Source of the DNA: Patescibacteria group bacterium
GTDB lineage: Bacteria; Patescibacteriota; Patescibacteriia; JBDRGY01
Reading direction: 5' to 3'
Assembly (NCBI GenBank): GCA_043817315.1
Contig: JBDRGY010000016.1
Span: forward strand, 69,445-133,444
DNA length: 64,000 bases
Shown: piece by piece, positions 1-64,000 of the stretch
How the letters are laid out: the number at the start of each line of letters is the position of its first letter
Position numbering within the stretch: position 1 is the first letter of the stretch
Position numbers and translations under genes: made by a program
The notes under the pieces: generated by a model
Seen by the model: only the letters and a program-made list of their open reading frames with translations
The model's database searches: none
Told to the model about the DNA's origin: nothing

Positions 1-335
1 CGGACATTGGTGTCCCGGCGACAGACGAAGTCGACCACGTCCATGGCCGCCTGGTCATCGATAACTGGGTCACCGATGAAGTCGGCAGCCAGGGTAGCGG
101 CACAGACACCGTTGCGCCTGGCCTCACCACTCTGCGGATGCTCGTCCAGTGGGCCACCACCAAAACCTATGGTGATGGCACCGTCGTCGTAGGCAGCCAT
201 CAGATCGGTCAGATCTGCCGGCTTCATTGGGAAGTCCGTGAACAACCACACGACTGCCGCCTCGTCCAGGTGAGGATCATCGTGGATCTCGGCCACCACA
301 GAGCGACCGGCTATCGTCAGGTTTGTCTGGAACAT
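1..335 (-). CDS. Partial CDS running off the left edge (N-terminal 111 or more aa); hypothetical, possibly a MYG1/UPF0160-like metal-dependent hydrolase
   Basis: Minus-strand translation from the ATG at 335 (MFQTNLTIAGRSVVAEIHDDPHLDEAAVVWLF...IGFGGGPLDEHPQSGE...) is open to position 1. An SD-like GAAGGGGGAC lies 7 nt upstream. GC is about 58% by eye against about 40% for the neighbours. The plus-strand ORFs 7..192 and 138..431 in the track are out-of-frame shadows of this gene. Confidence 0.4.
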   Translation of the reverse strand, partial: MFQTNLTIAGRSVVAEIHDDPHLDEAAVVWLFTDFPMKPADLTDLMAAYDDGAITIGFGGGPLDEHPQSGEARRNGVCAATLAADFIGDPVIDDQAAMDVVDFVCRRDTNV

Positions 336-527
336 TCCGTCGTCCCCCTTCTAAACAGGGTATGGTATGACACTAACCAACTTGCCAAAGAACGTACTAA
401 TTCAGGCGATAATGCCTCCTTGTGTTTTTAGTCTTTCAGTGACTACAGTTTCGTCAAAACACAGAACATGCAATCCTATCACAAAATCATAGTTCTGTCA
501 ATAGTTAATATCCACTGCTATAATACC

Positions 528-2276
528 AATATGCTCAAAAATGCCCAAAAACTGCCCCAAAAACCCGGTGTTTATCTCTATAAAAATAAGGATAAGCAAG
601 TGATATACGTGGGTAAAGCCAAGAATCTACGCAATCGGGTTAAGTCATATTTTCTCAAATCAGCTGATCTGGCTGCTGATAAAAAGCTGATGGTCGAGGA
701 GATCAAAAAGATAGATTACGTGGTTGTTGACAATGAACTGGAAGCTATCTACCTGGAATCCAATTTGATAAAAAAATATCATCCCAAATACAATATTATC
801 TTGCGTGACGATAAATTCTTCGTCTATATTAAAATTCCCAAAGAAGAATATCCCCGCGTTTTATTAACCCGCCGCCTTACCAAAGACAAGGCTCAATACT
901 TCGGTCCCTATCTGTCAGCCAAGCAGGCCAAACGAGTCATCTTCTCTTTACGCAAAATCTTCCCCCATCGCATCTGTAATGTGTTGCCTAAATCAGTCTG
1001 CCTAGAACATCATTTGGGCCATTGCAATGCCCCCTGTATCAAGGCCGTAACCAAGGTTGAATACAATGCAGTGGTTGATAATATCATTAACTTTTTGCGG
1101 GGGCGGTATTCTCCTGTTCTTAAACGTTTGAACAACCAGATGAAAACTTATTCCCAGGCCCAGCAGTATGAAAAAGCAGCCAAGCTGCGTGATCAAGTCG
1201 TGGCCCTGGAAATCATCATTGAAAAACAAAAGATAATATCTCCCCAACAGGAGAATCAAGATGTGATTAGCCTAACTAAAGAAAAGGACTGGGGGGTAAT
1301 TAATCTACTTCAAGTCCGATCGGGAAAACTCATTGATAGTCAAAATTTTATGCTGGACCATTTGGGTCAAAGTGCTAACTCTGAAATTTTAACTTCATTT
1401 GCCAAACAATATTACGCCAATACCGTGGATCATCCCCAGGAGATTGTCGTGGCTCAGCCGGTTGACCAAGTTGAAGTTAATAAGTTGACCAAAGCCAAGG
1501 TTATGGTGACTCAAAAAGGGAGAAAGAAACAGCTAATAAACCTGAGTCAACAGAACTCCAAAGAGTGGCTGCTTAAAAAAGACACTTTTGTCCGCAAAAG
1601 AGAACAAGCGGCCCGGTCAGCACTCAAAGAACTATCCGTCAAATTAAAGATAAAGATTCCGGGGCGCATTGAAGCCTATGACATAGCCAACATTCAAGGG
1701 CAAAATGCTACCGGCTCCATGGTAGTCTTTTGCGACGGTCAAGCGGACAAATCACAATACCGAAAATTCGCCATTAAAACTTTCGATACGGCCAATGACC
1801 CCGGCATGATTAAGGAAGTGCTGACCCGCCGCTTTGCTAAAAAGCACGGTTGGCCCAATCCTCAGCTAATCCTGATTGATGGTGGTAAGCCTCAGCTTAA
1901 TGCTGCCTTGGCAGCTCTAAAAGAAGCCCAAAAGAAAATTCCGATAATCGCTTTGGCCAAAAGACTGGAAGAAGTCTATCTCCCCCTAACCCCCAAACCA
2001 TATATTCTACCCCCAAATTCCCCGGCCCTTTATCTTATCCAAAGGATCAGGGATGAGGCCCACCGTTTTGCCACTGGTTTCTATCAGCAGAAACACCTCA
2101 AGAGAATTATCAGATCGAAGATGGAAGATATTGAAGGATTGGGACCCAAAAGAAGGAAATTACTTAAATCACAATTTGGCTCCCTGAAAAATATTAAACA
2201 GTCTGACCTGCCGGAATTAACCAAACTGGTCGGTCAAAAAACTGCCCGGAATATCATTAAATACCTGGGTAATTGA
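528..2276 (+). CDS. uvrC: Excinuclease ABC subunit C (UvrC)
   Basis: N-terminal GIY-YIG module (PGVYLYKNKDKQVIYVGKAKNLRNRVKSYF) and C-terminal HhH region in a 583-602 aa protein. Start trimmed to the ATG at 528 (MLKNAQKLPQKPGVY) so the N-terminus has the usual length before PGVY. Confidence 0.9.
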   Translation, partial: NMLKNAQKLPQKPGVYLYKNKDKQVIYVGKAKNLRNRVKSYFLKSADLAADKKLMVEEIKKIDYVVVDNELEAIYLESNLIKKYHPKYNIILRDDKFFVYIKIPKEEYPRVLLTRRLTKDKAQYFGPYLSAKQAKRVIFSLRKIFPHRICNVLPKSVCLEHHLGHCNAPCIKAVTKVEYNAVVDNIINFLRGRYSPVLKRLNNQMKTYSQAQQYEKAAKLRDQVVALEIIIEKQKIISPQQENQDVISLTKEKDWGVINLLQVRSGKLIDSQNFMLDHLGQSANSEILTSFAKQYYANTVDHPQEIVVAQPVDQVEVNKLTKAKVMVTQKGRKKQLINLSQQNSKEWLLKKDTFVRKREQAARSALKELSVKLKIKIPGRIEAYDIANIQGQNATGSMVVFCDGQADKSQYRKFAIKTFDTANDPGMIKEVLTRRFAKKHGWPNPQLILIDGGKPQLNAALAALKEAQKKIPIIALAKRLEEVYLPLTPKPYILPPNSPALYLIQRIRDEAHRFATGFYQQKHLKRIIRSKMEDIEGLGPKRRKLLKSQFGSLKNIKQSDLPELTKLVGQKTARNIIKYLGN

Positions 2277-2331
2277 CATTTTAACTGCCCTGTGCTATCC
2301 TGAATACACTTGATTTATACTTTGTTTCAAT

Positions 2332-2556
2332 ATGCAACAATACCTCTACATTGGACAGATAATTGTATCTGCCCTCTTGATCACAATGATTGTGCTGCAA
2401 AATAAAGGCGCCTCGATTGGCGGTCTTTTTGGCGGCGGAGGCGAAGGCAATGTGTATCGCACCAAAAGAGGAGCCGAAAAAATACTTTCAATTTCTACGG
2501 TAGTTTTAGCGATAATTTTTATGGGGCTGGGGTTAGTAAATATTCTAGTCTATTAA
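2332..2556 (+). CDS. secG: Preprotein translocase subunit SecG
   Basis: 74 aa with two TM helices and a central Gly-rich loop (GGLFGGGGEG), typical of SecG. Confidence 0.7.
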   Translation: MQQYLYIGQIIVSALLITMIVLQNKGASIGGLFGGGGEGNVYRTKRGAEKILSISTVVLAIIFMGLGLVNILVY

Positions 2557-2570
2557 ACTAAATAACTGAA

Positions 2571-4382
2571 GTGAACTTGTTTAGGAAGAAGACCTCTTCT
2601 AAAAATTCTAATAACGGCAACCTGAAAAATCGCCTGGTTCAACAAACCAATTTGGACAAGGAGCTGGTTTTCTCGTTGGCCAAAGGGCGTTGGCCCTCTT
2701 GGGGACAGATGAAATTCATTCCTCAATACCTTTCCGGGCTAGAAAAGCAGGTTGTAAGAATCACCGGCCTGGTTGTTGTCCTGGCTGTAATCGCTTTTGG
2801 AATCAGTATCTACCGACAACACGTCACCACAGTGGCTAAAGAGGGCGGCCAATACGTAGAAGGATTAATCGGGGCTCCTCAATTTATCAATCCCATCCTA
2901 GCCCAGGTTAATGATGTTGATATGGATATCAGCCGACTGGTTTTTTCTGGCCTATTGAAAAATGACGCCAATCAGGAATTGGTTCCGGATCTAGCAGAAC
3001 GTTTCGAAATCAGCCAAGATCAAAAAACATTCACTTTTTATTTACGTCAGAACGTCAAATGGCATGACGGGGTAGATTTTACAGTAGACGATGTCATTTT
3101 TACTCTACAAGCTATTCAAGATACAGAATACAACAGTCCCCTGATAACTAGTTTCGCAGGGGTGGGCATCGAGAGAGTAGATGATCACACTCTTACCCTT
3201 ATTCTGGATGAGCCCTTTGCTCCTTTTCTGTCCAGCTTAACTTTTGGCATCCTACCTGTGCACGTCTGGAACGAAATACCGCCCATGAACATCCAATTTA
3301 CGGAATACAATAAGAAGCCAACCGGTACCGGTCCCTATAAGTTCCAGCAGCTGGCTCGCGGCGCCCAGGGCAACATCAAGTCCTACACTTTATCCCGGAA
3401 CGAAGATTTCTATGACCAAAAACCGTATATTGAGGAAATCGTCTTTCGTTTTTATCCTGATTTCGAATCGGCGGTTGGCGCCTGGAACAATAACCGGGTA
3501 GAAGGCATTAGTTATCTGCCTCTTGAGATCAAATCTCTGATAAAAAAGGAAGATAATCTCAACTTCCACTCCATGCGCTTGCCCCAGTATACTGCTATTT
3601 TCTTTAATCAAAAAAATAATACTCTATTACAATCATTCGAGATACGAGAAGCCATGGCTCTGGCCATTGATAAGGCCAAAATCGTTAGTGAAGCTTTGGG
3701 CAATGAAGGAGAAATTATTCACGGACCAATTCTTCCTGGATTTGCCGGTTATCATTCTGATATCAAAAAATACGAATTTGACCCCATTAGGGCTCAAGAA
3801 ATTTTAGACGAAGAAGGATGGGAGTTAGTTGAAGAAAACGGGGAAAGGATTCGCCGAAAGGATGATTCCATCCTGGAGTTTGTACTGACAGTGGTCAATC
3901 AGCCAGAACAGATGAAGGCTGCCGAGGTATTAAAATCACTCTGGGAGAAAATCGGCATCAAAATTGAGATTCACTTAATGAACAACCAAATCGTAGAAAA
4001 TGAGGTGCTAAAACCACGTAACTACCAAATACTGTTGTTCGGCGAAATCGTGGGCATGGACCCTGATCCCTATCCTTTCTGGCATTCCACTCAAGTGGAA
4101 CATCCCGGGCTTAATCTGGCCCAGTTCAAAAACAAAGATGCTGATAAGTTGCTTGAGGAGGCTCGCAAATCTTCGGTTGTCGATGAACGCACCGCAAAAT
4201 ATAAAGAGTTCCAAGACATTCTAGCCGATGAACTCCCTGCCATTTTCCTCTATAATCCATTTTATACCTATAGTGTCTCCCAGAAAGTTAAAGGCATAGA
4301 ATCAATCTATATTACGACACCATCTGATCGTTTTACCAATATTCAAAACTGGTATATCAAAACCAGGAGGGTGTGGCAATAA
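2571..4382 (+). CDS. Extracellular solute-binding protein, family 5 (oligopeptide/nickel-type), with an N-terminal membrane anchor
   Basis: 603 aa; GTG start; single N-terminal TM segment (ITGLVVVLAVIAFGISIY) followed by a large family-5 SBP-like domain (EGLIGAPQFINPILA...WHDGVDFTVDDVIFT...). No permease or ATPase genes are adjacent. Confidence 0.65.
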   Translation: MNLFRKKTSSKNSNNGNLKNRLVQQTNLDKELVFSLAKGRWPSWGQMKFIPQYLSGLEKQVVRITGLVVVLAVIAFGISIYRQHVTTVAKEGGQYVEGLIGAPQFINPILAQVNDVDMDISRLVFSGLLKNDANQELVPDLAERFEISQDQKTFTFYLRQNVKWHDGVDFTVDDVIFTLQAIQDTEYNSPLITSFAGVGIERVDDHTLTLILDEPFAPFLSSLTFGILPVHVWNEIPPMNIQFTEYNKKPTGTGPYKFQQLARGAQGNIKSYTLSRNEDFYDQKPYIEEIVFRFYPDFESAVGAWNNNRVEGISYLPLEIKSLIKKEDNLNFHSMRLPQYTAIFFNQKNNTLLQSFEIREAMALAIDKAKIVSEALGNEGEIIHGPILPGFAGYHSDIKKYEFDPIRAQEILDEEGWELVEENGERIRRKDDSILEFVLTVVNQPEQMKAAEVLKSLWEKIGIKIEIHLMNNQIVENEVLKPRNYQILLFGEIVGMDPDPYPFWHSTQVEHPGLNLAQFKNKDADKLLEEARKSSVVDERTAKYKEFQDILADELPAIFLYNPFYTYSVSQKVKGIESIYITTPSDRFTNIQNWYIKTRRVWQ

Positions 4383-4410
4383 GAATAAACTAATCACCAA
4401 AGAACTCTGG

Positions 4411-4438
4411 ACCAAGAACTAATAGTTTTGTTCTTGGT
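4411..4438 (+). terminator. Hairpin downstream of the SBP gene (weak U tail)
   Basis: ACCAAGAAC...GUUCUUGGU stem, then UCAAAG. Confidence 0.35.
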
Positions 4439-4456
4439 TCAAAGTAAGTTATATTC

Positions 4457-4500
4457 GCCAGAGTGGTGGAACTGGTAGACCCCGTCATAAGGACGGGGCA
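4457..4500 (+). pseudogene. Truncated, degenerate tRNA-Leu(UAA)-like 5' fragment
   Basis: GCCAGAGTGGTGGAACTGGTAGAC is near-identical to the acceptor/D-arm of the downstream tRNA-Leu(CAG), and a CCCGT/ACGGG stem carries the loop CATAAGG (anticodon UAA). There is no T-arm or 3' acceptor strand, the D-stem does not pair, and the stem register is shifted by 2. Confidence 0.4.
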
Positions 4501-4526
4501 GGCAGGCAGCAATTCAATTTAAACGA

Positions 4527-4610
4527 GCTGGAGTGGCGGAACTGGTAGACGCGCACGGTTCAGGTCCGTGTGCCCAATGGGGCGTGGAGGTTCGAGTCCT
4601 CTCTCCAGCA
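4527..4610 (+). tRNA. tRNA-Leu (anticodon CAG)
   Basis: Hand-folded cloverleaf: acceptor GCTGGAG/CTCCAGC, D-stem GCG/CGC, anticodon stem CACGG/CCGTG with loop TTCAGGT (CAG), long variable arm, T-arm GGAGG-TTCGAGT-CCTCT, discriminator A. No CCA is encoded. Confidence 0.85.
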
Positions 4611-4766
4611 TTACAAAAATATGTCCTTGCCCCGCCGTATGGTGGGGTCCCCTCTGGCACCAATATTTGTATCGTGTAATACGTAATGGTTAACGAGAAT
4701 ACCCGTTCCGCGTTACACATTTCCCGTTACTCATTACTTATTAATTACTAATTATTTTATAAAATT

Positions 4767-6485
4767 ATGACAGCTAAACAAGCAAGCTCGAGGAGAACAA
4801 CCGCTAAGAAAAAAAGGTTCGATAAAACTAAATTGAAAATTATTTTCTTGGGCGGTTTAGAAGAAGTCGGCCGTAATATGATGCTGATGGAATACGGATC
4901 GGACATTATTATTATTGATATGGGTTTGCAATTTCCTGAAGAAGACATGCCCGGCATCGACTACATTATCCCTGATATATCATACCTCAAGGGCAAAGAA
5001 AGCTGGATTAGGGGAGTTATTATCACCCATGGCCATTATGATCATATCGGTGGTATTCCTCACTTACTGCCCAGATTGGGCATGCCCCCAATCTATACAG
5101 GCCGCCTCAGCCGGGCCATCATTGAAAAAAGGCAGACCGACTACAACCATTCCAAGAAAATTAAGATAAACACGGTTAACCAAAATGATACTTTGAAATT
5201 AGGCATCTTCAAAGTCGGCTTCTTCCATGTTAATCACAATATCCCCGACTGCTTGGGGGTTTATATCGATACTCCAGTGGGGAGATTCCTGCATACCGGT
5301 GATTTTAAATTTGACCACAGCCCGGTTAATGACCCGCCAGCTGATATCGCCCAAATCGCTAAAATCTGCGAGGGGGGAATCGTAGCCGCCATGGTAGACA
5401 GCACCAACGCCGATCAAGAGGGCAATTCCATTTCCGAAAAAACTATCTTTGATACTTTAGATGGCATATTTGATAAGGCAGACGGCCGCATTATTGCCGC
5501 CACTTTTTCTTCCTTGCTATCACGTATCCAACAGATTTTTACCCTTTCGGAGAAATACGGCCGCAAAGTAATAGTAGAAGGTTATAGCATGAAGACCAAT
5601 GTGGAAATTGCCATCAAGTTAGGCTATCTTAAGGTCGCTAAGAACACCCTGATTTCCATCAAACAGTTGAGAGACTACCCCAATGATAAAATCACCATCA
5701 TGTGTACTGGAGCCCAGGGTGAAGACAACGCAGTGCTGATGAGAATTGCCAACAAGGAGCATCGTCAAATCAGAGTGGATAATGGGGATACCATTATTTT
5801 CTCTTCTTCGGTGGTTCCTGGTAACGAAAGATCAGTTCAGGGGCTAAAAGACGTTTTGTTCAAACAAGGTGCTAAAGTAATTCACTACAAGATGATGGAT
5901 GTTCACACCGGTGGACACGCCAGGCAGGAAGATTTGAAAATGATGTTCCGCTTGATCAACCCCAAATACTACATGCCCATAGAGGGCAACTACTTTATGC
6001 TAAAGATCCACGCCGATCTGATTGCCAGCCTGGGCATGCCTCCAGAGAATATCTTTGTGGCTGAAAACGGCCAAGTGGTTGAAGTCGATAAACAAAAAGC
6101 AGTGCTCACTAAAAAGAAAGTTCCCACTGACTACGTCATGGTCGACGGTCTGGGTGTAGGTGATGTCGGTCATGTTGTTCTTAGAGACCGCCAGATGATG
6201 GCCGCTGATGGTATGTTTGTGGTCATTGCCGTTATCGATAAAAAGAGGGGCGGACTAGCTCGCGATGTGGACGTTATCTCGCGGGGCTTTGTCTATATGA
6301 AGGGCTCTGATCAGTTAATCCAGGAAGCCAAGAAAAAGGCTCGTGAGATTATCAACAGGCACGCTCACGGAGAAGCGCCTAATTGGACCTACATCAGAAA
6401 CCGTCTTAGAGACGATATCGGCCAGTTTCTTTTCAAAAAAACGCAGCGTCGACCCATGGTACTGCCGGTAGTTACCGAGATATAA
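4767..6485 (+). CDS. rnj: Ribonuclease J (metallo-beta-lactamase / beta-CASP RNase)
   Basis: HGHYDH zinc motif, IFLGGLEEVGRNMMLMEY N-terminus and about 570 aa length, typical of RNase J. Confidence 0.9.
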   Translation: MTAKQASSRRTTAKKKRFDKTKLKIIFLGGLEEVGRNMMLMEYGSDIIIIDMGLQFPEEDMPGIDYIIPDISYLKGKESWIRGVIITHGHYDHIGGIPHLLPRLGMPPIYTGRLSRAIIEKRQTDYNHSKKIKINTVNQNDTLKLGIFKVGFFHVNHNIPDCLGVYIDTPVGRFLHTGDFKFDHSPVNDPPADIAQIAKICEGGIVAAMVDSTNADQEGNSISEKTIFDTLDGIFDKADGRIIAATFSSLLSRIQQIFTLSEKYGRKVIVEGYSMKTNVEIAIKLGYLKVAKNTLISIKQLRDYPNDKITIMCTGAQGEDNAVLMRIANKEHRQIRVDNGDTIIFSSSVVPGNERSVQGLKDVLFKQGAKVIHYKMMDVHTGGHARQEDLKMMFRLINPKYYMPIEGNYFMLKIHADLIASLGMPPENIFVAENGQVVEVDKQKAVLTKKKVPTDYVMVDGLGVGDVGHVVLRDRQMMAADGMFVVIAVIDKKRGGLARDVDVISRGFVYMKGSDQLIQEAKKKAREIINRHAHGEAPNWTYIRNRLRDDIGQFLFKKTQRRPMVLPVVTEI

Positions 6486-6514
6486 ATACTTTCTTTCAGG
6501 CCGCCTGGGGGGGG

Positions 6515-6543
6515 TTGACTATTTGCTATTTTTGCGCTATAAT
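6515..6543 (+). promoter_or_regulatory. Near-consensus sigma70 promoter (TTGACT, 17 nt spacer, TATAAT)
   Basis: ttgact (6515-6520), 17-nt spacer, tataat (6538-6543). Confidence 0.6.
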
Positions 6544-6655
6544 ATATATAGTGATAGGTAGAATAATTAACTTAAATTTTTTGTTTTACCGGGAAGCCAA
6601 AACAAAAATAGAATTACCTATTTTTGGGGCTTGTTTTCAGAATATTAAATATAAT

Positions 6656-6678
6656 GACCGTCTGGGACGGTCTTTTTT
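6656..6678 (+). terminator. Intrinsic terminator / attenuator hairpin in the leader of the 1463-aa gene
   Basis: GACCGUC-UGG-GACGGUC followed by UUUUUU. It lies 47 nt upstream of the ATG at 6726 and about 105 nt downstream of the promoter. Confidence 0.6.
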
Positions 6679-6725
6679 ATATATAAATTAAGGTAATATT
6701 AGTTATTAATTAAAGGAGAAAAGCT

Positions 6726-9700
6726 ATGAAGAAACTAAAGAAGACCAAAATAATAGTCAGTACTTTGACTGTTTTGGCTTTAGTGGTCCCTTTGGCTATG
6801 GGTAATTCCATCCAAACCGCCCAAGCGGGGGACGACAGTCGCATTTCAGCTGTAGCTGTGGCTACTGGTTATTCTAAGACGGCCGGCGCCACCACCAGCT
6901 ATACTGTCACTTTCACCGTGCCGTCTGGACATCCAATTAATGTCGGTACCAGCGTCAGTCTGCGTTTTCAGGGATCAGGTTGTCCCTGGGACATTGACTG
7001 GATGCAATGCCAATTTGATTTAGAAAATGCCACTGTTGCTACCGGCAGTTTCACCATTGCCGATCAGTGGTCAGAGGGCAGCGAAGGTATTGGTTTTGCA
7101 GCCAACGCCAAGTTGTCAGCAGGCAGCTACACTGTCACAATCAGTAATGTAGGAAACCCGGCGGTAATCGGAGGACTTTACCAGATCTTTGGCTCGACTC
7201 GAGTCCAAGACGATCCACCCGAAGAAGGAGTAGAACAACCAATGACTCCATCCAACGCTCTGTTGCTGGGCAATGTGATAGTGACCGGTACCGTCTATGA
7301 TACTGATGGCACTACTCCCATGCAGAACGTCTGGGTGCAGCTACACTCTAATGATTGGAGTGTCGATTTTGGCAGCAATACCAACTCCAACGGTCAATAC
7401 GCCTTAATTGGTGCATTGGCTAACGGTACCTATACCATGGAAGCCCATGCCCCCTGGGAAAACACTGATGTCCTCTCGCCTGATCCAAAAACTGTTAACT
7501 ATAGCGGCACTACTTTAACCAGTAACTTCGCCATGATTGCCCCGGTCAAGACTATCAAAGCATATGTAAAGTATAATAACGGTGTTCCCTGCACCTCAGC
7601 CCGGGTAAATGCCAACAAAAGAGACGGTGGTGGTGGCTCAGGAGCAAGAGTTGATGCTAACGGTCTAGCTCAATTCAGCGTCTCCGGCGGCAACTGGGAA
7701 TTAAGACCAGAATGCGGCTGGGATCCGGAAAACAACCAACCGTTAAATTGTAACTGGGCCTTCAACCAACCAGGACAACAGGTCAGTTTCACTAATGACA
7801 GCTCTACAGAAACCAAAACTGTCAATCTGACTGTTCAACAAACCAACGCCAAAATAAAAGGAACCGTTAAGCTGCCCAATGGCACTTTGCTTTCCAACGG
7901 ATTTGTTGATATCAGATCGGGCGGACCAGACGGCGGTGGTGGTAACGGCAGCGGTCTCTGGAACGGTGCATTCGATGCTAACGTCATGGCTGGTAATTAT
8001 AAAGTATCTGTCCATCCTGACGACCAAAATCCTGATCTGGCCAGATATTATTCTGATGAGGTGGATGTCAATGTGGGAGTAGGAGAAACGAAAACTCTCA
8101 ATATCACCATGAAACAAAAGACTTCAAAGATCACCGGTACGGTTAAGAACAAAACTACCGGAGCCGGTGTAGAAGGAGTCTGGCTGAATACTTGGAAAAG
8201 AGAGGGTCAAGGTTGGTCCAATACTCAAAGTGGTGCCAATGGCGCTTTCACCTTCTGGGTATCAGCTGGTGATTGGGAGTTTAATGTTGACACTCATCGC
8301 CGCGACGAAAATCAAGCCACCACCTATATTCCCGCTGACAGTAAAATGCACAGCGTGTCTGTCGGTAACAATGAAACAGTCTCCGGCATGGTCATCAACG
8401 TCCAAGAGGCTGATGCCAACATCAGCGTCAAAGCTGTTGATAAAAATGGTGCCGCCATTACCGAAGATACCTGGGGCTGGGCCTTCTGTCGCAAAAAAGG
8501 CCAAGGCTGGGGCCCTGGTAATGAATTTGGTTCCGGCATGCAGCAAGGAACAGCCAATATTCCTCTAATCGGTGGCTTTACCTACATCTGTGGTATGCAC
8601 AACCCTCCAGATAGTCCTTTTCTTCTAGAAGAGGATAAAGAAGTAACTGTGGCCGCTGGCCAAACAGCTCAAGTCAATCTTACCCTCTTGGAACCAGATT
8701 CAGCCATCATCGGTTGGGTCAAAGACCAACAGGGAAATATAGTAAAAAATATGGGTAACCAGGCTGAAGTGTTTGCGGTGGAAGCTGGCGGAAACTGGGA
8801 ATGGCGACCAGGTAGGCTAAATGATGACGGCAGTTACGAAGTAAATCTCCTGGGTGGCCCTGACAAAATATATATGGTCGGCTTTCGCGTCTGGGGCATG
8901 GAGAAGGGTGAATCGGAATTTGTGGAAACCCATCCTGAACCCGATGACTCAATCAGGGTGCCGGCTAATTCTGAAGTAACCAAGATCATTACTGCCTTTA
9001 GGGCCGACACCTACATCTCCGGTCAAGTGCTAGATCCTAGCGGTAACCCCATGGGTAACGTCTGGGTAGGCGCTGATAACCACCAAGCTATGGAAGGTAA
9101 GATCAAGGGTGATTTTGAAGGCGGTAAAGTGTTCAATACTGGGACTGGAACCAGGCCAGATGGCACCTTTAAGCTCAATATCGTCTCTGGCACTTTTAAT
9201 CTGTATTCCGGTACGCCCCCAGAATTCCAGAATGACTTCATGTCCCCCAGAGAAAGACAAGTTACTGTGACCTCTGCCTCCCCGGCCGAAGGAATCGTTA
9301 TGCAATATCGACAGGCTGACGCCTTTATCACGGCTGCGGCCACTCTGCCTAGTGGTTCTTCTCCGATGTTCGGTTGGTGCCATGCTTGGAATCCGGAAGG
9401 CGGTCATTCCGGCCGAGACATCTTTGACGGCCAACCCGCCAGAATTCCTCTAACTGCTGGCACTTGGTTTGTCGGCTGCGACACTATGGATCCGGAAACC
9501 AACAAATTCTACCGCTCCGAAGAACAAAGAGTCTCTGTAGCAACTGGCGATGACAAGTCATTGTCTTTCAGCATGACCGAAGAATCATATACAATTCCTG
9601 AGCCGTTCAGCCAAACCTTTACTGCTTCTCAGCTCAACGTCTTCACCTTGCCTGACGGTACTACTGTCACTCTGCCGGCCAATGCCGCTGGCAGCGAAGA

Positions 9701-11117
9701 GGGTAACTATCAATTTATGGGCACTCCTGGCACTAACTTCTGGATTACTGAAGATTCTGAACCAGCCTGGTACACTTGGGATTTAGAAATTCTTGACCCC
9801 AACAATCAGGTAGCAGAACAGCTGCAATCCAATGCCACTATCTGCATGCCCTTAAAACAGGACGTTATGGACGAAAAAAGCTTAACTGTTGATGATATCT
9901 TTCCCAAGTATTGGGATACAACCGCTTCCGCCTGGAAAACTCCTGAATCAGCCATTATCAACGAGGCTGAGGGTCAGGCCTGTCTACAGGTATCTCACTT
10001 TACTGAATTCGCTCTAACCACTCAGGCTTCTTTAGCAGGCGCTGGAGGAACAAGCGGTCCAGCTGATATCTTGGCTACCCCGGCTTCCGGCGGTGGTCCT
10101 CAGATCATTATTGCTAATGAAGACGGCAGCACAGTTTCTAACTTCTTCGCCTATGATTCCGGGCTGCGAATTGGTCTAACCGCTGCAACCGCTGATGTCG
10201 ATGCTGACGGCGAGACCGAAATAGTAGTCGCTCCGGGAGCCGGAGCCGGTCCTCAAGTCCGCATCTTCGATCATCAAGGTAATGTAGAAAGACAATTCTT
10301 CGCCTATCCCGAACATATCCGCTCTGGCATCTATGTCACCACCGGTGATGTCAACGGAGACGGCACGGATGATATCATCACCTCCACTCGAGAAGGTGCC
10401 GGACCACAAGTAGCTGTCTTTGACTCTGACGGCAATACCATCTCTCGTTTCTTCGCTTACGCCGAAACCTATCGCAATGGTTTCAGCGTTACCACTGGTG
10501 ATGTTAACGGCGATGGGTCTGATGAAATAGTCGTGGTGCCTGACGGCAGCGCCGGACCGCAAGTCCGCGTCTTCGACTATCAAGGCAATGAATTGGCTTC
10601 TTTCTTCGCCTACGGTGACACTGTCAGAGGTGGTTACAACGCCACCACTGGTGATGTTAACGGCGATGGCGTAGCTGATATCGTCATTACCCCCAAAGCT
10701 GGTCTAGGTCCTCAAGTAGCCATGTTCACCGGCACCGGAACCTTAATTGACCGTTTCTTCGCCTATGCGGAAAGTTTTCGAGGCGGTATTAACGTTTCAG
10801 TCGGTGATACAGATGGTGATGGCAACAATGACATCGTGGCTTGTCCCGAATCAGGTGCTGGCCCCCAAATCAGAGTCTTTGACACTGATGGTTCGGCCAA
10901 ATCACAGTTCTGGGCTTATGCTTCCACCTTACGCGGTAAATTCACCTCATTCGTTGCTGATCTCAACGGAGACGGCACCAATGAAGTGGTAACTGCTCCG
11001 GGTGAAGGTATGGGACCGCAGGTCAGAACTTTTGATAGAAACGGAAATCCTCTATCACAGTTCTTCACTCACCACACCGGCTTTCGAGGTGGCCTCAACA
11101 TGTTCCCGGCTTACTAA
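6726..11117 (+). CDS. Giant secreted surface protein: signal peptide, multiple CarboxypepD_reg/Ig-like beta-sandwich domains, C-terminal array of 8 FG-GAP-like propeller repeats
   Basis: N-terminal Sec signal (MKKLKKTKIIVSTLTVLALVVPLAMG...AQA); RBS AAAGGAG. Repeated G-[TK]-V-x-d-x-G-x-P...NG-x-Y modules. The C-terminal 340 aa or so carries 8 repeats of consensus G-x-GPQVRVFD-x-x-G-N-x(4)-FFAY-x(3)-[FY]RGG-x-x-V-x-x-GDVNGDG-x-D-E-I-V. Confidence 0.8.
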   Translation: MKKLKKTKIIVSTLTVLALVVPLAMGNSIQTAQAGDDSRISAVAVATGYSKTAGATTSYTVTFTVPSGHPINVGTSVSLRFQGSGCPWDIDWMQCQFDLENATVATGSFTIADQWSEGSEGIGFAANAKLSAGSYTVTISNVGNPAVIGGLYQIFGSTRVQDDPPEEGVEQPMTPSNALLLGNVIVTGTVYDTDGTTPMQNVWVQLHSNDWSVDFGSNTNSNGQYALIGALANGTYTMEAHAPWENTDVLSPDPKTVNYSGTTLTSNFAMIAPVKTIKAYVKYNNGVPCTSARVNANKRDGGGGSGARVDANGLAQFSVSGGNWELRPECGWDPENNQPLNCNWAFNQPGQQVSFTNDSSTETKTVNLTVQQTNAKIKGTVKLPNGTLLSNGFVDIRSGGPDGGGGNGSGLWNGAFDANVMAGNYKVSVHPDDQNPDLARYYSDEVDVNVGVGETKTLNITMKQKTSKITGTVKNKTTGAGVEGVWLNTWKREGQGWSNTQSGANGAFTFWVSAGDWEFNVDTHRRDENQATTYIPADSKMHSVSVGNNETVSGMVINVQEADANISVKAVDKNGAAITEDTWGWAFCRKKGQGWGPGNEFGSGMQQGTANIPLIGGFTYICGMHNPPDSPFLLEEDKEVTVAAGQTAQVNLTLLEPDSAIIGWVKDQQGNIVKNMGNQAEVFAVEAGGNWEWRPGRLNDDGSYEVNLLGGPDKIYMVGFRVWGMEKGESEFVETHPEPDDSIRVPANSEVTKIITAFRADTYISGQVLDPSGNPMGNVWVGADNHQAMEGKIKGDFEGGKVFNTGTGTRPDGTFKLNIVSGTFNLYSGTPPEFQNDFMSPRERQVTVTSASPAEGIVMQYRQADAFITAAATLPSGSSPMFGWCHAWNPEGGHSGRDIFDGQPARIPLTAGTWFVGCDTMDPETNKFYRSEEQRVSVATGDDKSLSFSMTEESYTIPEPFSQTFTASQLNVFTLPDGTTVTLPANAAGSEEGNYQFMGTPGTNFWITEDSEPAWYTWDLEILDPNNQVAEQLQSNATICMPLKQDVMDEKSLTVDDIFPKYWDTTASAWKTPESAIINEAEGQACLQVSHFTEFALTTQASLAGAGGTSGPADILATPASGGGPQIIIANEDGSTVSNFFAYDSGLRIGLTAATADVDADGETEIVVAPGAGAGPQVRIFDHQGNVERQFFAYPEHIRSGIYVTTGDVNGDGTDDIITSTREGAGPQVAVFDSDGNTISRFFAYAETYRNGFSVTTGDVNGDGSDEIVVVPDGSAGPQVRVFDYQGNELASFFAYGDTVRGGYNATTGDVNGDGVADIVITPKAGLGPQVAMFTGTGTLIDRFFAYAESFRGGINVSVGDTDGDGNNDIVACPESGAGPQIRVFDTDGSAKSQFWAYASTLRGKFTSFVADLNGDGTNEVVTAPGEGMGPQVRTFDRNGNPLSQFFTHHTGFRGGLNMFPAY

Positions 11118-11137
11118 GACTTACAGAGCTTCAATAG

Positions 11138-11168
11138 AAAACTCCCCGCTGTAGCGGGGAGTTTTCCT
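11138..11168 (+). terminator. Intrinsic terminator after the 1463-aa gene
   Basis: AAAACUCCCCGC-UGUA-GCGGGGAGUUUUCCUUU. Confidence 0.7.
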
Positions 11169-11174
11169 TTGCCC

Positions 11175-11203
11175 TTGAAAAAGAGTCAAAAATGTGCTAT
11201 AAT
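11175..11203 (+). promoter_or_regulatory. Near-consensus sigma70 promoter (TTGAAA, 17 nt spacer, TATAAT)
   Basis: ttgaaa (11175-11180), 17-nt spacer, tataat (11198-11203). Confidence 0.6.
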
Positions 11204-11271
11204 GAGTACATAATAAATCTTCCAGGTCTACATGGAGGAACTTATAACTAAATACCATTCAACAAGATAAC

Positions 11272-11297
11272 ACCACATTTTTGTGGTCTTTTATATT
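11272..11297 (+). promoter_or_regulatory. Terminator-like hairpin inside the 5' leader of the 1725-aa gene (candidate attenuator)
   Basis: ACCACA-UUUU-UGUGGU followed by CUUUUAUAUU, 23 nt upstream of the ATG at 11320. An upstream hairpin CUUCCA-ggucuaca-UGGAGG sequesters a GGAGG motif. Confidence 0.45.
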
Positions 11298-11319
11298 CAA
11301 AAATTAATAATCAATAACT

Positions 11320-14300
11320 ATGTCAATCATTAAAAAAATCGTCTCCATTATCACTGTAATTTCCTTGGTAGCTCTGCTCTATCCCCTGGCTCCTCCTCAG
11401 CCTCAAACGGCCAGAGCAGCCACCCCGGGGAAGTTTACTGATGTATCAGTAACAGCGAGTAATTATACGTACGATGCTGCTGCTAATATTACTTTTACCT
11501 TTACTACAGCCAACTCTCTTACTGCCGAGAATGATGTTATCCGTTTTTATTTTGAGAATTTCAGTGATTGGGCCAACACCTTTACCTTAAGCAGTATTAC
11601 TGACGATGGTGGCTCCATTGATTACATGGAATACAAAAGCACCAATTATATTGAAGTTTACTTAGTTAGCTCCCCTGTTGCAGCCGGTTCAGTGGTTGAA
11701 GCTGTTTTTGCCGTTACTCACAGAGACATTGTTGGTTATGAAAGAGTAGGCATTGTTTCTTTCAGCCCGGACGGTGGGGGCACTGCTTATGAAGGATGTA
11801 CTGATGCCGGAGGGGGTGGTGCTTGGGATGATTGCACCCCTTATTATGTTATAGTGCCGGTTGGTACTCCGGAAGTAAAGGGCCGGGTTTTGGGACCAAT
11901 TGGTACGGCGGATGTCAACAACGGTATTTTTGAAACTAATGTCAATCTCTGGAACAGCGGTGGTTATTGGAATTGGGCCGCTACCGATCATCTCGGTTAT
12001 TTCTATTTCTACCAAGTGCCGACTAGTTCATGCGAGCTGGACTTTAGTAAGCCCTGGGATGCTGGTGTTGCTTACTCTGCTCCTGATAATCAAACTACAA
12101 CAGTAACTAGCGGCTCTACCACTGATATGGGGATTATCAGATACAATCTAGCTTCTGCAACTGGCATCGTAAAAAGAGAAGATAACGGGCAAGCTCTTCA
12201 AGATGTTAATATAAATTTCATGAACATTCCCATGCCCCCTACTAATACCGACGAGAATGGCCGATTCTATCTACCGCGTGTTGATCCGGGAACTTATTAC
12301 GTAATGATCGAAAAACCCTGGGGAGAAGCTGGTGAGGGCTTGGTTAATCCTGAACCTATCTCTGTAACTGTAACGGCCGGCTCTACAACTAATATGGGTA
12401 CCATTTATCTGGAATCAGCCAACAAAACAATCAAAGGTACTGTCAGACATCCTAACGGCAATCCGGTAACCGATGCCCAGATTGGTTGCAACACCCCCAT
12501 GGGCGGCGGTTGGTATTCAGCTACTACCAATGGCGCTGGCTACTATGAATTATTGGTCGGCAAGGGCCACTGGATGTGTTGGGTAGAACATGATTATAGT
12601 ATTCCTGATCACCAATTCAACTGGGTTTATTTTGACATGCCTTCGGGAATAACTTTTTCTGCAGACAATGCAGTAACCGAAACTAAAACTCAAAACTATA
12701 CCGTAACTGCCATTGATTCGACCATCCGTGGGCGAGTATTAAAGCCCAACGGCAGTCCTCTGACGGGCGAACCAGTTAATGTGGAAATCTTTAATCAAAC
12801 CGGTGGCGGTAATTGGATTCAAGTGGATTCAGCTACCGGAGCTTTTTCAGTCGGTGTACCGGCCGGTACTTATCAGGTAATGGTCAACATGTGGAGTGAT
12901 AACTGGGGCGGACCCAGCCCACAAACAGTTACTGTCTCAGCCAATTCTACTTATAATATGGGTAATCTCTATCTTCTGCCAAAAAGTGCCTCTATCTCTG
13001 GTACGGTGTCGGATACAGACAGGGCCGGGCTAAATAATCAATTTGTTGATTGCTGGGTACAGAATGAGTGGGGCAAATGGTCCTCCGGCAACACGAATAG
13101 TAATGGAGACTTCAGCTTTGCTGCCTTTGGTGGTTCTACCTATATGTGCAATCCCATGACCAATATGGGAGGTTGGGGAGGAGAGAATGAAGAGACTTAT
13201 GTTTATTTGGGTGCTCCTCAATCTGTTAATCTTCCTAATGTAACTAGCGCAGCTACCGGCGTAGATTTTGAACTGACCCGAGCTGACGCTACTATTAATG
13301 TAACCGCAGTTGACAGTAACGGAGATCAAATAAACGATATCTGGGGTTACGCTTTTATAGGTATGGGTGACATGATGGGCCCAGGCATGGGTGGCACTCC
13401 AATTGACGGTGGTACCGGTAGCTTCAAAATCCCCTCGGCTCAGTGTCCTGCCAGTTCTCCCTGTTACTTGAGTATTTCTATGCCTCCAGGCCAAGGAGCT
13501 GATTACTCGCCAGCTGGAGCAGTCTCTTTTTCAGTAACAGCTAACGGCACCGCTAATGTAAAAGTAGCTATGGTTCCTAATGATGCCACTCTGACAGGTT
13601 ATATTGTTGACAGTAATGGTGATGCTATAACCGGGGTCAGTGCTGTCGTCTTCGCTGACAAATTCGCAACAATGTCTTTCTTCGAATCTTGGGTAAATAT
13701 TGCTACCGGTCAATACACTATGAATACAGCTCCTGGAACTTATACTCTAGGCTATTTTGTTGATAAATCCACTGGCTATTTAGCCAGTGGGATGACTGAT
13801 AACGAAGTAACTACTGTCTCCGGTCAATCTGTCACCAAGAATTTAACTTTGGCCGAAATCGACTCCTGGATTACCGTTTCCGTCAAGGCACCCAACGGCG
13901 GCCCTATGCCCGGTGCTTTTGTTGACGCCTCGACTCAATCAGGTTTGGGAGAAATTCATGACGGCCCCATGATGGGCCCTGGCATGATGATGGGCCCCAT
14001 GATGGGCCCTGGCATGATGGGTGAAATGACCGGGGCAGATGGTACTGCTACTATTGGTTTGCCCGGCGGATCTACTTATTATGTCTCAGCTTCCCTGCCC
14101 CCTGAAATGAGCTACATCAACCCTGCCAAGCAGGCTGTAACTATAGAATCCGGGGAAACGGCAACCCTTACTTTACAATTCAGAGAATCAGATGCCACTA
14201 TTTATGGCACGGTGACCAAAGATGGCACGGCTACCTATGCCGGTGTCTATGCCTATTCTGATACTGGCGGCTTTACCCAAGATTTTGCCTGGAACGGCGC

Positions 14301-16497
14301 CTATTCTCTAAATGTTACCCAGGGCGATAACTGGCATGTTATTACTAAAGCTCAAGTAGGCAATGATTATTATTCCAGTGGTGAAAAAGTAGTAACAGTC
14401 GATGAGGCCATGGAAACACTTAATTTAGAATTAAGTTTAGCCGTGGCTAATATCCCTGATCCAGTCACTGCTACTTTTACTTGCTCTAATCCGGCGGTAG
14501 TGGCTTTTGCCGACAACAGTGTCACCGTAAACCTACCGGCCGGAGCTCTGTCCGCTAGCCAAGAAGAAACTTGTAAGATTACCCTTACCCCTCAGCCCCT
14601 ACTGCCCGATACTGCCGAAAGAAAAGTATTTAGATTCGGAACAGAAATCGTTGGTTATGTTGAAAATGCAGAAAAGGAAGATCAATTTAATTCCAGTGCT
14701 ACGGTCACTATCTGCTGGAATGCAGAAGCCATGGAAGCACTTGGCTTAACTATAGATAATTTTAATGGTAGTTATTGGGATGAAAGTGCTGCCTCTTGGA
14801 TGGGCACCAATAATTCGACATCGGATGAGGATAATAATTGCATAACCTTCCAAGCTAATCACTTTACTGACTTTGCTATCACTTCAGCTGAAATTTCAGC
14901 TCCCCGGATCACTGTTACTAGTCCAGAGGATGAAACTACAACTATAACGGCAAATTCAATAGTGGTTGAGGGCACGGTTTCTGACGTCAACGCTGATCTG
15001 ACCATCGCCTTGGACGGTACTTCAATTGGCGCAGTATCAATTGACTCTGCCACCGGCGCCTTCTCAGAAACAGTCACAGATCTATCTATCGGCACTAATA
15101 CCATTACAGTTGATGCTGAAAACGGAGTAGGAACGGCTGCTACCGTCTCCAGGACTGTAACTTACGATGCTGCTGGTGAAGGAGATCTGGGCACTGTTAC
15201 CGGCGTTGAATTATCACTGGCTGCCATGCCTTACGGTGACGGAGGCCCTCAAATCAGGCTATTCGACAAAGAGGGCACTGCTATCGGTACCTTCTTCGCT
15301 TATAGTCAAGATCTGGTTGGTCAATTCCAAATGGTCTCGGCCGACTTAGATGGCGATGGAGCCAAAGAGATTATCACCTCAACTGGTGAAGGATTTGGTC
15401 CTCAGATTAGAGTGTTCAAAGCTGACGGCACCTTGCTGGATACTTTCTTTGCCTACCAAGAATCATTCCGAGGTGGTGTTGATCTGGCCTTAGGAGACAT
15501 ATCCGGAGACGGCAACATTGATTTGGTAACCAAGCCGACTCAGGGCGGCGGGCCCAATGTCCGAGTCTACCAATGGGATACCGCTACTCATTCCTTCGAG
15601 CTCCTGGATTGGTTTATGGCCTTTAATGAAGGTTTCCGGGGAGAAATCAACTGGCTACTAACTGATGTGGATAATGATGATGCCGCAGAGATAATCATGG
15701 CTCCCAAATCTCAGGGTGGGCCCAATGTCAGAGTCTACCAGTACAATGGAAATGCCATGGAAGTAAAAGATTGGTTTATGGCTTATGATGAAAATTTCCT
15801 GGGCGGTGTCAATATCCTGGCTGGCGATGTAGATGGAGATAATATTAAAGAAATCATTACCACTCCCCATCAACAAGGCGCCCCCAACGTTAGAATCTAT
15901 CAGTGGAATACCGCTTCCGAACAATATGAAGTGCTCGATTGGTTCTGGGCCTTTCAAAACTCCTTCCGCGGTCAATTCAACACAAAAATTGCCGACGTCA
16001 ACGGTGACGGCAATAAAGACATCATCGTGGCTCCGGCTGAAGCGGGCGGACCCAACGTCAGAGTCTATACCTACAACACAACTGACGAAATTGTTGAGCT
16101 GATTGACTGGTTCTGGGCCTATCAACAGAACTACCTGGGTGGTGTCAATCTGGACATAGCTGATCTGGATGGTGATGGTAATAAAGAAATTATCACTACC
16201 CCCAATGCTAGCGGCGGCCCCAACATCCGGGCCTATGAATACAACCCTGATGATGGAGCTTTTGAAACATTGGATTGGATAATGGCCTATCATGATACTC
16301 ATCGGGGCATGATTGAGACCCAAGTAACTGATTTAGACGGAAACGGTGACAGTGAATTGATAGTTGCACCCTTAACTAATGGTGGTCCCAATGTCAGGAT
16401 CTATAATTATGCTGATGGTGATCTGCAGCTAGACAACTGGTTTTGGGCTTTTGCCGAAACCTTTGAAGGTGGTGTCAACATCCAAACTCTGTATTAA
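11320..16497 (+). CDS. Giant secreted surface protein: signal peptide, several CarboxypepD_reg-like beta-sandwich domains, Met/Gly/Pro-rich low-complexity tracts, C-terminal array of about 9 FG-GAP-like repeats
   Basis: Signal peptide MSIIKKIVSIITVISLVALLYPLAPPQPQTARA. Modules such as GRVLKPNGSPLTGEPVNVEIFNQ...GTYQVMV. Tracts GMGDMMGPGMGG and GPMMGPGMMMGPMMGPGMMGEM. C-terminal repeats GGGPNVRVYQ...DWF[MW]A[FY]...[FL][RG]GG[VI]N...D[VL]DGDG..EII..P, about 58 aa each. Confidence 0.8.
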   Translation: MSIIKKIVSIITVISLVALLYPLAPPQPQTARAATPGKFTDVSVTASNYTYDAAANITFTFTTANSLTAENDVIRFYFENFSDWANTFTLSSITDDGGSIDYMEYKSTNYIEVYLVSSPVAAGSVVEAVFAVTHRDIVGYERVGIVSFSPDGGGTAYEGCTDAGGGGAWDDCTPYYVIVPVGTPEVKGRVLGPIGTADVNNGIFETNVNLWNSGGYWNWAATDHLGYFYFYQVPTSSCELDFSKPWDAGVAYSAPDNQTTTVTSGSTTDMGIIRYNLASATGIVKREDNGQALQDVNINFMNIPMPPTNTDENGRFYLPRVDPGTYYVMIEKPWGEAGEGLVNPEPISVTVTAGSTTNMGTIYLESANKTIKGTVRHPNGNPVTDAQIGCNTPMGGGWYSATTNGAGYYELLVGKGHWMCWVEHDYSIPDHQFNWVYFDMPSGITFSADNAVTETKTQNYTVTAIDSTIRGRVLKPNGSPLTGEPVNVEIFNQTGGGNWIQVDSATGAFSVGVPAGTYQVMVNMWSDNWGGPSPQTVTVSANSTYNMGNLYLLPKSASISGTVSDTDRAGLNNQFVDCWVQNEWGKWSSGNTNSNGDFSFAAFGGSTYMCNPMTNMGGWGGENEETYVYLGAPQSVNLPNVTSAATGVDFELTRADATINVTAVDSNGDQINDIWGYAFIGMGDMMGPGMGGTPIDGGTGSFKIPSAQCPASSPCYLSISMPPGQGADYSPAGAVSFSVTANGTANVKVAMVPNDATLTGYIVDSNGDAITGVSAVVFADKFATMSFFESWVNIATGQYTMNTAPGTYTLGYFVDKSTGYLASGMTDNEVTTVSGQSVTKNLTLAEIDSWITVSVKAPNGGPMPGAFVDASTQSGLGEIHDGPMMGPGMMMGPMMGPGMMGEMTGADGTATIGLPGGSTYYVSASLPPEMSYINPAKQAVTIESGETATLTLQFRESDATIYGTVTKDGTATYAGVYAYSDTGGFTQDFAWNGAYSLNVTQGDNWHVITKAQVGNDYYSSGEKVVTVDEAMETLNLELSLAVANIPDPVTATFTCSNPAVVAFADNSVTVNLPAGALSASQEETCKITLTPQPLLPDTAERKVFRFGTEIVGYVENAEKEDQFNSSATVTICWNAEAMEALGLTIDNFNGSYWDESAASWMGTNNSTSDEDNNCITFQANHFTDFAITSAEISAPRITVTSPEDETTTITANSIVVEGTVSDVNADLTIALDGTSIGAVSIDSATGAFSETVTDLSIGTNTITVDAENGVGTAATVSRTVTYDAAGEGDLGTVTGVELSLAAMPYGDGGPQIRLFDKEGTAIGTFFAYSQDLVGQFQMVSADLDGDGAKEIITSTGEGFGPQIRVFKADGTLLDTFFAYQESFRGGVDLALGDISGDGNIDLVTKPTQGGGPNVRVYQWDTATHSFELLDWFMAFNEGFRGEINWLLTDVDNDDAAEIIMAPKSQGGPNVRVYQYNGNAMEVKDWFMAYDENFLGGVNILAGDVDGDNIKEIITTPHQQGAPNVRIYQWNTASEQYEVLDWFWAFQNSFRGQFNTKIADVNGDGNKDIIVAPAEAGGPNVRVYTYNTTDEIVELIDWFWAYQQNYLGGVNLDIADLDGDGNKEIITTPNASGGPNIRAYEYNPDDGAFETLDWIMAYHDTHRGMIETQVTDLDGNGDSELIVAPLTNGGPNVRIYNYADGDLQLDNWFWAFAETFEGGVNIQTLY

Positions 16498-16511
16498 ATA
16501 TCAGATATAGC

Positions 16512-16540
16512 AAAAACCCCCGCCTAGGGCGGGGGTTTTT
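16512..16540 (+). terminator. Intrinsic terminator (bidirectional shape)
   Basis: AAAAACCCCCGCC-CUAG-GGCGGGGGUUUUU. Confidence 0.75.
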
Positions 16541-16573
16541 GATTAGCCTGAAATATGATAATATATAGGCACT

Positions 16574-17548
16574 ATGACTAAAAGAGTTCTATCTGGTATT
16601 CAACCCACCGGAGTCTTGCACATCGGCAACTACTTGGGCTCGCTAAAACATTTTGTGGAATTACAAAATAAATACGAGTGCTTCTTTTTTATTGCTGATT
16701 ACCATTCCATCACCGAGGATTATAATCCCCAAGAAAAACCCCAGCAGGTTCTTGATTTGGCTATTGATTTTCTGTCAGCCGGCCTGGATCCTCAGAAATG
16801 TACAATATTCGTCCAATCCCAAGTGCCAGAACATTTAGAACTGGCCTGGATTTTTAACACCATCACTCCGGTGTCGGAACTACAAAGAATGACCCAGTAT
16901 AAAGATAAATCCCGACAACAACCGGAAAATATCAACATGGGTTTATTTGACTATCCGGTGCTCCAGGCAGCTGATATCTTAATCTATAAACCACAATTTG
17001 TGCCAGTGGGAATAGACCAGAAGCAGCATGTGGAGCTAACTAGAAAAATCGCCAGGCTTTTTAACAACAAATTTGGCGAAGTGTTTCCTGAACCTGATGT
17101 TTTGCTGACTAAAACTCCCAAAATAATGAGTCTGGCTGACCCCACCAAGAAAATGAGCAAGTCATTTAATCAAAGATCCTACATCGCTCTTAACGATGAG
17201 CCAGCCGCCATAAAAGATAAAATGAAAAGAGCGGTAACTGATACCGGCAAGAGCGAAAAAAGTCCAGGCGTCCAAAATCTATTTATGTTGCTACAACAAT
17301 TTGGTGGTAATGAGATATTTAACCAGTTTGAAAAAGAGCATAGGGCTGGTAAGATCAGTTACCAAAAATTAAAAGAAGCTTTGGCTGATGCTATTGGTAA
17401 TTACTTTGCTGATTTTCGTAGCCAGAAAAAAGAATTATCAAAAGACACTAAAAAGGTCAAGGACATACTGGAGGCAGGAAACAAAAAGGCCAGAGAGATT
17501 GCCATAGAAACTTTAATTGACGTTAAGAAAAAAATTGGATTAACTTAA
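16574..17548 (+). CDS. trpS: Tryptophan--tRNA ligase
   Basis: Class I aaRS motifs HIGNYLG (HIGH) and KMSKS; 324 aa. Confidence 0.9.
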   Translation: MTKRVLSGIQPTGVLHIGNYLGSLKHFVELQNKYECFFFIADYHSITEDYNPQEKPQQVLDLAIDFLSAGLDPQKCTIFVQSQVPEHLELAWIFNTITPVSELQRMTQYKDKSRQQPENINMGLFDYPVLQAADILIYKPQFVPVGIDQKQHVELTRKIARLFNNKFGEVFPEPDVLLTKTPKIMSLADPTKKMSKSFNQRSYIALNDEPAAIKDKMKRAVTDTGKSEKSPGVQNLFMLLQQFGGNEIFNQFEKEHRAGKISYQKLKEALADAIGNYFADFRSQKKELSKDTKKVKDILEAGNKKAREIAIETLIDVKKKIGLT

Positions 17549-17562
17549 TATTGGCACAATCA

Positions 17563-17586
17563 AATCCTGTCCTCAGGATTTTTTTG
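17563..17586 (+). terminator. Intrinsic terminator after trpS
   Basis: AAUCCUG-UCCU-CAGGAUU followed by UUUUUUG. Confidence 0.65.
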
Positions 17587-17645
17587 TTGCCAGATTATTA
17601 CTGATGTTATAAGATGGGACAAGGCTCATTATAGGAGGTATTACC

Positions 17646-18332
17646 GTGCTAAAGAGACTAAACACAGCACTTACTTGGTTGTTGACTGTTCTTTTTCTCA
17701 TCTTCTATTTCATCCTTTTTCGCCTACTCAATCAAATAACAGTGATCGGGTTAGAATCGGTCATCCCCCATCTCAAGAAAGGCAAAGTAATAATCGTTAC
17801 CAACCACCGCAGCATGCTGGACAGTGTTTTTGTAACTTGTACTCTGTATGGTCCCTGGATCTTGTGCCCCACCTTTTTCGATCGTCTGCCCTATCACGCG
17901 GCAGCTGTTGAAAACTACTTTCGTTGGTGGAACGCCTGGTTATATCGACGGGTTAGGGCTCTACCAATAAAGCCCGGTCGTCGTGACACCAGAATTCTAC
18001 TCCAGATGGTTAGGTTACTAACCAAAGGCAAGTCTGTCCACATTTACCCACAGGGGGGCAGGGGTCGAACTGATGAAATAGTCTTTCGAGGCGAAGGAGT
18101 TGGCTATCTGGCCCGTAAGACTGCGGCAACCATTATAGTCGGTCATTTCTGGGGTATGGAGAAAGTGTTGCCTGTTGGTCGCCGCTGGCCCAGGATCGGC
18201 CAGAAGATAACTCTGGTACTAGCCGGACCAATTGATCTCTCTCCCCTTCTGGAACAACCGGACAATCAGGCAACCTGGAAAGCTACTACTCAGCGCATCC
18301 ACCAAGCAATTGTTTCTCTGAAGGCAAAATAA
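17646..18332 (+). CDS. plsC: 1-acyl-sn-glycerol-3-phosphate acyltransferase family protein
   Basis: N-terminal TM segment, HxxxxD acyltransferase motif (NHRSMLD) and PQGGRGR motif. GTG start with RBS AGGAGG. Confidence 0.7.
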   Translation: MLKRLNTALTWLLTVLFLIFYFILFRLLNQITVIGLESVIPHLKKGKVIIVTNHRSMLDSVFVTCTLYGPWILCPTFFDRLPYHAAAVENYFRWWNAWLYRRVRALPIKPGRRDTRILLQMVRLLTKGKSVHIYPQGGRGRTDEIVFRGEGVGYLARKTAATIIVGHFWGMEKVLPVGRRWPRIGQKITLVLAGPIDLSPLLEQPDNQATWKATTQRIHQAIVSLKAK

Positions 18333-18375
18333 AAAGAGCGCTTAACATCTTGGTATGTCATGGCGCTCTTTTCTT
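18333..18375. terminator. Bidirectional terminator between convergent plsC and murI
   Basis: AAAGAGCGC...GCGCUCUUUUCUU with an A-run on one side and a U-run on the other. Confidence 0.55.
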
Positions 18376-19162
18376 ATTCGATATTTATTTCTATTAATTC
18401 AATCTTTCTGCCCAACCAGCTCTGGGCAACGTTCTTATTCTTGGGTGTTATATCAGACACGTAAAACTGGTGTTCTGATCCCTTGATAGTGTTTTGGGCT
18501 ACTTTCTGGTTTTTGGCCAGAAACTCTTTGACTGCCTGGGCTGTTTCATGGGCCGGGTCAATAATGGTCACTCTCTTTCCCATGATTTGAGAGATCATTT
18601 CTTTCAACAAGGGATAGTGGGTACAACCCAGGATTAAAGTATCAATTTGTTTATTTTTTAACGGCTTTAGGTATTTCTTGGCAATCCTTTTAGTTTCTGG
18701 TTTAGTCAACCAATTTTCTTCGACTAAAGGCACTAGCAGTGGGCAAGCTACCGACATGACCTTTATTTTGCTGTCTTCCTGATTGATTAATCTTTCATAA
18801 ATACCTGAAGCAATGGTTGCTTGAGTACCGATAACCCCGACTCTTTTATTGGCGGTAGCGGCAATCGCCTTTCTAACGGCTGGGGTGATCACTTCAAAAA
18901 CGGGTAAGTAGAACTTCTGGCGCAGCTGATCATAAGCCACGGCCGAAGCCGTATTACAGGCAACAATTAATATTTTGGCGCCTTTTTGCACTAAAAATTC
19001 AGCATCCTGCTGGGCGTATTTAACAATCGTCTTGTCCCCTTTGGTGCCGTATGGAGTCCGGGCAGTATCACCAAAATAGGCAATTTGATAATCGGGTAGA
19101 ATATTAAAAACTTCTTTAACTACGGTTAGGCCTCCAATTCCTGAATCAAAAATGCCAATCAT
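18374..19162 (-). CDS. murI: Glutamate racemase
   Basis: MIGIFDSGIGGLTV N-terminus, conserved Cys motifs (VACNTAS, GCTHYP); 262 aa. Confidence 0.9.
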   Translation of the reverse strand: MIGIFDSGIGGLTVVKEVFNILPDYQIAYFGDTARTPYGTKGDKTIVKYAQQDAEFLVQKGAKILIVACNTASAVAYDQLRQKFYLPVFEVITPAVRKAIAATANKRVGVIGTQATIASGIYERLINQEDSKIKVMSVACPLLVPLVEENWLTKPETKRIAKKYLKPLKNKQIDTLILGCTHYPLLKEMISQIMGKRVTIIDPAHETAQAVKEFLAKNQKVAQNTIKGSEHQFYVSDITPKNKNVAQSWLGRKIELIEINIE

Positions 19163-19857
19163 AAGCTTGACTTTATTTTTTTGGTTAAACCTGATAACGC
19201 GAGCTGCACAGCCTTTTTACCTTCTTGTAACTTTATATTACTAACCGGATCGTAGCCATATAGTTGTTTCCAGAGGAGGTTATCATGTTTCATTATAATC
19301 TTTTTCTTCAGATCAGGACGCAGGGCAATTAAAAATGAAGCTTCTAGCTCATCAGCGTGTTTGGCGTTCCTGATTCTTTGTAAATATTGTACCACATTTG
19401 GCTTTATTATTTTTAGCTCCCCTCTTTTGTCGGGCATGCTTCTTAATATCTTTCTTTGAGTGACGCTCCAATGACCCGATAATAGCACCAAGACTCTAAA
19501 TCTTTGCAGCCTTATTTGATTAATGACTTCCAAAAGGGTCTTTTTAAACAACGTGGGGGTTAAGTAATATATACTGCCCGGCAACCGGTGGCCAAATTGA
19601 GCATCCATACCTTGGAATAATCTATTTTTTACTTTATGGGTAGTAGCTGTTCCAAAAAACAACGGCGGCATCACTGTCCCACCTGTTTTTTTAGCCACCT
19701 TTTTACAGATTTCGTAGGCAGTCAAGCCATCGGTCCCTAGGGGCAAGTGATCGCCGTGCCATTCAGTAGTTCCTAAGGGTAAAAAAATTATCGGTTTTTT
19801 GTCAACAATCCGCTCAAAATCTTCCAAAAAAATTTCTTCTAGTCGTACCGTGCCCAT
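19159..19857 (-). CDS. Creatininase-family amidohydrolase
   Basis: TTEWHGDHLPLGTD motif typical of the creatinine amidohydrolase family. A 4-nt overlap with murI suggests operon coupling. Confidence 0.6.
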   Translation of the reverse strand: MGTVRLEEIFLEDFERIVDKKPIIFLPLGTTEWHGDHLPLGTDGLTAYEICKKVAKKTGGTVMPPLFFGTATTHKVKNRLFQGMDAQFGHRLPGSIYYLTPTLFKKTLLEVINQIRLQRFRVLVLLSGHWSVTQRKILRSMPDKRGELKIIKPNVVQYLQRIRNAKHADELEASFLIALRPDLKKKIIMKHDNLLWKQLYGYDPVSNIKLQEGKKAVQLALSGLTKKIKSSL

Positions 19858-19860
19858 ACT

Positions 19861-20502
19861 CTATATTTTTTGAATTAAGTCTAATTTAATATCCGCTAAG
19901 CTATTAACTATGGCATCGGCCCGGTCAAATTTCATTTTGCGGTTTTGGGCGCTGCGGACCACGATACATTTCATGCCGGCCCGTTTGGCTGCCAACATGC
20001 CATTAACTGAATCTTCCAAAACCAGACAATCGGCCGGCCTGACTCCCAGCTTCCTGGCGATAATTTTGTACACTTCGGGATGAGGTTTACCTTTTTTGAC
20101 CATTTCAGCAGTAACTTTTCCATGAAAAAAGGTGAGCAGTTTGTGTTTCTTCAACAGAAATCGTACATTTGCCCGATTGGCAGAAGTGGCCAATCCTCTT
20201 TTCCAGTCTTGTTTTAGAATTACCTTTTTTAATTTGGCGAAACCGGGCATCAGTTTTATACTATGGGCCCGATCCAAGAATTGCCTAGTCATCTTTCGAA
20301 GCATTGTAGGAAGTGGGTCTTGGATTTTATACCTTTTCTTAATAATTTTCAAGATGTCCACATTTCTCAGACCTAAAAAAATACCAGTATCTCCTTTGAA
20401 GGTAACGCCGTATTCTTTCATCAGGGCTAGCGTTGTTCTCTTGGCCACTGGCTCTGAATCAATCAGCAATCCGTCCATATCAAAAATTATCGCTTTGATC
20501 AT
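19861..20502 (-). CDS. HAD-superfamily hydrolase (beta-phosphoglucomutase-like)
   Basis: DxD motif in MIKAIIFDMDGLLIDSE, plus later HAD motifs (KRGLATSA, GKPHPE, LEDSVNG). Confidence 0.75.
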   Translation of the reverse strand: MIKAIIFDMDGLLIDSEPVAKRTTLALMKEYGVTFKGDTGIFLGLRNVDILKIIKKRYKIQDPLPTMLRKMTRQFLDRAHSIKLMPGFAKLKKVILKQDWKRGLATSANRANVRFLLKKHKLLTFFHGKVTAEMVKKGKPHPEVYKIIARKLGVRPADCLVLEDSVNGMLAAKRAGMKCIVVRSAQNRKMKFDRADAIVNSLADIKLDLIQKI

Positions 20503-21854
20503 TTATTGAGACTTTCTACCAGATCAACTAGTTTATTAAAGTTTTTATCAAAAATCTCTTTGGTGTCAGCCTCGGCCGTTACCCTTAAAAGAGGTTCTGT
20601 ATTGGAGGGCCGTACATTAAACCACCAATCGGGGTATGTTATGGTAACTCCGTCCAGTTCATCAATTTGGCCATCATTATATTCCCTCTTAATGGCCTCA
20701 ATAGTTTTGGCGGATTCTTCTACGGGCAAATTGTGTTCGTCGGCCTTGTAATAAGTGGTAAACCCTTGGATCAGCTCTGATAGTGGCTTGTTCTCTTCTG
20801 AGATTATCTGACAACCAATCAACATGGAAATCATCCCGGAATCAGAGAAATAGTTACCCTTGAATGCATAATGAGCGGATAATTCTCCTCCCAAGGGACA
20901 ATCATGTTCAATCATTTTATCCCTGACAAAGGCATACCCCACTCGACAGCGGTAGGCCTGGCCACCCCATTCCTTTACTTTTTCTGCTACTGCCTTGCTA
21001 CAGACTGCGTTGTAAACGATGCCTGCTCCTGGGTTTTTCTTGAGAAAGTATTCAGCCAGCAGAATCAAAGTCATGTCGGCCGGTATGAATTGTCCTTTCT
21101 CGTCAACCAAGAACAGTCTGTCAGTATCCCCGTCAAAGATCAGTCCAAAATCAGCCTGCTCTCGTACCACTGCCTCAGTTATCTGACTACGACTTTCTGG
21201 TAAAAGTGGGTTGGAAGGGTGGGCCGGGAAGTTGCCGTCTAATTCAAAGTTTAGGGGGATGATATGGCCAGGCAATCGTTGGGCTATCTTGGGGATGATT
21301 TTACCGGCCATACCGTTACCTGCATCAACCACTATCTTGAATGGTTTAATCGTGCTCAGGTCAACAAAACTGAAAATATGTTTGAGAAATTCGGGATAGA
21401 CTTCTTTCTGGTCTACCTTGCCTACTGCCGACTGTCGACTGGTATCAACCGTAAATTCTTTAAGGTCCTGGCCCTTGACCACACTGCCGTCTTCTCTGAC
21501 CATCTTGAAACCGTTATACTCTTTGGGGTTGTGAGAGGCAGTAACCATGATACCACCGTCGTATTTATAAAAGCCTCTGGCAAAATAAACCATATCAACC
21601 GGCACCAGGCCGATGTCATCCACCATGACACCTTGCGAGGTCAGCCCTTTAACCAGATGGTAAAAAAGGCCCTCTGAAGATAGTCGCATGTCTCTTCCCA
21701 CCACCACTCGTTTAGCTCCAGTTAACTGAGCATAGGCCTGCCCCACCCAAAAAGCCACCTTTTCATTCACTTGATCAGGAAAAGTACCTCTGATGTCGTA
21801 AGCTTTAAAAATTTTAGGGTTAAACTGCGCCATTACTTCTTGGTCCTTTGCCAT
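20499..21854 (-). CDS. Phosphoglucomutase / phosphomannomutase family protein
   Basis: Active-site Ser motif TASHNPKEYNGFK, metal-binding FDGDTDR, 451 aa. Overlaps the HAD gene by 4 nt. Confidence 0.85.
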   Translation of the reverse strand: MAKDQEVMAQFNPKIFKAYDIRGTFPDQVNEKVAFWVGQAYAQLTGAKRVVVGRDMRLSSEGLFYHLVKGLTSQGVMVDDIGLVPVDMVYFARGFYKYDGGIMVTASHNPKEYNGFKMVREDGSVVKGQDLKEFTVDTSRQSAVGKVDQKEVYPEFLKHIFSFVDLSTIKPFKIVVDAGNGMAGKIIPKIAQRLPGHIIPLNFELDGNFPAHPSNPLLPESRSQITEAVVREQADFGLIFDGDTDRLFLVDEKGQFIPADMTLILLAEYFLKKNPGAGIVYNAVCSKAVAEKVKEWGGQAYRCRVGYAFVRDKMIEHDCPLGGELSAHYAFKGNYFSDSGMISMLIGCQIISEENKPLSELIQGFTTYYKADEHNLPVEESAKTIEAIKREYNDGQIDELDGVTITYPDWWFNVRPSNTEPLLRVTAEADTKEIFDKNFNKLVDLVESLNK

Positions 21855-22984
21855 TTTATTTTTTTGAGTAATTCAGCCATGGCGCCCAATATCCAGATCA
21901 CAGCCACCAAGTGTACCAGCCATCCGATTACTGGGATGCTAACTAATATCAGGTAGAGAAATACTCCCATAATCATGGCCCAGGTTAAAGACACTTCTTT
22001 GTCCTTATTAATACTTTGCAACACCTTTTTTCCAATCAACAATCCGGCGAATATTTGAGTTAGATATAGTACAATTCCATAGAGAAGTCCCGCTATTAGC
22101 GCCAGGGGAATCCCAATAACAGTCAGCAGCAACAAGAAAAGGATAATGGGAATAACTATTAGGTAGACAAGCCCCCAGCCCATGTAAACTGCTGGCTTCT
22201 TCAACATTTCCTCTGTAATTGCATACAATTTCTTGTGGAATAAGGCAATTAACACCAGGCCAACCACCAATAGGCCGAACAGTCGAACTAGCTTGAAAAA
22301 GAAATAAAACCCAGCCCCCCAACCAGCCAGGGCTTTCCAGCTGATACTAGGAAGCTTCTGAACCACGAATTCTTTTTCACCTACAGTGGCCCCTGACTTC
22401 AGAGTCAGTTGGCTGGCCGTCTCACCTTTATAAGTCAGGGTGCCTATAATTTCTGATTCTTCATAGAGGGTTAAGTTTCCGTCATTACTCAAATGAATAG
22501 TGGAGTCTCCTCCCACTTGACCGTAGATTTTGAAATTAACAGCTCCTCCGTCCAGGTGGCCCCCGATTTGGCCGCGCTGGTTGACAGTGGAACCAAAGAT
22601 CAAAGCCGACCAGGCCACACTGGCTTTCTCGCTGATATTTATAGTGTTACCAAAAGCAATTAAATTTTTTCCGACGTTAGCGTCAATTTCCACGTTGTTG
22701 CCAGCCACCCTGACATTGCCCTCGACGCTGCCGGTTATTCTGATGTTATTACCGGCAGCAATAACATCACCCCCCACTCTGCCGGAGATTGTGATTTCGT
22801 TAGCGGCCACAATAACATCACCATCCACTCGCCCCTCGATGGTTACGGTCTGGGCAGCTCTGATTAAGTTGCGGTCCACCACTTCGTTTTTACTTACTGT
22901 CACTTCGGCCTGATAACTCTGGGCCAGAGCTATGGCCGGAATGGTTATAAAGACTGCTAGCGTAAGAAAGATAATTTTCTTCAT
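21833..22984 (-). CDS. Secreted/membrane protein with bactofilin-like (polymer-forming) right-handed beta-helix repeats and a C-terminal polytopic membrane domain
   Basis: Signal peptide, then repeated G-x-V-x-G-D/N-V motifs (GRVDGDVIVAANEITISGRVGGDVIAAGNNIRITGSVEGNVRVAGNNVEID), then about 5 TM helices. Confidence 0.55.
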   Translation of the reverse strand: MKKIIFLTLAVFITIPAIALAQSYQAEVTVSKNEVVDRNLIRAAQTVTIEGRVDGDVIVAANEITISGRVGGDVIAAGNNIRITGSVEGNVRVAGNNVEIDANVGKNLIAFGNTINISEKASVAWSALIFGSTVNQRGQIGGHLDGGAVNFKIYGQVGGDSTIHLSNDGNLTLYEESEIIGTLTYKGETASQLTLKSGATVGEKEFVVQKLPSISWKALAGWGAGFYFFFKLVRLFGLLVVGLVLIALFHKKLYAITEEMLKKPAVYMGWGLVYLIVIPIILFLLLLTVIGIPLALIAGLLYGIVLYLTQIFAGLLIGKKVLQSINKDKEVSLTWAMIMGVFLYLILVSIPVIGWLVHLVAVIWILGAMAELLKKIKWQRTKK

Positions 22985-23043
22985 TGTTCTAAAAAATTAA
23001 TAATTGTCTTAATCATAATAGCATCAACGGGCGGATTTTTCAA

Positions 23044-23763
23044 TCACTGTTTTTGGGCAATCAAACAAAGGTTGTAGGCCTGTTTTTGGTCTGTTTTTTT
23101 GCCTTTCTTGGCGTAAAAAGATTCGATTATCTTGAATTTTTCCGAGCTTACCAATCGTTCTAATTCTACCTGGCCAAAACCGTGTAAATAGCGTTTGGTC
23201 AGAACCTCTCCTTGGGGATTTTTCCAAGGCCTAAAAACGTCTTTTATTTCTTCAGCTTCCCTTCTAATAATATCGTCTGCTGGCAAATTTCTCAGTTGCT
23301 CATTCATCTTGGCCTGAGCAAGGTTCCAGACAGTAATCATTAAATAGCCGCCTGGTTTCAAAACCCGGTAAAAATCTTTAATTACCTGGCCACGGTATCC
23401 CGTCGAGGGAACGTGATGCAGAGTAGCAACTGATAATAAGACATTAAATTGTTGATCAGCTAAGGGCAGGGATAAAATGTCACCAACTTTAAACTTAACT
23501 TTGGGATATTTGCCCTGGGCCTTTCTAATTAGTCTGGGGCTAATGTCGACGCCCGTATAGCTGATCCCCAACCCCTGCAAACTATCATAGAGGCGACCGT
23601 TACCACAGCCGGCATCTAACACTTTATCTCCGGATTTGATATACTTTTTAAAGATAGCAAACTCCGACCAGTCTCGATAACGAGTTTGGCTAAAATGATC
23701 AGCAATAGTTTCATAGTTGTCTTTAACCTGTTTCAAAATTTTATCGGCTTGTCGTTTATCCAT
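23044..23763 (-). CDS. Class I SAM-dependent methyltransferase
   Basis: Motif I VLDAGCGNGRL. Start trimmed to MDKRQADK (ATG at 23763) to avoid overlapping the divergent gene. Confidence 0.65.
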   Translation of the reverse strand: MDKRQADKILKQVKDNYETIADHFSQTRYRDWSEFAIFKKYIKSGDKVLDAGCGNGRLYDSLQGLGISYTGVDISPRLIRKAQGKYPKVKFKVGDILSLPLADQQFNVLLSVATLHHVPSTGYRGQVIKDFYRVLKPGGYLMITVWNLAQAKMNEQLRNLPADDIIRREAEEIKDVFRPWKNPQGEVLTKRYLHGFGQVELERLVSSEKFKIIESFYAKKGKKTDQKQAYNLCLIAQKQ

Positions 23764-25326
23764 ATGACCCAGAATCAAATAATCGAAAAGTTGGTTAGAA
23801 AAGCAATTAGAGATAAAGTTGGCGATCAAGCTCAACTAAAATTGCTCAAGTATTATATTTCTAAAAAATATAAGGTTCCCCTTATCACCAATGTCTCTAT
23901 TTTACAGGTTTATCGGCAAATGCTCAAAGCCAAAAGGATAAAGAAATCAGTAAAGCTGGAACGAGCCCTAAAGATAAGAAGTATTCGCACCCTGTCTGGT
24001 GTTGCCGTAGTTGCCGTCCTAACCAAGCCCTATCCCTGCCCGGGACGTTGTGCCTACTGCCCAACTGAAAACAAAATGCCCAAATCATACCTTTCTAATG
24101 AGCCAGCAGTAATGCGAGCAGTGCTTAATCACTTCGATCCTTTCAGGCAGGTTAAGATGAGGATCAAAGCTTTGCAGAATAACGGTCATCCTACTGATAA
24201 AATCGAATTAATCGTTATCGGCGGTACTTGGTCCTATTTACCGGATAAATATCAAACTAGGTTTATAAAAAGATGTTTCGATGCTTGTAATAATTCTCCA
24301 AGCAAAACTTTGATTCAAGCTCAGCAGAAAAACGAAAAAGCCCAGCATCGGATTATCGGACTGACTTTAGAGACCAGACCGGATTACATCGACGCCGAAG
24401 AAATTGCCAAGATGAGAAAATATGGTTGTACTCGGGTAGAAATTGGTATTCAGCATTTGGACGATAAGGTTTTAAAGCTTAACCGCCGAGGGCACGGAAT
24501 AAAAGAGAGCGTTAAGGCTACCCAGTTGCTGAAAGATGCTGGTTTTAAAATCTGCTACCACTTAATGCCTAACTTGCCCGGCTCTACTCCTCAAAAGGAT
24601 TTTACGATGATAAAGAAGGTGTTTTCTGATTCTCGTTTCCGACCAGACATGGTTAAGATTTATCCTTGTTTAGTTACCAAAAACTCTCTGCTCTACACTT
24701 GGTACAAAAAAGGCCAGCACCAGCCATATTCTGACAAACAACTAGCCAACTTGCTAATCAAAGTAAAAGAACAGGTCATCCCCCATTACGTTCGGATCAA
24801 TCGCTTAATCCGCGATATCCCAACCGCCAGCATTGTGGCCGGTAATAAAGTTACCAACTTACGGCAACTGCTGCATAGGCAGGGGGTCAACTGTAAATGT
24901 ATTCGCTGCCGGGAAGCTAGATCTAAAAAGATTGACCCTAAAAATCTTAAACTATTCATCGATAAGTATGCGGCCTCCGAGGGTACTGAATACTTTTTGA
25001 GTTATGAAGATAAAAAACGACAAACTTTATACGCCTTTCTGCGCTTACGCATTCCTTCCCGGCAAAAACCGGTCTTCGATGTCTTTATAAATGCAGCCAT
25101 TGTCCGCGAAATACATACTTATGGCCAACTGATTCCGCTGCAGGGTAAAAGGACCGCCGTGCAACACACTGGCCTGGGTAAAAAGTTGATGGCCGAGGGA
25201 GCAAAACTCGCCAAAAAGCATAAAGTTAAACAAATTGCTGTCATTTCCGGAGTGGGAGTTAGAGAATATTATCGTAAATTGGGCTATCGGCTTCAGGACA
25301 GCTACATGGTTAAGAATCTTGTCTAG
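23764..25326 (+). CDS. Elp3-like radical-SAM + GNAT acetyltransferase (tRNA wobble-uridine modification family)
   Basis: IRTLSGVAVVAVLTKPYPCPGRCAYCP (radical SAM Cys cluster region) and a C-terminal GNAT-like segment; about 520 aa, as for Elp3. Start set at MTQNQII (23764); the track ORF start at 23686 would overlap the divergent methyltransferase. Confidence 0.6.
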   Translation: MTQNQIIEKLVRKAIRDKVGDQAQLKLLKYYISKKYKVPLITNVSILQVYRQMLKAKRIKKSVKLERALKIRSIRTLSGVAVVAVLTKPYPCPGRCAYCPTENKMPKSYLSNEPAVMRAVLNHFDPFRQVKMRIKALQNNGHPTDKIELIVIGGTWSYLPDKYQTRFIKRCFDACNNSPSKTLIQAQQKNEKAQHRIIGLTLETRPDYIDAEEIAKMRKYGCTRVEIGIQHLDDKVLKLNRRGHGIKESVKATQLLKDAGFKICYHLMPNLPGSTPQKDFTMIKKVFSDSRFRPDMVKIYPCLVTKNSLLYTWYKKGQHQPYSDKQLANLLIKVKEQVIPHYVRINRLIRDIPTASIVAGNKVTNLRQLLHRQGVNCKCIRCREARSKKIDPKNLKLFIDKYAASEGTEYFLSYEDKKRQTLYAFLRLRIPSRQKPVFDVFINAAIVREIHTYGQLIPLQGKRTAVQHTGLGKKLMAEGAKLAKKHKVKQIAVISGVGVREYYRKLGYRLQDSYMVKNLV

Positions 25327-25369
25327 GCAACATTATTGGCCATTCGTCAAGACTGTTGCGATTTTTTTT
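25327..25369 (+). terminator. Intrinsic terminator after the Elp3-like gene
   Basis: GCAACA...UGUUGC stem followed by GAUUUUUUUU. Confidence 0.5.
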
Positions 25370-25387
25370 ATGTGATAGAATTAATTT

Positions 25388-25771
25388 ATGAAATGTGAAA
25401 TTGTTTCTGGGCCAGTCATCGTTGAAAAAGATAAAGTACTGTTGGTTAAAGAGGGCAATGATAGAATCTGGAAATTCCCGGGAGGTAAAGTAAAAAGCGG
25501 TGAAAGCTTGGAGGAAACTTGTCGCAGAGAGGTTAAAGAAGAACTGGGTGTTAATTTGAAAATCATTAAACCGCTAAAGCCGCTACTGGTTTACCGAAAG
25601 GCCAAGACTATTTTTTCTATTACCTATCTGGCTAAACGCCTGGGCAAAATAAAACCGGGTCAACAGATCAAAGAATATAAATGGTTTGATTTAAACAAAC
25701 TACCCCCCGAAGCTGGTGAAAATATTAAACCAGTAATCAAGGCCTACATAAAACATGCAAAAACTAAATAA
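25388..25771 (+). CDS. NUDIX hydrolase
   Basis: Nudix box GGKVKSGESLEETCRREVKEELGV. Confidence 0.8.
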   Translation: MKCEIVSGPVIVEKDKVLLVKEGNDRIWKFPGGKVKSGESLEETCRREVKEELGVNLKIIKPLKPLLVYRKAKTIFSITYLAKRLGKIKPGQQIKEYKWFDLNKLPPEAGENIKPVIKAYIKHAKTK

Positions 25772-26999
25772 ACAAGACCCTAAAGTAGCCGAAGCCATCA
25801 AGGCAGAGATAAGGCGCCAAAGAGAAGGTCTTGAACTAATTCCTTCAGAAAACTTTGTGTCCCTGGCTGTTTTAGAGGCTTTAGGCAGTGTCTTGACCAA
25901 TAAATATTCAGAGGGTTATCCGGGCAAAAGATATTACGGCGGGACGGCCAATGTCGATACCACTGAACAGTTGGCCATTGATCGGGCCAAACAATTATTC
26001 GGCGCCGAGCACGTTAACGTCCAGCCCCTATCCGGAGCTCCGGCCAATGTAGCGGTTTATTCTGCTGTTTTAAAACCAGGTGATACTGTCTTGGGAATGG
26101 ATTTGTCCCACGGGGGACATTTAACCCATGGTCATCCCATTACCTGGATGGCGCAGATTTTTAACTTTGTTCGCTACAAAACCAAAGAAGACGGTCAGAT
26201 TGATTACGATCAAGTCCGGCAAATGGCCCAAGAATATAAGCCCAAGATTGTCCTTTGCGGCTATTCTGCCTACTCCCGTGATCTGGATTATCAGAAATTT
26301 AAAGCCATCGCTGACGAAGTGGGTGCCCTGACCATGGCCGATGTAGCCCATATTGCCGGTTTAATTGCCGCTGATGAGATGAACGATCCGGTTCCTTACT
26401 TTGACATTATTACCACTACTACCCACAAAACTTTGCGCGGACCGCGGGGCGGCATGATTATGTGCAAAAAGGAATTGGCTGCCCAGATTGATAAAGCTGT
26501 TTTTCCCGGTTTTCAGGGTGGGCCCCATGAACACAATATTGCCGCTAAAGCCGTGGCCTTTGGTGAAGACCTTAAGCCGGAATTTAAAGAATATATAAAG
26601 CAAGTTAAACAGAACGCCAAGGCATTGTGTGACACCTTAAAAGAAGAAGGCTTTAAGATCTGCTTTGGTGATACGGAGAATCATTTGATTTTAACTGATG
26701 TTACCCCCCTGGGCTTGGCTGGCAAGCAGGCCCAGGAGTTACTCGATGAGGTCAAAATAACCTGCAATAAGAATATGATTCCTGATGATAAAAGAAAGCC
26801 CCTAGACCCCTCTGGAATCCGCTTGGGCAGTCCAGCCCTTACTACCAGGGGGTTTCAAGAAAATGATATGAACATTATCGGGCAATTAATTGCCAAAAGG
26901 TTAAAAAACCCCGATAATGAAAGTGTTAAACAAGAGGTTTTAGATAAAGTTAAGGAACTTACTGATCAATATCCCCTTTATCCGGAATTAGCCATATAA
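25755..26999 (+). CDS. glyA: Serine hydroxymethyltransferase
   Basis: PLP-lysine region TTTTHKTLRGPRGG; 414 aa. Confidence 0.9.
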   Translation: MQKLNKQDPKVAEAIKAEIRRQREGLELIPSENFVSLAVLEALGSVLTNKYSEGYPGKRYYGGTANVDTTEQLAIDRAKQLFGAEHVNVQPLSGAPANVAVYSAVLKPGDTVLGMDLSHGGHLTHGHPITWMAQIFNFVRYKTKEDGQIDYDQVRQMAQEYKPKIVLCGYSAYSRDLDYQKFKAIADEVGALTMADVAHIAGLIAADEMNDPVPYFDIITTTTHKTLRGPRGGMIMCKKELAAQIDKAVFPGFQGGPHEHNIAAKAVAFGEDLKPEFKEYIKQVKQNAKALCDTLKEEGFKICFGDTENHLILTDVTPLGLAGKQAQELLDEVKITCNKNMIPDDKRKPLDPSGIRLGSPALTTRGFQENDMNIIGQLIAKRLKNPDNESVKQEVLDKVKELTDQYPLYPELAI

Positions 27000-27001
27000 T
27001 T

Positions 27002-27841
27002 ATGCCAGAAATTATCGACGGCAAAAAAATTTCCCAAACTATTCTCAGGGAACTAAAAAAGAAAGTTAGCCAACTGGGAGCCCAGCCCGGTTTAGCCGTC
27101 ATTTTAGTGGGTAATGATAAATCCTCGGAGCTTTACGTGTCTCTCAAAGAAAAGGCTTGTCAAAGAGCAGGCATTCATTTTGTTAAACACCTTTTTGCCA
27201 AAAACACCAAGCAGTCAGAGATTATTAAGAAAATCAAAGAGTTAAATCAAGATAAAGGTATCCACGGCATTTTGGTTCAACTACCACTACCCCGGCAGTT
27301 AAACGAAAACCATATTATTGAGGCTATTGATCCTGACAAAGACGTCGACGGCTTTCACCCGGTTAATCTGTACAATTTAATAACTGACGATTTAGATGAC
27401 CGGCTTATTCCTTGTGTGGCCCAGGGTGTAATGAAACTACTGGAAACTACACAGCAGCCGTTAATTAATAAAAAGGCAGTAATCGTTTCCAATTCTCAAA
27501 TCTTCGCCATTCCAATTCTGCAACTGCTACATCGTGAGGGTATTTATGCAATCCGAGTGGCCCCTGACGATCCTCACCTGTCGTTTGAAACTGCCAGAGG
27601 CGATATCTTAATCGTCGCAGTGGGCCAGCCCAACTTTATAAAATCAGACATGATCCGATTTGGTGCCACCATTATTGATGTGGGTTGCAATAGGTTTGAT
27701 AATAGAACCAGTGGGGATGTGGACTTTGAAAATACAAAAAATCAGGCTACTTATATCACACCCGTCCCCGGTGGAGTCGGCCCCATGACCATTGCCTTGC
27801 TGTTAACTAATGTGGTGGCTGCTTTTGACCGCCAAAATTAA
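27002..27841 (+). CDS. folD: Bifunctional methylenetetrahydrofolate dehydrogenase / methenyl-THF cyclohydrolase
   Basis: FolD motifs (VILVGNDKSSELYV, TPVPGGVGPMT); 279 aa; 2 nt after glyA. Confidence 0.85.
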   Translation: MPEIIDGKKISQTILRELKKKVSQLGAQPGLAVILVGNDKSSELYVSLKEKACQRAGIHFVKHLFAKNTKQSEIIKKIKELNQDKGIHGILVQLPLPRQLNENHIIEAIDPDKDVDGFHPVNLYNLITDDLDDRLIPCVAQGVMKLLETTQQPLINKKAVIVSNSQIFAIPILQLLHREGIYAIRVAPDDPHLSFETARGDILIVAVGQPNFIKSDMIRFGATIIDVGCNRFDNRTSGDVDFENTKNQATYITPVPGGVGPMTIALLLTNVVAAFDRQN

Positions 27842-27843
27842 GC

Positions 27844-27882
27844 AATAATAAAACTTACTTTAATCAAGTAAGTTTTATTATT
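27844..27882. terminator. Bidirectional terminator (perfect 17-bp palindrome) between folD and the PIN gene
   Basis: AATAATAAAACTTACTT-taatca-AGTAAGTTTTATTATT. Confidence 0.6.
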
Positions 27883-27884
27883 AA

Positions 27885-28289
27885 CTATTTCTTCTTTACC
27901 ATTCTCAAGAAATCTTTGGGTGTGACAATCTCAGTGCGAAAAAACTTCTGCAGTTTCAATAGATTTTTATCTTCGGTCACTAAATAATCAGCTTGTGAGG
28001 CTAAGGCACATTGGATGTACTTAGCGCTGGCAGCGTTCATTTTAACCTCGACAATGTCATAATCTGCCTTGATAATCTCGGCAATGGCGAAATAGTCTTC
28101 CAAGACATCCTGCCATTCCGGTTCAACATCCTTTTTTCCCAATAAATCAACACACTCTTTAAGCACATTTTGACTAATAACAGGCTGCCAATCACCAGCC
28201 AGACACTGCTCAACTATTTTATTAACAGGACCAGTCTTTTTCTGGATTTTTTTGATTAATAGGTCACTATCGAATATTAGCTTCTTCAT
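27885..28289 (-). CDS. PIN-domain protein (putative toxin-type ribonuclease), no adjacent antitoxin
   Basis: 134 aa; acidic residues at PIN-like positions (IFDSDLLI..., LVTEDKNLL). Confidence 0.45.
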   Translation of the reverse strand: MKKLIFDSDLLIKKIQKKTGPVNKIVEQCLAGDWQPVISQNVLKECVDLLGKKDVEPEWQDVLEDYFAIAEIIKADYDIVEVKMNAASAKYIQCALASQADYLVTEDKNLLKLQKFFRTEIVTPKDFLRMVKKK

Positions 28290-28349
28290 ACCTCAATTAT
28301 ATACCGCCTGATTTAAAAATCAAACTTATTCTGGTAGAATAAAAGCATT

Positions 28350-29411
28350 ATGTCATTTTCTGTTGGTATCATCGGTCTGCCCAATGTGGGCAAATCCACC
28401 CTATTTAAAGCCCTGACCAAAAAACAGGTGGATATTTCTAATTACCCCTTTACCACCATTGAACCCAATGTGGGAGTAGTGGCCGTGCCTGATCAACGTT
28501 TGGATAGGCTGGCTGAACTTTTTAAGCCGGATAAGGTGTTACCGACCCATATTGAATTCGTAGACATTGCCGGGCTAGTAAAAAACGCTCACCAAGGAGA
28601 GGGATTGGGCAATCAATTTCTGGCTCAGATCAGAGAGGTAAAAGCCATTGCTCATCTGGTCCGTGTATTTTCCGATAAAAATGTGGCTCATGTCACCGGC
28701 CGAATCCGACCCGAAGACGACATTGCCACAGTCAACCTTGAACTAATCATGGCTGATCTTGATACGGTCGATAAAAGGCTAGAAGAGGTTAACCCCAAGG
28801 CTAATTCCGGGGAGAAAGAAGCCTTAGGCCAAAAACCAGTTCTAGACAAGATAAAGGCTCATTTGGACGATGGCAATCTAGTAAACACTTTGGAGCTAGC
28901 GGGAGAGGAGTTGGAGCTGATTCAAGATCTCCATCTGTTGACCGCCAAACCGATGCTCTATGTTCTAAATGTCGAAGAAGAGCGGCGCCATCAAGATTTC
29001 CAAATAAAAACCAACCATCCCGTTAACCTAGTAACTCTGTCCGCCAAGCTGGAGGCAGAACTAGTCGATCTGTCTGACCAGGAAGTCAAAGAACTGGGTT
29101 ATCAGGAAACCGGTCTAGATAAATTAATCAGCGGTGCTTACCAACTGCTAAATCTTATCACCTTTTTTACGGCGCAAAGTAATATTCTACAAGCCTGGAC
29201 CATTCCCAAGGGCGCCTCCGCTCAAGATGCAGCCGGTCAAATCCACACTGACTTTGCCGAAGGATTTATCAGAGCAGATATCATCAATTGGCAGGACTTG
29301 ATAAAAGCTGGCTCGGAGAAATTGGCCCATGACCAGGGGAAAATAAAAACTGTAGGCAAAGAACATCTTATCCAAGACGGTGACGTGATTAAGTTTAAAA
29401 TTGATAAATAA
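28350..29411 (+). CDS. ychF: Ribosome-binding ATPase YchF (Obg-family GTPase)
   Basis: G1 motif GIIGLPNVGKSTLF; 353 aa with TGS-like C-terminus. Confidence 0.9.
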   Translation: MSFSVGIIGLPNVGKSTLFKALTKKQVDISNYPFTTIEPNVGVVAVPDQRLDRLAELFKPDKVLPTHIEFVDIAGLVKNAHQGEGLGNQFLAQIREVKAIAHLVRVFSDKNVAHVTGRIRPEDDIATVNLELIMADLDTVDKRLEEVNPKANSGEKEALGQKPVLDKIKAHLDDGNLVNTLELAGEELELIQDLHLLTAKPMLYVLNVEEERRHQDFQIKTNHPVNLVTLSAKLEAELVDLSDQEVKELGYQETGLDKLISGAYQLLNLITFFTAQSNILQAWTIPKGASAQDAAGQIHTDFAEGFIRADIINWQDLIKAGSEKLAHDQGKIKTVGKEHLIQDGDVIKFKIDK

Positions 29412-29415
29412 TATT

Positions 29416-29449
29416 AAAAAAGCAAACAGGAGATTGTTTGCCTTTTTTT
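29416..29449. terminator. Bidirectional terminator between ychF and the subtilase gene
   Basis: AAAAAAGCAAACA-ggaga-UGUUUGCCUUUUUUU. Confidence 0.7.
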
Positions 29450-29462
29450 ATTCAATATTTTC

Positions 29463-32400
29463 TTAAAAAAAGCCAGCCGCTATAGTAACTCCGCCTGTAT
29501 AGGAGACGTCATAGGCCAAAAATTCTGGCGACAATAACCGTCCTTCCTGGTTGTAGATCCTGATATAGGAAGCCCCTGAGCCCCCGACCCCCGTAATGAT
29601 CTCATCGTAGCCATTTCCGTTGGTGTCAACGGCCGTAACCGACACACCACCCCTTGAAGCCTCATCAAAGGCCATAAAACCAGGACTTAGTATTTCATAG
29701 GCCTGACTACGTCCCACCCCGAATATTCTGACATGGGGTCCGCCACTGCTGACAATTCCCGTTATGGTCTCTTGCTTGCCATCGTTATTGACGTCACCGG
29801 CACAAGAAGTGATGCCGCCTCTAAAACTTTCCTCATAGGCCATAATTCCTAAAGTAACTGGTGTATAGCGCCCTTCCCTCATGCCAAATATCCTGATATG
29901 AGGACCACCTCGGCTAGTGGGCGTAGTTATCAATTCGCTGATACCGTCACCATCCACGTCAGCAATGGAGACAGCAATTCCACCTCGAAAATTTACATCG
30001 TAAGCCATAAAATTCTCAGTGGTCGGAACTATCTCTCCGTTTCTCAGGCCGAATATTCTGACATTGGGACTGCCGCCACTGATTGGAGCCACTGCTATTT
30101 CATAGAGACCATCGCCTTCAATATCACCCACCCCGATATTGATACCGCCTTTAAAATTGGCGTCATAAGCGTCAAAATCCCAACCCAGATTGTTGCCGTC
30201 AACATCAAAAACCTTGATAGTAGGAACACCGCCCTCTCTGGTACTGGTAATTATTTCTGAAATTCCGTCACCATTGATGTCTCCTACAGCCACATTGATT
30301 CCTCCCCAAAAATCCATATCATAAGCGTAGAAATAATTTACCATCGTACCGTCAGTATTTAAAACACCAACTAGTGATTGACCATTTGACTTGGGGCCAG
30401 TAACAATGTAACGGTTGAGGGTATAAATATAAGTAAAGTAGGTGCCGTCAGAAATGTTATCCAGATCATCTACTGATTTTAGATGCAAATAGTAGGTGCC
30501 GTTGGCCGTCAGGGTAGGGACACTGAAATTAGTTCCAGTCTGGAAGGAACCGTCTTCGGCATCGGCAGTCAAGTCAGTTGATAGGTTCACATAATAACCT
30601 TTAATATCACTGGCAGCATCTACCGCCGCACTCCAGGTAAAGTAGGGTTGGGGGTGGCGATAGGAAACAGTGGCGGGATCAGACAACGCCTCCGTAGCTG
30701 TGCTGCTTGAGTAAACAGAATAAGTGGTAGGATCGGTAGGGCCTGTTTTGTCGATATTGGCGACTGTGGCTGTTGCACTTCCCGGGTTGCCGATTGAGTC
30801 AGCAAATTCAAAGGTGAAGCTGCCGTTTGCGGTAAATGTATATGTGGTAGCACCACTGTTGTTGGTTACAGTAACAGTTTCACTGGGCACTAAAGTGGCC
30901 ACCACGCTTTGATTAGTCGCGGCAGTGGTCGAATAGCTAATGGTGGCAGTGGGGGCTGTGGCATCGGTCTGGCTAAGCGCGTTATTGGCGTTGATCCGAC
31001 CACCGGTTTTAACTTTTCCGGTTAATGAGCTTTTGGTTTCAACATTATCGAGAATGGCATCTTTTATACCGGCATAGGTGTAATTGGGATTATATGACTT
31101 TAGTAAAGCAGCTAATCCGGCTACGTGCGGTGCTGCCATCGAAGTCCCGTTCATGTATGCATAGTTCTGTAGAGCAACAGTCGGATAGATAATCCTAATG
31201 TCATCAATTGCCGCTCCAAAATAATTGCTGTCTGATCCATTGGTCTCCCAGGTAAATCTCACTTTCATATTGCTATCTTTGTAGCTGGAAACATTAAATC
31301 CGCCAGTCCCCGATGTGGCTGAGCCGCAATAATATCCTAGTTCGGTCCAAGAACTACCGTTATAAACATCAGCCGACAGATAATCATTAAAGCATAGGGT
31401 TGAATCCTCTGCTTCCACATAATAATAGTATTGAAAAATAACGGTACTTTGTCCGGCAGTGTTAATGGCATCCGAGGTTAATACCCCGTCAGAGCTAGTC
31501 TGATAGGGGGAATAAGAAGTGTCACCATAAGCCCAGACATTGCCACTGGCAGTATCGGTCATCCAATAGTTATTGGTGCCGCTGCTGGTAAAATCCGTGC
31601 CATTAAAGCCCGGCTGGACGGCATTTTCGAACCCTTCATCGAATTCAAAATAAGGCACGGTGCTATATATATTAACTCCAGGAGCAGCCACATCAACTGA
31701 GGTGGTGCCATAATTGGAAAAGCCGGCCAAACTATCGTTTTGATCGGTGGCGGCCACTGAAATTATATTATCCAGATCATAATCAGAGGGATATTGATGA
31801 GTTCCTCCATCGTTGTTAGTAGCGTCATTGCCAGCTGCTGCCACTATCAAACAGTCGTAAGTAGTCATACCCTCCTCTATGGCGTCATACATGGCCTGCG
31901 AATAGCCAGATCCCCCTAGGCTCATGTTGATAACATCAGCTCCTTGGTCATAGGCTTCGTAAATTCCAGAAACGATATCAGCGTTCGTCCCGAAACCCGT
32001 CAGCCCCAATACCCTGATTGGCACAATTTTGATATCCGATCCAAATCCGGCAATCCCCTGTCCGTTATCAGCTACGGCCGCAATCACCCCGGCAACGTGA
32101 GTGCCGTGATCCAGAAAATCGTAGGCATTGGCATCGTCATCTACAAAGTCATATCCTTGTTCAATTTGAGAACTCAATTCGGGGTGGTATAGAGCTACTC
32201 CGCTATCAATCACGGCTACTGTTGCTTCGGAAGTACTGGCACCGGCCACAACATCCCAGGCGGCCGGCATGTCAATATCGGCATCGGCAGTGCCGGCGGT
32301 ACCGTTGACGGTCTGTCCTGTATTGTGTAGGCCCCACTGAACACCGTAATAGGTGTCGTTGGGGGTACTGGAGGCTTGATAAATATAATTAGGCTCTACA

Positions 32401-32747
32401 TACTCGACAAGCGGATTATCAATTAGGCCCTCGACAAGCTGCTGGGTGGTTTGACTATCAGATTTTAGTAAAGTAATGTTTTGTCTGGCTAATCTGGTTT
32501 TTTCCGTAAGATTTTCGCCCCGAGCCAGTGCTGTCATTTTATTTATTCCCCGGGACTGATTGAGGTCCAGATCGCTTTTCTTAAATTTCACCAGCACTTC
32601 TCCCTCTATATAGTCAGCCTTTTGTCTGTCGAACTCGGGCAATCGACCAACGCTGGAGCTGGCCGTTAATCGAGGAAATAAAATTAAAACAGCTATCCCA
32701 AAAATTAGAATAGCCCCAAGTCGTTTTATTTTTTTTGAGATAACCAT
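29463..32747 (-). CDS. Secreted subtilisin-like serine protease (peptidase S8) fused to a C-terminal array of about 7 FG-GAP-like propeller repeats
   Basis: Catalytic triad motifs AVIDSGV (Asp), HGTHVAGVIAA (His), GTSMAAPHVAGLAALL (Ser). N-terminal signal/anchor and an I9-like propeptide. C-terminal repeats GG-x-P-x-[IV]R[IV]FG...[FM]AYD...FRGG[IV]...[GA]D[VI][DN]GDG..E[IL]IT homologous to those of the other three large proteins. Own promoter (TTGTCA, 17 nt, TATAAT) at 32780-32809 on the minus strand. Confidence 0.85.
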   Translation of the reverse strand: MVISKKIKRLGAILIFGIAVLILFPRLTASSSVGRLPEFDRQKADYIEGEVLVKFKKSDLDLNQSRGINKMTALARGENLTEKTRLARQNITLLKSDSQTTQQLVEGLIDNPLVEYVEPNYIYQASSTPNDTYYGVQWGLHNTGQTVNGTAGTADADIDMPAAWDVVAGASTSEATVAVIDSGVALYHPELSSQIEQGYDFVDDDANAYDFLDHGTHVAGVIAAVADNGQGIAGFGSDIKIVPIRVLGLTGFGTNADIVSGIYEAYDQGADVINMSLGGSGYSQAMYDAIEEGMTTYDCLIVAAAGNDATNNDGGTHQYPSDYDLDNIISVAATDQNDSLAGFSNYGTTSVDVAAPGVNIYSTVPYFEFDEGFENAVQPGFNGTDFTSSGTNNYWMTDTASGNVWAYGDTSYSPYQTSSDGVLTSDAINTAGQSTVIFQYYYYVEAEDSTLCFNDYLSADVYNGSSWTELGYYCGSATSGTGGFNVSSYKDSNMKVRFTWETNGSDSNYFGAAIDDIRIIYPTVALQNYAYMNGTSMAAPHVAGLAALLKSYNPNYTYAGIKDAILDNVETKSSLTGKVKTGGRINANNALSQTDATAPTATISYSTTAATNQSVVATLVPSETVTVTNNSGATTYTFTANGSFTFEFADSIGNPGSATATVANIDKTGPTDPTTYSVYSSSTATEALSDPATVSYRHPQPYFTWSAAVDAASDIKGYYVNLSTDLTADAEDGSFQTGTNFSVPTLTANGTYYLHLKSVDDLDNISDGTYFTYIYTLNRYIVTGPKSNGQSLVGVLNTDGTMVNYFYAYDMDFWGGINVAVGDINGDGISEIITSTREGGVPTIKVFDVDGNNLGWDFDAYDANFKGGINIGVGDIEGDGLYEIAVAPISGGSPNVRIFGLRNGEIVPTTENFMAYDVNFRGGIAVSIADVDGDGISELITTPTSRGGPHIRIFGMREGRYTPVTLGIMAYEESFRGGITSCAGDVNNDGKQETITGIVSSGGPHVRIFGVGRSQAYEILSPGFMAFDEASRGGVSVTAVDTNGNGYDEIITGVGGSGASYIRIYNQEGRLLSPEFLAYDVSYTGGVTIAAGFF

Positions 32748-32828
32748 GTGTTGTAATTGGTTACTTTCTTATAGTCAATATTATAACTCGGTTTGACCAA
32801 AATTGACAATTGTCTAGTAGCATATACT

Positions 32829-33893
32829 CTACAAATCAATGGTGGTTTGATCCACGATTAACCTGGCTAAAACATTTTCTTGGATTGTTTTATCTCCCCA
32901 GGTTGGTTGGTGATAATCAACAATTTTAATTGGTTTAAATTCAATATTGCTGATATTTTTATCCTGAAGAGTCACTTTAACCACTACTCCTTCAGTGGTG
33001 GGGACAGACCATTCCTGGTCAAATACAAAATTGCCTAAACTATAAAATATATGGCCTCCCTCATATTGTTCATAAGTCTGTACCACATGGGGGTGATGAC
33101 CGATCACTAAATCGGCTCCGGCATCTATGGCCGCTCGGGCAAAATCAATTTGTTGTTGGCCGGGTGTATAAACATACTCGGCCCCAGAGTGCATAGAAAC
33201 AATTACCAGGTCAGCCTGTTGCCCGGCTCTATTTACGTCGTCGATCATTATATCAATGTCCATATTATTGGTACCCATTTTAGTGGTACTGGCCAAATTT
33301 GAATTGGGATAGGCATAGCCAAGATAAGCGAATTTTAGGCCATTCCTCTCAATACTTACCGCATGATGAGATTGATCGCTGTCAAAACCAGCGCCACAAT
33401 ATTCGATATTGTTGTCACTCAAGATATTCATAGTGTATTCCATACCAGCCGTTCCTTGATCACCGAAATGATTGTTGGCTAAGGTTACGATGTCGATTCC
33501 GGCCAGATTTATCCCTTCGATTGTCTGGGGCAGGGCTCGAAAAACGACACTGCCGTTGGGAGTGGCGCTACCTCCGTCATACAGGGGAGATTCCAAATTG
33601 ATAAAGGCTATATCCGCTTGAGAGAATTGTTCGGCTATTTCTAAAAACGGTCTAGTCCAGTCTTGATATTTCAGCATTTTCTGCTCTACTGTCCTGGCCA
33701 ACATTACATCACCCCCAAATATTAGACTGGTCTGGACCGGATCAGTATTTGTAATCGTCTCAGAATAATAGTCTTCAACCTTCCATCCTTCCAAGCTTCT
33801 GTCATTGGGGAATAAAATAAAAGCAATTACGCTCAGGGCACCAATACCAATTGCAATAATAATGTTTAGGTTATTTTTCATCTTTTGCGCCAA
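32829..33893 (-). CDS. CapA-family (PGA_cap) metallophosphatase-like protein, membrane-anchored
   Basis: N-terminal TM segment plus a CapA/PgsA-like metallophosphoesterase core (GGDVMLAR..., HPHVVQ, GNFVFDQ). Confidence 0.7.
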   Translation of the reverse strand: MAQKMKNNLNIIIAIGIGALSVIAFILFPNDRSLEGWKVEDYYSETITNTDPVQTSLIFGGDVMLARTVEQKMLKYQDWTRPFLEIAEQFSQADIAFINLESPLYDGGSATPNGSVVFRALPQTIEGINLAGIDIVTLANNHFGDQGTAGMEYTMNILSDNNIEYCGAGFDSDQSHHAVSIERNGLKFAYLGYAYPNSNLASTTKMGTNNMDIDIMIDDVNRAGQQADLVIVSMHSGAEYVYTPGQQQIDFARAAIDAGADLVIGHHPHVVQTYEQYEGGHIFYSLGNFVFDQEWSVPTTEGVVVKVTLQDKNISNIEFKPIKIVDYHQPTWGDKTIQENVLARLIVDQTTIDL

Positions 33894-35041
33894 ACAAATA
33901 TTTGTCTTAATACTTTTTGCCTGGGCCGCTCGTAAATTATTGAATTACTATTATTCTTTCCTGGGGCCAGACACTCGGCCCTAAAACCGATTTCCTCAAC
34001 TTGCTTGGCAATAGGAAGGTGTAGTAATCTTGTGCCAACCCTCCAAACAGGGAAGATTACCACCAAGGGTGTTCCCGAGGCAACTACTTGACTGGCCGCC
34101 CGGAAAAAACCAAGATATAGACGGCTTAATTCTCTGATTATGTCTGGCAGTTGATTTTCTTGCCAGCGGGAAGGGCCCAGATAGGGTTCAGTAATAATGG
34201 AGTCGGGCTTTGGTATTTGATCATAAATCACCCGACTATCAGATTCTATCAATTTGTAGTTGGCCCGGAGGGAATATTCTTGGAGAAGCCATTTTAGATT
34301 ATCTTTGGTATCACTTATTGCCTTCTTAGAAATATCTGAGCCAACTAAATTCTGATAACCCATTAATATGGCCTCTTGCAATATGGTGCCAGAGCCGCAA
34401 AAGGGGTCAAGCAACAATGCTTCTTTCTTTGTTTGGGCCAGATTAATCATCATCTTGGCCAGTTTGGGTGGCAACATACCAGATCGGCTATCACGACTGG
34501 GGCGACCGTAGTCGCGTCGGCTGTACTCTTCAAATTCTTGGACCACTTCGGTCAGACCAACGATGATATCTTGGTTATCGGGCAATAAGACGAACTCTGC
34601 GCCTTTTTTGATCAGCTTATTTTTGGCTACAACCACGCTGGAAAGAACTGGTTCCTTGGACACAACAAATCGTGAGCTTTTTCCTTTCCCCTTCAGCCTT
34701 TTCTTGATCTGCAATCCAAGATTTCGCACTTGCTGCCTGGTCTTCCGGTCACTCCCGTAGTAGCTTATACCAAAGATTGGTCGATCTTGCTCCGATAGAC
34801 CTTTTTCCCAAAAGGGGTTCGTTAATATCTGTTCGGCACTAATCCTGGCAATAACCTTGCCAATCTTGATAGTGCCCCCCAATTGCCTGATAACCTTTAC
34901 AGAATCAATTTGGCTATCCGGCTGGACCACTAAGTACTCCATGTCGTATTGGTACGATTTTGAAGTCAGCCCCAGATAGCTGATTATCTCCCAGGCAGAA
35001 AGTTGGGGTACCTTTCCTAGGATAAAAAAATACTGTGACAT
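33878..35041 (-). CDS. THUMP-domain class I SAM-dependent RNA methyltransferase
   Basis: MTase motif I LLDPFCGSGTILQEA and DPPY-like EPYLGP. Overlaps the capA-like gene by 16 nt. Confidence 0.65.
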   Translation of the reverse strand: MSQYFFILGKVPQLSAWEIISYLGLTSKSYQYDMEYLVVQPDSQIDSVKVIRQLGGTIKIGKVIARISAEQILTNPFWEKGLSEQDRPIFGISYYGSDRKTRQQVRNLGLQIKKRLKGKGKSSRFVVSKEPVLSSVVVAKNKLIKKGAEFVLLPDNQDIIVGLTEVVQEFEEYSRRDYGRPSRDSRSGMLPPKLAKMMINLAQTKKEALLLDPFCGSGTILQEAILMGYQNLVGSDISKKAISDTKDNLKWLLQEYSLRANYKLIESDSRVIYDQIPKPDSIITEPYLGPSRWQENQLPDIIRELSRLYLGFFRAASQVVASGTPLVVIFPVWRVGTRLLHLPIAKQVEEIGFRAECLAPGKNNSNSIIYERPRQKVLRQIFVWRKR

Positions 35042-35152
35042 ACCTATATATTAGCGGTATTTTAGACTCTTGTCATTTCCAGGAGGCTGTGATAAACTGA
35101 TTTTACTAGCCAATTTGGCATTTTTTAATAAATAATATCCGCCAAGGTAATC

Positions 35153-35596
35153 ATGACAAACTACGAATTACTGTTTATTGTTCCAGCCAAAATATCAGAT
35201 AAAGAGATCTCCCAGGTAGCTGAGAAGGTGGCCAAAATCATTGCCGAAGAAGGGGGGTCTATCACCAAGGAAGACAACCTGGGAAGGTTTAAATTATCTT
35301 ACCCCATTAAGAAAAATGATGTGGGTACCTATTTACTTTTTCAATTTGATGGCGATAACAGTATAGTCGCCAAGTTAGAAAAGATTTTCAAACTTACCCC
35401 TGAGCTGCTGCGCTATATTATTACTATTACTCCCCCGTTTAGAGAAAAAGCAGTCAGGGAGCCCAGGACGCCTGAATTGACCCAAAAGCCCAAGGATAGC
35501 AAAACCAAGCGGACCGCTAAGACCAAGACCAAAATTAGTCTCGAAGACCTGGAAGAAAAACTGGATACTATTTTAGATGATGATATACTAAAATAA
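35153..35596 (+). CDS. rpsF: 30S ribosomal protein S6 (with a basic C-terminal extension)
   Basis: [26 protein letters not shown]. Sits in the conserved rpsF-ssb-rpsR arrangement. Confidence 0.8.
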
Positions 35597-35618
35597 TTTA
35601 CTATTAATATATAAAAAG

Positions 35619-36041
35619 ATGAATTTGAATAAAGCCATGATCATCGGCAATCTGACCCGGGACCCCGAAACCCGCAATTTGCCATCTGGTCAAAATGTTG
35701 CTTCTTTTTCTGTAGCCACCAATCGTCGCTGGAAAGACGGAAAAACCGGAGAAGCAAAAGAGGCCGCTGAGTTTCATAACATTGTGGCCTGGGGAAAATT
35801 AGCTGACATATGCGGCCAGTACCTAAAAAAGGGCAGCAAGGTTTACCTTGAAGGGAGATTACAGACTCGTTCTTGGGACGATCAAAGCGGCAATAAGAAG
35901 TACCGCACCGAAATCGTTGCTGAAAACATGATTATGCTGGATCGAGCCGGATCAGTGCCGGAGATGAAGGATTCTCCCAAGCCTGCCAAGGGTGATGAGC
36001 CCAAAGAAGAAGAAATTAGCGTAGAGGATATCCCTTTCTAA
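35619..36041 (+). CDS. ssb: Single-stranded DNA-binding protein
   Basis: OB fold ([19 protein letters not shown]...) and an acidic C-terminal tail ending DIPF. Confidence 0.85.
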
Positions 36042-36042
36042 T

Positions 36043-36264
36043 ATGCCAAAACCACCACCGAAAAACCGAGAGTGTCATTTCTGTTCTCTGGGAGAGAAAG
36101 AAATAGATTACAAGGACATCAAAACCTTGCAACGTTATACTTCTTCCTATGGCAAGATTCTTCCCCGAAAAAAAAGCGGGATCTGTGCCAAGCATCAGAG
36201 AAAATTAGCTCAAGCTATTAAAAGAGCTCGCTATATGGCTCTTTTGCCTTTTACTACCAGGTAA
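36043..36264 (+). CDS. rpsR: 30S ribosomal protein S18
   Basis: CHFC...[12 protein letters not shown]...[18 protein letters not shown]; 73 aa. Confidence 0.85.
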
Positions 36265-36308
36265 TTTTTTAGCAATAAGAACAGTTCTTATTTTTTTATT
36301 GGCCGAAT

Positions 36309-36869
36309 ATGCTGTCCATGAACGATCTAAAAGTAAGTAGTATTATCGCGGTTGACGATCAGCCCTATGTTGTTTTATCTGCCCAACACGTCCAGATGGG
36401 AAGGGGCGGTGCAATCCTAAGAACTAAAATAAAAAACCTGATTAGCGGACAAGTTCTGGAAAAGACCTATAAATCAGGAGATAAAATTGACCAGGCAGAT
36501 TTAACCTTTCGGCAGTCTAGTTTTCTTTATAAAGAGGATGACCAATACTATTTTATGGACACGGAAAGCTATGAGCAATTCTTTTTGGCTGAGAAGGTAA
36601 TCGGTGATTATCGTAACTTTCTAAATGAAGGTCTAGTGCTAAAAACCATGCTTTTTCAGGACAAGCCTGTGTCCATAGAGTTGCCTAGGAAGGTTAAGCT
36701 CAAGGTAATCCAAACTGAGCCCGGAACCAGGGGCGACACTGCTCAGGGTTCAGTCACTAAACCGGCCACTCTGGAAACTGGCTATATATTAGGTGTGCCT
36801 CTTTTCGTCAATCAAGACGACACTATAGTGGTCAATACCGAAAGTGGACAGTACGTAGAAAGAGGATAA
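36309..36869 (+). CDS. efp: Elongation factor P
   Basis: 186 aa; KOW-like N-terminus with the lysine-loop region (HVQMGRGGAILRTKIKNL). Confidence 0.85.
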   Translation: MLSMNDLKVSSIIAVDDQPYVVLSAQHVQMGRGGAILRTKIKNLISGQVLEKTYKSGDKIDQADLTFRQSSFLYKEDDQYYFMDTESYEQFFLAEKVIGDYRNFLNEGLVLKTMLFQDKPVSIELPRKVKLKVIQTEPGTRGDTAQGSVTKPATLETGYILGVPLFVNQDDTIVVNTESGQYVERG

Positions 36870-36878
36870 AGATAATAC

Positions 36879-36916
36879 AAAAAGGTAGATGGTTTAACTG
36901 ACATCTACCTTTTATA
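36879..36916. terminator. Bidirectional terminator between efp and recA
   Basis: AAAAGGUAGAU...AUCUACCUUUUAUAUUU. Confidence 0.65.
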
Positions 36917-36921
36917 TTTGA

Positions 36922-37944
36922 TTATTCCTTTATTTCACTAACAGCCTTTACTATATCATCTCTAATTGCCTTTTGTAGTTTTTTATCTTCTTTCAGTCTC
37001 GCCTTGGCTGCTTCACGCCCTACGCCCAATTTATTCTCTTGATAGGTAAAGGTATTGCCTGATTTATTTATTATTTCGTATTGAACACCCGTATCTAACA
37101 AATCACCCGAAATGGAAATACCTTCATTGTACATAATGTCAAATTCAGTGGTTCTAAATGGTGCAGACACCTTATTCTTAACCACTTTACACTTGACCCT
37201 ATTGCCTACCACTATGTCACCCTTCTTGATCTGGGCAGAACGTCTAACTTCGATACGAACCGAGGAATAGAATTTCAGGGCAGTTCCGCCTGTGGTAGTT
37301 TCGGGATTTCCGAAGTAAACTCCAATCTTCATTCGAGTTTGATTGATAAAGATAACTACTGTTTTAGTTTTGCTGACTACCCCGGTCAGTTTGCGCAAGG
37401 CTTGGCTCATCAATCTGGCCTGCAGGGCCATGTGCTGATCTCCCATCTCGCCTTCAATCTCAGCCCTAGGTGTCAGGGCAGCTACCGAGTCAACTACCGC
37501 CACATCTACCGCATTGGAGCGAACCAGGGTTTCTAATATCTCTAGGGCTTGCTCCCCAGTATCCGGCTGAGAGAGTAATAGCTCATCTACCTTGACCCCG
37601 ATTTTCTTGGCATAAGCCGGATCTAAGGCGTGTTCGGCGTCAATAAAGGCGGCAGTTCCTTTTAGCTTTTGTACTTCGGCTACTATGTGCTGAGCCAAAG
37701 TAGTTTTGCCAGAAGCCTCTGGGCCGAATATTTCTATCACTCGACCACGCGGTACTCCGCCCACGCCCAAGGCTATATCCAATGACAGGCAACCGGTAGG
37801 CACCACATCTACATCCGACCTTCTGGCTTCGCCTAGTAGCATTATGGAACCATCGCCAAATCTTTCTTTGATTTGTTCAATGGCGGCTTGAGCTGCTTTG
37901 TTTTTTTCGTCGAGTTGACTTCGATTTTCCTCTTTAGTACTCAT
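36922..37944 (-). CDS. recA: Recombinase RecA
   Basis: Walker [11 protein letters not shown]1/L2 region; 340 aa. Only 10 nt separate it from the upstream RodZ-like gene. Confidence 0.95.
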
Positions 37945-37954
37945 ATTAATATAT

Positions 37955-38632
37955 TTAATTATTATTCCCGTCTTCTTTTTTGTAGAGAATTTGTCTGGTT
38001 ACGACCCTTTCTTGACTGCGTTCTTTGGATACAACAATGGTAATGGTATTAACCCCTTCTTGTAAATCGACAGTTTTTTCAAAGTGACCAGCTGGGTCGG
38101 CTAATACTGTTTGTCCGTTGATAACAATAATTGCCTCTGCCTCGGTCTGGCCAGCTACTATCACTTCAGCTTGATTAATTGTCAGATTGTCGGGCGGGCT
38201 CTCAAGGATTAGCTCGGGGGGGACAAAAATCATCTTAATCTGCAGTCCCAGATAGATCAATATGGCAACTACTATGACCATGATGACTGAGTTGCGGATT
38301 GTTTTGGGAGTAATTATGGATTTCGGCATTTCTTCGGATTTCCGTGGTTTTTTTACTCTGGTTACAATATTACTTTCTTTCTGATACAGACCTAAAACCA
38401 TATCTGGATTAACTTGCATATATTCGGCGTATTTTTTCAAAAAACTTTTAGTATAAATTTCACCAGGCAATCGGTTGTATTCACCTCTTTCTAAAAATTC
38501 AATATACTTTTTTTGAATTCCAAGTTCTTCTTCGATCTGCTCTAAAGAAACATTGGCCTCTTGGCGCATGCGGGCCAACCGCTCCCCCAAAGTAGTACTG
38601 CCGATTACCCTTTTACCACTAAAATCTTTCAT
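37955..38632 (-). CDS. RodZ-like protein (XRE-type HTH, single TM helix, C-terminal beta domain)
   Basis: HTH ([25 protein letters not shown]), one TM helix, C-terminal DUF4115-like region. Confidence 0.55.
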
Positions 38633-38638
38633 ACTCCT

Positions 38639-40894
38639 TTATTCAAACTTTTCTTCAGTCTTTTCTTCTGTTTCTTCTTCAGTCTCCTCTGCCTGGTTGT
38701 TATTCTCTTCTACTTCCTCGGCAGGGCTGGCTTTTTTTTCCCAAGCTTCTTCTAATATTTCACGCGGTTTGGCACCGTCAGCCGGACCAATAAAACCATG
38801 TTCTTCTAATATATCCAAAACTCTAGCGGCCCTTGCGTAGCCGATTCTCAAGCGGCGTTGCAGCAGAGAGGCCGAAGCCTTTCCAGCTCGCAAGATTACG
38901 TCTTTGGCTTCTTGTAGCAATTCCTCATCTTCTTCTAAATCAAAGTCTTCACTGGATTCGGCCGGGCCTTCTTTTTTGAGTACCTCTTCGTGAAAATCTG
39001 GCTTGGCGCGCTCTGAAATATATTCTACTACTTTTCTAATTTCTTCGTCCGCTAAAAATGCTCCTTGATACCTTCTTGGTTGCGAAATATCCGAAGAGCT
39101 GTAAAGCATGTCTCCACGACCCAGAAGTTTCTCTGCCCCGGAGTGGTCTAAGATAGTCCTGGAGTCAACTAATGAGGCTACGCTAAAAGCTATGCGGGCC
39201 GTAATATTGGCCTTAATCAACCCCGTTATTACATCTACTGACGGTCTCTGGGTGGCAACTATTAAATGAATACCAACTGCTCTGGCCATCTGAGCCAGTC
39301 TGGTTATGGCTGCCTCTACTTCATTGGCTGCTACACTCATCAAATCAGCTAATTCATCGATAACCAACACAATAAAAGGCATTTTCTCCTTGCTGGTGGC
39401 GTTGTAAGAATGGATGTTCCTTTTACCAGCATCTGATAATACTCGGAAACGATTGTCCATCTCTCTGACAATCCATTTTAAAGCATTAACGGTCTTGTCT
39501 GTTTCCGTGATAACCGGGGTCAATAAGTGGGGAAGTTTATTATAAACTGTAAATTCTACTCTCTTGGGATCAACCAGAATGAGTCTCAAGTCATTAGGAC
39601 TGTTTTGATAGAGAAGGCTGATAATAACGGCATTGATGCACACCGACTTTCCGGAACCTGTGGCGCCAGCAATCAAAAGGTGAGGCATGGAATCTAAATT
39701 GGCCATCCGGGACTTACCGGAAACATCTTTACCCAAAGGAATCATCAAACTTGATTTCCTCTTTTTAAAATCCTCTCCTACTAAAACCTCTCTCAGGCCG
39801 ACAATGGCTACTGTCTGGTTGGGGACTTCAATGCCCACTAACGATTTGCCGGGAATGGGCGCTTCTATCCTAAGCGGGTGGGCAGCCAAGGCCAGAGACA
39901 GGTCATTTTGCAAGGTGGTAATCTGCGACAATTTAATTCCCTGGGAGGGCCTTAGAGTATATTGAGTTACAGTCGGACCAACATTAACATCTCCCATCTC
40001 TACTGGTATACCAAAGTTTTCTAGGGTGCGTTTTATTTTTTCTAGATTGGCCCTGATATCACCGCTAGTCGGTTTGGAACCATTACTGTTTAACAAGTGA
40101 ATGGGCAAATCAATCTTGCCAATTTTGTGCTTGTCCCCCGGAAAAATCGCCATTTGTCCCTCGTCATTTTTTTCTTCGGCCACAATAATCGGGCCCTCTT
40201 TTTCCGCCCCATTCTCTGATCCTGCCATCTCTTTTTTCTGAAATTCTGGTTCTGATATACCTTCCCCCTCTTGGGGTAGTTCATCTTTTTTAAACCGGGT
40301 GCTATATCTGATACGGTTAATAAAATCACTAAGGCGGTTAAAAAAGTTTTTTAGAACTCCACCCTTGGCTAAACGGGCTAAGGTGGTATTAAACATGACT
40401 AACAGCGCAATGATCAAAAGTGCGATTAGGACAACCAAGGTGGCCCAACCGCCCATCATCTTCTGCAGAGGCCAAGCCAGAATTAAGCCGAAATAACCGC
40501 CCCCCTTACCCGAGGATATAGCTTCAAGACTCTCTTCGGGCCTATAGGTTAAATGCATCAAGCCAGAATAACTAAGCACCAGCAGGAACAATCCGATATA
40601 ATTTGATGTCCTAACTTGATATTTTTCCGGAAAAAGTAACAAATAGCCCAAAACAGCCAAAAGAATAGGTATAAACACTTTTCCCCAGCCGAAAAGATAA
40701 CGTAAACCGGTATCAATAAAATCCCCCACGCTGCCCGCCACATCCAAGAGACTCAGGAAAAAAATAAATGCCAAGGCGAAAAGGATTATTACGGCAATTC
40801 CTTTTTTGGTTTCAGCTTGTAAGAAAAATTTATCCTCCTTGGGGGAAGATTCATCTGATTTAGGGCGACGTTTTCTGGTGCCTTTTTGGGCCAT
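38639..40894 (-). CDS. ftsK: DNA translocase FtsK/SpoIIIE
   Basis: N-terminal 4-5 TM helices, motor domain with Walker A GATGSGKS, C-terminal gamma winged-helix (LLQRRLRIGYARAARVLD). Confidence 0.9.
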   Translation of the reverse strand: MAQKGTRKRRPKSDESSPKEDKFFLQAETKKGIAVIILFALAFIFFLSLLDVAGSVGDFIDTGLRYLFGWGKVFIPILLAVLGYLLLFPEKYQVRTSNYIGLFLLVLSYSGLMHLTYRPEESLEAISSGKGGGYFGLILAWPLQKMMGGWATLVVLIALLIIALLVMFNTTLARLAKGGVLKNFFNRLSDFINRIRYSTRFKKDELPQEGEGISEPEFQKKEMAGSENGAEKEGPIIVAEEKNDEGQMAIFPGDKHKIGKIDLPIHLLNSNGSKPTSGDIRANLEKIKRTLENFGIPVEMGDVNVGPTVTQYTLRPSQGIKLSQITTLQNDLSLALAAHPLRIEAPIPGKSLVGIEVPNQTVAIVGLREVLVGEDFKKRKSSLMIPLGKDVSGKSRMANLDSMPHLLIAGATGSGKSVCINAVIISLLYQNSPNDLRLILVDPKRVEFTVYNKLPHLLTPVITETDKTVNALKWIVREMDNRFRVLSDAGKRNIHSYNATSKEKMPFIVLVIDELADLMSVAANEVEAAITRLAQMARAVGIHLIVATQRPSVDVITGLIKANITARIAFSVASLVDSRTILDHSGAEKLLGRGDMLYSSSDISQPRRYQGAFLADEEIRKVVEYISERAKPDFHEEVLKKEGPAESSEDFDLEEDEELLQEAKDVILRAGKASASLLQRRLRIGYARAARVLDILEEHGFIGPADGAKPREILEEAWEKKASPAEEVEENNNQAEETEEETEEKTEEKFE

Positions 40895-40957
40895 AGTTCT
40901 AATATTAAGTTACTACATTTTAGCATTTTTGGTTGCTTTTAGCAAGGTGAAAACAGC

Positions 40958-40987
40958 CAAAAAAGACGGGTCTACCCCGTCTTTTTT
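40958..40987. terminator. Bidirectional terminator; left boundary of the GC-rich island
   Basis: AAAAAAGACGGG-ucuac-CCCGUCUUUUUU. Confidence 0.7.
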
Positions 40988-41003
40988 GGCTACTTACTGC
41001 TTT

Positions 41004-41216
41004 TTACCCGCCGGGCGGACCAACCGCTTGGTCAGGTTTGTCCTCGGTGCAGCAAGAATGAGGATGATCTGACCAGCAGGTTTTTATCTGTCCCCAGGTG
41101 GTACAAGTACCGTATCTAACTGGTCTAGCATCAGCCGCTTGAATTTGCAGGGCGACAACTGCGACTATGGCCACCAATAAGCAGGAGGCCATAATAACGA
41201 CATTTCTTTTGCTCAT
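41004..41216 (-). CDS. Small Sec-secreted 4-cysteine peptide, paralog 1 (mature about 39 aa)
   Basis: Signal peptide with A-D-A cleavage site, then RPVRYGTCTTWGQIKTCWSDHPHSCCTEDKPDQAVGPPGG. Strong RBS AGAGGGGGUGAG 5 nt upstream. Confidence 0.6.
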   Translation of the reverse strand: MSKRNVVIMASCLLVAIVAVVALQIQAADARPVRYGTCTTWGQIKTCWSDHPHSCCTEDKPDQAVGPPGG

Positions 41217-41268
41217 AATCTCACCCCCTCTCCTAAGAGGTTAATATTTAATAATTCACTTAATAAAT

Positions 41269-41469
41269 TTATTGAGGGTCGCCTACCTGGCTTTTAGGCT
41301 CTCCGCAGCAGGTGGCTGGGTTAGAGCCAAAACAGGATTTTATCTCCCCCCAGGTATCACAAGGCCCTTGTGTTTGTGCCCCTCCTCGGGCCTCGGCCAT
41401 CTTAACTCCAACCCCAGTGGCGATTAAAAGTAATGCCAGGCATACGCCCAGAATTATCATTTTTCTCAT
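41269..41469 (-). CDS. Small Sec-secreted 4-cysteine peptide, paralog 2
   Basis: Signal peptide (A-E-A site), then RGGAQTQGPCDTWGEIKSCFGSNPATCCGEPKSQVGDPQ. Same RBS AAAGGGGGUGAG. Confidence 0.6.
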   Translation of the reverse strand: MRKMIILGVCLALLLIATGVGVKMAEARGGAQTQGPCDTWGEIKSCFGSNPATCCGEPKSQVGDPQ

Positions 41470-41509
41470 AGACTCACCCCCTTTCTTTGAATCTTTTTAA
41501 TAACTATTT

Positions 41510-41719
41510 TCATTGTGGCTGCTCAATTTCGTCGACTATATGCTGGCAACACGGGTGATCGTTGCCTGGGTCTGCATCAAAACATTTCTTTAGTTCTGAC
41601 CAGGGGATATAACATCCATCAAGGTTATTTATCCTGGCTTCTGAAGTTTTTATTTTTACCCCCAAAATAACCATAGCAATTAGCAAAAAACAAGCGCTAA
41701 TAATAACTGTTTTTTTCAT
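41510..41719 (-). CDS. Small Sec-secreted 4-cysteine peptide, paralog 3
   Basis: Signal peptide (S-E-A site), then RINNLDGCYIPWSELKKCFDADPGNDHPCCQHIVDEIEQPQ. Same RBS AAAGGGGGUGAG. Confidence 0.6.
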   Translation of the reverse strand: MKKTVIISACFLLIAMVILGVKIKTSEARINNLDGCYIPWSELKKCFDADPGNDHPCCQHIVDEIEQPQ

Positions 41720-41831
41720 AAGCTCACCCCCTTTCGGTAGTCATTTAATGGTAAAACCTCCAATAAGGGCCGCTTGGCGATGAACGTATCACCACCAAGC
41801 GGGACCAATGAAGGTTCTACTCACAAGCTGG

Positions 41832-44753
41832 CTACTTGAGAAGCACCATCTTGCGCGAAGAACACTGTTGCCCTGTCTCCAGCCTATAGAAGTAAACGCC
41901 GGAGGCAACGGCTCTTCCATGGTTATCCCGACCTTGCCAGACCGCAGCCTGCTGACCAGCTTCCTGCTCTTCGTCAACAAGGTTGCAGACCAGTCGGCCC
42001 GCCACATCATAGACATAGAGCTGAACTGGGCCAGCTTGGCTAAGGCTGTAGGCGATGGTGGTAGTCGGATTGAAAGGATTGGGATGGTTGGGCAGCAACC
42101 GGAATGAGAACCCAGCTTCGGTGGCTTCCGCAACCCCGGTAGCGATGTCTTGCCAGCCAATCGGCAGAGTAGGATCACCCAGGATCGAGTACATCCGGAT
42201 CTGGTTATGAGTCTGAGGACACTCCTCGTAGGCCAGCTGCTTTGCTGCCAGCGTGGCCTCACCTAGTGTAGTTTCGTTCCCCATGTAGAGCTCACCCGCC
42301 AGATAACTGAAGATTTTGGAGTTGGTGTACTGATCTGAGATATCTGTAGGCCCCATCCAGGCCCTGGCTCCCTTGCCAGGTGCTGTCAGGAAGTCAGTAG
42401 CCATGTCCAGGCCCCAGCTGGATTCACCTCTGGTGAAATCAGCCATGCCGCAGCAGAAGCCGAAAACGATAGGACTGGTCCAGTTTTCTACCAAGTAAGT
42501 CATGTCGAAGTAGTTATTCCACTTGGTCAGAATAGACCCGTTGCTGATCCGGTTGGCCAAAGTGCTGAAGTAGAACTTGTAGTCGATTCCCGCATTCTGG
42601 ATAGCACAATCTGCATCCCGCCTGGCGGAATAGGAGAAAGGGTCATCCGAATAACGGTAAATCGTGGTACTGGCAGCCAGCTGCGGATCAAACTGACCAT
42701 AGATACTCATGGCCAGCGTCTCGGCATAGGCACCGCGGCAGCCTGACAGATTCCAGTTGCCAATCATCAGACCAGCCTGACAACGACCAGAGCGATCAAG
42801 ATGCCATTCTACAAACTTGTCGGCAACGATCCACAGCTCCTGGAGAGTATTGATTGGCACGCGGCCTACGGCTATGTTTTCTTGTCCATCACCGTCGGTA
42901 TCTCCGTACCAACCATCCCAGGCATAGAGATCATCGTCGCTGTAGTAACAACCGTCCCAGAGTACGTAGTAGCTTTGAATCAGATTCTGCCCTGGGAGCA
43001 GTCGATTGGCATCACCCCACAAAACAACGTGGGTAGGCAAGGGGTCCATAGCCAGAATGTAGTCTTTGATGTCCTGCGGCTGAGAAGTGGTCCCGAAATC
43101 TTCCAGGGCCACGAACTGAACCAGATGACCTTCTAGATACTCCAGGGTATAAACCCAGTAGTCCAAATGGTCAATCCAATCCGCCGGGCAGACACAGAGC
43201 ACATCCGGGTCAGTCAGCCCCCCATCCTTAGGTTCGCCATCTGGTTGCGGAGGTGTCTGATACTTGGGCTGGTAGACAACCGGCTCCACAAGTTCTGGTG
43301 GTTCCGGCCAGCTAGACAGTACCTCGGTGGAAAGATGCTCCAAGACATTCCCGCTTATCTCCATCTCAACAATCTGATAGAGAAAGTCGGGCTGTCCAAC
43401 AACATCACTCCAGTAATACTGGGCCCCTTGACCATCACTGCCCTGATGCCAGATCGGTTCACTGACTGTCTGCCAGGTAAATCCATCATCGAAAGAGCAT
43501 TTAACCTGGAAGTAGTCAGTGTCCTTTTCTGACTCAGTTTCCCAGTAGACGATTACCTGCCCACCTTCTTCTACGGCAGTCACTCCCAGCACTGATGCAG
43601 CTGGCGGTTCACCGTATTCGGAATAGTAGGCGGTTACGTAATCGTCATGGCTGGGGGGTCGGCAGTTTTTGCCGCTGTAAAACGGCGGTTGACCAAGGGG
43701 GTCAGTGTTGCCGTTAAGATAGCGGTCTTCACTATTTCTGCCTTTGACCTTGTCCCAGTTGACCCAACGAGGAAACTCACCGTAGGCGTGTACCCGGATG
43801 TCGTATTCCAGCTTGGTGTCGGAGTCTTTCAGCTCAATGTTTTCCAGCTCGGCATAGATTGAGGGCATACCAAGGATATCTTCTATGTTATCCTCTGCCT
43901 CAATCGGCGTGTCGAACTCGACATAGGCATCGTTGAAGCTGGATGACTGAAAGACGTAACCGGAATCCGGATAAACCGCACAAACAGCTGGAAACAACAC
44001 TGTATTGTCGTGGCCAACTATAGACCAGGCACCGTTGGTAGAAAACATGTGCTGATAGCCATGTTGAACCGTTCTTTTGGTCCGTCCTCGCTCGGCATTG
44101 AGATAGGTACAGAAGGTATCAATGCTAGCAAAGGCTTGAGTGTTAATCAGCTCTGGACAGTGACCAATGGCAGTGCCTGCTCCCCATTCATCCAGCCAGA
44201 GAGCACTAAAACAGTATTCGGCCAAGACAATAGACCGTTCATCCCCGGCAAAATCCCGACAGATATGAGGCCTAACTCCAATGCCATAATATCCTGTATA
44301 CCCGAAGTAGGCAGGATAAATGTCATCGGGGTAGCTGTATTGACCCCTTCTGACGTAGCGAATCAGGGCAGAGTCCCGGTCAGCCGAATGTCTGTAGGCT
44401 TCGATCATTAAACCATCAGGGCCATTGGCATCATTCTCGGTGCCGTGTGAAGAGATGGCCAGAATGGAAATCCCAGGCGTGCTGATCACGCTTCTGAAAT
44501 CAGCGATGGAGAACCGGGGAATGGTGTCAGGAGCCGGAGAGGTAACGTAGTACTTTTCCATGTCCAGATGGCTTTCTGTTTCCATCCGGTCAAAGGGAGC
44601 ACTATCGTCACCAAACTGAAACTCCCAAAGCAACAGATTAACCACTGTGCTGGTGTGCACTGTCCGATACTGATCAATGCGCTGCCAGGCTACATTGACC
44701 ACGGGTATCAGTAGCAGTCCTACCAACATGATTGTTGTGATTCTCTCTTTCAT
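41832..44753 (-). CDS. Large secreted protein with a T9SS-type C-terminal sorting domain (Por_Secre_tail-like) and a putative clan-CD (gingipain/C25-like) cysteine-peptidase region
   Basis: N-terminal signal peptide. The C-terminal 85 aa or so, FSFRLLPNHPNPFNPTTTIAYSLSQAGPVQLYVYDVAGRLVCNLVDEE...AVWQGRDNHGRAVASGVYFYRLETG...RKMVLLK, matches the type-A T9SS CTD pattern (NPFNP-x-T-x-I-x-Y-x-L, YD-x-x-GR-x-V, W-x-G-x-D-x-x-G-x-x-V-x-SG-V-Y-F-Y-R-L, K-[ML]-x-L-[LI]-K). An H-G dyad (ISSHGTEND) and a hydrophobic-strand Cys (IVLAEYCFS) suggest a caspase-fold protease. Real start is the ATG at 44753 (RBS AGGGGGG 8 nt upstream); the track ORF begins at an in-frame GTG. GC clearly higher than flanks. Confidence 0.6.
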   Translation of the reverse strand: MKERITTIMLVGLLLIPVVNVAWQRIDQYRTVHTSTVVNLLLWEFQFGDDSAPFDRMETESHLDMEKYYVTSPAPDTIPRFSIADFRSVISTPGISILAISSHGTENDANGPDGLMIEAYRHSADRDSALIRYVRRGQYSYPDDIYPAYFGYTGYYGIGVRPHICRDFAGDERSIVLAEYCFSALWLDEWGAGTAIGHCPELINTQAFASIDTFCTYLNAERGRTKRTVQHGYQHMFSTNGAWSIVGHDNTVLFPAVCAVYPDSGYVFQSSSFNDAYVEFDTPIEAEDNIEDILGMPSIYAELENIELKDSDTKLEYDIRVHAYGEFPRWVNWDKVKGRNSEDRYLNGNTDPLGQPPFYSGKNCRPPSHDDYVTAYYSEYGEPPAASVLGVTAVEEGGQVIVYWETESEKDTDYFQVKCSFDDGFTWQTVSEPIWHQGSDGQGAQYYWSDVVGQPDFLYQIVEMEISGNVLEHLSTEVLSSWPEPPELVEPVVYQPKYQTPPQPDGEPKDGGLTDPDVLCVCPADWIDHLDYWVYTLEYLEGHLVQFVALEDFGTTSQPQDIKDYILAMDPLPTHVVLWGDANRLLPGQNLIQSYYVLWDGCYYSDDDLYAWDGWYGDTDGDGQENIAVGRVPINTLQELWIVADKFVEWHLDRSGRCQAGLMIGNWNLSGCRGAYAETLAMSIYGQFDPQLAASTTIYRYSDDPFSYSARRDADCAIQNAGIDYKFYFSTLANRISNGSILTKWNNYFDMTYLVENWTSPIVFGFCCGMADFTRGESSWGLDMATDFLTAPGKGARAWMGPTDISDQYTNSKIFSYLAGELYMGNETTLGEATLAAKQLAYEECPQTHNQIRMYSILGDPTLPIGWQDIATGVAEATEAGFSFRLLPNHPNPFNPTTTIAYSLSQAGPVQLYVYDVAGRLVCNLVDEEQEAGQQAAVWQGRDNHGRAVASGVYFYRLETGQQCSSRKMVLLK

Positions 44754-44766
44754 GGCATCCACCCCC

Positions 44767-45387
44767 CTAATTCGAAGAGTTGGATGGCTGCTCAGTTGCC
44801 TTCTCGGTCACGATCAAGCCGTCCTGGTAGTACACTCTGCGACCTTGCTGCAACAAGCGAGCCAACAACGCCATGCGAGATTTGGCCATAGCTTCGTCTG
44901 TTCTAGTCGGACTAGTCCTGGCCTGGAACACCTTGAGCTTGGGAATAGGAAAGTCCCGTTCCTTAACCTGGATACTTCCATTGTCCAAGACCTTAACCCA
45001 CTCGTAGATGTCAGGGTGCTGGCCATACACTGCGTCAGCAACCTGCTGGGTAATTTCTTTCTTGTCACGACCAGGTTCTGCATCGACCAGCTGCTGGAAC
45101 AGGCTATAGGCCTGATCATCCAGCTGATCCTTGATGTTGACTGAATCGGGCTGTTGCATCTTGGTGTCGCCAAGGGTCGGGTAAATCCTGACTCCATTGA
45201 CGAAGGCCTCGCTCCCCACAACCTTAAGGAAGTAGGGGCCAAGCACTTCCTGCTCACCCTCTTCATCAACTACCACGAACTGACCCGTCTCTATCAAGAG
45301 ACTGTCAGGCAGCGCGGGCGTGTCGTTGGCTACTACAGTCACGGCCATCAGGGCCACGATCATCATTGCGAGACTAAGGTGTCTCAT
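44767..45387 (-). CDS. Secreted hypothetical protein (206 aa), first gene of the island operon
   Basis: Start trimmed to MRHLSLAMMIVALMAVTVVA (ATG at 45387, RBS AAAGGAG). Signal peptide. Its stop TAG overlaps the RBS of the 976-aa gene. Confidence 0.5.
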   Translation of the reverse strand: MRHLSLAMMIVALMAVTVVANDTPALPDSLLIETGQFVVVDEEGEQEVLGPYFLKVVGSEAFVNGVRIYPTLGDTKMQQPDSVNIKDQLDDQAYSLFQQLVDAEPGRDKKEITQQVADAVYGQHPDIYEWVKVLDNGSIQVKERDFPIPKLKVFQARTSPTRTDEAMAKSRMALLARLLQQGRRVYYQDGLIVTEKATEQPSNSSN

Positions 45388-45532
45388 GGTGGTCACGCTC
45401 CTTTCAGGATTACTCCAACTGCCAATTGACCAATCGATCTGTTGCGGCAAGAAAACACCTCCTCTCAACCACGTTAGACGTTTACTGCGCTTTCCTTTCT
45501 TAGAAAACCATGGATTTTCAAGGTACGTATCC

Positions 45533-45552
45533 AAAAAAAACCTCATATGAGG
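45533..45552 (-). terminator. Intrinsic terminator on the minus strand about 200 nt downstream of rpoC; right boundary of the island
   Basis: Minus strand reads GAAAG-CCUCAUAUGAGG-UUUUUUUU. Confidence 0.65.
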
Positions 45553-45752
45553 CTTTCAAGCTATAGTCCGTCTATAACAAGACGTGCCGGTTTCGCTACT
45601 AGCTCCCTGCAGTTCAAGCGACCAGATACAAACTACAGTTCTTAGCCTCACCTTTTGTTTCCGTCGGAATAGCACTTCTGTCAATAGAACTTATCCACAG
45701 GGGTAACAAAAAACCCGATTTCTTAGCACTTTTATCAGGTTTCTTGACTATT

Positions 45753-48700
45753 TTAGGTTGGTTTATAGCCTGTTCCAGCTGGTATTTGACGACCAATAAT
45801 AACATTTTCCTTAAGGCCTCTTAGCCTATCAACTTTGCCTGAAACAGCTGCGTCAATCAGCACCCTGGCTGTCTCCTGGAAAGAGGCGGCAGACAGAAAA
45901 CTCTCGGTTGATAACGAAGCCTTGGTTATGCCCAGCAATAAATTGTCAGCTACTGCTTCTTTCTTATTATCTTTCTGTGCCTTGGCATTGGCAATGACAA
46001 ACTGGGAGCGTTCAACAACTTCTCCAGACAATAATTCAGTTTCGCCGGCATCCCGAATGTAAAAGCGGGAAAACATTTTTCGTATTATTATCTCAATGTG
46101 TTTATCGTTTAACTTCTGTCCTTGGGAAGAATAGATGTATTGAATCTCTTTGATAACGTATTTTTCTACTGCCCCTCTGCCCCTGAGACGATATAAATTG
46201 TGTACATCGATACTGCCTTCGGTTAATTGATCACCGATGTTAACTAGATCACCCTCATTTACCCAGACAGTAAACCTGGTGGGCACCAAACATTCGTTTA
46301 TCTTTTCTTTTTCAATAATTATTTCCAATGAGTTATCTTTTATCTTGACCACACCGCCTGCCTTGGCCACTACTTTTTGATCTTTGGTCTCGTATAGCAA
46401 GTCGTCTTTTTTGACTTCTTGTTTATCTTTTACCCTGAGATTCTTTTTAGCACTCTCCTTTAGCGGATATTGATCTCTGTCAACTTGGGTGTGCCGGATC
46501 TTTATCAGTTTCTGTCTGGTTTTTCCATCTTTGGCTGTTGTTTCTTCGATCGATTCAACTTTGCCATCAACTTCCGAAAGCACGGCTGATTTTTTTACAG
46601 GACGCGCTTCAAATAATTCTTCCACTCGGGGCAAACCTTGGGTAATATCCAAACCTGCTACTCCGCCAGTATGAAAAGTTCTCATGGTCAATTGGGTCCC
46701 TGGTTCTCCAATACTCTGCGCCGCGATAATGCCTACGGCAGCTCCTAGCTCTACCAACTTGTTATAAGCCAAGTCATGCCCGTAGCATTGACGACAGATT
46801 CCTCTTTGAGCCTGACAAGTTAAAACATTGCGGGCTCTGACTTCTTGGGGATCTATTTTCGTTAATTCTTCAGCTATCTTTTCGGTAATCAACTGATTCT
46901 TGTCTACTATCGTTTTCTTGGTTTTGGGGTTAACTATTTTTTCCAGACAAACTCGGCCCACTACCCTCTTTACCAGATTTTCACCCATTTCCTCACTTTC
47001 TTTTTTAGTAAAGACCACCCCTTCTCTATCACCGCAATCATCCAAAGAAATTACCATGTCTTGGGCCACATCAACCAGCCTTCTGGTCAGATAGCCGGCG
47101 TTAGCAGTTCGTAGGGCGGTATCAGCCAATCCTTTTCGGGCTCCATGGGTAGAGATAAAATATTCTAAAACATCAAATCCTTCTTTGAAACTTCCTTTAA
47201 CGGGCAGCTCAATGGTTTCTCCGGCCGGGTTAGTCACCAATCCTTTCATTCCCATCATCTGGGTAATTTGCGGCCAAGAACCTCTGGAACCAGATTCTAC
47301 CATTTGATAAACAGAACCCGATGAATCAAGGGCATTCTTGCTAAGTTGGGTAATCTGGTCTTTGACGGCGGCCCAAACTTCTACTATTTTAATATGTCTC
47401 TCCTCTGCGGTCAGCAGGCCAGTCTCAAAATGACTGTTGATTTCATCAACTTTTTTGTCGCCTTCTTCGACCAGTTTTTTCTTTATTTCCAGGGGGGGTA
47501 AGTCATCCATGCCCCAACTGATACCTGATAGGGTAAGAAATTCCAAACTGACTCTCTTGATCTGGTCCAGAAATTCAGCTGTCTCGGCAGAACTCCATTC
47601 TTGTAAAGTGCGACTAATAATGTCTTTCAGAATCTTTTTATTCATCACCTCATTAATATAGCCAAAAAATGGCGGCAAAATTCTATTGATCAGGACCCTA
47701 CCGCAATTAGTTTCTACTAATTTACCGTTTATTCTAACTTTAATTTTTTGCTGGATAGTTATCTGGCCCAAACGATAAGCCATAATTACTTCGTCAAAAG
47801 AAACAAAGTGTTTAAGCTTATCCTGGTCTCCTTCTTGCAATATAGTCATATTATAACAACCTAAAACAATGTCCTGAGAAGGTGTGGTTACCGGTTCGCC
47901 GGTAGCTGGTTTCAGAAGGTTGTTGGATGATAGCATAATGGTGGCGGCTTCTTTCTTGGCTTCTTCGGTCAGGGGCAGATGCACAGCCATTTGGTCACCA
48001 TCGAAATCGGCATTAAATGGAGCACATATTAGTGGATGAATCTGGATGGCCTTGCCTTCAATCAAAACTGGCTGGAAAGCTTGGATTCCCAAACGATGAA
48101 GGGTGGGGGCCCTATTAAGCAGCACATGAGAGCCTTTGGTTATTTGTTCTAGAATATCCCATACTTCCGGCCGGCCCGATTCGATCAATCTGGTGGCCGA
48201 ACGAACATTGTGAACGAATTCATCTTTGATCAGTCTGCTTATTACAAATGGTTTAAAAAGTTCCAGGGCCATTGTCTTGGGAATGCCGCATTGTCCGATC
48301 TTCAAATAGGGGCCAATAACAATGACAGAACGACCGGAATAATCAACACGCTTACCCAGTAAGTTTTGGCGGAATCTACCTTGTTTGCCTTTTAACATGT
48401 CAGCTAGGGATTTAAGCTGTCTCTTCTGTCCTGTGGAAGCGGTAACTGTTTTACCGTGACGGGCTCCGTTATCAATAAGAGCATCCACTGCCTCCTGCAA
48501 CATTCTCTTTTCATTACGGGTAATAACCTCAGGAGCATTAAGCTCCTTGAGGCGTTTAAGACGATTGTTTCGATTAATAACTCTTCTATACAAATCGTTC
48601 AAATCCGAAGCAGCAAAACGTCCGCCGTCCAGCTGGACCATGGGGCGCAAATCGGGTGGAATAACAGGAACGGTTGTCAAAATCATCCACTCCGGCTTGA

Positions 48701-49628
48701 TGTTGTTAGCCTTCAGGTTGGACACTAGTTTTTGACGACGCAGTATTTTTCTTTTACGATTTTTATTTGAAGAAGCAACTTTCTTCTTTGACTCGGTAAT
48801 CTCTTTTTCTAGATTTATCGATCTCAGCAATTTGTGTATGGCCTCTGCTCCAATGCCCGCTTCAAAAACATGTCCGTATTTTAGGGACAAATCCTGATAA
48901 GTATTTTCAGAAATTATCTGGAGCGGTTTAAGGTTGCGTAATTCTTTCTTGGCTAAATCAGCTGCCTCTTCCAGTTCTTTCAGTTCTTCCTCTTTTTGGC
49001 GAGCGTTGTTTACTAATTCCTGATCAGCCCAGGCTTCAGTTTCTTTCTTGTTTTTGTCATCCTTGGCTTTTCCTAATTTTTGGGTTTTCTGCTGTTTGAC
49101 CGAACTTACTTTTTGGTTAAAGCTATTGTCGATATTTTTCTTCTTTGAATGAACCTCTTGGTCGATCTGTTTTAAGGTTTCTTCCCGTAGTTCCTCATCA
49201 ACAGCTATAATAATAAAACTGGCAAAGTAGATAACCTTTTCTAGGCTTTGCACTGAAAGGCCCAGGATTAATCCAATTTTTGAGGGCACTCCGCGCAAAA
49301 ACCAGATATGGGAAACTGGAGCGGCCAGATCAATGTGACCCATTCTTTCTCGACGCACAATAGAACGAGTTACTTCAACTCCGCACTTATCACAAATAAT
49401 ACCTTTATAGCGAATGCGTTTGTATTTTCCGCAGTAACACTCCCAGTCCTTGGAGGGGCCGAAAATTCTTTCACAAAACAGGCCATCTTTCTCTGGTCTT
49501 TGGGTACGATAATTAATCGTTTCCGGCTTGGTTATTTCCCCATTGGACCATTTATGGATAACATCCGGGGAAGCCAGTTTTAGCTTGATGGCATCGAAAT
49601 TGATGTTTCTTTCGTTGTCTTGTGCCAT
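45753..49628 (-). CDS. rpoC: DNA-directed RNA polymerase subunit beta'
   Basis: Zn finger CYCGKYKRIRYKGIICDKCG, catalytic NADFDGD, 1291 aa; 2 nt after rpoB. Confidence 0.97.
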   Translation of the reverse strand: MAQDNERNINFDAIKLKLASPDVIHKWSNGEITKPETINYRTQRPEKDGLFCERIFGPSKDWECYCGKYKRIRYKGIICDKCGVEVTRSIVRRERMGHIDLAAPVSHIWFLRGVPSKIGLILGLSVQSLEKVIYFASFIIIAVDEELREETLKQIDQEVHSKKKNIDNSFNQKVSSVKQQKTQKLGKAKDDKNKKETEAWADQELVNNARQKEEELKELEEAADLAKKELRNLKPLQIISENTYQDLSLKYGHVFEAGIGAEAIHKLLRSINLEKEITESKKKVASSNKNRKRKILRRQKLVSNLKANNIKPEWMILTTVPVIPPDLRPMVQLDGGRFAASDLNDLYRRVINRNNRLKRLKELNAPEVITRNEKRMLQEAVDALIDNGARHGKTVTASTGQKRQLKSLADMLKGKQGRFRQNLLGKRVDYSGRSVIVIGPYLKIGQCGIPKTMALELFKPFVISRLIKDEFVHNVRSATRLIESGRPEVWDILEQITKGSHVLLNRAPTLHRLGIQAFQPVLIEGKAIQIHPLICAPFNADFDGDQMAVHLPLTEEAKKEAATIMLSSNNLLKPATGEPVTTPSQDIVLGCYNMTILQEGDQDKLKHFVSFDEVIMAYRLGQITIQQKIKVRINGKLVETNCGRVLINRILPPFFGYINEVMNKKILKDIISRTLQEWSSAETAEFLDQIKRVSLEFLTLSGISWGMDDLPPLEIKKKLVEEGDKKVDEINSHFETGLLTAEERHIKIVEVWAAVKDQITQLSKNALDSSGSVYQMVESGSRGSWPQITQMMGMKGLVTNPAGETIELPVKGSFKEGFDVLEYFISTHGARKGLADTALRTANAGYLTRRLVDVAQDMVISLDDCGDREGVVFTKKESEEMGENLVKRVVGRVCLEKIVNPKTKKTIVDKNQLITEKIAEELTKIDPQEVRARNVLTCQAQRGICRQCYGHDLAYNKLVELGAAVGIIAAQSIGEPGTQLTMRTFHTGGVAGLDITQGLPRVEELFEARPVKKSAVLSEVDGKVESIEETTAKDGKTRQKLIKIRHTQVDRDQYPLKESAKKNLRVKDKQEVKKDDLLYETKDQKVVAKAGGVVKIKDNSLEIIIEKEKINECLVPTRFTVWVNEGDLVNIGDQLTEGSIDVHNLYRLRGRGAVEKYVIKEIQYIYSSQGQKLNDKHIEIIIRKMFSRFYIRDAGETELLSGEVVERSQFVIANAKAQKDNKKEAVADNLLLGITKASLSTESFLSAASFQETARVLIDAAVSGKVDRLRGLKENVIIGRQIPAGTGYKPT

Positions 49629-49630
49629 AT

Positions 49631-52600
49631 CTATTTCTTAGTCTTATCTTTTTTAGTAGTTTTCCTGGCTACAGTCTCTATCTTCTCCTCTTTCTTTTCT
49701 TTTATATCTTCTTTTTTGGCTGCCGGCTCCTTTTTCTCGGGAGCTTCTTTGACACTTTCTTTGTTTCCCGCCTTCTCGTTTAGCAGCTCCACATCTAAAC
49801 ACAGACCTTTTAGTTCTCTAACTAAAACATTAAATGATTCTGGAATATTAAGTCGCCTTATTGGTTCTCCTTTGATAATGGCTTCGTAGGCTTTAGAACG
49901 TCCGGCTACATCATCAGATTTGATAGTTAAAATTTCCTGCAGGGTATTGGCTGCGCCGTATGCTTCTAGTGCCCAAACTTCCATCTCGCCAAACCTTTGA
50001 CCACCAAATTGAGCCTTACCGCCCAGGGGTTGCTGGGTTACTAACGAGTAAGGACCGATTGAGCGCTGATGGATTTTATCTTCAACCAAGTGGTTGAGTT
50101 TTAACATGTAAATGATGCCTACGGTCACCGGCTGATTGAAGGGGTCACCAGTTCTGCCGTCGTAAAGAATAACTTTACCGTCTTCAGGCCAGCCTACCTT
50201 TTTCAATTCCTGTTTAATAATTTCTTCGTCTACTCCGTCTAGGACCGGGCTGACAGCTTTATACCCCTGCTTGACTGCCGCGATGCCCAGATGAGTTTCT
50301 AAAATCTGACCGATATTCATACGAGAAGCAACTCCTAGCGGATTCAGAATAATATCAACCGGAGTTCCATCTGCCAAGAAGGGCATGTCCTCTTGCGGAA
50401 TAATTCTAGAGATGACTCCTTTGTTCCCATGGCGTCCCGCCATCTTGTCACCCACTTGGACTTTGCGAAGCTGGGCTACGCTAACCTGGAATGATTTAAT
50501 AACGCCGGAGGGAAGTTTGTCTCCGTTTTCTCTGGAAAATATTTTTATGTCCACTACCTTACCGTGCTCACCGTGTTCTAAATATAGCGAACTGTCTTTT
50601 ACGTCTTTAGCTTTTTCTCCAAAAATTGCTCTCAATAGTTTTTCTTCGGCTGATAATTCTGTTTCGCCTTTAGGGGTGATTTTTCCGACCAAGATATCGC
50701 CAGAAGAAACTTGGGCTCCGATCCTGACCACTCCTTCTTCATCCAGGTCTTTCAGTTTCTCTTCAGAGATATTGGGAATGTCTCTGGTAATTACTTCTGG
50801 GCCCAATTTGGTGTCTCGAATATCAACTGAGTAGTCTTCGATGTGAATTGAGGTATACATATCTTTATGCACCAGTCGCTCTGAAATCAAAATAGCGTCT
50901 TCGAAATTACCGCCCTCCCAGGGCATAAAGGCAACCATGATATTTTGTCCTAGTGCTAACTCTCCACTTTCTGTGGCTGCTCCGTCGGCCAATAGATCGC
51001 CTTTCTTTACCTTGTCTCCTCTTCTGACCCTGGGCCTTTGATTCATGCAAGTTGAAGCGTTGGATCTCTTAAACTTTCCCAGCTGATACTCTTGAAGGTT
51101 GCCACCACTTTCCAGCACTGCGATGTGATCAGAATCACATTCAACAACTTTACCATCTTTGGCGCAAATAATGGTATGTCCGGAATCATAAGCCGCCCTT
51201 CTTTCTACACCAGTGCCCACTACCGGTGCCTGGGGATTAACCAGGGGAACTGCTTGCCGTTGCATATTGGTACCCATCAGGGCCCGAACAGCATCATCAT
51301 GTTCTAAAAAAGGAATTAGAGAGGTAGAAACCGAGACGATTTGGGACGGAGAAACATCCATGAAATCTACTTTAGATACACTTTCTAGGGTTGGTTCTCC
51401 TCGTTTCCTGACCTCAGCTTTATCTTCAATAAAATATCCGTTGTCATCAATCGGGGTAGTAGCTGCAGTGGTAATATTACGCTCTCCACCGGCTGCATCC
51501 AAATAAACTATTTCGTCGGTAACTCGGGGCTTTATCGGTATGTTGGTAATGGCCTTGTGTTTGGCCAGTTCTTTGGCCAGTTCTTTGGTTATTTTATCTC
51601 CTACTTTAGCTATTGAACTTTTGCTTTCAGGGTCAATTATGTCTTCACGCAATATTTCACCCTCAGTTACCTTGGGATCGTTGGCTAAATCATGGATAAC
51701 TTTTCGCATGGGGGTTTCAATAAACCCATACTCATTAACCCGGGCATGAGAAGCAAGGTGGCCCACCAGACCAATATTGGGACCTTCCGGGGTGGCAATG
51801 GGGCAGATACGTCCGTAATGAGTGCGGTGAACATCACGCACATCAAATCCGGCCCGTTCCCTCGAAAGCCCGCCAGGGCCCATGGCAGATAATCTTCTCT
51901 TGTGTTCCAGCTCGGCCAAAGGATTAGTCTGGTCCATAAACTGAGAAAGTTGAGAAGACATAAAAAATTCTTTCACCGCTCCGATAACCGGTCGGGCATT
52001 GACCAACTGGTTGGGGGTAAGAGTATCGATATCTTTGGTGCTCATCCTGTCACGAACAATCCTTTCCATGCGAGCTAGGCCCACTCTGAATTTATTTTGT
52101 ATCAACTCGCCAATGGCCCTAACTCGACGGTTTCCCAAATGATCAATGTCATCTGGTGCTTCTTGAGTATTGTTGAGACGGATAATTTCTTGGATGATAG
52201 CCACCAGGTCTTCTTTCTGCAAAACCCTGGTTTCTTTATTGACCGGCATCTTGAAACCGAAACGTTGATTCAGTTTATAGCGACCGACCCGGCCAAAGTC
52301 ATAACGATCAAAATTGAAGAACATGGAAAATATTAATGACCTGGCATTATCAACCGTGGCCAGGTCACCGGGTCTAATTCTTTTATAAACTTCCTTCAGT
52401 CCTTCTGCCTCGGACTTGGCGATATCTTTATCGATAGTGTTCTGGATATATTTCACATCGGGGTCGGTATCTGTTTCTTTAAATAAATTCACAATATCTT
52501 CATCAGAAGAATAGCCAAAAGCTCGGAGCAGACTGGATACGGCCACTTTTCTTTTGCGATCAATTTTTACGTAGATTACTCCCGTTCCATCGGTTTCCAT

Positions 52601-53098
52601 CTCCAGCCAGGCTCCCCGGTTAGGAATTATCTTGGCTCCATAGCAGCGTCGGCCTCGAAAAAGTTCAGATGTAAAAAAAACACCAGCTGATCTGATTAGC
52701 TGGCTAACTACTACTCTTTCAATTCCGTTTATAATAAAAGTCCCTCTGTCTGTCATCAAGGGAAAATCACCAAGGTAAATTTCTTGTTCCTTGGCGTCAT
52801 TATTTTTTTTGTTAACAAGCTTGGCCCTTACTCGAATTGCTGCTTCGTAGGTCAGGTTCTTTTTCTTGGAAGTATTTTCGTCAAAGCGCGGATCATCAAA
52901 ATAATGATCGCCGAAATATAATTCCAGCTGCCTAGCGTAATCACGAATAGGAGATATCTCCTCTAACAGTTCCTTAAGCCCGTTTTTTAAGAACCAATCG
53001 TAAGAAGTCTTTTGGATCTCGATCAGGTCAGGTAAAGGAATGGCTTCGTGCAGCTTAGTAAAGTACCGACGCCCCTCTCTCTCGGTCTGAAATGACAT
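49631..53098 (-). CDS. rpoB: DNA-directed RNA polymerase subunit beta
   Basis: 1155 aa; conserved beta-subunit blocks ([13 protein letters not shown], rif-cluster region). Confidence 0.97.
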
Positions 53099-53333
53099 AA
53101 AAAATTCACTCCTTTTCTTAAGTAATCTTCTGAAAAGGAGAATAAGACTTTATTAAAGTCCTTAATTAGCAATATATATGCAATGTTGATAATAACAGAA
53201 TTACAAGGACTGTCAAGGGAATATTTTAGTAATTGAGTAAAGATTGCTAACCTTAGCTAAAAAAGGACAGTTTATTACTATTGTTTTGCTAAAATTAGCC
53301 AAATTACTAACAGGATATCCACATGGATATACC

Positions 53334-54629
53334 CTATTCTTTAAGCAGTTCTCTGGCTGCCCGCCTATCATCCCAGGAAATCCTCTCTCCTCTTCTGCCC
53401 ATAATACATTGTTCCGCTCCTTTACCGGTAATAATCACCAAATCGTCCTTTTGAGCCAGGGAAAGCGCCTTATTAATCGCCTTTCTTCTGTCTAATATTT
53501 TAAAAAGGTTCTTGTCTAATTCCTTGCCGTTCTTGATCGCCCCCTCTGCTACCTGCTCGATAATGGTCATGGGGTCTTCATCGTAGGGATCTTCGTTAGT
53601 CACAATCACAATATCAGTGTATTGAGCAGCCAATTTCCCCAGAATGGGACGACGGGCTTTGTCCCGCCCCCCACCACAGGATCCCAAGACAGCAATAGTC
53701 CGGCCCAGAGTGGTTGGCTTAAGGGCTTGATAAACACTTTCTAGAGAACGAGGTTCGTGCGCATAGTCAACGATCACCTTAAAGTCCTGACCTTCTTCAA
53801 TTTCTTCTAGTCGGCCCTCGATCTTCTCAACGCCTTCTAATCCCCCTTTGATCGTCTCTAGGTCAAGACCTAGTCCCAGCCCTACGCAGATGGTGGCCAG
53901 TGCATTGTAAACATTAAATAGTCCAACCAGATTGAAGTTGACCTGATGGCCGTTAACCAAAAACTTGGAGCCCCATGACTCCAGGCTAATGTTTTCAGCA
54001 ATAACGTTATTATAGTTTCCAGCTCTTAGTTTTTTATTGGTGCTGAAGCCCCACTTTTCGTCAGCCCAAAACTTTAAAAAGTAATCAGCTTGTTGGTCGT
54101 CAAGGTTGACCACGCTGATTTTTTTGGCTTTTCTTTTGTTCTTTATTAAAGACTTAAACAGTTTGCCTTTAGCTTCTTTGTAATTGGCAAAGGAACCGTG
54201 TGACTCGATGTGCTCCGGAGATAGGTTGGTAAAAACCGCTACATCATAATCAATCCCCAGATGACGGTACTGGGCGATGCCCTCTGACGAAGTTTCAATT
54301 ACAGCATATTGGCATCCGGCCCGGACCATCTCTTTCATGATTTTCTGTAAACCAAAGCGTCCCGGCATAGTCATCTTGGTATCATTGATTTGTTCCTGAT
54401 CGCCGACTTTGTAATTAAAGGTAGAAGTCAGGCCGACTTTATTCCCGGCTTGCTCCAGAATCTTGGCTATCAGATTAACGGTTGTTGATTTGCCGGTGGT
54501 ACCGGTCACTCCAATAATTGTCATTTTCTTGGAAGGGTGGCCATAGATAATATTGGCCAGTTTAGCTAATTTCCAATGATAAAAATTTAGCAATGGTTTG
54601 GGAATAATTTTTCTGATGAGCTTTTTCAT
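53334..54629 (-). CDS. murE: Mur ligase family protein, MurE-like (lacks the usual N-terminal domain)
   Basis: ATP-binding GVTGTTGKSTT, TNLSPEHIESHG, DYAHEP, C-terminal GKGAEQ...ISWDDR, resembling MurE. It is 431 aa and starts almost directly at the P-loop. Its start overlaps the stop of the CaCA gene by 1 nt. Confidence 0.55.
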   Translation of the reverse strand: MKKLIRKIIPKPLLNFYHWKLAKLANIIYGHPSKKMTIIGVTGTTGKSTTVNLIAKILEQAGNKVGLTSTFNYKVGDQEQINDTKMTMPGRFGLQKIMKEMVRAGCQYAVIETSSEGIAQYRHLGIDYDVAVFTNLSPEHIESHGSFANYKEAKGKLFKSLIKNKRKAKKISVVNLDDQQADYFLKFWADEKWGFSTNKKLRAGNYNNVIAENISLESWGSKFLVNGHQVNFNLVGLFNVYNALATICVGLGLGLDLETIKGGLEGVEKIEGRLEEIEEGQDFKVIVDYAHEPRSLESVYQALKPTTLGRTIAVLGSCGGGRDKARRPILGKLAAQYTDIVIVTNEDPYDEDPMTIIEQVAEGAIKNGKELDKNLFKILDRRKAINKALSLAQKDDLVIITGKGAEQCIMGRRGERISWDDRRAARELLKE

Positions 54630-55558
54630 TATATAAAACTGAAAAGCTTACCAATAAACAACAGGTAGATTAGGATCATTAATAACCCTTCGGCTCGATT
54701 AATCTTTCTGTCATGGCTAACCACCCAGTACAGAATACTAACGGCCAGGATAAAGGGAATGATTAAGGTGACAACTACCTGAGGAACCACTAGGGTTGTA
54801 ATCAGGCCGGAGGCTCCCAGAATGACGAATATATCAAAAATGTTGGAACCGATGATGTTGCCAATTAACAAATCATGGTTGCCCCTTCTTACAGCTGTTA
54901 TGGCTACGGCAATCTCCGGTAAAGAGGTGCCTACAGCTATCAGGCTAGCCGCCAAAACTGAAGTGCCAAAACCCAGTAATCCAGCAATTTCAATAATCGA
55001 TTTGATAATCCAGTGCGAGGAAAGGGCAATAATTGCCAGGCTGATAACAAGCCCCCAGATAATTTTCCAGGAAAAAGGCTGCCGGGAGCTTTCTTTACTG
55101 TCTCGATGAACAATGCGGGAATAAGACAAATAAACAATAAAACCCAATAGAAACAGCAGGGCTTCTCTAGGGGTCAAATTTCCGTCCATCATAGTAAAGA
55201 AGACCAATAAAATGGCTCCTATAAATATGGGAAAGTCACCCTGAAAGATATCGTGTTTTATCTTGATTATCTTTTTGCTAAAAATTGCCGCCAGTCCTAA
55301 GCCCAGCAGAATATTGGCAATAACCGTTCCTAAAACATTGCCGGAGACCATTCCGGTTTCTCTCTGAATAACTGACGACAAAGAAGTAGCCAGTTCCGGC
55401 AAGGAGGTGCCTATCGCCACTATGACCACCCCTACAATAAACTGAGACATGCCCAAAACATGACCCAGTTTTTCGGCATAACGCGTAAAAATATTGGCTG
55501 ATTTAACCAGGGCCAATAGCGTGACAAAAAATAGCAGAAACCACAGTAACAAATTCAT
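54629..55558 (-). CDS. Ca2+/cation antiporter (CaCA/NCX family, YrbG-like), paralog A
   Basis: Two alpha-repeat regions (GTSLPELATS... and GTSLPEIAV...); 10 TM helices. Confidence 0.8.
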   Translation of the reverse strand: MNLLLWFLLFFVTLLALVKSANIFTRYAEKLGHVLGMSQFIVGVVIVAIGTSLPELATSLSSVIQRETGMVSGNVLGTVIANILLGLGLAAIFSKKIIKIKHDIFQGDFPIFIGAILLVFFTMMDGNLTPREALLFLLGFIVYLSYSRIVHRDSKESSRQPFSWKIIWGLVISLAIIALSSHWIIKSIIEIAGLLGFGTSVLAASLIAVGTSLPEIAVAITAVRRGNHDLLIGNIIGSNIFDIFVILGASGLITTLVVPQVVVTLIIPFILAVSILYWVVSHDRKINRAEGLLMILIYLLFIGKLFSFI

Positions 55559-55561
55559 TTT

Positions 55562-56551
55562 TTAAAATAGATTAAACATTTTGGCTATGAACAGGGCATA
55601 GATTAACAGATACATGGCCCCTTCGTAGTGAAAAACTTTACCGGAAATGCCCGAAAAGGCATACAGCAAAGTGGCCACCACCAAAAAGGGAATGCCAACG
55701 ACGATCATGATCTGGGGCACAACCAGGGTCTTGACCAAAGAGCTGCCGCCGACTACCAGGAGAACATTAAAGATATTGGAACCGAAGACGTTGCCAATTG
55801 CGATTTCGAACTTTCCCTTTCGGGCTGATTGAATAGAAACCACTAGTTCCGGCAAAGAGGTGCCGATAGCTACCGCCGTAACAGCTAATACTGTTGAGCT
55901 GATGTTAAATATCTCGCCCAAGTTGATGACCGCATCTATGGTGAAACGAGCACCCAAATACATCAGGGCCCCGAATATTATTAAAAGAAAAACCTGCTTA
56001 GCGTGGAAATCAAAATTCCCTTTTCTCAAGAAACGGAAAAAATGCGGCTTATCCCTTATGTCTTCTGTCACATCAATCCTCTCCCTGTCATGCTCTGATA
56101 AACTGTATTTCAAATAAACGGCGTAGCCAACTACCAGGATCAGTCCCTCCAGCCATGTAATTTTGCCATCCATCATCACTAACACCAGTAAGCCGGTCGA
56201 CAAAAGAAGCAAGGGAACGTCGAGTTCAATCAAACTTCTTTTTACCTCTAGTTTCTTGGCAAAAATAGCGGCCAAACCAACAATTAATAAAATGTTGACA
56301 ACATTGGACCCCAAATTGTTGCTGACTACCATAGCAGTGGTATCAACCGCTGCCGTGCTTTTAAAAACAGCCACCAGGCTGGTTAACAGTTCGGGCAAAG
56401 AAGTACCGATACTAACAATGGTCACTCCGATCAAGAATGAGGGCATGCCCAAGGCTAAGCCTAATTTTTCCGCTGATGCCGTAAATTTGTCTGCGGCCAA
56501 AACTAATAACGCTATACTGACAAAAAATACAAAAATCCAAAGTAAGGTCAT
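55562..56551 (-). CDS. Ca2+/cation antiporter (CaCA/NCX family), paralog B
   Basis: GTSLPELLTS and GTSLPELVVS alpha-repeats; tandem with paralog A. Confidence 0.8.
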   Translation of the reverse strand: MTLLWIFVFFVSIALLVLAADKFTASAEKLGLALGMPSFLIGVTIVSIGTSLPELLTSLVAVFKSTAAVDTTAMVVSNNLGSNVVNILLIVGLAAIFAKKLEVKRSLIELDVPLLLLSTGLLVLVMMDGKITWLEGLILVVGYAVYLKYSLSEHDRERIDVTEDIRDKPHFFRFLRKGNFDFHAKQVFLLIIFGALMYLGARFTIDAVINLGEIFNISSTVLAVTAVAIGTSLPELVVSIQSARKGKFEIAIGNVFGSNIFNVLLVVGGSSLVKTLVVPQIMIVVGIPFLVVATLLYAFSGISGKVFHYEGAMYLLIYALFIAKMFNLF

Positions 56552-56554
56552 AGG

Positions 56555-56902
56555 TTATTCAGCCTGGAGTAAATTACAATTAGGATCTAATTCTATAAAG
56601 TGATTAACTGTTCCGTTTTGATAGGCAGAGCACAGGTTCTCCGGATAGTTGTCCAGCACCTGCCTGGGGTCATGGGCAATGTCACAAGCCCAATCGGGTT
56701 GCACTGAATTATTCAAACAGGGACCGCTTCCATAGTCTTCAATTTCTTTTCTCCTGCGGCACTCTATCTGGCAGGAAGTAATGGCTCTGTCCCTTTTGGT
56801 GCTGTCGATAAAACCCTCTCCTTCTGCTTGGTCCTGATGGAAGCAACCGGGCAAAGAAAGGGCTATAAATACTATAACTATGCTAATAATTGATTTTTTC
56901 AT
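56555..56902 (-). CDS. Small cysteine-rich lipoprotein (about 8 Cys)
   Basis: Signal peptide ending in a lipobox-like LSLPGC; mature region rich in Cys, Asp, Glu and Asn. Confidence 0.5.
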   Translation of the reverse strand: MKKSIISIVIVFIALSLPGCFHQDQAEGEGFIDSTKRDRAITSCQIECRRRKEIEDYGSGPCLNNSVQPDWACDIAHDPRQVLDNYPENLCSAYQNGTVNHFIELDPNCNLLQAE

Positions 56903-56920
56903 AAATTAGAGTGGAACTCT

Positions 56921-59461
56921 CTATAGATTAACCCCGTTGAGGTAGCCCTTGGGATAGGCAATAAATTCATTGAGCAATAAAGTGCCCCGCCAATTGTATA
57001 CTCTGACCTTAGCTACGTCGCCACTTTCTATTGCTGTCACTATTTCAGCCTGGCCGTCACTATCCAGGTCAGCACTGGCCACATTGACTCCGCCCTGAAA
57101 GGAAGAATCAAAAGCCATGAAACCAGGGTTTAATAAACTGATGGTACTTTGTCTGTTGCGGCCAAATACTCTGATATGCGGTCCTCCAGCGGACACTACT
57201 CCGGTGATAATTTCATCAGCTCCATCGCTGTTTAGATCGCCGCAGGCTAAATTAATACCGCCCCGGAAACTTTCCTCGTAGGCCATCAAGCCCAGGATAA
57301 CCGGGCGATAGACGCCATTACGATAACCAAAGATTCGTAAATGAGGCCCCCCCTGAGATTTTGGGGCAGTTATGATTTCTGACAAACCGTCTCCTTCCAG
57401 ATCGCCGACAGCCAGATTGACCCCGCCGCGAAATCCTGAATCATAAGCCATGAAATTCTCGGTGGTCGGCAAATACTGTCCGTTGCGATAACCGAAAATT
57501 CGAATATTGGGACCGCCTCCGGAAAGTGGAGCCACTACTATTTCAGCCAAGCCACTGCCGTCCAAGTCACCGGTAGCCAGGGCTAACCCTCCTTGAAAGT
57601 TGCTATCAAAAGCCAGTACCACTTTTTCCAGAGTTCCCTGGGTATTAAATATCCTGATTTCGCCCCGACGGCCCGGGCCGGAAGCTGTAATAATTTCTTG
57701 ATTACCATCGCCATCCACGTCAGCTTTAGCCACCTTAACACCGCCACGGAAACTTTCTTCAAAAGCCATGAATTGGCTGACTAAATTTCCGTACTGATCC
57801 AATATTCTGACCTGGGGACCTCCTCCCTGTTTGGTGCCAGTAATAATCTGGTTGGTTACTTGAAAAGGCTCAAAGTCAGTTTGTAACGTATAAGTAGCCG
57901 AATCTTGATTGCCCAACCAATAGGCTTGGTTGAAGTCAGTAATGTCTAAGAAATGATATTCCATTTGTCCTGCTGCGGCCAGGCGAACGACCAGCCCCGT
58001 ATCAAACATACGATCAGTCGGATATGGAATAGCAGTATGGCCGGCAACTATGCCCTGGCTGTGATCATGGAGATCGGCGTAGCTAAACGGGTTTCTGGTT
58101 TCCATGAACATCCCCCAATAGGTAGAGGCCGTCTCTGAAGGGATTGTCCAAAGGCCCGAACTGTTAGTACCTCCGGAATACTTAATCATGTCTTCAAAGC
58201 CATAGGCTGATTCCTGAAAAATGGCAATTCCTGCTTGGGGCAAAGGATCGCCGTTTTTGTCCAAAACCTTTATCTTATTTTGAGCTGGAATATCTTTTAA
58301 ATACTCCCCGGGTATGCCCCTCCGCTTGGGCAGTCCCCTTCTATCTCCTGAGATGTCAGTGTAATAATTGTTAAAACGGATCAGGGCCAATATGGAATAT
58401 TCGGAAAAATACTGCTCGTTGATACTGTTTAAGAGGCCCGAGTGTCTGTTTTTATAAACATAGTCAGTCTCCACCTCGAGCATGCCCAGTCCACCACCTA
58501 CTGTGGCTCCATCCTCATCAGTAATATGAACATCAGAAGTATAAATAGATAGCTTAGACAAATCGACTAAGCCCAGGGTGTTAATGGCTAGGTTGCGCAA
58601 TAAATTCCAGTCAGTCGTTTTGGCATAAGCATTAACATAATCAGGGTCAGCGCACCAAATTCCCCGGTCCAGACAATCGTTGTCATCATAATCCCAAGCA
58701 ATATTCCAAGAACCATCGTACAGCCAATCCTCGGACCCAGTGCTACTGTCTATCTCACCATTGGCATGAATGTAAATATTATCAATTCGGACCCGTAGAT
58801 TAGCGCCGCTTGAAGTAGTAGAGCCCGTGGCACCGGTTAGGGCTTGATTCAAAATTTCATTGAAGGCACTGACTTGCTGCTGCAGCCAGTCTTCACAAGA
58901 ATAGGACCCTGCGCTGTTTTTCTGGTAATCAAAAGCGGAACAAAAGCCTTCCTCGACATGAAATATTAAGGAGAGGGTGTTGGTCTTTTCGGTCAATAAG
59001 TTATTCTGTTCTGATATTTCTTCAATGGTACCCTCGGGGTCAACCTGGAATTTGATGGTGTGGGTCCCGTCCACCCAGCGCCACAAATAGTCTTGAGTGG
59101 TGTAAGAGCCAGGGTTGAGATTGCTAATGGTTCCCGACGAAACTTCGACACCGTCAACGTACCATTTAAAACCAAACTCCCCTGAGATAACATTGCCCTG
59201 ATTGGTAATCTGAGCAGTGAATGTAACCATCTCTTCTTCTTCGGGCCAGCGCTGCCAGAATTCAGTACCAGTTTTCAGACGATACTGGCCATTCAATCCT
59301 CTTTCGGTGTGATATTTTTCATAGCGAGGTGTCCTGGAAATAAAGGTAACGTCCAAATCGGCCAGTTCACTCTCGTCTGTTGTCGCTTCTGTCTTCTCAA
59401 CCAAAAAGAAGCCGGAGATTATTAGGGCTAAAATGACTAGATAATATTTTTTCTTAACCAT
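56921..59461 (-). CDS. Secreted 846-aa protein with a C-terminal array of about 6 FG-GAP-like propeller repeats
   Basis: Signal peptide MVKKKYYLVILALIISGFFLVEKTEA. N-terminal beta-sandwich, then an unassigned middle domain. C-terminal repeats GGGPQVRILDQYGNLVSQFMAFEESFRGGVKVAKADVDGDGNQEIIT... homologous to those in the 1463-aa, 1725-aa and S8 proteins. Overlaps cutA by 25 nt. Confidence 0.75.
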   Translation of the reverse strand: MVKKKYYLVILALIISGFFLVEKTEATTDESELADLDVTFISRTPRYEKYHTERGLNGQYRLKTGTEFWQRWPEEEEMVTFTAQITNQGNVISGEFGFKWYVDGVEVSSGTISNLNPGSYTTQDYLWRWVDGTHTIKFQVDPEGTIEEISEQNNLLTEKTNTLSLIFHVEEGFCSAFDYQKNSAGSYSCEDWLQQQVSAFNEILNQALTGATGSTTSSGANLRVRIDNIYIHANGEIDSSTGSEDWLYDGSWNIAWDYDDNDCLDRGIWCADPDYVNAYAKTTDWNLLRNLAINTLGLVDLSKLSIYTSDVHITDEDGATVGGGLGMLEVETDYVYKNRHSGLLNSINEQYFSEYSILALIRFNNYYTDISGDRRGLPKRRGIPGEYLKDIPAQNKIKVLDKNGDPLPQAGIAIFQESAYGFEDMIKYSGGTNSSGLWTIPSETASTYWGMFMETRNPFSYADLHDHSQGIVAGHTAIPYPTDRMFDTGLVVRLAAAGQMEYHFLDITDFNQAYWLGNQDSATYTLQTDFEPFQVTNQIITGTKQGGGPQVRILDQYGNLVSQFMAFEESFRGGVKVAKADVDGDGNQEIITASGPGRRGEIRIFNTQGTLEKVVLAFDSNFQGGLALATGDLDGSGLAEIVVAPLSGGGPNIRIFGYRNGQYLPTTENFMAYDSGFRGGVNLAVGDLEGDGLSEIITAPKSQGGPHLRIFGYRNGVYRPVILGLMAYEESFRGGINLACGDLNSDGADEIITGVVSAGGPHIRVFGRNRQSTISLLNPGFMAFDSSFQGGVNVASADLDSDGQAEIVTAIESGDVAKVRVYNWRGTLLLNEFIAYPKGYLNGVNL

Positions 59462-59742
59462 AAATTATATTTCTTATCAACTTGGTTAGCTGCCAGAGAA
59501 AAGATAGCCGGTGCCTGGTAGCTGTGAAGTTTTTTAACTTCTATTTTGATCTTACTGAAATTCTTTTTAATTGTTTTTAAAATCAGTACCACTTCTTTGT
59601 CTGAAACTAACTTGCCCTGCCACCAGTACGTAGAGCTAATGGGAAAAATGTTGGCACAAACCGCCAGGTGTTTTTTTAAAACTGCTCTGGCAATTTTGTC
59701 GGCTTCCTTTTTATTGCCACAAACAATGTAAATCAGAATCAT
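59437..59742 (-). CDS. cutA: Divalent-cation tolerance protein CutA
   Basis: CutA1-like: LAVCANIFPISSTYWWQGKLVSDKEVVLILKT and C-terminal YNLWL; 101 aa. Confidence 0.8.
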   Translation of the reverse strand: MILIYIVCGNKKEADKIARAVLKKHLAVCANIFPISSTYWWQGKLVSDKEVVLILKTIKKNFSKIKIEVKKLHSYQAPAIFSLAANQVDKKYNLWLRKNII

Positions 59743-59743
59743 A

Positions 59744-59998
59744 TTACTCTACTACTTTAAAAACTTCGTCATGCTCTCTAACCGGTTGGTCCACTTTGGT
59801 TCCGACACTGTCTCCTTTCTTGGCTTCTGGCACATCTTGATGTTCCACCTGCATGGAAGCCACTTCCTGTTCAAAATCAGTGGCATGTCCCTTGATGTGG
59901 ATCTTGTCTCCTACTTTAAGCTCGTCTGATAGTTCAATAATGCCCACACTGATTTTGTTGAAAAAGTGTGAGATTTTGCCTACTGGTTTTTCTTCCAT
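59744..59998 (-). CDS. Small EF-Tu-domain-2-like (beta-barrel) protein
   Basis: 84 aa, GKISHFFNKISVGIIELSDELKVGDKIHIKGHATDFEQ...; resembles the 'translation elongation factor-like' small-protein family. Confidence 0.45.
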   Translation of the reverse strand: MEEKPVGKISHFFNKISVGIIELSDELKVGDKIHIKGHATDFEQEVASMQVEHQDVPEAKKGDSVGTKVDQPVREHDEVFKVVE

Positions 59999-60065
59999 AA
60001 CCCACCTCCTTCCTTAATAATTTCACTTCTAATTCTACTCTTTTTCTTATTATTTTTCAATAAAA

Positions 60066-60312
60066 AGAGCCCCTCGTCATCCAGGCTCTAGGTGCTGCTG
60101 ATTCAGTGATGCAAATGAAGTAACGAGGGGCGTATAGTAGTCCCGATTCCAGCTTCCACTCACAAGGCTGTGCTCGCTTTACGCGGCTGACGCGTTGTCT
60201 TGCCCTGGTACCAAGGGCGCCGGAATCGGGATCATCTAAAAATGAGCGTGAACTACTATCCTACACCAACTAAAAAAACTGTCAAGCCTTGCCGACAGCT
60301 TCGGTTTTTTTA
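60066..60312 (+). ncRNA. Candidate structured ncRNA of about 245 nt, GC-rich, with its own intrinsic terminator (unidentified family)
   Basis: No ORF of 60 aa or more. GC about 50% against AT-rich flanks. Nested helices: GCCCCUCGU...ACGAGGGGC; UAGUCCCGAUUCC...GGAAUCGGGAUCAUCUA; GCCCU-GGUACCA-AGGGC; CGCG-GCUGA-CGCG. Plus-strand terminator CCGA-CAGCU-UCGG then UUUUUUU at about 60290-60312. Strand inferred from the terminator; the minus strand also has a hairpin followed by UCUUUUUAUU at the 5' end. Confidence 0.35.
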
Positions 60313-60328
60313 GCTAAATCAAGCCAAA

Positions 60329-61225
60329 TCAACCTACTTGGGATTCCGTGTATTTAAGCGCTTCTGGTAAATAGTTTATGACATCTGTCGCCATCACTGA
60401 CCGTTCGCCTATCTCCTTGGTGGCCAGATCCCCGGCCAAACCGTGCAGGTATACGGAAGTAGCTGCCGCCTCAAACAGTTTCTCCTGGTTTTGGGCACCA
60501 AGCGTGGCTATGATCCCGGATAAAACATCACCAGAGCCAGCCGTGGCTAAGCCGGGTCCCCCTGATTTATTTATTACTTGCTTACCAGCCGGTTCTGTAA
60601 TTAACGTCTCCTGCCCTTTCAATACTAAGGTCAAATTCCATTCCCGGGCATAGCGCTCTGATAATTTGTACTTATTATCTTCGATCTCTTTGGGGGACAA
60701 TTTAATCAGCCGGCCCATTTCTCCATAATGGGGTGTGATAATAGTTCGATTGGGTCGGTTGCTAAATATCTCGTCGGGGTTTCCTTCAGAAATTGCATTC
60801 AAACCATCGGCATCTATTATTAACGGTTTATCAATCTTGGCAACAACCTGCTGGATTAGAGAAACCGTTTCTGAATTACGAGTCAGACCAGGACCCAGAA
60901 CTACCATATCAACATCTTCGGATCCTTTAACAATTTCTTCCAGCGCCTTGAGTGATAAGCTGCCAGCTGGTGTCTCTGGCAAAATCAGGCTCATCATTTC
61001 CGGCAGCACTTTACGATAAACATCTTTTAGACTTTCCGGGTAGCCAAAGACAATCAGGCCGATTCCTGTCCGAAAAGCCGCTTCTGCGGTCAGCAGACCT
61101 GCTCCGGACATTCCTTTGGATCCAGCAATGATTAAAATCTTGCCAGCCTGCCGTTTATGAATATTCTGGGGCCGTTGCCAGATTATCTCGGGAAAGATGA
61201 TTTTGTCTTGGATTAGGCGTTCCAT
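60329..61225 (-). CDS. ADP-dependent NAD(P)H-hydrate dehydratase (YjeF C-terminal domain / carbohydrate-kinase fold)
   Basis: GGPGLATAGSGDVLSGIIA motif. Start trimmed to MERLIQDK (ATG 61225). A TATAAT lies 6 nt upstream, suggesting a leaderless transcript. Confidence 0.7.
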   Translation of the reverse strand: MERLIQDKIIFPEIIWQRPQNIHKRQAGKILIIAGSKGMSGAGLLTAEAAFRTGIGLIVFGYPESLKDVYRKVLPEMMSLILPETPAGSLSLKALEEIVKGSEDVDMVVLGPGLTRNSETVSLIQQVVAKIDKPLIIDADGLNAISEGNPDEIFSNRPNRTIITPHYGEMGRLIKLSPKEIEDNKYKLSERYAREWNLTLVLKGQETLITEPAGKQVINKSGGPGLATAGSGDVLSGIIATLGAQNQEKLFEAAATSVYLHGLAGDLATKEIGERSVMATDVINYLPEALKYTESQVG

Positions 61226-61272
61226 GGGTTTATTATACCAACTATATATAATAAATAATATTCTTCGAGTGA

Positions 61273-61330
61273 CCCCGCGCCGCGGGGGAATCGAGAAGTG
61301 CCCCAATAGTTCTCGATGCGCCCTTCGGGC
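61273..61330. repeat. GC-rich triple-hairpin element between dinB and the nnr-like gene
   Basis: CCCCGCG-cc-GCGGGG; UCGAGAA-gugccccaauag-UUCUCGA; GCCC-UUCG-GGC. No U tail. Confidence 0.3.
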
Positions 61331-61347
61331 TTACTCGAACAATAATT

Positions 61348-62589
61348 TTATTCTAAGGTTAATCTATTTCTGTCTAAAAACTTAACCTGTTCACTTTTGC
61401 GAAAGCCGATCCTGTCATGAGCTTGTTTGTCTAAGCCATGCATCGAACCATACATTATGGAATATTCACCGTACTTATCATTGATTCGGTCCATGGCTTG
61501 GGCAATCTTTTTGGGCTTTAGGATGTCTTCCCAAAAAGCAATCTGGGCTTGCAGGGGAATCAGGTTGCTGACTGAAATGGCTAGAAAGCTAACCTTGTCC
61601 AGCAACTTAAAAGAGTTAAAGATGCCTGAGGCTGCTTTAAAAATACTTCTGGTGTCAAAAACAGGTTTAACTAATTTCTTGTGTTTGTACATCCCCCCGC
61701 CTGATACATAGCCCCAGCCCACATAAATATTTTTAGCTTCTAAATCTTGAATGCGCAGCCGTCTCCCGGTTTTCTCGCACAATTTTAATAAGATAGAATT
61801 CAAATACTTTTTATCAGTGGTCCGCTTGGGCAGACAATAAGAATGGCCGATTGATTTGGGTTTTCTGCCTTCACCTTCTTTAACTCCGGTTAATTCAATG
61901 CCATTAACATTGGCCCATAAATAATAGCCATTCTTGCCTAGGGCCTGCATTAAATTGGTCACCGAATAGTTTTTCAAGTCATTAAGATCATAGATGCCCA
62001 AAGCGTTTAACCTGGCTTCCGTCCGGTGATTAATGCCCCAGGCATCGGTTAATTTTACTTTATCGAAAACCTTGGGCAGTTCTTCTTTTTTAATAATCAA
62101 CAATTGATCGTTGCTGGCAATATCGGAACCAAACTTAGCCAACCATCTGGTCTCGGCCAGGCCCATGCAGCTTTTCAGCCATTCGCCAATTTCCTGCTTG
62201 ATTCTTTTCTTGATCTTGAACCCGACGATCTTGGCTTGTTCTAAATTATCAACGTGGCCGGTCAAATCCAAAAAGGCTTCATCAATGCTATAGGGCTCCA
62301 CCTCGTCGGTATAATCAGCCAAAATAGAAAAAATCCGGCGGGTGATGGTCCGGTACTTGGCTGGTTCGTTTTGGAGCAACACAATATCCGGACACAAAAC
62401 CAGCGCCTCCTTGACCCGGCAGCCTGTTTTTACTCCCTGCTGTTTGGCCTCAATGGAGGAAGCAATGATGCAACCGTTCTGGGAAAGATAAGCACAGACC
62501 CCCACTGGCTTGCCACGCAGGTGGGGATTGGCCTGCTGCTCGCAGGAAGCAAAATAGGAATTCATATCGATGTGAGCGATGATAGACAT
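61348..62589 (-). CDS. dinB: DNA polymerase IV (Y-family translesion polymerase)
   Basis: MSIIAHIDMNSYFASCEQQANPHLRGKPV (catalytic DxD/SYF region), SIDEAFLDL motif; 413 aa. Confidence 0.9.
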   Translation of the reverse strand: MSIIAHIDMNSYFASCEQQANPHLRGKPVGVCAYLSQNGCIIASSIEAKQQGVKTGCRVKEALVLCPDIVLLQNEPAKYRTITRRIFSILADYTDEVEPYSIDEAFLDLTGHVDNLEQAKIVGFKIKKRIKQEIGEWLKSCMGLAETRWLAKFGSDIASNDQLLIIKKEELPKVFDKVKLTDAWGINHRTEARLNALGIYDLNDLKNYSVTNLMQALGKNGYYLWANVNGIELTGVKEGEGRKPKSIGHSYCLPKRTTDKKYLNSILLKLCEKTGRRLRIQDLEAKNIYVGWGYVSGGGMYKHKKLVKPVFDTRSIFKAASGIFNSFKLLDKVSFLAISVSNLIPLQAQIAFWEDILKPKKIAQAMDRINDKYGEYSIMYGSMHGLDKQAHDRIGFRKSEQVKFLDRNRLTLE

Positions 62590-62590
62590 A

Positions 62591-62839
62591 TTACCCGTCG
62601 TAATAAAGCTCCTCTAACTGCCAGTTAAAATCCCTGGTGTTAAAACTTAATTTAAAATAATTGGCTTCATCAGAAACCGAGAAGTGATACAGCTTGTCAT
62701 TACCCGCCTTCTGACAATGAACCAGGTTAACTTTGTTAACGATGTACCGCTTGCCGCGCCATTCAAAAACCAGCGGCCTCATTTTATTTAGACCAAAAGA
62801 TACCAATACCTTAATTGGCTCGTTAATCGTTTCGTACAT
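62591..62839 (-). CDS. Conserved small protein (82 aa) translationally coupled between lexA and dinB (possible YolD-like polymerase accessory factor)
   Basis: ATG overlaps the lexA stop (TAATG); its own stop lies 1 nt before the dinB ATG. No recognisable catalytic motif. Confidence 0.45.
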   Translation of the reverse strand: MYETINEPIKVLVSFGLNKMRPLVFEWRGKRYIVNKVNLVHCQKAGNDKLYHFSVSDEANYFKLSFNTRDFNWQLEELYYDG

Positions 62840-63447
62840 TAAACCTGGCTAAACTTTCTAAAGATCCCCCGAACGATTCCCTGGATCGATGGATTCTTGG
62901 CAAAGATCGGTTTCATCTTTTTGTTGGCCGGTTGTAATCTGATTCGATTCTTTTCCCGAAAATACTTTTTCAGAGTAGCGTAAGTATTGTCCAGCAGGGC
63001 CACCACCACATCTCCATTTTGGGGATAATAATTCTGCTCCACAATCACGTAGTCTCCGTCTAGGATTCCTTCGTCAATCATAGATTCACCTTTGACCTTC
63101 AAAACAAACGAGCTATGATTTCTCACCAGATCAGCCGGCACTGTAATTATTTCCTGTTCTTCTATGGCTTCAATGGGCTCACCAGCTGTAATCAAGCCAG
63201 CCAAGGGCAGCTGAATGGCTGATCCTTTTTTAAACACTTTGGTTGACAACCTGATGGATCGCGGCGAAGAAGTGCTGCTTAAATAACCCTTCTGCTTTAA
63301 ATGCCGCAAATGAGCGTGAATAGTGGCCGGGGAAGTCAGGCCAAAATTAGCCCCGATTTCCCGAAGCGACGGGGGGTAGTCATGAGTATTAATATACTCC
63401 ACCAGGTAATTAAGGATTTCAGCTTGTTTTTTAGTCAGATTAGCCAT
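62839..63447 (-). CDS. lexA: LexA repressor
   Basis: N-terminal winged HTH (LREIGANFGLTSPATIHAHLRHLKQKGYL), Ala-Gly cleavage site (ITAGEP), S24 peptidase Ser (VKGESM) and Lys (TLKK). Confidence 0.9.
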   Translation of the reverse strand: MANLTKKQAEILNYLVEYINTHDYPPSLREIGANFGLTSPATIHAHLRHLKQKGYLSSTSSPRSIRLSTKVFKKGSAIQLPLAGLITAGEPIEAIEEQEIITVPADLVRNHSSFVLKVKGESMIDEGILDGDYVIVEQNYYPQNGDVVVALLDNTYATLKKYFREKNRIRLQPANKKMKPIFAKNPSIQGIVRGIFRKFSQV

Positions 63448-63459
63448 ATTTTAGTCTCC

Positions 63460-63500
63460 TTTATTTAATTATCCACATCTATTATATATTATACACGAAC
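63460..63500 (-). promoter_or_regulatory. lexA promoter with an embedded GTTC-N7-GTTC direct repeat (candidate LexA operator)
   Basis: Minus strand: TTGATG-ttcgctttttgttcgtg-TATAAT. The 17-nt spacer contains GTTCgctttttGTTC. Confidence 0.4.
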
Positions 63501-63562
63501 AAAAAGCGAACATCAAGGGGTAAATAAAAAACCCCCGCCGGGGCACCCCCCCTGTCGCTTTT

Positions 63563-64000
63563 TTAGCTCAGCTTCCCTATTTCATAAATTATCTGATAAA
63601 TAATGCCCACCAGTAACAGAACAATCAAAGTGTAGCTAGCCCAATTGGGAATCTTTACTTCGTAAGCCGGCTTAAGTTTGCCCTTGGTCTTGGCTTTCAA
63701 AAAAATCAGAATAACCACAATCGCTTCCACGGCCAACATGATAGCTCCAATAATGGCAATGATATTAATAAAGTTTTTTAGACCCATGAAAAACATGGCC
63801 AGAGGGACAAAAACGGTGATGGCCCAGGATAAAAGATGGGGTATTTTAAAATCGTACCAAAAAACTTTTTTCAGGGTCAGACCCAAAGTCAGAAAAGAAG
63901 TAAAAGTCGTCAACAAACCAAAAATAAAACCCAGATAAATTATCCGGCCGCCCCAGACATTTTGCAATCCGGAAATAGCTTCCTCTGTTGTGGCCTCCCC
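63563..64000 (-). CDS. Polytopic membrane protein, C-terminal part (the reading frame stays open to the window edge)
   Basis: Four or more TM helices (LGFIFGLLTTFTSFLTLGL...). The minus-strand frame has no stop between the listed Met and position 64000. A hairpin plus U-run terminator sits at about 63510-63550. Confidence 0.5.
   Translation of the reverse strand, partial: GEATTEEAISGLQNVWGGRIIYLGFIFGLLTTFTSFLTLGLTLKKVFWYDFKIPHLLSWAITVFVPLAMFFMGLKNFINIIAIIGAIMLAVEAIVVILIFLKAKTKGKLKPAYEVKIPNWASYTLIVLLLVGIIYQIIYEIGKLS

Follow-up and report, generated by a model that had tools for sequence, protein, structure and literature searches.

Dar et al., in 2016, reportedly found by Term-seq a set of 5' leaders with premature termination, the 'ribo-regulators'. 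The region between rnj (the gene of RNase J) and the following gene W1 in the window, i.e., the whole 64-kb stretch of DNA that was analysed, resembles these ribo-regulators and the classical attenuators in having a promoter, an untranslated leader of ~100 nt and a terminator placed tens of nucleotides before the start codon, with expression of the gene presumably depending on read-through. Unlike in those systems, the W1 leader was found with no antiterminator alternative, no known effector and no Rfam family. The antitermination systems RfaH/ops, LoaP and BglG/LicT-RAT offer another comparison, as the terminator of the W1 family likewise lies in the leader of very long surface-structure genes. 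A GGTAG-containing motif near the predicted transcription start site (TSS) is presumably reminiscent of the ops sequence GGCGGTAG; the motif is not ops, and it is taken as a lead only. The locus differs from the RfaH, LoaP and BglG/LicT systems in that neither a NusG paralog nor an antiterminator gene was seen among the ORFs of the 64-kb window, and no RAT-like hairpin overlapped the terminator.

A closer neighbour is the c-di-GMP-II riboswitch located at 45576-45659 on the minus strand of the window. The leader terminator of W1, like this riboswitch, is positioned 5' of surface-associated genes in the same genome, but the W1 leader differs from it in the lack of a conserved aptamer, in the lack of significant structure in relatives and in a variable hairpin geometry. 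Gene regulation in Patescibacteria (CPR) is hardly understood, and no leader RNAs or native riboswitches were found described in the literature on this group. At present, the W1 leader is a candidate cis-regulator that belongs to a familiar type and is restricted to one clade, with no new principle involved.

Genomic Organization and Distribution of the Locus

The features of the locus are listed in Table 1. The genes are arranged in the order rnj, W1, W2 and then TrpRS, and the intergenic region between rnj and W1 (6486-6725) has a G+C content of 30%, as against ~45% for the genome. No terminator belonging to rnj itself was detected on the plus strand of the window between 6485 and 6656.

Table 1. 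Coordinates of genes and sequence features in the rnj-W1-W2 region of the window.
Feature	Position	Strand	Description or basis
rnj (RNase J, 572 aa)	4767..6485	+	Pfam RNase_J_b_CASP, RNase_J_C, Lactamase_B
Sigma-70-type promoter, TTGACT-17 nt-TATAAT	6515..6543	+	-35 at 6515-6520, -10 at 6538-6543; 11/12 consensus positions
Window-specific 9-nt insertion ATATATAGT	6544..6552	+	alignments
Predicted short transcript/leader, ~125-130 nt	6550..6678	+	deduced from promoter and terminator positions; predicted TSS
Conserved AGGTAGA motif	6555..6561	+	alignments
P2 hairpin, U-rich/A-rich, 10 bp in the window	6578..6608	+	arms TTTTTGTTTT (6578-6587) and AAAACAAAAA (6599-6608); loop ACCGGGAAGCC (6588-6598)
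H2, alternative hairpin of the MFE fold in the window	6594..6632	+	AAGCC + CAAAAAUAG pairs with CUAUUUUUG + GGCUU
TACCTAT, 3' partner of the long-range helix, window-specific	6615..6621	+	5' partner at 6554-6560
Intrinsic terminator	6656..6678	+	GACCGTC (6656-6662), TGG, GACGGTC (6666-6672), T6 (6673-6678); 7-bp stem, 5 GC pairs, 3-nt loop
AU-rich 47-nt spacer, U-tract to ATG 6726	6679..6725	+	holds RBS AAGGAGA (6713-6719)
W1, 1463-aa secreted protein	6726..11117	+	signal peptide, CarboxypepD_reg domains, C-terminal FG-GAP repeats
W1 3' terminator	11142..11165	+	CTCCCCGC, TGTA, GCGGGGAG, TTTT; read from sequence
W2 leader	11175..11319	+	11/12 promoter with extended -10 at 11175-11203
W2, 1725-aa paralog of W1 (27% identity)	11320..16497	+	sequence comparison

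Relatives of the locus were sought in GTDB genomes and JGI metagenomes with RNase J as the probe, in a 5.8-billion-protein collection and by cluster look-ups. The window is from the MAG of an uncultured organism, which its RNase J relatives placed in Patescibacteria as Parcubacteria-like. The homologous intergenic region was found in four lineages only, namely, the window with the near-identical strain L001; L002 with L164 and L165; L082; and L163, which share 83-86% identity in RNase J. All the other RNase J relatives were at most 65% identical, and no leader similarity could be detected in them by blastn or nhmmer. A second copy of the leader was found neither in the window nor in 164 loci. 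The orthologs of W1 showed 83% (L002) and 41% (L163) identity, while the identity of RNase J stayed at ~85%. In most Parcubacteria and related genomes, a gene of ~325 aa, which matches the TrpRS of the window by size alone, is located directly after rnj. As rnj directly precedes this ~325-aa gene in most related genomes, the two giant genes W1 and W2 appear to be a clade-specific insertion.

The four-fold degenerate sites of rnj were near saturation between the lineages, with an identity of 0.30-0.40 against 0.27-0.28 expected, and hence the conservation of non-coding sequence at this locus is meaningful. The leader, taken from promoter to terminator, could be aligned between lineages well above shuffled sequences (z = 3.7-7.0), and the alignment of the spacer between the terminator and the ATG was marginal (z = 1.3-2.4).

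Promoter and Start Region

The promoter of the original prediction was found as claimed. Promoters with at most one mismatch occurred only four times in the 64 kb, all intergenic and directly 5' of genes; these serve W1, its paralog W2, rpoB and an S8 protease. A promoter matching 11 of the 12 consensus positions was also present at the orthologous position in L002, L082 and L163, with the near-invariant sequence GGGTTGAC...(T/A)(G/A)CGCTATAAT, and alignment across the lineages showed that the promoter is the most conserved block of the rnj-W1 intergenic region.

The sequence following the -10 box deviates in the window, where the 9-nt insertion gives rise to a second -10-like box, TATAGT (6547-6552). 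Its distance from the conserved AGGTAGA motif is the ancestral one, and the promoter scan also listed the combination TTGCTA-18-TATAGT in the window, with a score of 9/12. In the three other lineages, AGGTAGA is placed 1-5 nt past TATAAT and hence spans the likely TSS there.

Terminator and Spacer

The terminator, described earlier as GACCGUC-UGG-GACGGUC-UUUUUU, was present at the position given in Table 1, with an energy of -10.7 kcal/mol and z = -3.5 in the window. It was retained in all the four lineages as a stem of 6-7 bp with compensatory pair changes, followed by U6-U8 (z = -3.5 to -4.2); the arms read GACCGUC/GACGGUC, GACUGC/GCAGUC, GACCGC/GCGGUU and GACUGC/GCAGUU. Since MAFFT misaligned the terminator, the stems were compared by hand tally instead. 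A reading of the hairpin on the minus strand was ruled out by the poor T-runs and the absence of a convergent gene. In L163 and L002, a separate rnj terminator is located 5' of the -35 box, indicating that terminating rnj is not the whole role of the leader terminator. The window and L082 have no rnj terminator of their own, and the leader hairpin would also serve rnj in these two.

The RBS and the ATG, located 47 nt after the U-tract, were also found as predicted. No promoter-like site scoring 9/12 or more was present between the terminator and the ATG in any of the four lineages. An 8/12 candidate, below the threshold of the scan, overlaps the terminator; its first element would be the conserved (A)TGAC where the 5' arm of the stem begins, and its second TAATAT/GATATT, 17-18 nt on. 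If this weak site is active, the short RNA would be a gene in its own right.

Folding of the Leader

The perfect 10-bp inner hairpin of the original prediction, P2, exists in the window, and every one of the four lineages retains P2, in which one G-C pair is exchanged for A-U and U-A pairs are changed to U-G. The geometry of P2 varied among the lineages, with loops of 9-20 nt and stems of 7-11 bp, and in L163 the hairpin was weak (-3.8 kcal/mol, z~0) and no better than chance. In the window, P2 is mutually exclusive with H2. The dominant fold (p~0.99) comprised two hairpins, one pairing 6557-6566 with 6581-6590 and the other pairing 6594-6598 and 6603-6611 with 6618-6626 and 6628-6632. The minimum free energy was -33.3 kcal/mol, compared with -19.3 kcal/mol for the fold proposed earlier, whose leader helices had an ensemble probability of about zero. 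Pairings of A-runs with U-runs resembling H2 were seen in the relatives at positions that are not clearly homologous.

The long-range helix AUAGGUA/UACCUAU had been placed at 6559-6565/6612-6618. The complementarity exists, but it lies at 6554-6560/6615-6621, and the helix was rejected as a real structure, being thermodynamically disfavoured, of about zero probability and lineage-specific. TACCTAT is absent from L002, L082 and L163, and T6619C, the one SNP between the window and L001, breaks a pair of the helix.

The leader without its terminator folded with z = -2.8 in the window and -1.4, -1.1 and +0.4 in the relatives, relative to shuffled sequence. RNAalifold, applied to four lineages only and thus of low power, recovered P2 and a 4-bp helix alone; the consensus had an energy of -5.4 kcal/mol, and its covariation term was unfavourable (+0.72). 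Apart from the terminator, there is no structure beyond chance in the leaders of the relatives. Covariation in relatives, which had been proposed as a check, is thin with only four lineages; the terminator stem shows compensatory changes, P2 is kept and the outer helix is absent. The conservation in relatives suggested that the promoter, the terminator and, more weakly, P2 exceed chance, and that the outer helix does not.

A search for an antiterminator showed that no upstream segment competes for the 5' arm of the terminator; the best duplexes reached -4 to -6 kcal/mol and occurred at non-homologous sites. Forbidding the terminator cost 7.7-8.7 kcal/mol, and no compensating structure appeared. 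The Rfam check proposed earlier was carried out with Rfam 15, using gathering and permissive thresholds, on the window, the region, L002, L082, L163 and L166, a locus from another organism described below. No family matched the leader in any of them; for the leader of the window, no score reached gathering and all E-values were >0.2. The best scores for sRNA families were 32 bits for FtrA (gathering threshold 134) and 23 bits for STnc370 (gathering threshold 54). Taken together, folding, RNAalifold, the antiterminator search and Rfam speak against a riboswitch complete in itself and against a classical attenuator of the terminator/antiterminator kind, and the riboswitch flavour of the original prediction was not retained. 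Two further candidates were considered and set aside. SRP RNA, 6S RNA and other housekeeping RNAs had no Rfam support, and the CCGGGAAGCC loop was not conserved; a DNA operator palindrome at P2 is unlikely given that the spacing of the arms varies from 9 to 20 nt.

Purine Patch in the P2 Loop

The loop of P2 in the window contains the purine patch GGGAAG (6591-6596). The corresponding sequence is UGGAGGAA in L082, L163 and the W2 leader, GGGAGGA in L166 and GGGGGAAA in L002, and the patch is considered to be decayed in L002 and the window. Generic pairing with the anti-Shine-Dalgarno (anti-SD) sequence amounted to -4.3 kcal/mol for GGGAAG of the window, as against about -9 (-9.3) kcal/mol for GGAGG of L082, L163, W2 and L166. 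GGAGG is rare in the true intergenic DNA of the window, and several matches that seemed intergenic fall within small genes. An SD sequence at the start was found in five of 35 genes of this genome. The idea that GGAGG replaces a missing SD was thus weakened, as most genes here have no SD anyway.

A comparable motif is the STAB-SD of Bacillus thuringiensis cry3A, at which binding of the 30S subunit blocks RNase J (PMC4113751). Similar to the cry3A motif, the SD-like GGAGG of L082, L163, W2 and L166 lies 86-138 nt 5' of the start codon and is presumably unused for initiation. The setting is also similar, in that the gene behind the 5' UTR is presumably expressed at a high level and RNase J is present in the organism, with rnj immediately upstream of W1. 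Unlike in cry3A, a terminator separates the motif from the coding sequence and the copy in the window is the degenerate GGGAAG; a stabilising role of the patch is putative.

Open Reading Frames in the Leader

The leader had been described as containing no ORF. A 58-codon frame with a TTG start can be read mechanically at 6515-6691, and to this extent the description is inaccurate; the frame begins in the -35 box, runs through the terminator, is not beyond chance and is not credible as a gene for a small protein. Open frames of 12-46 codons with TTG, ATG or GTG starts occurred in all the leaders, and a 1-nt indel shifts the frame between the window and L002. In L082, L163 and W2, the frame closes 4-6 nt short of the stem; the L002 stop lies within the terminator loop, and the frames of the window and L166 stay open past the terminator. 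Such ORFs were obtained in 21-65% of dinucleotide shuffles. The frames of the W1 family resemble the leader ORFs of pyrBI-type and antibiotic-responsive attenuators in ending at or past the 5' arm of the terminator, and, as in pyrBI-type leaders, tracts rich in U and a small hairpin followed by a U-run (P3) precede the terminator. The leaders of the W1 family differ from pyrBI-type leaders in that the ORF is statistically indistinguishable from chance, the start codons are poor and the frame of the window is not conserved in L002.

Leaders of Paralogous Genes

The leader of W2 carries AUGGAGGAA at 11232-11240, which is sequestered by pairing with UCUUCCA, and, at 11272-11287, a hairpin resembling a terminator; CUUUUAUAUU comes next, and then 32 nt lead to the ATG at 11320. 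The only homolog of the N-terminal domain of W2 in the databases was P0125 (50% identity), encoded on L166 behind pgk in another organism. Its upstream region consists of the pgk terminator, a 12/12 promoter, a leader of ~110 nt and a 9-bp terminator with U6, from which the ATG is 78 nt away; GGGAGGA is located 12 nt 5' of this terminator. The W2 and L166 leaders thus have their architecture in common with the W1 leader, but the leader sequences are unrelated and no fold is common to them. The original reading of the region as promoter, leader, intrinsic terminator and gene, in that order, holds for the window and is kept by the four lineages and by these two paralogous leaders.

A composite scan for a promoter, 30-200 nt, a terminator and an ORF was performed on 2.15 Mb (both strands) of Patescibacteria loci. 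It returned ten matches, six of which were from the W1/W2 gene family; the W1 leader itself was missed only through one open frame. Outside the family, the layout was rare in this roughly 1 Mb of related DNA. Among the arguments for a leader acting in cis, the enrichment of the family weighs most, and it likewise speaks most strongly against both an independent sRNA and a chance arrangement.

Proposed Mechanism and Alternative Explanations

On balance, and with somewhat better than even confidence, the element is read as a cis-acting 5' leader of W1 with a premature intrinsic terminator that is either leaky or relieved by a trans-acting factor. Transcription would start near 6550 from the near-consensus sigma-70 promoter, and RNA polymerase would cross ~105 nt of AU-rich leader before it meets the terminator. 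Most transcripts would probably end there, at 6678, as an RNA of ~125-130 nt, and the mRNA of W1 would arise only from polymerases that read through. Dependence of W1 on read-through is suggested by the lack of any other promoter recognisable for this gene. Placed close to the promoter, the leader would then work as an attenuator: it would set the share of a very strong promoter's output that reaches the 4.4-kb W1 gene, and it might also regulate this share. Since the leader RNA is devoid of a terminator/antiterminator switch, control would come from outside the RNA, either as basal leak or through a trans-acting factor. Such a factor would be expected to recognise the A/U hairpin presenting the GGA/GGAGG patch, and an RNA-binding antiterminator or the 30S subunit are the candidates. 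A point against this reading is that the terminator looks strong and is not accompanied by an antiterminator, although W1 would need sufficient read-through. A form of attenuation specific to Patescibacteria, in which, in a genome that otherwise seldom relies on SD sequences, the 30S subunit or a dedicated antiterminator bound to the GGAGG patch on the A/U hairpin overrides the terminator and might shield the mRNA from RNase J, with W1, W2 and their homologs being co-regulated, is speculative and rather unlikely.

A stand-alone sRNA of ~125 nt acting in trans, with W1 transcribed from the weak promoter overlapping the terminator or with the function of the sRNA being separate from read-through, would account for the complete promoter-to-terminator cassette, for the U6-U8 tail typical of sRNA 3' ends, for the constraint on the leader sequence and for the absence of an antiterminator. 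It would also fit the TGAC with which the 5' arm of the stem begins, as this is conserved also in lineages where the pairing GUC has become GUU, with TAATAT/GATATT 17-18 nt on. However, none of the lineages has a site of at least 9/12 after the terminator, and no Rfam sRNA family matched, FtrA and STnc370 remaining far below gathering. The element was always linked to W1/W2-type genes, with no copy elsewhere in the window or the 164 loci, and its recurrence before W2 and L166 with unrelated leader sequences agrees with a cis element that was copied together with the genes of the family. Because the layout accompanies this family and the terminator is not followed by a promoter, the sRNA appears unlikely, though it deserves more weight than the other alternatives. 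An incidental arrangement, in which the hairpin is the rnj terminator or an insulator through which the strong promoter leaks, would agree with the absence of any other rnj terminator in the window and L082, with leaders that fold no better than chance in the relatives and with the restriction of the element to a few sampled lineages. It does not readily explain why L163 and L002 keep the leader terminator despite dedicated rnj terminators, why W2 and L166 have a leader terminator in addition to that of the upstream gene, why the leader is conserved beyond the neutral expectation and why the architecture was rare elsewhere in the composite scan; it is accordingly held to be very doubtful.

Slightly more credence, but still little, is given to a ribosome-mediated leader-peptide attenuator of the pyrBI or antibiotic-responsive type, in which a ribosome translating at or over the 5' arm of the terminator blocks the hairpin. 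In L082, L163 and W2, a frame runs from a TTG, ATG or GTG in the P2 region to a stop shortly before the stem (in W2, from AUG 11232-11234 to TAA 11268-11270), and (A/G)UG-GAG-GAA is common to these three at the start of the ORF; the absence of an SD is not disqualifying, since so few genes of this genome have one. Against this stand the frequency of such ORFs in shuffled sequence, the indel inside the frame between the window and L002, and substitutions between the window and L082 that showed no third-position bias when the sequences were read by eye. Moreover, the window and L002 have no RUG and depend on a TTG buried in a helix, and the GGAGG of L166 does not adjoin a start codon. The least probable of the explanations considered is a new class of riboswitch that binds a ligand and uses the terminator as its expression platform. 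The position and layout do resemble those of transcriptional riboswitches, the W1 leader of the window by itself folds well, and the same genome has a c-di-GMP-II riboswitch before other surface-protein or protease genes. Yet Rfam gave no match, the leaders of the relatives fold no better than shuffles, the lengths of loops and helices vary freely, the paralogous leaders have an architecture but no fold in common, and no antiterminator offsets the cost of blocking the terminator.

The giant, fast-evolving secreted proteins of Patescibacteria are strong candidates for a role in attachment to hosts. A conserved leader terminator linked to the W1/W2 family would offer a testable handle on how the cells throttle or switch their largest surface proteins, and it would also supply a natural pair of strong promoter and terminator for emerging genetic tools. 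The system would be of greater interest if the SD-like patch recruits the 30S subunit or a dedicated antiterminator.

Leader Terminators Before Other Genes

The c-di-GMP-II riboswitch of the window is followed by a hairpin and U8 and is located upstream of surface-protein or protease genes, showing that leader terminators are within the regulatory repertoire of this genome. Separately, an analogous leader terminator was observed on L020 before an unrelated large secreted protein, which has no homology to W1 or W2.

Leaders of the Secreted-Protein Genes

The leader of W2, the 1725-aa paralog of the 1463-aa secreted-protein gene W1, was found to contain an 11/12 promoter with an extended -10, a stretch, AUGGAGGAA, that is sequestered through pairing with UCUUCCA, and, at 11272-11287, a hairpin of terminator-like form. 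It also harbors a 12-codon ORF (ATG 11232 to TAA 11268-11270), the end of which lies 1 nt ahead of the stem. The leader of a W2-like gene at L166, a locus with a different genomic context, showed a perfect 12/12 promoter, GGGAGGA, and a 9-bp terminator followed by U6, and its 78-nt spacer holds an additional hairpin, CUCCGU-AUU-ACGGGG. At the Parcubacteria locus L020, a ~60-nt leader and a hairpin with U7 follow the promoter TGTGTTATAAT, and next come AAAGGAGGGG and the ATG of a large, unrelated secreted protein; this element is possibly an analogous leader terminator.

Features in the window and at related loci (window positions unless a locus is named)
Feature	Location	Strand	Remarks
W2 leader	11175-11319	+	Architecture of the W1 leader, repeated before the second giant gene
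Leader of W2-like gene	L166 1805-2045		Behind pgk; other metagenome, ENA ERZ1742239
L020 leader	L020 4855-5006		Another Parcubacteria locus; promoter, hairpin + U7, ATG
rpoB leader	53096-53216	-	Promoter, hairpin, anti-SD pairing
c-di-GMP-II riboswitch	45576-45659	-	Full-length; 69 bits vs. gathering threshold of 53.5
Hairpin AGCCUCAUAUGAGGU + U8	~45562-45535	-	Accompanies the riboswitch
SecG-like membrane protein and NUDIX-like hydrolase genes (listed jointly)	2334-2556 and 25389-25755	+	Small genes, below ORF cut-off
Promoter spacers with inverted repeat	L082 2107-2123; L163 1444-1460; L002 4788-4804

A T-run/A-run inverted repeat (e.g., TTTTTG-C-CAAAAA and ATTTTT-C-AAAAAT), resembling the two arms (TTTTTG/CAAAAA) of the hairpin in the leader, is present inside the promoter spacer in three of the four lineages (L082, L163, and L002) and is lost in W, the lineage of the window. 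The repeat could be an operator or a DNA-curvature element.

Gene Order and Divergence at the rnj Locus

In most related Parcubacteria (loci L003-L161), rnj is directly followed by a ~325-aa gene, which matches the TrpRS of W in size. In the W clade, two giant paralogous secreted-protein genes lie between rnj and trpS (6726-16497), and W1 and W2 thus appear to be an insertion. W1 orthologs range down to 41% identity, with RNase J still at ~85%. The L002 contig (JAIWBS010000091.1), deposited as a "Pirellulales bacterium" MAG, bears a Patescibacteria-type tRNA-Leu/rnj/W1 locus with 86% identical RNase J and was probably mis-binned. The homologous-protein search with W1 (aa 1-700) or W2 (aa 1-300) missed the query's own protein, yet both are representatives in the collection searched; negatives for this protein family from that search are unreliable.

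Shine-Dalgarno Use and Other Leaders in the Window

A recognizable Shine-Dalgarno (SD) sequence was observed at ~5 of the 35 gene starts in the window, namely, those of W1, rpoB, lexA, an HTH gene, and an acyltransferase gene, and the ribosomes of this organism seem to start translation mostly without an SD sequence. Some seemingly intergenic GGAGG matches lie inside the SecG-like and NUDIX-like small genes, which are below the ORF cut-off. The rpoB leader combines a strong promoter (TTGACA-16-TATTAT) with the hairpin GACUUU-AAU-AAAGUC, behind which lies a U-rich run. A predicted 9-bp anti-SD pairing of CUCCUUUUC (53140-53132) with GAAAAGGAG (53117-53109) would occlude an SD sequence, of which this genome has few.

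The c-di-GMP-II riboswitch of this Patescibacteria genome is located directly past rpoC, upstream of an unknown 259-aa ORF and a 976-aa C25-peptidase/FlgD_ig protein. The accompanying hairpin and its U8 run overlap the mechanically assigned ATG of the 259-aa ORF (45546); therefore, the real start of this ORF is probably further downstream.

Follow-up and report, generated by a model that had tools for sequence, protein, structure and literature searches.

Beta-propellers of the FG-GAP/VCBS supercluster are defined by a DxDxDG cation motif (Pereira & Lupas, PMC9218822). Amplification of their repeats is continuous, the number of blades is variable and the recognition of carbohydrates is typical of VCBS propellers (PMC9218822). 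In Vibrio, the propeller shared by Bap1 and RbmC attaches these two different adhesins to exopolysaccharide made by the cell itself, in the manner of 'double-sided tape'; the Bap1 propeller has eight blades with a beta-prism lectin domain inserted among them, and its ligand, VPS, is specific to Vibrio. The fungal lectins PVL, PAL and AAL2 (2bwr, 5mb4 and 4tqm) have blades of ~56 residues, Ca2+ sites and a repeat that is shifted by one strand with respect to the blade. Blade I of AAL2 consists of N-terminal strands 2-4 and C-terminal strand 1, and the sugar pocket of PVL and AAL2, Asn/Asp - x5 - Gly-Gly-Trp - x4 - His, lies on the segment connecting strands 4 and 1 (PMC4483166); the Bap1 propeller is likewise closed by a Velcro strand. 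In the integrin alpha subunit the propeller is N-terminal and is accompanied by thigh and calf legs, a C-terminal transmembrane (TM) segment and a beta subunit.

The Patescibacteria (CPR), ultra-small bacteria that are uncultured and probably live attached to a host, have a surface biology that is largely obscure. Full-text searching of the literature turned up no paper in which 'FG-GAP' and 'Patescibacteria' occur together, and for CPR a passing mention in annotation only; the CPR-specific role of the domain is unexplored, though the domain is routinely annotated. Here we describe four genes, A to D, in a 64-kb stretch of patescibacterial DNA (the window). Each encodes a putative exoprotein that ends in an array of FG-GAP/VCBS repeats, and we consider what this shared module might do.

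Results

Four genes of the window end in a repeat array

Of the ORFs in the window, 29 are 250 aa or longer. We built a repeat HMM on six units of A and ran it against the 259 six-frame window ORFs of at least 60 aa; it matched A, B, C and D alone, with full-sequence E values of 8e-165, 3e-83, 2e-66 and 9e-50, respectively; the best non-member among all the six-frame ORFs of the window had an E value of 0.15, a separation that chance cannot account for. The four genes (Table 1) are those listed in a preliminary description of this DNA, which had also put the number of members in the window at four. Units were delimited from the GGP-x-[VI]R motif, which gave 7 in A (aa 1122-1463), 8 in B (aa 1308-1725), 6 in C (aa ~789-1094) and 6 in D (aa 546-846), and the earlier figure of six to nine repeats is corrected to six to eight. 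The consensus of this subtype, GGP-x-VRVF...FFAY-D-xx-FRGG-VNVA-xGD-VDGDG-xx-EIIT-xP, agrees with the one proposed before, as judged from an alignment of 27 units. Full units are 49-57 aa long and the terminal unit is 32-38 aa in all four proteins, stopping right past '..RGG-V-N-V..'. Units 3-8 of B have a lengthened 3-4 hairpin and a Trp-rich strand 4, 'DWFWAY'. The neighbouring genes in the window encode UvrC, RNase J, a class I (W/Y-type) tRNA synthetase, SHMT, FolD, RecA, FtsK, RpoB/C and a Mur ligase (Pfam scans); the four genes sit in ordinary chromosome and not in an island.

Table 1. Features of genes A to D and their C-terminal propeller modules (positions are those of the window)
Feature	Position	Strand	Residues	Description
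Gene A	6726..11117	+	1463 aa	Signal-peptide-like N-terminus (aa 1-34, ..AQA); CarboxypepD_reg/transthyretin-like Ig stack; C-terminal propeller
Propeller module of A	10053..11114	+	aa 1110-1463	Lead-in 'ADILATP', strand-2-like; 6 full + 1 truncated unit; 7 blades predicted
Gene B	11320..16497	+	1725 aa	Tandem paralogue of A; Glucodextran_B-like Ig domain (aa 1195-1283) ahead of propeller
Propeller module of B	15205..16494	+	aa 1296-1725	7 full + 1 truncated unit; 8 blades predicted from sequence
Gene C	29463..32747	-	1094 aa	Signal-like N-terminus; fervidolysin-type prodomain; S8 subtilase; Ig-like spacer; C-terminal propeller
S8 subtilase of C	31038..32228	-	aa ~174-570	Pfam scan
Propeller module of C	29466..30419	-	aa 777-1094	5 full + 1 truncated unit; 6 blades predicted from sequence
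Gene D	56921..59461	-	846 aa	Signal-like N-terminus; CARDB; orphan domain of ~380 aa; C-terminal propeller
CARDB of D	58991..59245	-	aa 73-157	Pfam
Propeller module of D	56924..57862	-	aa 534-846	5 full + 1 truncated unit; 6 blades predicted from sequence

The repeats are canonical FG-GAP/VCBS repeats, as had been proposed. In comparisons with Pfam all four proteins pass the gathering cut-off of 26.9 bits for PF13517 (FG-GAP_3), with 63.3 bits for A, 50.2 for B, 36.0 for C and 56.0 for D; PF01839 (FG-GAP; cut-off 22.1) is passed by A (70.9), C (48.0) and D (45.3), B falling just short at 21.6. The cation motif DxD/NxD/NGxxD/E, for example 'DVNGDGTDD', is present in every complete unit of the four proteins; it is strict in 6/6 units of A and appears in strict and relaxed forms in B, C and D, and we expect these propellers to bind Ca2+. 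With the supercluster at large they share the Pfam matches, the cation motif in the 1-2 hairpin of each blade, four-stranded blades, a variable blade number (mode 6) and an extracellular context; there is no categorical difference, and A to D represent a sequence subtype that is rich in Patescibacteria. The conserved 'FRGG' and 'GGP' are the counterparts of the FG and GAP motifs of integrins, which are structural, and therefore carry no information about a ligand.

The modules are old and have been shuffled between unrelated cargoes

Proteins A and B are 27% identical over ~1360 aa, nearly their entire length, and are tandem paralogues. The preliminary description had called the N-terminal parts of the family unrelated; that does not apply to this pair, and it does apply to the cargo otherwise: A and B carry a stack of Ig-like CarboxypepD_reg domains, C carries an S8 protease, and D combines CARDB with an orphan domain. 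The propellers of C and D are 46% identical and in register although their cargoes are unrelated. For units 3, 4 and 6 the best match of the C unit is the D unit of the same number (62%, 67% and 42%), which is a pattern of shuffling of the whole module. At least three sequence types can be told apart in the window: A, units 3-8 of B, and C/D.

The mean identity between units of the same protein is 40% at the protein level and 51% at the DNA level (maximum 66%), and TRF detected no period of ~150-170 nt in the propeller-coding DNA. Each unit of A is conserved individually across species among its orthologues. A recent amplification of the repeats is ruled out by these three observations, which bear out the earlier view of an old family whose repeats have diverged at the DNA level. 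Full-length orthologues of A with the same architecture (1436-1501 aa) were found in five other genomes among species-representative genomes; these five always have 7 units and end 0-4 residues ahead of the stop. A conserved A-B tandem was also considered and ruled out, for a second array-bearing ORF was found in 0/4 A-orthologue loci (L002, L005, L006 and L007) within the ~8 kb downstream flank.

The array is predicted to fold as a Velcro-closed propeller

The module of A was the one chosen for modelling. AlphaFold on the single sequence of aa 1101-1463 gave an unusable result (pLDDT 40.8); with an alignment of 124 homologous modules the model reached a pLDDT of 86.6 and a pTM of 0.82. Its 24 strands form six four-stranded blades with pLDDT >90 (aa ~1151-1447), and the seventh, closing blade has a pLDDT of 33-55, where coverage of the alignment is thin. 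The propeller that had been predicted from the repeats thus appears in the model of the C-terminal segment of A, with the closing blade as its weakly modelled part, and the C-terminal arrays of all four proteins are predicted to fold as toroids of antiparallel four-stranded blades. In Foldseek searches the top matches to the A model were the fungal GlcNAc lectins AAL2, PAL and PVL (E 5e-9 to 3e-7), followed by rhamnogalacturonan lyase, BBS2, NHL, Bap1, the FG-GAP domain of a Tc toxin, and integrins. By sequence, the closest solved structures were V. cholerae Bap1 (6mlt; E 1e-9) and integrin alpha-V (~6e-4).

The residues just ahead of the arrays, 'ADILATP', 'LSLAAMP', 'RYIVTGP' and 'NQIITGT', fit the strand-2 consensus 'EIITxP', and each array would therefore run from strand 2 to strand 1 of one blade. 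Across seven A orthologues conservation is 62% for the lead-in, 63% for the first unit and 75% for the terminal truncated unit, on a par with or above that of the internal units (58-74%), and 'QFFTHHTGFRGG' is nearly invariant. Taken with the topology of AAL2 and Bap1, the register of the lead-ins and this conservation lead us to infer 7, 8, 6 and 6 blades for A, B, C and D, with each ring probably closed by a C-terminal Velcro strand. Such a closure would explain why all the C-terminal arrays stop at the same truncated unit.

The module is found at any position in a very large family

When 8,000 candidates were scored against the A module, at least 2,528 proteins reached E<=1e-5; those with a name came mostly from Patescibacteria or Kerfeldbacteria, and some came from Actinomycetota. 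Among 1.84 billion cluster representatives, a profile search recovered 95,376 at E<=1e-3, of which 10,680 reached E<=1e-30. Of the top 120 database matches, 45 had the array at the N-terminus, 25 had it at the C-terminus and 12 had it internally, and in 38 it stood alone. A sample of the profile search, made up of the 142/146 newly returned representatives with an array of at least four units, had it C-terminal in 58, N-terminal in ~33-40, alone in 11 and internal in the remainder. Arrays in this sample most often had 6 units, then 5 and 7, with double propellers of 10-12 units; over the family, arrays span 4-12 units and occupy N-terminal, C-terminal, internal, tandem and stand-alone positions. 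The C-terminal arrays of the sample stop at position ~29-34 of 50 in the HMM, as do those of the window, and this stop would be the Velcro strand. With a C-terminal placement in about 40% of the profile sample, the module is a mobile, putative binding domain and not a C-terminal sorting signal. The preliminary description had held it to be consistently C-terminal and had named scattered placement as evidence to the contrary; the placement that we find is in part of that kind.

These positions bear directly on the idea of a secretion or sorting signal comparable to a T9SS CTD, a sortase, PEP-CTERM or GlyGly-CTERM signal. Such a signal would account for a module that is C-terminal in 4/4 window proteins and in the A orthologues, with an invariant end point; Velcro closure would account for that end point too, the module is N-terminal, internal or alone in over half of the family proteins, and a folded propeller of 300-430 aa with cation motifs is a very different object from a domain of ~80 aa or a short motif. 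We consider a sorting role extremely improbable. The reading as a T9SS CTD was ruled out by the positional data, and no match to Por_Secre_tail was found in A to D in Pfam; the analogy with T9SS CTDs that had been drawn earlier is excluded by the N-terminal and internal positions of the module across the family.

Partner domains in the top 120 matches (precomputed Pfam) were led by YkuD L,D-transpeptidases (24, with the propeller N-terminal), followed by NAGPA-type phosphodiester glycosidases (7), polysaccharide deacetylases (5) and S8 proteases (4), and also included fn3, PKD, CAP and PG_binding_1; PKD, Calx-beta, Big_5 and He_PIG were additional cargo of C-terminal arrays. In about 30% of the closest homologues the module is fused to an enzyme whose substrates are wall polymers containing GlcNAc, and in the deacetylase fusions, as in those to L,D-transpeptidases, the module is N-terminal. 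The combination of a CarboxypepD_reg stack with a C-terminal propeller recurs in many metagenomic proteins, one of which (P0197) adds Glucodextran_B.

A family of this size can also be read as a generic scaffold with no common ligand, in which the propeller serves local roles that differ from protein to protein (selection of substrates by the protease or transpeptidase, oligomerisation, stability) and recurs because VCBS repeats are easily amplified and shuffled. The 95,376 representatives, with their promiscuous positions and 4-12 units, are in keeping with this, as are the continuous amplification and variable blade numbers of VCBS propellers (PMC9218822) and the division of the window modules into at least three sequence types. 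However, the partners sampled are mostly of secreted or surface type and are enriched for wall-acting enzymes, and the in-register likeness of the C and D modules on unrelated cargo argues for a function intrinsic to the module. We regard the scaffold explanation as unlikely.

Putative export and retention of the four proteins

The N-termini of A to D are basic and hydrophobic and finish in a small-x-small motif, for example AQA or ARA, when judged by eye and by hydropathy, and the four proteins are putatively exported by an N-terminal signal peptide. A crude hydropathy test for signals among the homologues was positive in 54/111, a figure that is unreliable given that many metagenomic ORFs are truncated or mis-started. 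Inspection of the sequences of A to D revealed neither a further hydrophobic segment nor an LPXTG motif or a lipobox Cys. The N-termini are signal-like and no covalent or membrane anchor is recognisable, which leaves the propeller as the sole candidate for a retention or targeting element. No Pfam match was found for the N-terminal domains of A and B, and that of A had no significant sequence match in the PDB; the cargo domain of D (aa 155-533) likewise had neither a Pfam match nor a significant PDB sequence match.

The propeller might instead be the distal head of an adhesin, an integrin-like tip that is held outwards on a long Ig stalk and binds a protein or glycan of the host cell of this presumably episymbiotic bacterium, while some other element retains the protein. 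The N-termini are hard to reconcile with this, for they resemble cleavable AXA signals, and with no LPXTG, TM segment or lipobox the base of the stalk would be unheld. The same module is, moreover, carried by housekeeping L,D-transpeptidases and deacetylases, whose target is the wall of the producer itself. Integrin architecture is also missing: the propeller is C-terminal in A to D whereas it is N-terminal in integrin alpha, and Pfam scans of the window detected no integrin leg or beta-subunit families. Lacking legs, TM segment and beta subunit, A to D are not integrin alpha subunits, and a role as distal head seems rather doubtful to us.

Discussion

Our findings suggest that the propellers of A to D are Ca2+-stabilised, lectin-like modules that tether or target the exoproteins that carry them, a reading to which we assign a probability of roughly 0.45. 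Each protein would leave the cell by means of its N-terminal signal peptide. Its C-terminal ring would then close, strands 2-4 opening the array and strand 1 of the same blade ending it, to give a portable lectin-like module whose ligand is most likely a polysaccharide. A GlcNAc-containing glycan of the cell wall or matrix, the bacterium's own or its host's, is a candidate. By holding otherwise soluble proteins on a glycan surface, the propeller might do for A, B, C and D what that of Bap1/RbmC does in Vibrio; both the glycan ligand and the tethering role are drawn from analogy. We favour a lectin-like tether because of the carbohydrate habit of VCBS propellers, the GlcNAc lectins among the structural analogues, the precedent of tethering by Bap1, the fusions to wall enzymes and the lack of another anchor. 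The wall-enzyme fusions are compatible with substrate recognition as well as with tethering.

The nearest solved relative by sequence is the propeller of Bap1/RbmC (6mlt). Like the Vibrio propellers, those of A to D are of the FG-GAP type, belong to putatively secreted proteins and are common to proteins whose other domains differ; a closure by a Velcro strand would be a further likeness. The likeness to Bap1 is local (~90 residues), and no match to a beta-prism or jacalin-like domain was found in A to D in Pfam, and these proteins are not orthologues of Bap1/RbmC. The fungal lectins PVL, PAL and AAL2 show 17-19% identity to the A model and a TM score of ~0.5, and they are stand-alone, intracellular proteins. 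In A to D the connecting segment reads [DE]-x-x-F-R-G-G-[VI]-N in the 27-unit alignment; the GlcNAc-contacting Asn..GGW..His of AAL2 and PVL is not conserved there, and by eye no Trp or His follows 'RGG'. With these pocket residues absent, the propellers of A to D are probably not lectins of the PVL type.

LysM, SLH, choline-binding and PG_binding_1 modules resemble the propeller in being position-independent, repeated and non-covalent modules on diverse exo-enzymes, and among the homologues the propeller takes the place of LysM or PG_binding_1 in L,D-transpeptidases. There is no kinship of sequence or fold, and the resemblance would be one of function only; A to D gave no Pfam matches to SLH, LysM, choline-binding or PG_binding_1 families. 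The analogy with SLH and choline-binding modules made in the preliminary description survives for a putative portable binding or anchoring module, helped by the Bap1/RbmC precedent, and does not extend to sequence. Its wider notion of a shared anchor is plausible on the same precedent; the obligatory C-terminal placement is contradicted by the positional data.

A broader proposal is that across the Patescibacteria this propeller subtype is a general non-covalent glycan anchor that replaces LysM, SLH or sortase. It might position wall-remodelling enzymes (L,D-transpeptidases, deacetylases and NAGPA-type glycosidases), display proteases and giant adhesins built on Ig stacks, and perhaps bind a host glycan and so aid episymbiotic attachment. 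We offer this as speculation that is, on balance, improbable. Were wall enzymes, proteases and giant surface proteins indeed to have one portable propeller in common, an HMM would enumerate the surface proteome, the small soluble propeller domain would provide a handle for glycan-binding assays, and the 'double-sided tape' principle would reach beyond Vibrio.

The finding mainly re-identifies a very abundant and already annotated domain family, and is real but ordinary. The idea of a shared propeller that anchors diverse cargo is already established for Bap1/RbmC, and the module family is itself known, B being labelled FG-GAP-like at NCBI and the VCBS/FG-GAP supercluster being well described. 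The NCBI names of the window proteins are 'FG-GAP-like repeat-containing protein' for B (MFH1598577.1), 'S8 family serine peptidase' for C (MFH1598592.1) and 'CARDB domain-containing protein' for D (MFH1598612.1).

The tandem paralogues

The array of propeller units in protein A, the first of the tandem CarboxypepD_reg proteins, ends in a truncated terminal unit that contains QFFTHHTGFRGG. This stretch is nearly invariant, with 10 of its 12 positions identical across seven orthologues (loci L001-L007), and its His-His pair is peculiar to this unit. The pair might mark a site where the closure blade holds a metal or a ligand. Contigs L004 (CAZBNI010000054.1) and L005 (CAZJUO010000005.1) each encode an orthologue that spans the full length of protein A, with a module identity of 59%. 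The parent MAGs of these two contigs carry the label 'uncultured Gammaproteobacteria'; the contigs themselves are probably Patescibacteria sequences that were mis-binned or mislabelled.

Protein B has low-complexity loops rich in Met, Gly and Pro, for example 'GPMMGPGMMMGPMMGPGMMG' at aa 882-901, that are absent from its paralogue A. The DNA encoding the loops includes a 30-nt unit that TRF reports as 1.9 copies with a 100% match, and this suggests that the unit has expanded recently in gene B. Met-rich motifs of exported proteins frequently bind Cu(I).

Coordinates of the features discussed
Feature	Window position	Strand	Details
Terminal unit, protein A	11000-11114	+	truncated
Low-complexity loops, gene B	13372-13395 and 13963-14022	+
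263-aa ORF	23044-23835	-
ELP3-like protein gene	23686-25326	+	Radical_SAM, Radical_SAM_C, GNAT domain
PGA_cap/CapA-like protein gene	32829-33893	-	E 2e-70
Peptidase_C25 (gingipain-type) protein	41832-44762	-	976 aa
Two tandem Na+/Ca2+ exchanger genes	54629-55558 and 55562-56551	-	PF01699
Cargo domain, protein D	57863-58999	-	aa 155-533 (~380 aa), between CARDB and propeller

Cargo domains and other genes

The central region of protein D, an uncharacterised cargo domain, had neither a Pfam nor a PDB match in sequence searches. Protein D is rich in Ca motifs, and the Na+/Ca2+ exchanger pair adjoins its gene directly downstream on the same strand, an arrangement that may be coincidence or may reflect a link to extracellular Ca2+ supply. 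Directly upstream of the gene for protein C, the S8-propeller protein, lies the PGA_cap/CapA-like gene, also on the same strand.

The C-terminal domain (~80 aa) of the Peptidase_C25 protein matches FlgD_ig at 29.3 bits and also CHU_C; its Por_Secre_tail score of 24.2 bits falls short of the cut-off, 27. From these profile matches it is predicted to be an Ig domain resembling the T9SS CTD. The genome is that of a member of the Patescibacteria, a lineage in which, to our knowledge, a T9SS is not expected. The ELP3-like ORF has, as called, a TTG start and is overlapped by the 263-aa ORF on the opposite strand.

Follow-up and report, generated by a model that had tools for sequence, protein, structure and literature searches.

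The window analysed here is a 64,000-nucleotide (64 kb) stretch of DNA from an uncultured Patescibacteria (CPR) bacterium. An S8 peptidase of 1094 amino acids is encoded at 29463..32747 on the minus strand, with an ATG start and a stop codon at 29463-29465. This ATG is the only in-frame start. The locus raises two questions: whether the protein is a working protease, and where its long C-terminal tail places it. Unless marked otherwise, the coordinates below are on the minus strand.

The gene and its flanking signals

The encoded protein has 100% identity to NCBI MFH1598592.1, which is also named S8 peptidase. The gene is an intact subtilisin-type protease and is ordinary as an enzyme. In a scan of GTDB genomes, the single close relative is from a Patescibacteria MAG (41% identity) and the others are distant S8 peptidases. 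The architecture is undescribed in the literature searched, which covered subtilases with MAM inserts, pyrolysin inserts, and FG-GAP plus transpeptidase proteins in CPR. A capA-like gene lies upstream, separated by an 81-nt intergenic gap, and the convergent neighbour is ychF. A conserved operon is rejected, as unrelated genes surround two orthologues.

A sigma-70-type promoter-like site is present at 32780..32809. It consists of TTGTCA (32809-32804), an 18-nt spacer and TATAAT (32785-32780), and it matches 11 of 12 consensus positions. The site is sense-oriented and lies within the 81-nt gap, 32 nt upstream of the ATG. Comparable boxes precede the ATG of two orthologues by 37-50 nt. At this spacing, matches with one mismatch or fewer are expected by chance 0.6 times per window, and at least one is found in 43 of 100 shuffles, so the hexamers alone are not significant. 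It is the position of the site, not the hexamers alone, that gives it weight. All three matches at this level in the window are upstream of genes that encode FG-GAP modules. The first-pass annotation was correct in giving the gene its own near-consensus promoter-like site, with these boxes in this position, but its 17-nt spacer is 18 nt instead.

The short leader (32748..32779) contains no Shine-Dalgarno motif and no Rfam element, its sole Rfam match being at chance level. The absence of a Shine-Dalgarno motif had been noted before as a feature of this gene. However, approximately 28 of the 36 genes in the window lack such a motif, so the absence is a trait of the genome, and the significance attached to it for this gene is not supported. 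A terminator-like hairpin at 29416..29447, with a 13-pair stem followed by a T-run, lies 16 nt past the stop codon. It is usable in both directions and common to ychF, after which a matching plus strand hairpin is predicted. Transcription would start at the gene's own promoter and end at this bidirectional hairpin.

Predicted export, prodomain and a split catalytic domain

The protein begins with a predicted signal peptide (aa 1-30; 32658..32747) made up of KKIKR, a hydrophobic stretch at residues 10-28 and a cleavage site between LTA and SS. The hydrophobic stretch is the only one in the whole subtilase, and the AF2 model predicts a helix at aa 7-23. The first Cys is at or beyond residue 299, so the subtilase is not a lipoprotein. 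Sec export is predicted from these sequence features, as is the cleavage site. The Leu at -3 is not ideal, so the peptide may also be an uncleaved anchor. The protein, like its orthologues, ends on the last propeller strand (...YTGGVTIAAGFF), which rules out an LPXTG anchor with a C-terminal hydrophobic tail. A C-terminal transmembrane anchor is likewise ruled out, since the sole hydrophobic segment is N-terminal.

The signal peptide is followed by a fervidolysin N-pro-like prodomain (aa 40-126; 32370..32630). Its assignment is based on Pfam Fervidolysin_NPro (PF22148), which scores 40.7 bits over aa 40-120 (cut-off 21), and on model confidence, with pLDDT of 96-98. A low-confidence linker is next (aa 130-137), and solved homologues begin their mature chains, as aligned, at S127/T128. 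The propeptide had been described as I9-like. A propeptide is indeed present, but the I9 label fits only loosely, as the match is to Fervidolysin_NPro; we take the two to have a common fold. Fervidolysin (1r6v) has the same prodomain type and, as in the subtilase, beta-sandwich domains after the S8 core. It differs in having neither a jelly-roll in the catalytic domain nor a propeller.

The catalytic domain is in two parts. The N-terminal part (aa 127-365; 31653..32369) contains D181, H214 and N307, and the C-terminal part (aa 528-597; 30957..31166) contains the nucleophile S536 in GTSMAAPH. The corresponding codons are at 32205-07 (D181), 32106-08 (H214), 31827-29 (N307) and 31140-42 (S536). 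Pfam Peptidase_S8 (PF00082) matches in two stretches with 177.3 bits, far over its cut-off of 21.8, and the domain has the subtilisin alpha/beta fold. In a 65-sequence alignment, neither the triad nor the oxyanion Asn varies. These residues also align with those of deseasin, AK.1 protease, thermitase and subtilisin BPN'. A pseudo-protease is therefore rejected, and the Pfam part of the HMM classification proposed as a check agrees with the earlier reading of an S8 domain with intact D/H/S motifs.

The closest likeness is to the thermitase group of S8A, which includes deseasin MCP-01 (3vv3), thermitase (1tec/1thm) and AK.1 (1dbi). These enzymes have the same D-H-N-S residues as the subtilase and share the motif (S/T)PND at the mature N-terminus. 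Unlike in the subtilase, no domain separates their APG strand from the GTSMA helix, and they have no propeller. Among NCBIfam models, the dentilisin, PatA, QhpE and IteS equivalogs score far under their cut-offs.

A 162-aa all-beta insert separates APG (355-357) from GTSMA (534-538). It appears to form a MAM/CBM-like beta-jelly-roll (aa 366-527; 31167..31652) between BPN' positions 212 and about 213. Of 65 homologues, 25 have both Cys452 and Cys474 of the insert, and only 1 has one of them alone. This co-variation suggests a disulfide in the insert, as would be expected outside the cytoplasm. MAM models (PF00629 and InhA-like_MAM PF20773) give no match to the insert at E <= 5, and CUB matches at E 0.027, under its cut-off. 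The insert was compared with Immune inhibitor A (InhA, an M6 metallopeptidase; 4yu5) and the MAM domains of RPTPmu/kappa. A profile of the insert family matches the InhA MAM domain (E 1.8e-7), whereas the insert of the subtilase itself has no significant Pfam MAM match; InhA is also of another catalytic class. The jelly-roll is plausibly an exosite for recognition of substrates or glycans. In the searches done, no solved structure was found for the subgroup of subtilases with a jelly-roll at BPN' 212/213.

In the PA-domain subtilases (ScpA, lactocepin, Vpr and plant SBT3), too, an accessory domain separates the oxyanion Asn from the Ser, and long C-terminal extensions serve surface location. 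In those enzymes the domain has the PA fold and is placed before the APG strand. In the subtilase it is a MAM/CBM-like jelly-roll after that strand, at BPN' 212/213, and there is no LPXTG anchor. The protein is not a PA-domain subtilase of the pyrolysin, cucumisin or C5a-peptidase type.

A propeller shared with cell-wall enzymes

After the catalytic domain, the AF2 model contains two all-beta, Ig-like sandwiches that act as spacers (aa 598-774; 30426..30956; pLDDT about 62-91). No Pfam family matches them at E <= 5 beyond noise. A single beta-sandwich had been expected here, in a linear order of S8 domain, sandwich and repeats. The components of that order are all found, but it overlooked the jelly-roll inside the S8 domain and counted one sandwich too few.

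The remainder of the protein is a six-bladed FG-GAP-like propeller (aa 775-1094; 29466..30425), as judged from its repeats and strands. The blades are at aa 775-831, 832-884, 885-938, 939-993, 994-1049 and 1050-1094, and each has four strands. FG-GAP (PF01839; 48 bits against 22.1) and FG-GAP_3 (PF13517; 36 bits against 26.9) are both over their cut-offs. The repeats were therefore rightly called FG-GAP-like, but there are six blades and not about seven. Five of the six blades contain Dx[DN/E]x[DN]G loops (DINGDG 823, DIEGDG 875, DVDGDG 930, DVNNDG 985 and DTNGNG 1041), and by these loops the propeller is putatively Ca2+-binding. The propellers of integrin alpha share the Pfam families FG-GAP and FG-GAP_3 and the Dx[DN]xDG Ca2+ loops; they have seven blades, in contrast to six in the subtilase. 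Among solved structures, it is the Kelch, NHL and YWTD propellers, all six-bladed, that match the propeller of the subtilase best.

The same propeller is present on three other signal-peptide proteins of the window, which brings the total to four secreted proteins. One, at 56921-59461 (minus strand), has 46% identity over 368 aa; the others, at 11320-16497 and 6726-11117 (both plus strand), have 34-37% identity. The first-pass annotation, in which the module was common to adhesin-like giants, is upheld by these proteins.

In the wider database, the propeller is found mostly with enzymes that act on peptidoglycan. The census covers the best 108 of at least 558 matches, many of them fragmentary and from short contigs. 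The full-length subtilase orthologues are absent from it, and its proportions are rough. The partners are YkuD (39), M23 (13), Polysacc_deac_1 (5) and PG_binding_1 (1). The L,D-transpeptidase, M23 and polysaccharide deacetylase families occur in 57 of these 108 best matches, and in 57 of the 67 with a catalytic partner. Nearly all of the named proteins among the 108 are from Patescibacteria. The propeller either precedes or follows the catalytic domain; because it comes first in some proteins, a C-terminal sorting signal is rejected. These fusions, at either end and in other Patescibacteria, independently support the earlier idea of a binding or anchoring module.

In other bacteria, LysM, SH3b and PG_binding domains occupy equivalent positions in wall enzymes. 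The analogy with these and with CW_binding (PG_binding_1 being the model concerned) is positional, in that each is a non-catalytic module flanking the L,D-transpeptidase, M23 or deacetylase domain of exported proteins. The propeller, at about 320 aa and with six FG-GAP-like blades, is unrelated to them in fold, and its binding to the wall is putative.

Proposed placement of the protease

The favoured reading, held with moderate confidence, is that the protein is an exported, prodomain-activated, thermitase-like S8A endopeptidase held non-covalently on a cell wall by its propeller. After Sec export by the N-terminal signal peptide, the fervidolysin-type prodomain (aa about 40-126) would fold, inhibit the enzyme and be removed autocatalytically near S126/S127. 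This cut would also free the mature chain from any N-terminal membrane tether. The mature chain would be about 970 aa, with the D181/H214/S536 triad. The disulfide-bearing MAM/CBM-like jelly-roll, in a hairpin beside the nucleophile helix, would be a plausible exosite. Two Ig-like spacers would then lead to the six-bladed Ca2+-binding propeller. We infer autoprocessing, proteolytic activity, the role of the insert and the physiological substrate.

The propeller tail, which in Patescibacteria is mostly on cell-wall enzymes, probably keeps the protease on a cell wall. It would be a phylum-typical, position-independent targeting module. As assigned from the fusion partners alone, its most likely ligand would be peptidoglycan or a wall-associated polymer. 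The protease would then be kept on the wall of the producing cell or of a host, where protein degradation may serve nutrition or take place at the interface of symbiont and host.

A protease directed at a host or prey, as the first-pass annotation allowed, is a less probable alternative. In that case a lectin-like propeller would bind glycans or proteins on a bacterial or archaeal host surface, and the enzyme would break down surface proteins of the host and so aid attachment or nutrient extraction. In the window, three large secreted proteins of adhesin-like character, with CarboxypepD_reg and CARDB domains, all terminate in the propeller. The jelly-roll insert is similar to carbohydrate-binding modules and MAM adhesion domains, and the M23 and S8 fusions are possible weapons. 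A published comment on VCBS/FG-GAP-like Saccharibacteria proteins leans, speculatively, to host-glycan binding: the Tn-seq paper concerned speculates that host glycans are the target of an essential envelope protein with a VCBS domain (PMC10633639). Against this, the commonest propeller partner, in 39 of the 108 best matches, is the L,D-transpeptidase. Enzymes of this type (YkuD) form cross-links of the cell's own wall. The fusion partners thus suggest the own wall at least as much as a host. If the ligand is peptidoglycan, the host-directed alternative also overlaps with wall targeting.

Free release as a nutritional protease is improbable. The C-terminal domains would then serve only for stability of the enzyme or for binding to insoluble protein substrates, with no retention at the surface. 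Deseasin carries a C-terminal PKD domain, and its PKD/PPC domains offer an analogy for such a role. Among solved structures the subtilase is closest to deseasin MCP-01, thermitase and AK.1, all of which are secreted enzymes with a degradative function, and the window contains a gene for an oligopeptide-binding SBP_bac_5 protein (2571-4382). In other phyla, S8-plus-insert homologues end in varied C-terminal modules (fn3, CarboxypepD_reg, dockerin and PKD). However, the strong association of the propeller with wall enzymes, and its recurrence on several secreted proteins within a single small genome, point to common targeting and away from substrate binding.

A maturation protease for other surface proteins, such as the propeller-bearing giants, in the manner of mycosins or lantibiotic leader peptidases, is very improbable: a shared propeller could co-localise enzyme and giant substrates and the best NCBIfam match is the T7SS mycosin (TIGR03921), but its 162 bits are far under the cut-off of 278.75, the C-terminal transmembrane anchor is absent, the neighbourhood is not conserved at two orthologues, and the enzymes closest in structure are thermitase-like, with broad specificity.

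Retention on the wall may extend beyond this protein, although the broader proposal is only tentative. The propeller may be a wall-targeting module used across the Patescibacteria in place of LysM, SH3b and PG_binding domains, and the S8 peptidases with a jelly-roll may be a large subtilase subgroup with an exosite. If so, the propeller would bring L,D-transpeptidases, M23 peptidases, deacetylases, giant adhesins and the subtilase to the wall, and the exosite of the subgroup would adjoin the active-site cleft.

The gene itself adds little, as it is already named an S8 peptidase at NCBI and modular subtilases are common. It does draw attention to a subtilase variant that is widespread, lacks a solved structure and carries a jelly-roll inside its catalytic domain. 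Patescibacteria spend their lives attached to other cells. One propeller is found on four secreted proteins of the window and, in the wider database, on enzymes that build or cut peptidoglycan. This sharing provides a testable hypothesis for how Patescibacteria may direct their exoproteins to a wall.

Gene and catalytic core

The subtilase ORF (29463-32747, minus strand; 1094 aa, ATG start) lies exactly where the first-pass annotation placed it, and no alternative in-frame start is able to replace the ATG. The gene is already annotated, and its product is 100% identical to NCBI MFH1598592.1. The other genes of the window are in keeping with a small CPR genome: housekeeping genes (uvrC, RNase J, a trpS/tyrS-type synthetase, glyA, folD, ychF, recA, ftsK, rpoB/C, efp, lexA and dinB) are interspersed with a small number of very large secreted proteins. 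Two subtilase orthologues have unrelated genes beside them, so the neighbourhood is not conserved.

The product matches Pfam Peptidase_S8 at 177 bits (cut-off 21.8) and has a Fervidolysin_NPro-like prodomain at aa 40-120 (Pfam, 40.7 bits). D181, H214, S536 and the oxyanion-hole N307, whose codons were confirmed directly in the DNA, are invariant in a 65-sequence homologue alignment. The same four residues align one by one with those of deseasin MCP-01, AK.1 protease, thermitase and subtilisin BPN'. Because the triad is invariant and aligned with solved subtilases, the pseudo-protease that a misaligned triad would indicate is not what is found here. The full-length AlphaFold2 model, based on the 65-sequence alignment, has a mean pLDDT of 88.9, with 742 residues at 90 or above. 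The NCBIfam equivalogs mycosin, dentilisin PrtP, QhpE, PatA and IteS all score far under their cut-offs.

The single hydrophobic segment is N-terminal and there is no early Cys, a pattern that points to Sec export. The mature N-termini of solved relatives align near S126/S127, which are followed by a low-confidence linker (aa 130-137). The prodomain would thus help folding and be removed by autocleavage near S126/S127. The protein is very probably an active, exported S8 endopeptidase.

A probable jelly-roll insert in the catalytic domain

The S8 match falls into two stretches (aa 174-365 and about 528-597), a feature overlooked in the first-pass annotation. They are separated by a 162-aa all-beta domain (aa 366-527), inserted after the APG strand and before the GTSMA helix, at a site equivalent to that between residues 212 and approximately 213 of subtilisin BPN'. 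Most of the 120 best homologues have approximately 175-215 residues from APG to GTS, against about 19 in canonical subtilases and in a few relatives. The insert is thus usual for this clade. The homologues belong to many phyla, including Patescibacteria, Nitrospirota, Elusimicrobia, Bacillota and Desulfobacterales, and their C-terminal modules are varied.

Several homologues have an insert that matches the Pfam InhA-like_MAM or MAM models; that of the subtilase itself matches neither. Compared with solved structures, a profile of 29 inserts matches reelin sub-repeats (2.8e-8), followed by the immune inhibitor A MAM domain (1.8e-7) and a CUB domain of cubilin (9e-4). No solved subtilase aligns across the insert. 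Of 65 homologues, 25 have both Cys452 and Cys474 of the insert and just one has either Cys alone, a pattern that would be expected of a disulfide in an exported domain. In BPN', the 205-217 hairpin continues to Tyr217/Asn218, which belong to the primed side of the cleft. Because this hairpin leads there, a role for the insert as a putative exosite is plausible.

Expression signals and other loci

The promoter-like boxes of the subtilase gene are TTGTCA (32809-32804, minus strand) and TATAAT (32785-32780, minus strand), separated by 18 nt rather than the 17 nt first reported. By chance, 0.6 such matches are expected per window and at least one occurs in 43 of 100 shuffles; window-wide, the match is not beyond chance. 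The site is in sense orientation, in an 81-nt gap after a capA-like gene and 32 nt before the ATG. In the 64-kb window, just two further sites, at 6515-6543 and 11175-11203 (plus strand), fit TTGACA-N17/18-TATAAT with no more than one mismatch. Both have 17-nt spacers and are intergenic and in sense orientation, 183 and 117 nt before the ATGs of giant propeller genes. All three matches are therefore upstream of FG-GAP propeller genes, which suggests that these surface-protein genes have their own strong promoters. Boxes of this kind, TTGACG-17-TATAAT and TTGTCC-16-TATAAT, precede two subtilase orthologues.

The missing SD motif before the subtilase ATG, to which the first-pass annotation had drawn attention, is uninformative because approximately 28 of 36 genes in the window lack one. 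Several genes have a TATAAT-like -10 box no more than about 10 nt from the start codon (for example, upstream of 28289, 35041 and 59461, minus strand, and of 16574, plus strand), as would be expected if their mRNAs were leaderless or had very short leaders. The subtilase gene and the convergent ychF share, at their 3' ends, a terminator-like 13-bp hairpin (29416-29447) that has T-runs on both strands. No Rfam element was found in the subtilase leader.

Elsewhere in the window, a c-di-GMP-II riboswitch (RF01786; 45576-45659, minus strand; 69 bits, E 2e-13) has rpoC on one side and, on the other, a 259-aa ORF (44767-45546, minus strand) with no Pfam family. This ORF is followed by a C25 (gingipain-like) cysteine peptidase with a FlgD_ig/T9SS-CTD-like tail (41832-44762, minus strand). 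The peptidase has only eight database relatives at E <= 1e-10, one of them from a Syntrophobacteria MAG; beyond its own NCBI entry (100%), the nearest is 36% identical. GC content is 0.49-0.53 in this block vs approximately 0.43. These features suggest a horizontally acquired protease cassette under c-di-GMP control. A non-coding, GC-rich region of approximately 200 nt (60058-60262, minus strand) follows a promoter-like box, ends in a terminator-like hairpin and precedes a small ORF (59744-59998) with a strong SD. Its predicted fold has an MFE of -75.4 kcal/mol (z -4.3), equalled by 0 of 200 shuffles, and no Rfam family matched it. It is a candidate for an unknown sRNA or cis-regulatory leader.

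The propeller module and its partners

After the catalytic domain, the AlphaFold2 model contains two beta-sandwich domains (approximately aa 598-774), for which no Pfam family was found, and then the FG-GAP-like propeller (aa 775-1094), which is above the Pfam FG-GAP thresholds. The propeller has six blades by both sequence repeats and modelled strands (6 x 4), not the approximately seven first counted. It therefore differs from integrin-type propellers, which follow a seven-blade rule. Dx[DN/E]x[DN]G loops occur in five of the six blades. The chain terminates on the last propeller strand (GGVTIAAGFF), as it does in orthologues.

The module was described earlier as shared, and three further ORFs in the window, each with a signal-peptide-like N-terminus, do contain it, although strictly the number of blades varies across this repeat family. 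The 846-aa CARDB protein (56921-59461, minus strand) has six repeats and is co-linear with the subtilase propeller at 46% identity over 368 aa. The 1463-aa giant with CarboxypepD_reg (6726-11117, plus strand) has seven repeats (34%), and the 1725-aa giant (11320-16497, plus strand) has about eight (37%). The CARDB-protein propeller (56924-57883, minus strand) also shares the unusually long hairpins of blades 3-5 with that of the subtilase (29466-30425, minus strand) and is far closer to it than the versions in the two giants. This suggests module duplication or exchange inside the genome. A CutA1 (divalent-ion tolerance) gene (59437-59742, minus strand) lies upstream of the CARDB gene and two tandem Na+/Ca2+ exchanger genes (54629-56551, minus strand) lie downstream, which places calcium-handling genes beside the gene for a protein with predicted Ca2+-binding propeller loops. 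A Glucodextran_B-type beta-sandwich occurs in a small HTH protein of RodZ-like layout (37955-38632, minus strand), in the 1725-aa giant and in several subtilase homologues (precomputed PF09136: P0011, P0021 and P0037), and is probably another shuffled surface module of the lineage.

A propeller-only database search returned at least 558 proteins at E <= 1e-5, and the named matches are almost all Patescibacteria, Parcubacteria or Kerfeldbacteria. Among the best 108 of these, the Pfam partners are YkuD (L,D-transpeptidase; 39 proteins), Peptidase_M23 (13), Peptidase_S8 (8), polysaccharide deacetylase (5), and Peptidase_C39_2, NAGPA and PG_binding_1 (one each). Peptidoglycan-acting families account for 57 of the 67 proteins with a catalytic partner, a rough proportion because it covers the top of the list only, with many fragments and with the full-length subtilase orthologues not returned. 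The fusion proteins have signal peptides and six repeats. An S8-plus-FG-GAP architecture is found in approximately 16 of the 44 best homologues. One S8-plus-propeller relative (P0231), whose propeller is 40% identical, is assigned to a 'Candidatus Nanoarchaeia archaeon' MAG, which points either to mis-binning or to exchange between the two ultra-small episymbiont groups.

Transpeptidase, deacetylase and C39_2 fusions have the propeller on the N-terminal side, whereas M23, NAGPA, PA14 and S8 fusions have it on the C-terminal side. This position-independence argues for a binding module and against a C-terminal sorting signal. Elsewhere in bacteria, such catalytic domains usually come with LysM, SH3b or PG_binding domains, so the simplest inference by analogy is a wall-targeting role for the propeller. 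Binding to a wall component is a credible but tentative reading. The rival reading as a host-glycan lectin has a precedent in a Saccharibacteria Tn-seq paper, in which such a role was proposed speculatively for an essential VCBS-domain envelope protein (PMC10633639).

The subtilase has no LPXTG motif or C-terminal transmembrane segment, and loss of the prodomain would remove any N-terminal tether. Surface retention of the mature enzyme, if any, would therefore be through its C-terminus, by the propeller. Other rival readings are a freely released nutritional protease and a dedicated maturation protease. Modular subtilases are well surveyed, and a 2008 survey lists FG-GAP with trypsins (PMC2605481). 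It is possible, if doubtful, that the propeller serves as a wall-targeting module specific to this phylum and that S8 proteases with the jelly-roll insert form an uncharacterised subgroup.

Follow-up and report, generated by a model that had tools for sequence, protein, structure and literature searches.

A predicted c-di-GMP-II riboswitch heads a compositionally foreign cassette of secreted-protein genes at the rpoC-ftsK junction of a Patescibacteria genome

The window analyzed here is a stretch of 64,000 nucleotides (64 kb) from a metagenome-assembled genome (MAG) of a Patescibacteria (CPR) bacterium. Between its rpoC and ftsK genes lies a block of five genes which, as the first-pass annotation had recorded, are all on the minus strand. 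They encode a secreted protein referred to here as pX, a large multidomain secreted protein resembling C25 peptidases, and three small Cys-rich secreted peptides (Peptides A to C). The block is headed by a predicted c-di-GMP-II riboswitch; the first reading missed this element, which is more informative than any other feature of the locus. In the direction of transcription, the features are as follows.

45753-45755, minus strand: rpoC stop codon, read from the sequence.
45707-45739, minus strand: intrinsic terminator of rpoC, 14 nt past the rpoC stop, with the stem CCUGAU/AUCGGG followed by a U-run.
45679-45698, minus strand: promoter-like box, GTGGATAA followed by TTGACA (45679-45684).
45576-45659, minus strand: aptamer of the predicted c-di-GMP-II riboswitch (Rfam RF01786), scoring 69.0 bits (gathering score, 53.5).
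45533-45572, minus strand: predicted expression platform, in which an antiterminator strand (GACUAUAG...AGCCUCAU) overlaps an intrinsic terminator.
45533-45556, minus strand: terminator of the expression platform downstream of the RF01786 aptamer, with the hairpin at 45541-45556 and a U8 run at 45533-45540.
44767-45387, minus strand: pX, 206 aa, secreted, first gene of the cassette, with signal peptide MRHLSLAMMIVALMAVTVVA.
41832-44753, minus strand: C25-like multidomain secreted protein, 973 aa from the ATG at 44753.
41748-41824, minus strand: two-tier long hairpin of 77 nt between the stop of the C25-like gene and the first peptide gene (-50.9 kcal/mol, z -5.5).
41510-41719, minus strand: Peptide A, 69-aa precursor, with a Sec signal peptide ending SEA|R, RBS AAAGGGGGTGAG and GC3 0.34; mature motif C-x3-PWSELKKCF-x9-CC.
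41269-41469, minus strand: Peptide B, 66-aa precursor, with the same RBS as Peptide A and GC3 0.48; mature motif CDTWGEIKSCF-x6-CC.
41004-41216, minus strand: Peptide C, 70-aa precursor; mature motif CTTWGQIKTCW-x6-CC.
40957-40989, no strand assigned: bidirectional intrinsic terminator closing the cassette, AAAAAAGACGGGGTAGACCCGTCTTTTTT (inverted repeat I1; -29.1 kcal/mol, z -8.1).

The upstream border of the block had been placed at a minus-strand terminator at positions 45533 to 45552, 200 nt past rpoC. That element turns out to be the expression platform of the riboswitch, and the terminator of rpoC itself lies at 45707 to 45739, where a hairpin with a U-run is also kept in lineages L032, L040, and L042. 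The transcription unit of the cassette would start just past this terminator, probably at the promoter-like box at 45679 to 45698, in which GTGGATAA is invariant across all five aligned lineages and TTGACA is common to the window, L032, L040, and L042. A sigma-70 scan did not call this site, and its -10 element is weak.

The aptamer match is full length (model positions 1 to 84 of 84; E 1.8e-14) and is located 189 nt upstream of the pX start. RF01786 was also found upstream of pX in L041 (56.2 bits) and L048 (57.1 bits); it was not detected in L032 and L040, in which the cassette is present, and a search of a further 130 kb of Patescibacteria loci returned no riboswitch. In the minimum-energy fold of the free leader (-41 kcal/mol), the 5' half of the aptamer pairs with the 5' half of the terminator; with the aptamer fold enforced, the terminator can form (-29.5 kcal/mol). 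The minimum-energy fold of the free L041 RNA likewise has the antiterminator (-57 kcal/mol), and the leaders of L041 and L048 show the same arrangement of aptamer, antiterminator, and terminator. Over the three leaders, the antiterminator helix is 93% paired, with one compensatory change from U-A to C-G, and, with three sequences, this covariation carries little statistical weight (178 of 500 shuffles reach as high a score). The alternative pairing predicts an OFF switch, in which bound c-di-GMP would lock the 5' half of the aptamer and free AGCCUCA, so that the terminator forms. Because a ligand-bound aptamer would let the terminator form, the cassette is expected to be expressed at low c-di-GMP. 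The source of the second messenger is unproven, since a search for GGDEF and HD-GYP motifs found none in the 64-kb window or in the related loci, which make up a small share of each genome.

The c-di-GMP-II riboswitches of Clostridia are alike in their full-length aptamer, terminator platform, and secreted or surface genes downstream. In C. difficile, riboswitches of class II govern the adhesin and type IV pilus genes that are stimulated by high c-di-GMP (PMC11477304). The element described here differs in its Patescibacteria host and in its predicted OFF logic, and its ligand binding is a prediction. Our literature search found no paper that links c-di-GMP riboswitches with Patescibacteria.

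The first two genes of the cassette are closely joined, the TAG stop of pX sitting within the RBS TAGGGGGGTGGA of the C25-like gene, just as the overlap between the 206-aa gene and the large gene had been described. The start of the latter is likely the ATG at 44753, which gives the 973 aa of the NCBI record, rather than the GTG at 44762. pX has no match in Pfam, NCBIfam, PADLOC, PHROGs, or the PDB sequences, and its single-sequence AF2 model was unusable (pLDDT 43.8). Proteins of 200 to 264 aa with weak similarity to pX are encoded 5' of the C25 gene in L032, L040, L041, L035, L036, L038, L048, and L049.

The C25-like protein comprises a signal peptide, an uncharacterized N-terminal region of about 500 aa, a Peptidase_C25 domain (Pfam PF01364; residues 522 to 867 in ORF numbering; 87.7 bits against a cutoff of 23), and a C-terminal FlgD-Ig/T9SS type A domain (residues 894 to 973). 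The last of these agrees with the T9SS-type C-terminal domain claimed at first, scoring 36.8 bits against 23 for TIGR04183 (NCBIfam) and 29.3 against 27 for Pfam FlgD_ig; Por_Secre_tail scored 24.2, under its cutoff of 27. The NCBIfam PorU model NF033707 reached 51.5 bits against a cutoff of 420, and the C-terminal domain was its best-scoring stretch. In profile searches against the PDB, the best solved-structure matches were PorU (6za2; E 6e-19), RgpB (4ief; E 3e-14), and Kgp (E 2e-11), all of MEROPS family C25. Further protein searches, in which a word filter passed over known members, returned only one additional, distant C25 relative. An AF2 model built from a five-sequence alignment was of low confidence (pLDDT 45.7).

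The catalytic machinery of this family is incomplete. In the alignment, C771 matches the catalytic-Cys motif of RgpB, Kgp, and PorU, and all 11 family members share it. The catalytic His would be expected in a G-H-G motif some 33 residues N-terminal to this Cys; at the aligned position, all 11 members have Thr, Ser, Pro, or Gln instead. A nearby His occurs in L041 only, its closest relative L048 being without it, and no His is invariant at any position of the family. The invariant Arg738, considered as a substitute for the His on grounds of spacing, was dropped after more sequences and reference fragments had been aligned. As for the original designation as a putative protease, the protein has a C25 domain and keeps the catalytic Cys; because the catalytic His is missing, "protease" is doubtful, and the domain may not cleave anything.

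Sorting by a type IX system, which had also been proposed, is doubtful as well. As in PorU, a C25 domain and a C-terminal T9SS-type beta-sandwich are joined in one chain; unlike PorU and the gingipains, the protein is without the GHG His, carries about 500 unique N-terminal residues, and belongs to a CPR cell, which is expected to have neither an outer membrane nor a T9SS, so that T9SS sorting is unlikely. The T9SS is an outer-membrane system of Bacteroidota/FCB (reviewed in PMC10202324 and PMC12398890), and no T9SS component was found among the annotated ORFs of the 64-kb window.

A regulatory analogy may be drawn with the PPEP-1 circuit of C. difficile, where a class I c-di-GMP riboswitch controls PPEP-1/ZmpI and class II riboswitches control the adhesins on which it acts, CD2831 and CD3246 (PMC11477304). 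In that circuit, as is predicted here, a secreted member of a protease family is placed under riboswitch control and is accompanied by partner proteins with a short conserved recognition motif, and the low-c-di-GMP expression predicted for the window cassette would match that of PPEP-1. However, PPEP-1 is an M34 metalloprotease, whereas the window protein is C25-like with an incomplete catalytic dyad, and the C. difficile partners are sortase-anchored adhesins, whereas the putative partners in the window are small free peptides encoded at the same locus as the protease-like protein.

The three peptide genes share the RBS GGGGGTGAG, which bears out the strong common RBS first ascribed to them, and repeat every ~250 nt. 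A profile built from the three peptides gathered a family of some 20 small secreted proteins that share their motif, and each member whose contig was inspected is encoded directly downstream of a C25-like gene. The motif of this small component is (S/T)W(G/S)x(I/L)K, bracketed by Cys in the CPR versions, with one to three peptides per cassette; in non-CPR loci, the third gene either carries the motif but no cysteines or codes for a 432-aa fusion protein that itself has a C-terminal sorting domain. FG-GAP-type repeat proteins ("NWGQVKK") that also appeared among the profile matches were judged to reflect chance motif likeness. Peptides A to C matched no known family in Pfam, NCBIfam, PADLOC, PHROGs, or the PDB sequences; the similarity of Peptide C to lactococcin 972 (TIGR01653) stays at 14.7 bits against a cutoff of 32.1 (E 0.028), and Peptides A and B gave no match to that model. 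Nothing relevant to the WGxIK motif was found in the literature.

The genes had been called tightly coupled throughout. This is true of pX and the C25-like gene, but the latter is separated from the peptide genes by the 77-nt hairpin at 41748 to 41824. Equivalent hairpins, with inner stems that differ in sequence, are present in L032, L040, L041, and L048 (z -3.5 to -6.1). The element is terminator-like or else an intercistronic stabilizer, and it could uncouple the peptides from the riboswitch. At the other end of the cassette, the bidirectional terminator reported at 40958 to 40987 is indeed present at about 40957 to 40989, very stable, and just upstream of the ftsK promoter region; a simple terminator scanner missed it, probably because its A/T runs pair.

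The composition of pX and the C25-like gene is foreign. In 500-nt windows, GC is 0.50 to 0.56 over about 41750 to 45500, compared with 0.38 to 0.47 in the flanks and a mean of 0.445 for the entire 64 kb. The sliding-window check of GC and tetranucleotides suggested by the first-pass annotation identified positions 42001 to 45500 as the strongest compositional outlier of the 64-kb window (3-kb windows), with a GC z of 3.2, a composition-normalized tetranucleotide correlation of 0.55 (z -4.1), and an L1 distance z of 4.0. Among 43 ORFs, the two highest GC3 values belong to pX (0.65) and the C25-like gene (0.58), and raised GC3 is absent from the other large secreted proteins of the window. The elevated GC claimed at the outset is therefore real, but its extent is smaller than the ~4.6 kb stated: the GC-rich part covers ~3.6 kb and consists of pX and the C25-like gene only, the three peptide genes (GC3 0.34 to 0.48) being host-like and apparently native. 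The hairpin at 41748 to 41824 coincides with this boundary between foreign and native composition. In tetranucleotide signature, the window cassette correlates with the cassettes of L032 and L040 (r 0.74) and with those of L035 and L038 (r 0.43 to 0.46), while the CPR flanks show a correlation of ~0 with L035 and L038. In GC-rich unrelated genomes, the cassettes match the signature of the local genome (L035, r 0.70; L036, r 0.75).

The gene order of pX, C25-like protein, and WGxIK-motif peptide recurs in 11 loci, 6 of them from CPR lineages; it is complete in the window, L032, L040, L041, L048, L035, L036, and L049 and partial in L043, L046, and L038. In five CPR lineages (the window, L032, L040, L041, and L043), the cassette is directly upstream of ftsK, and rpoC is visible upstream of it in three relatives of the window. 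The contig of a sixth CPR lineage, L048, terminates in a short ORF that is similar to the FtsK N terminus, and its cassette probably has the same placement. FtsK of these relatives is 62 to 78% identical to that of the window. In a seventh, sister lineage (L042), the rpoC-ftsK junction holds another GC-rich pair of secreted-protein genes, and because of this different content we regard the locus as accessory and variable. The remaining cassette loci have surroundings that are GC-rich or differ in other ways, and there the cassette is in keeping with its own genome; one of them, L035, is an 84-kb contig of 65% GC that encodes citrate lyase, aconitase, and a PAS histidine kinase, and another, L038, has an uncertain binning since its contig is just 3.1 kb long. 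Given the occurrence of the same arrangement in independent assemblies from several samples, we reject an assembly chimera. A metagenome scan with FtsK yielded no contig beyond those of this set.

The cassette proteins evolve fast. C25 identity declines broadly with host distance (76%, 36%, and 27% at RpoC identities of 90%, 79%, and 70%). The window C25 is 36 to 38% identical to those of L032, L040, and L043, although these three are 62 to 79% identical to one another and FtsK of all the hosts is ~75% identical. Identity at four-fold sites between L032 and L040 is 0.53 for C25 and 0.66 for pX, compared with 0.47 to 0.60 for rpoC, ftsK, and rodZ; as these values are alike, the synonymous divergence of the cassette in this pair equals that of its flanks. 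Further, the C25 tree disagrees with the host tree. A Syntrophobacteria-binned sequence is nested in the CPR group, and the CPR sequences fall into two subfamilies, with L046 and L049 (non-CPR-like) grouping with L041 and L048.

On this evidence, we favor with moderate confidence the view that the locus is a riboswitch-controlled, three-component, Sec-secreted cassette that is old, horizontally derived, and fast evolving and occupies a variable locus, rather than a fresh island. The cassette may have entered the CPR clade horizontally from GC-rich bacteria that use such C-terminal domains, and the rpoC-ftsK junction would thereafter have been a site of cassette turnover. The riboswitch, with its terminator-type platform, would control pX, the C25-like protein, and the small peptides, the last of which may be bound or processed by the C25-like protein as its cognate ligand or substrate. 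The putative function is that of secreted or surface proteins gated by a second messenger, and the module would act outside the cell, perhaps in surface remodeling or in attachment and detachment. If the cassette is ancient in the clade, this view does not account for the persistence of its high GC3.

We hold it rather unlikely that the locus is instead a native, fast-evolving one whose GC results from selection or local mutation bias and whose non-CPR copies were exported or mis-binned. The conserved position, the co-divergence of L032 and L040, the broad tracking of host distance by C25 identity, the retention of the riboswitch leader between the deepest-branching lineages (the window compared with L041 and L048), and the uncertain binning of the short L038 contig are all in keeping with this explanation. 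It is weakened by the L035 cassette, which matches the signature of its own 84-kb, 65% GC contig; by the low identity of the window C25 to L032, L040, and L043 at an FtsK identity of ~75% for all; by the non-CPR-like relatives of each of the two CPR subfamilies of C25; and by the absence of raised GC3 from the other large secreted proteins of the window.

The locus had originally been described as looking like a horizontally acquired accessory module. The foreign composition, the conflict between the C25 and host trees, and the variable junction uphold that description, but not in the sense of a recent or strain-specific insertion. A recent genomic island between two core genes, carrying a T9SS-exported active cysteine protease and three Cys-rich peptides, is in our judgment very improbable, and its "recent" part is largely refuted. 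It would account for the strongly atypical composition, the homologs in non-CPR genomes, the detection of a T9SS type A domain, and the other content of the L042 junction, and the locus does resemble known genomic islands and hot spots in its composition, accessory content, alternative cassettes (L042), and gene-host tree conflict. Nonetheless, the conservation of the cassette among related lineages means that its insertion is not recent: it lies 5' of ftsK in five lineages, and probably in L048 too, across 62 to 78% FtsK identity, and its synonymous divergence between L032 and L040 equals that of the flanks. A search of related genomes for ftsK directly adjoining rpoC, which a recent insertion would lead one to expect, found no empty junction among the relatives, and gene order differs in more distant ones. 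Unlike typical islands, the block has no integrase genes and no tRNA target, a search for att-like flanking direct repeats gave tandem peptide-gene repeats only, and the cassette has been kept over deep divergence, co-diverging with its flanks in at least one pair. The missing catalytic His and a Patescibacteria host with no T9SS gene in the window also tell against an active, T9SS-exported protease, the T9SS being a Bacteroidota/FCB system (PMC10202324, PMC12398890).

We give equally little credence to a peptide-maturation or bacteriocin-like system, with the peptides as an antimicrobial or signaling product, the C25-like protein as processing enzyme, and pX as immunity protein or chaperone: the multicopy peptide genes, all preceded by a strong RBS and coding for a Sec signal, their invariable linkage to the C25-like gene, the invariant motif Lys, which would suit a Lys/Arg-specific C25 enzyme, and the faint lactococcin-972 match of Peptide C would fit, but that match falls far below its cutoff, the block has neither a dedicated exporter nor a membrane immunity gene, the C25-like protein lacks the catalytic His, and the non-CPR third genes, lacking cysteines or forming a 432-aa fusion, fit a recognition tag better than a toxin.

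Returning to the old, horizontally derived cassette, a more far-reaching version can be put forward tentatively, as a possibility rather than an expectation. In this version, the His-less C25-like protein, as receptor or processor, would form with pX and the WGxIK peptides (disulfide-framed in CPR) an undescribed extracellular recognition system that crosses phyla and that, in one clade of CPR episymbionts, sits at an rpoC-adjacent hot spot of cassette exchange under the control of a c-di-GMP riboswitch. If so, these ultra-small cells would time the display or shedding of a host-interaction module by c-di-GMP, and the GC anomaly would persist because foreign versions have repeatedly replaced the resident one in place.

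The lifestyle ascribed to CPR/Patescibacteria is one of attachment to other cells, and to our knowledge, little has been established about their sensing of conditions and their regulation of surface factors. A predicted c-di-GMP-II riboswitch in front of secreted-protein genes offers a testable handle on second-messenger control in these bacteria. The locus also defines a rare three-gene cassette that crosses phyla and whose small component has a sharply conserved motif, and it provides a starting point for elucidating the role of a His-less relative of the gingipains and PorU. More generally, it is a caution against the common shortcut of taking a strong compositional island for a young one: such a block may be of old date, conserved, and co-divergent with the host.

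The interval between rpoC and the gene for the 206-aa secreted protein pX is more than a spacer with a terminator, as it contains a riboswitch that the first-pass annotation overlooked. Its features are as follows.

45753-45755, minus strand: stop codon of rpoC
45707-45739, minus strand: rpoC's own terminator
45679-45698, minus strand: conserved box, GTGGATAA...TTGACA
45576-45659, minus strand: c-di-GMP-II riboswitch aptamer (RF01786; full-length match, 69.0 bits versus a gathering score of 53.5, E = 1.8e-14)
45533-45556, minus strand: hairpin with a U8 run, after the aptamer

The last of these had been taken for a terminator past rpoC that bounds the block; instead, it follows the aptamer, and the rpoC terminator is separate. 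RF01786-family riboswitches were also identified upstream of pX in two Patescibacteria (CPR) relatives, L041 (56.2 bits) and L048 (57.1 bits), and no riboswitch of any kind was found across 130 kb of other Patescibacteria loci. In the free leader, the 5' half of the aptamer (GUGAGGCU ... CUGUAGUU) pairs with the 5' half of the terminator (GACUAUAG ... AGCCUCAU), and when the aptamer fold is enforced in leader folding, the terminator is able to form. This complementarity is kept in L041 and L048, with 93% of cells paired and one compensatory change (U-A to C-G), although the statistics are weak with three sequences. Because the terminator and the aptamer do not overlap and the strand that competes with the terminator is part of the aptamer, we infer OFF logic, in which c-di-GMP binding would cause termination and the genes downstream would be expressed when c-di-GMP is low.

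Several other features of this region were observed. Downstream of the riboswitch terminator and ahead of pX, each of the three leaders (window 45388-45532, L041 5990-6117, and L048 233-345) carries a strong Shine-Dalgarno-like AGGAGGT(G/T), followed in the window by a TTG in frame with pX that would lengthen it by 21 aa and in L048 by a 7-codon upstream ORF; the window and L041 leaders also have ATTGGTCAnTnGGCAGTTGG in common here. These could represent a leader peptide, an alternative start, or an RNA element. L041 has a GC-rich insert of ~140 nt (5600-5740) between the rpoC terminator and the promoter box that the other lineages do not have and that has no Rfam match. A perfect 16-nt inverted repeat links the last codons of rpoC (45764-45779) with a site inside pX (45093-45108), 655 nt apart; about 0.003 such repeats would be expected by chance in the 5.2 kb searched, and it is not conserved in the relatives L032, L040, and L041.

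Together with pX, the gene for a large C25-like protein, and three peptide genes, the leader forms a riboswitch-led unit of Sec-secreted proteins closed by a bidirectional terminator, which is present at about 40957-40989, as originally read. A weak Rfam match to the SpF25 sRNA (40915-40991; 28.2 bits versus 48) is this terminator itself. pX carries a signal peptide and has no detectable match in Pfam, NCBIfam, PADLOC, PHROGs, or PDB. Its stop codon was indeed found inside the ribosome-binding site (RBS) of the large gene, whose likely start is ATG 44753, giving 973 aa in agreement with the NCBI record rather than the 976 aa first assigned.

The large protein was initially described as a putative protease sorted by a type IX secretion system (T9SS). 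Pfam detects a Peptidase_C25 domain in it (87.7 bits), its C terminus is a FlgD-Ig/T9SS type A domain (TIGR04183, 36.8 versus 23), and the family profile matches PorU (6za2, E = 6e-19), RgpB, and Kgp. Assignment as PorU itself was rejected, as the protein fails the equivalog model (51.5 versus 420). When 11 family members were aligned with fragments of RgpB, Kgp, and PorU, all of them had the catalytic Cys and none had the G-H-G histidine, whose column is occupied by Thr, Ser, Pro, or Gln in every one. Judged by the defining dyad, the protein is not a conventional C25 peptidase. No T9SS genes and no c-di-GMP genes were found within the 64-kb window. T9SS sorting is doubtful in a CPR cell, which is expected to be without an outer membrane, and the C-terminal beta-sandwich, by eye the best-conserved part of the protein, may have a role other than T9SS export.

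The three peptides are paralogues encoded at a spacing of ~250 nt. The strong RBS said to be shared among their genes is AAAGGGGGTGAG in two and AGAGGGGGTGAG in one. In each peptide, a Sec signal that ends at a cleavage site of AxA type precedes the pattern C-x(0-3)-[STP]-W-[GSAT]-x-[ILV]-K-x-C-[YFW]-x(3-9)-P-x(1-4)-C-C. An exhaustive profile search recovered about 20 further small secreted proteins with this WGxIK motif. Some have it in tandem repeats, two have it at the N terminus of a larger protein ending in the same kind of sorting domain as the large C25-like protein, and two have an extra, cysteine-less SWGxIKALY at the C terminus; the third genes of L035 and L036, loci in GC-rich or otherwise different contexts, carry the motif without cysteines (ITWSKLKSRY and VSWGALKTGY). 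We hypothesize that the peptides are the cognate partners of the C25-like protein, which would bind them or cleave them at the conserved Lys. The profile also matches the GGxDNWGQVKKLTASD repeat unit of long repeat proteins, by appearance of the FG-GAP/integrin type (P0144, P0148, P0153, P0161, and P0163-P0165), whose WGxxKK core is similar to the motif; we judged this likeness to be due to chance. Each of the five CPR lineages tested has a conserved, very stable hairpin (z, -3.5 to -6.1) between the C25 stop codon and the first peptide gene; it falls at the compositional boundary. As it may attenuate read-through or stabilize the transcript, we are less certain of riboswitch control for the peptides than for pX and C25.

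A GC-rich block of 4.6 kb had been noted here by eye, and the raised GC was confirmed by measurement, its extent being smaller. In sliding windows, GC is 0.50 to 0.56 from about 41750 to 45500, versus 0.38 to 0.47 in the flanks and 0.445 in the whole window. The proposed check by z-scores identified 42001-45500 as the strongest compositional outlier of the 64 kb (3-kb windows; GC z, 3.2; composition-normalized tetranucleotide correlation to the window, 0.55, z, -4.1; L1 distance z, 4.0). The GC3 values of pX (0.65) and the large gene (0.58) are the top two among 43 ORFs; those of the peptide genes (0.34 to 0.48) are host-like, and therefore the compositional island is ~3.6 kb. Every CPR lineage measured has raised GC3 in pX and C25; the rise is strongest in the window, L032, and L040 and weakest in L048.

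Identical matches to the large protein and FtsK exist at NCBI, where they are labeled "MAG: ... [Patescibacteria group bacterium]" and come from a 152-kb contig, and the closest named relatives of the FtsK are Kerfeldbacteria and Falkowbacteria. The remaining window encodes housekeeping genes and several FG-GAP surface proteins, including four large predicted ones in which the repeats are combined with CarboxypepD_reg, S8 subtilase, or CARDB domains.

6726-11117: FG-GAP protein; lifts local GC to about 0.50 via GC1 and GC2, not GC3
11320-16497: FG-GAP protein
29463-32747: FG-GAP protein
56921-59461: FG-GAP protein

The C25-like family is very rare; in searches of billions of proteins, no members came up besides those at the following loci. 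The order pX, C25-like gene, motif-bearing third gene was found on every contig examined, some of them partial: in CPR, the window, L032 (three samples), L040, L041, L048, and partial L043; elsewhere, L035 (65% GC, with citrate lyase, aconitase, and a PAS kinase), L036 (51.5% GC), L049, and partial L046 and L038. This three-gene cassette lies between rpoC and ftsK in L032, L040, and L041, as in the window, and the related genomes with an empty junction that an insertion would predict were not seen among the loci compared. The shorter L043 contig has C25, peptides, and ftsK, and in L048 the cassette is followed by a short ORF similar to the FtsK N terminus. FtsK and RpoC of these relatives are 62 to 78% and 70 to 79% identical to those of the window. 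More distant Patescibacteria (Falkowbacteria-like, L001-L008) have the order ftsK, Mur-ligase gene, rpoB, rpoC, and the window clade has Mur-ligase gene, rpoB, rpoC, cassette, ftsK, rodZ-like gene, recA (36922-54629); the cassette is therefore at a synteny breakpoint.

The suggestion of a horizontally acquired module probably holds for origin and does not hold for recency. Cassette proteins diverge much faster than the flanks (C25 identity of 76%, 36%, and 27% at RpoC identity of 90%, 79%, and 70%). Synonymous sites are saturated between the window and L032. In the closest pair, L032/L040, the cassette genes have a four-fold-site identity (0.53 and 0.66) equal to that of rpoC, ftsK, and rodZ (0.47 to 0.60). 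In that pair, by this measure, cassette and flanks have been passed down as one, which refutes a recent insertion.

Several results nevertheless point to a horizontal origin with turnover at the locus. CPR flanks share one tetranucleotide signature (r = 0.80 to 0.88 between lineages) that has a correlation of about 0 with L035 and L038; the window cassette correlates at 0.74 with the L032 and L040 cassettes and at 0.43 to 0.46 with L035 and L038, and the L035 and L036 cassettes match their own genome signatures. In the C25 tree, a Syntrophobacteria-binned sequence falls inside the group of the window, L032, L040, and L043, and L041 and L048 group with L046 and L049. The window C25 is only 36 to 38% identical to those of L032, L040, and L043, which are 62 to 79% identical among themselves, a split unlike the host FtsK distances, all about 75%. 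Further, the contig of L042, a sister lineage (FtsK 77 to 78% identical to that of the window), starts with the same post-rpoC terminator and promoter box, followed by an unrelated GC-rich gene pair without Pfam matches and then ftsK.

223-1147 (L042; NCBI GCA_030617445.1): 239-aa secreted protein and 73-aa protein with DxDxDG, DLDPDGDGHISWAEF calcium-binding-like motif

The raised GC3 of pX and C25 across the CPR lineages would reflect either more than one replacement of the cassette in place or some factor that keeps its GC high.

The observation is real, although its bounds were misplaced, and the reading as a recent island with a T9SS protease was only partly right. In Clostridioides difficile, c-di-GMP riboswitches put the secreted protease PPEP-1 and the adhesins that it cleaves under opposite control (PMC11477304), and this circuit is the closest functional parallel to the cassette, whose function here we infer. 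The parts are of known kinds (riboswitch class, C25 family, and T9SS-type domain); no description was found, in the family libraries and literature searched, of the gene combination, the C25 subfamily lacking the histidine, pX, the family of WGxIK peptides, or the CPR setting. On genomic evidence, this is a compositionally foreign, fast-evolving, three-component secreted cassette under predicted c-di-GMP-II riboswitch control, occupying a variable locus by rpoC in one CPR clade, with rare relatives in other bacteria.
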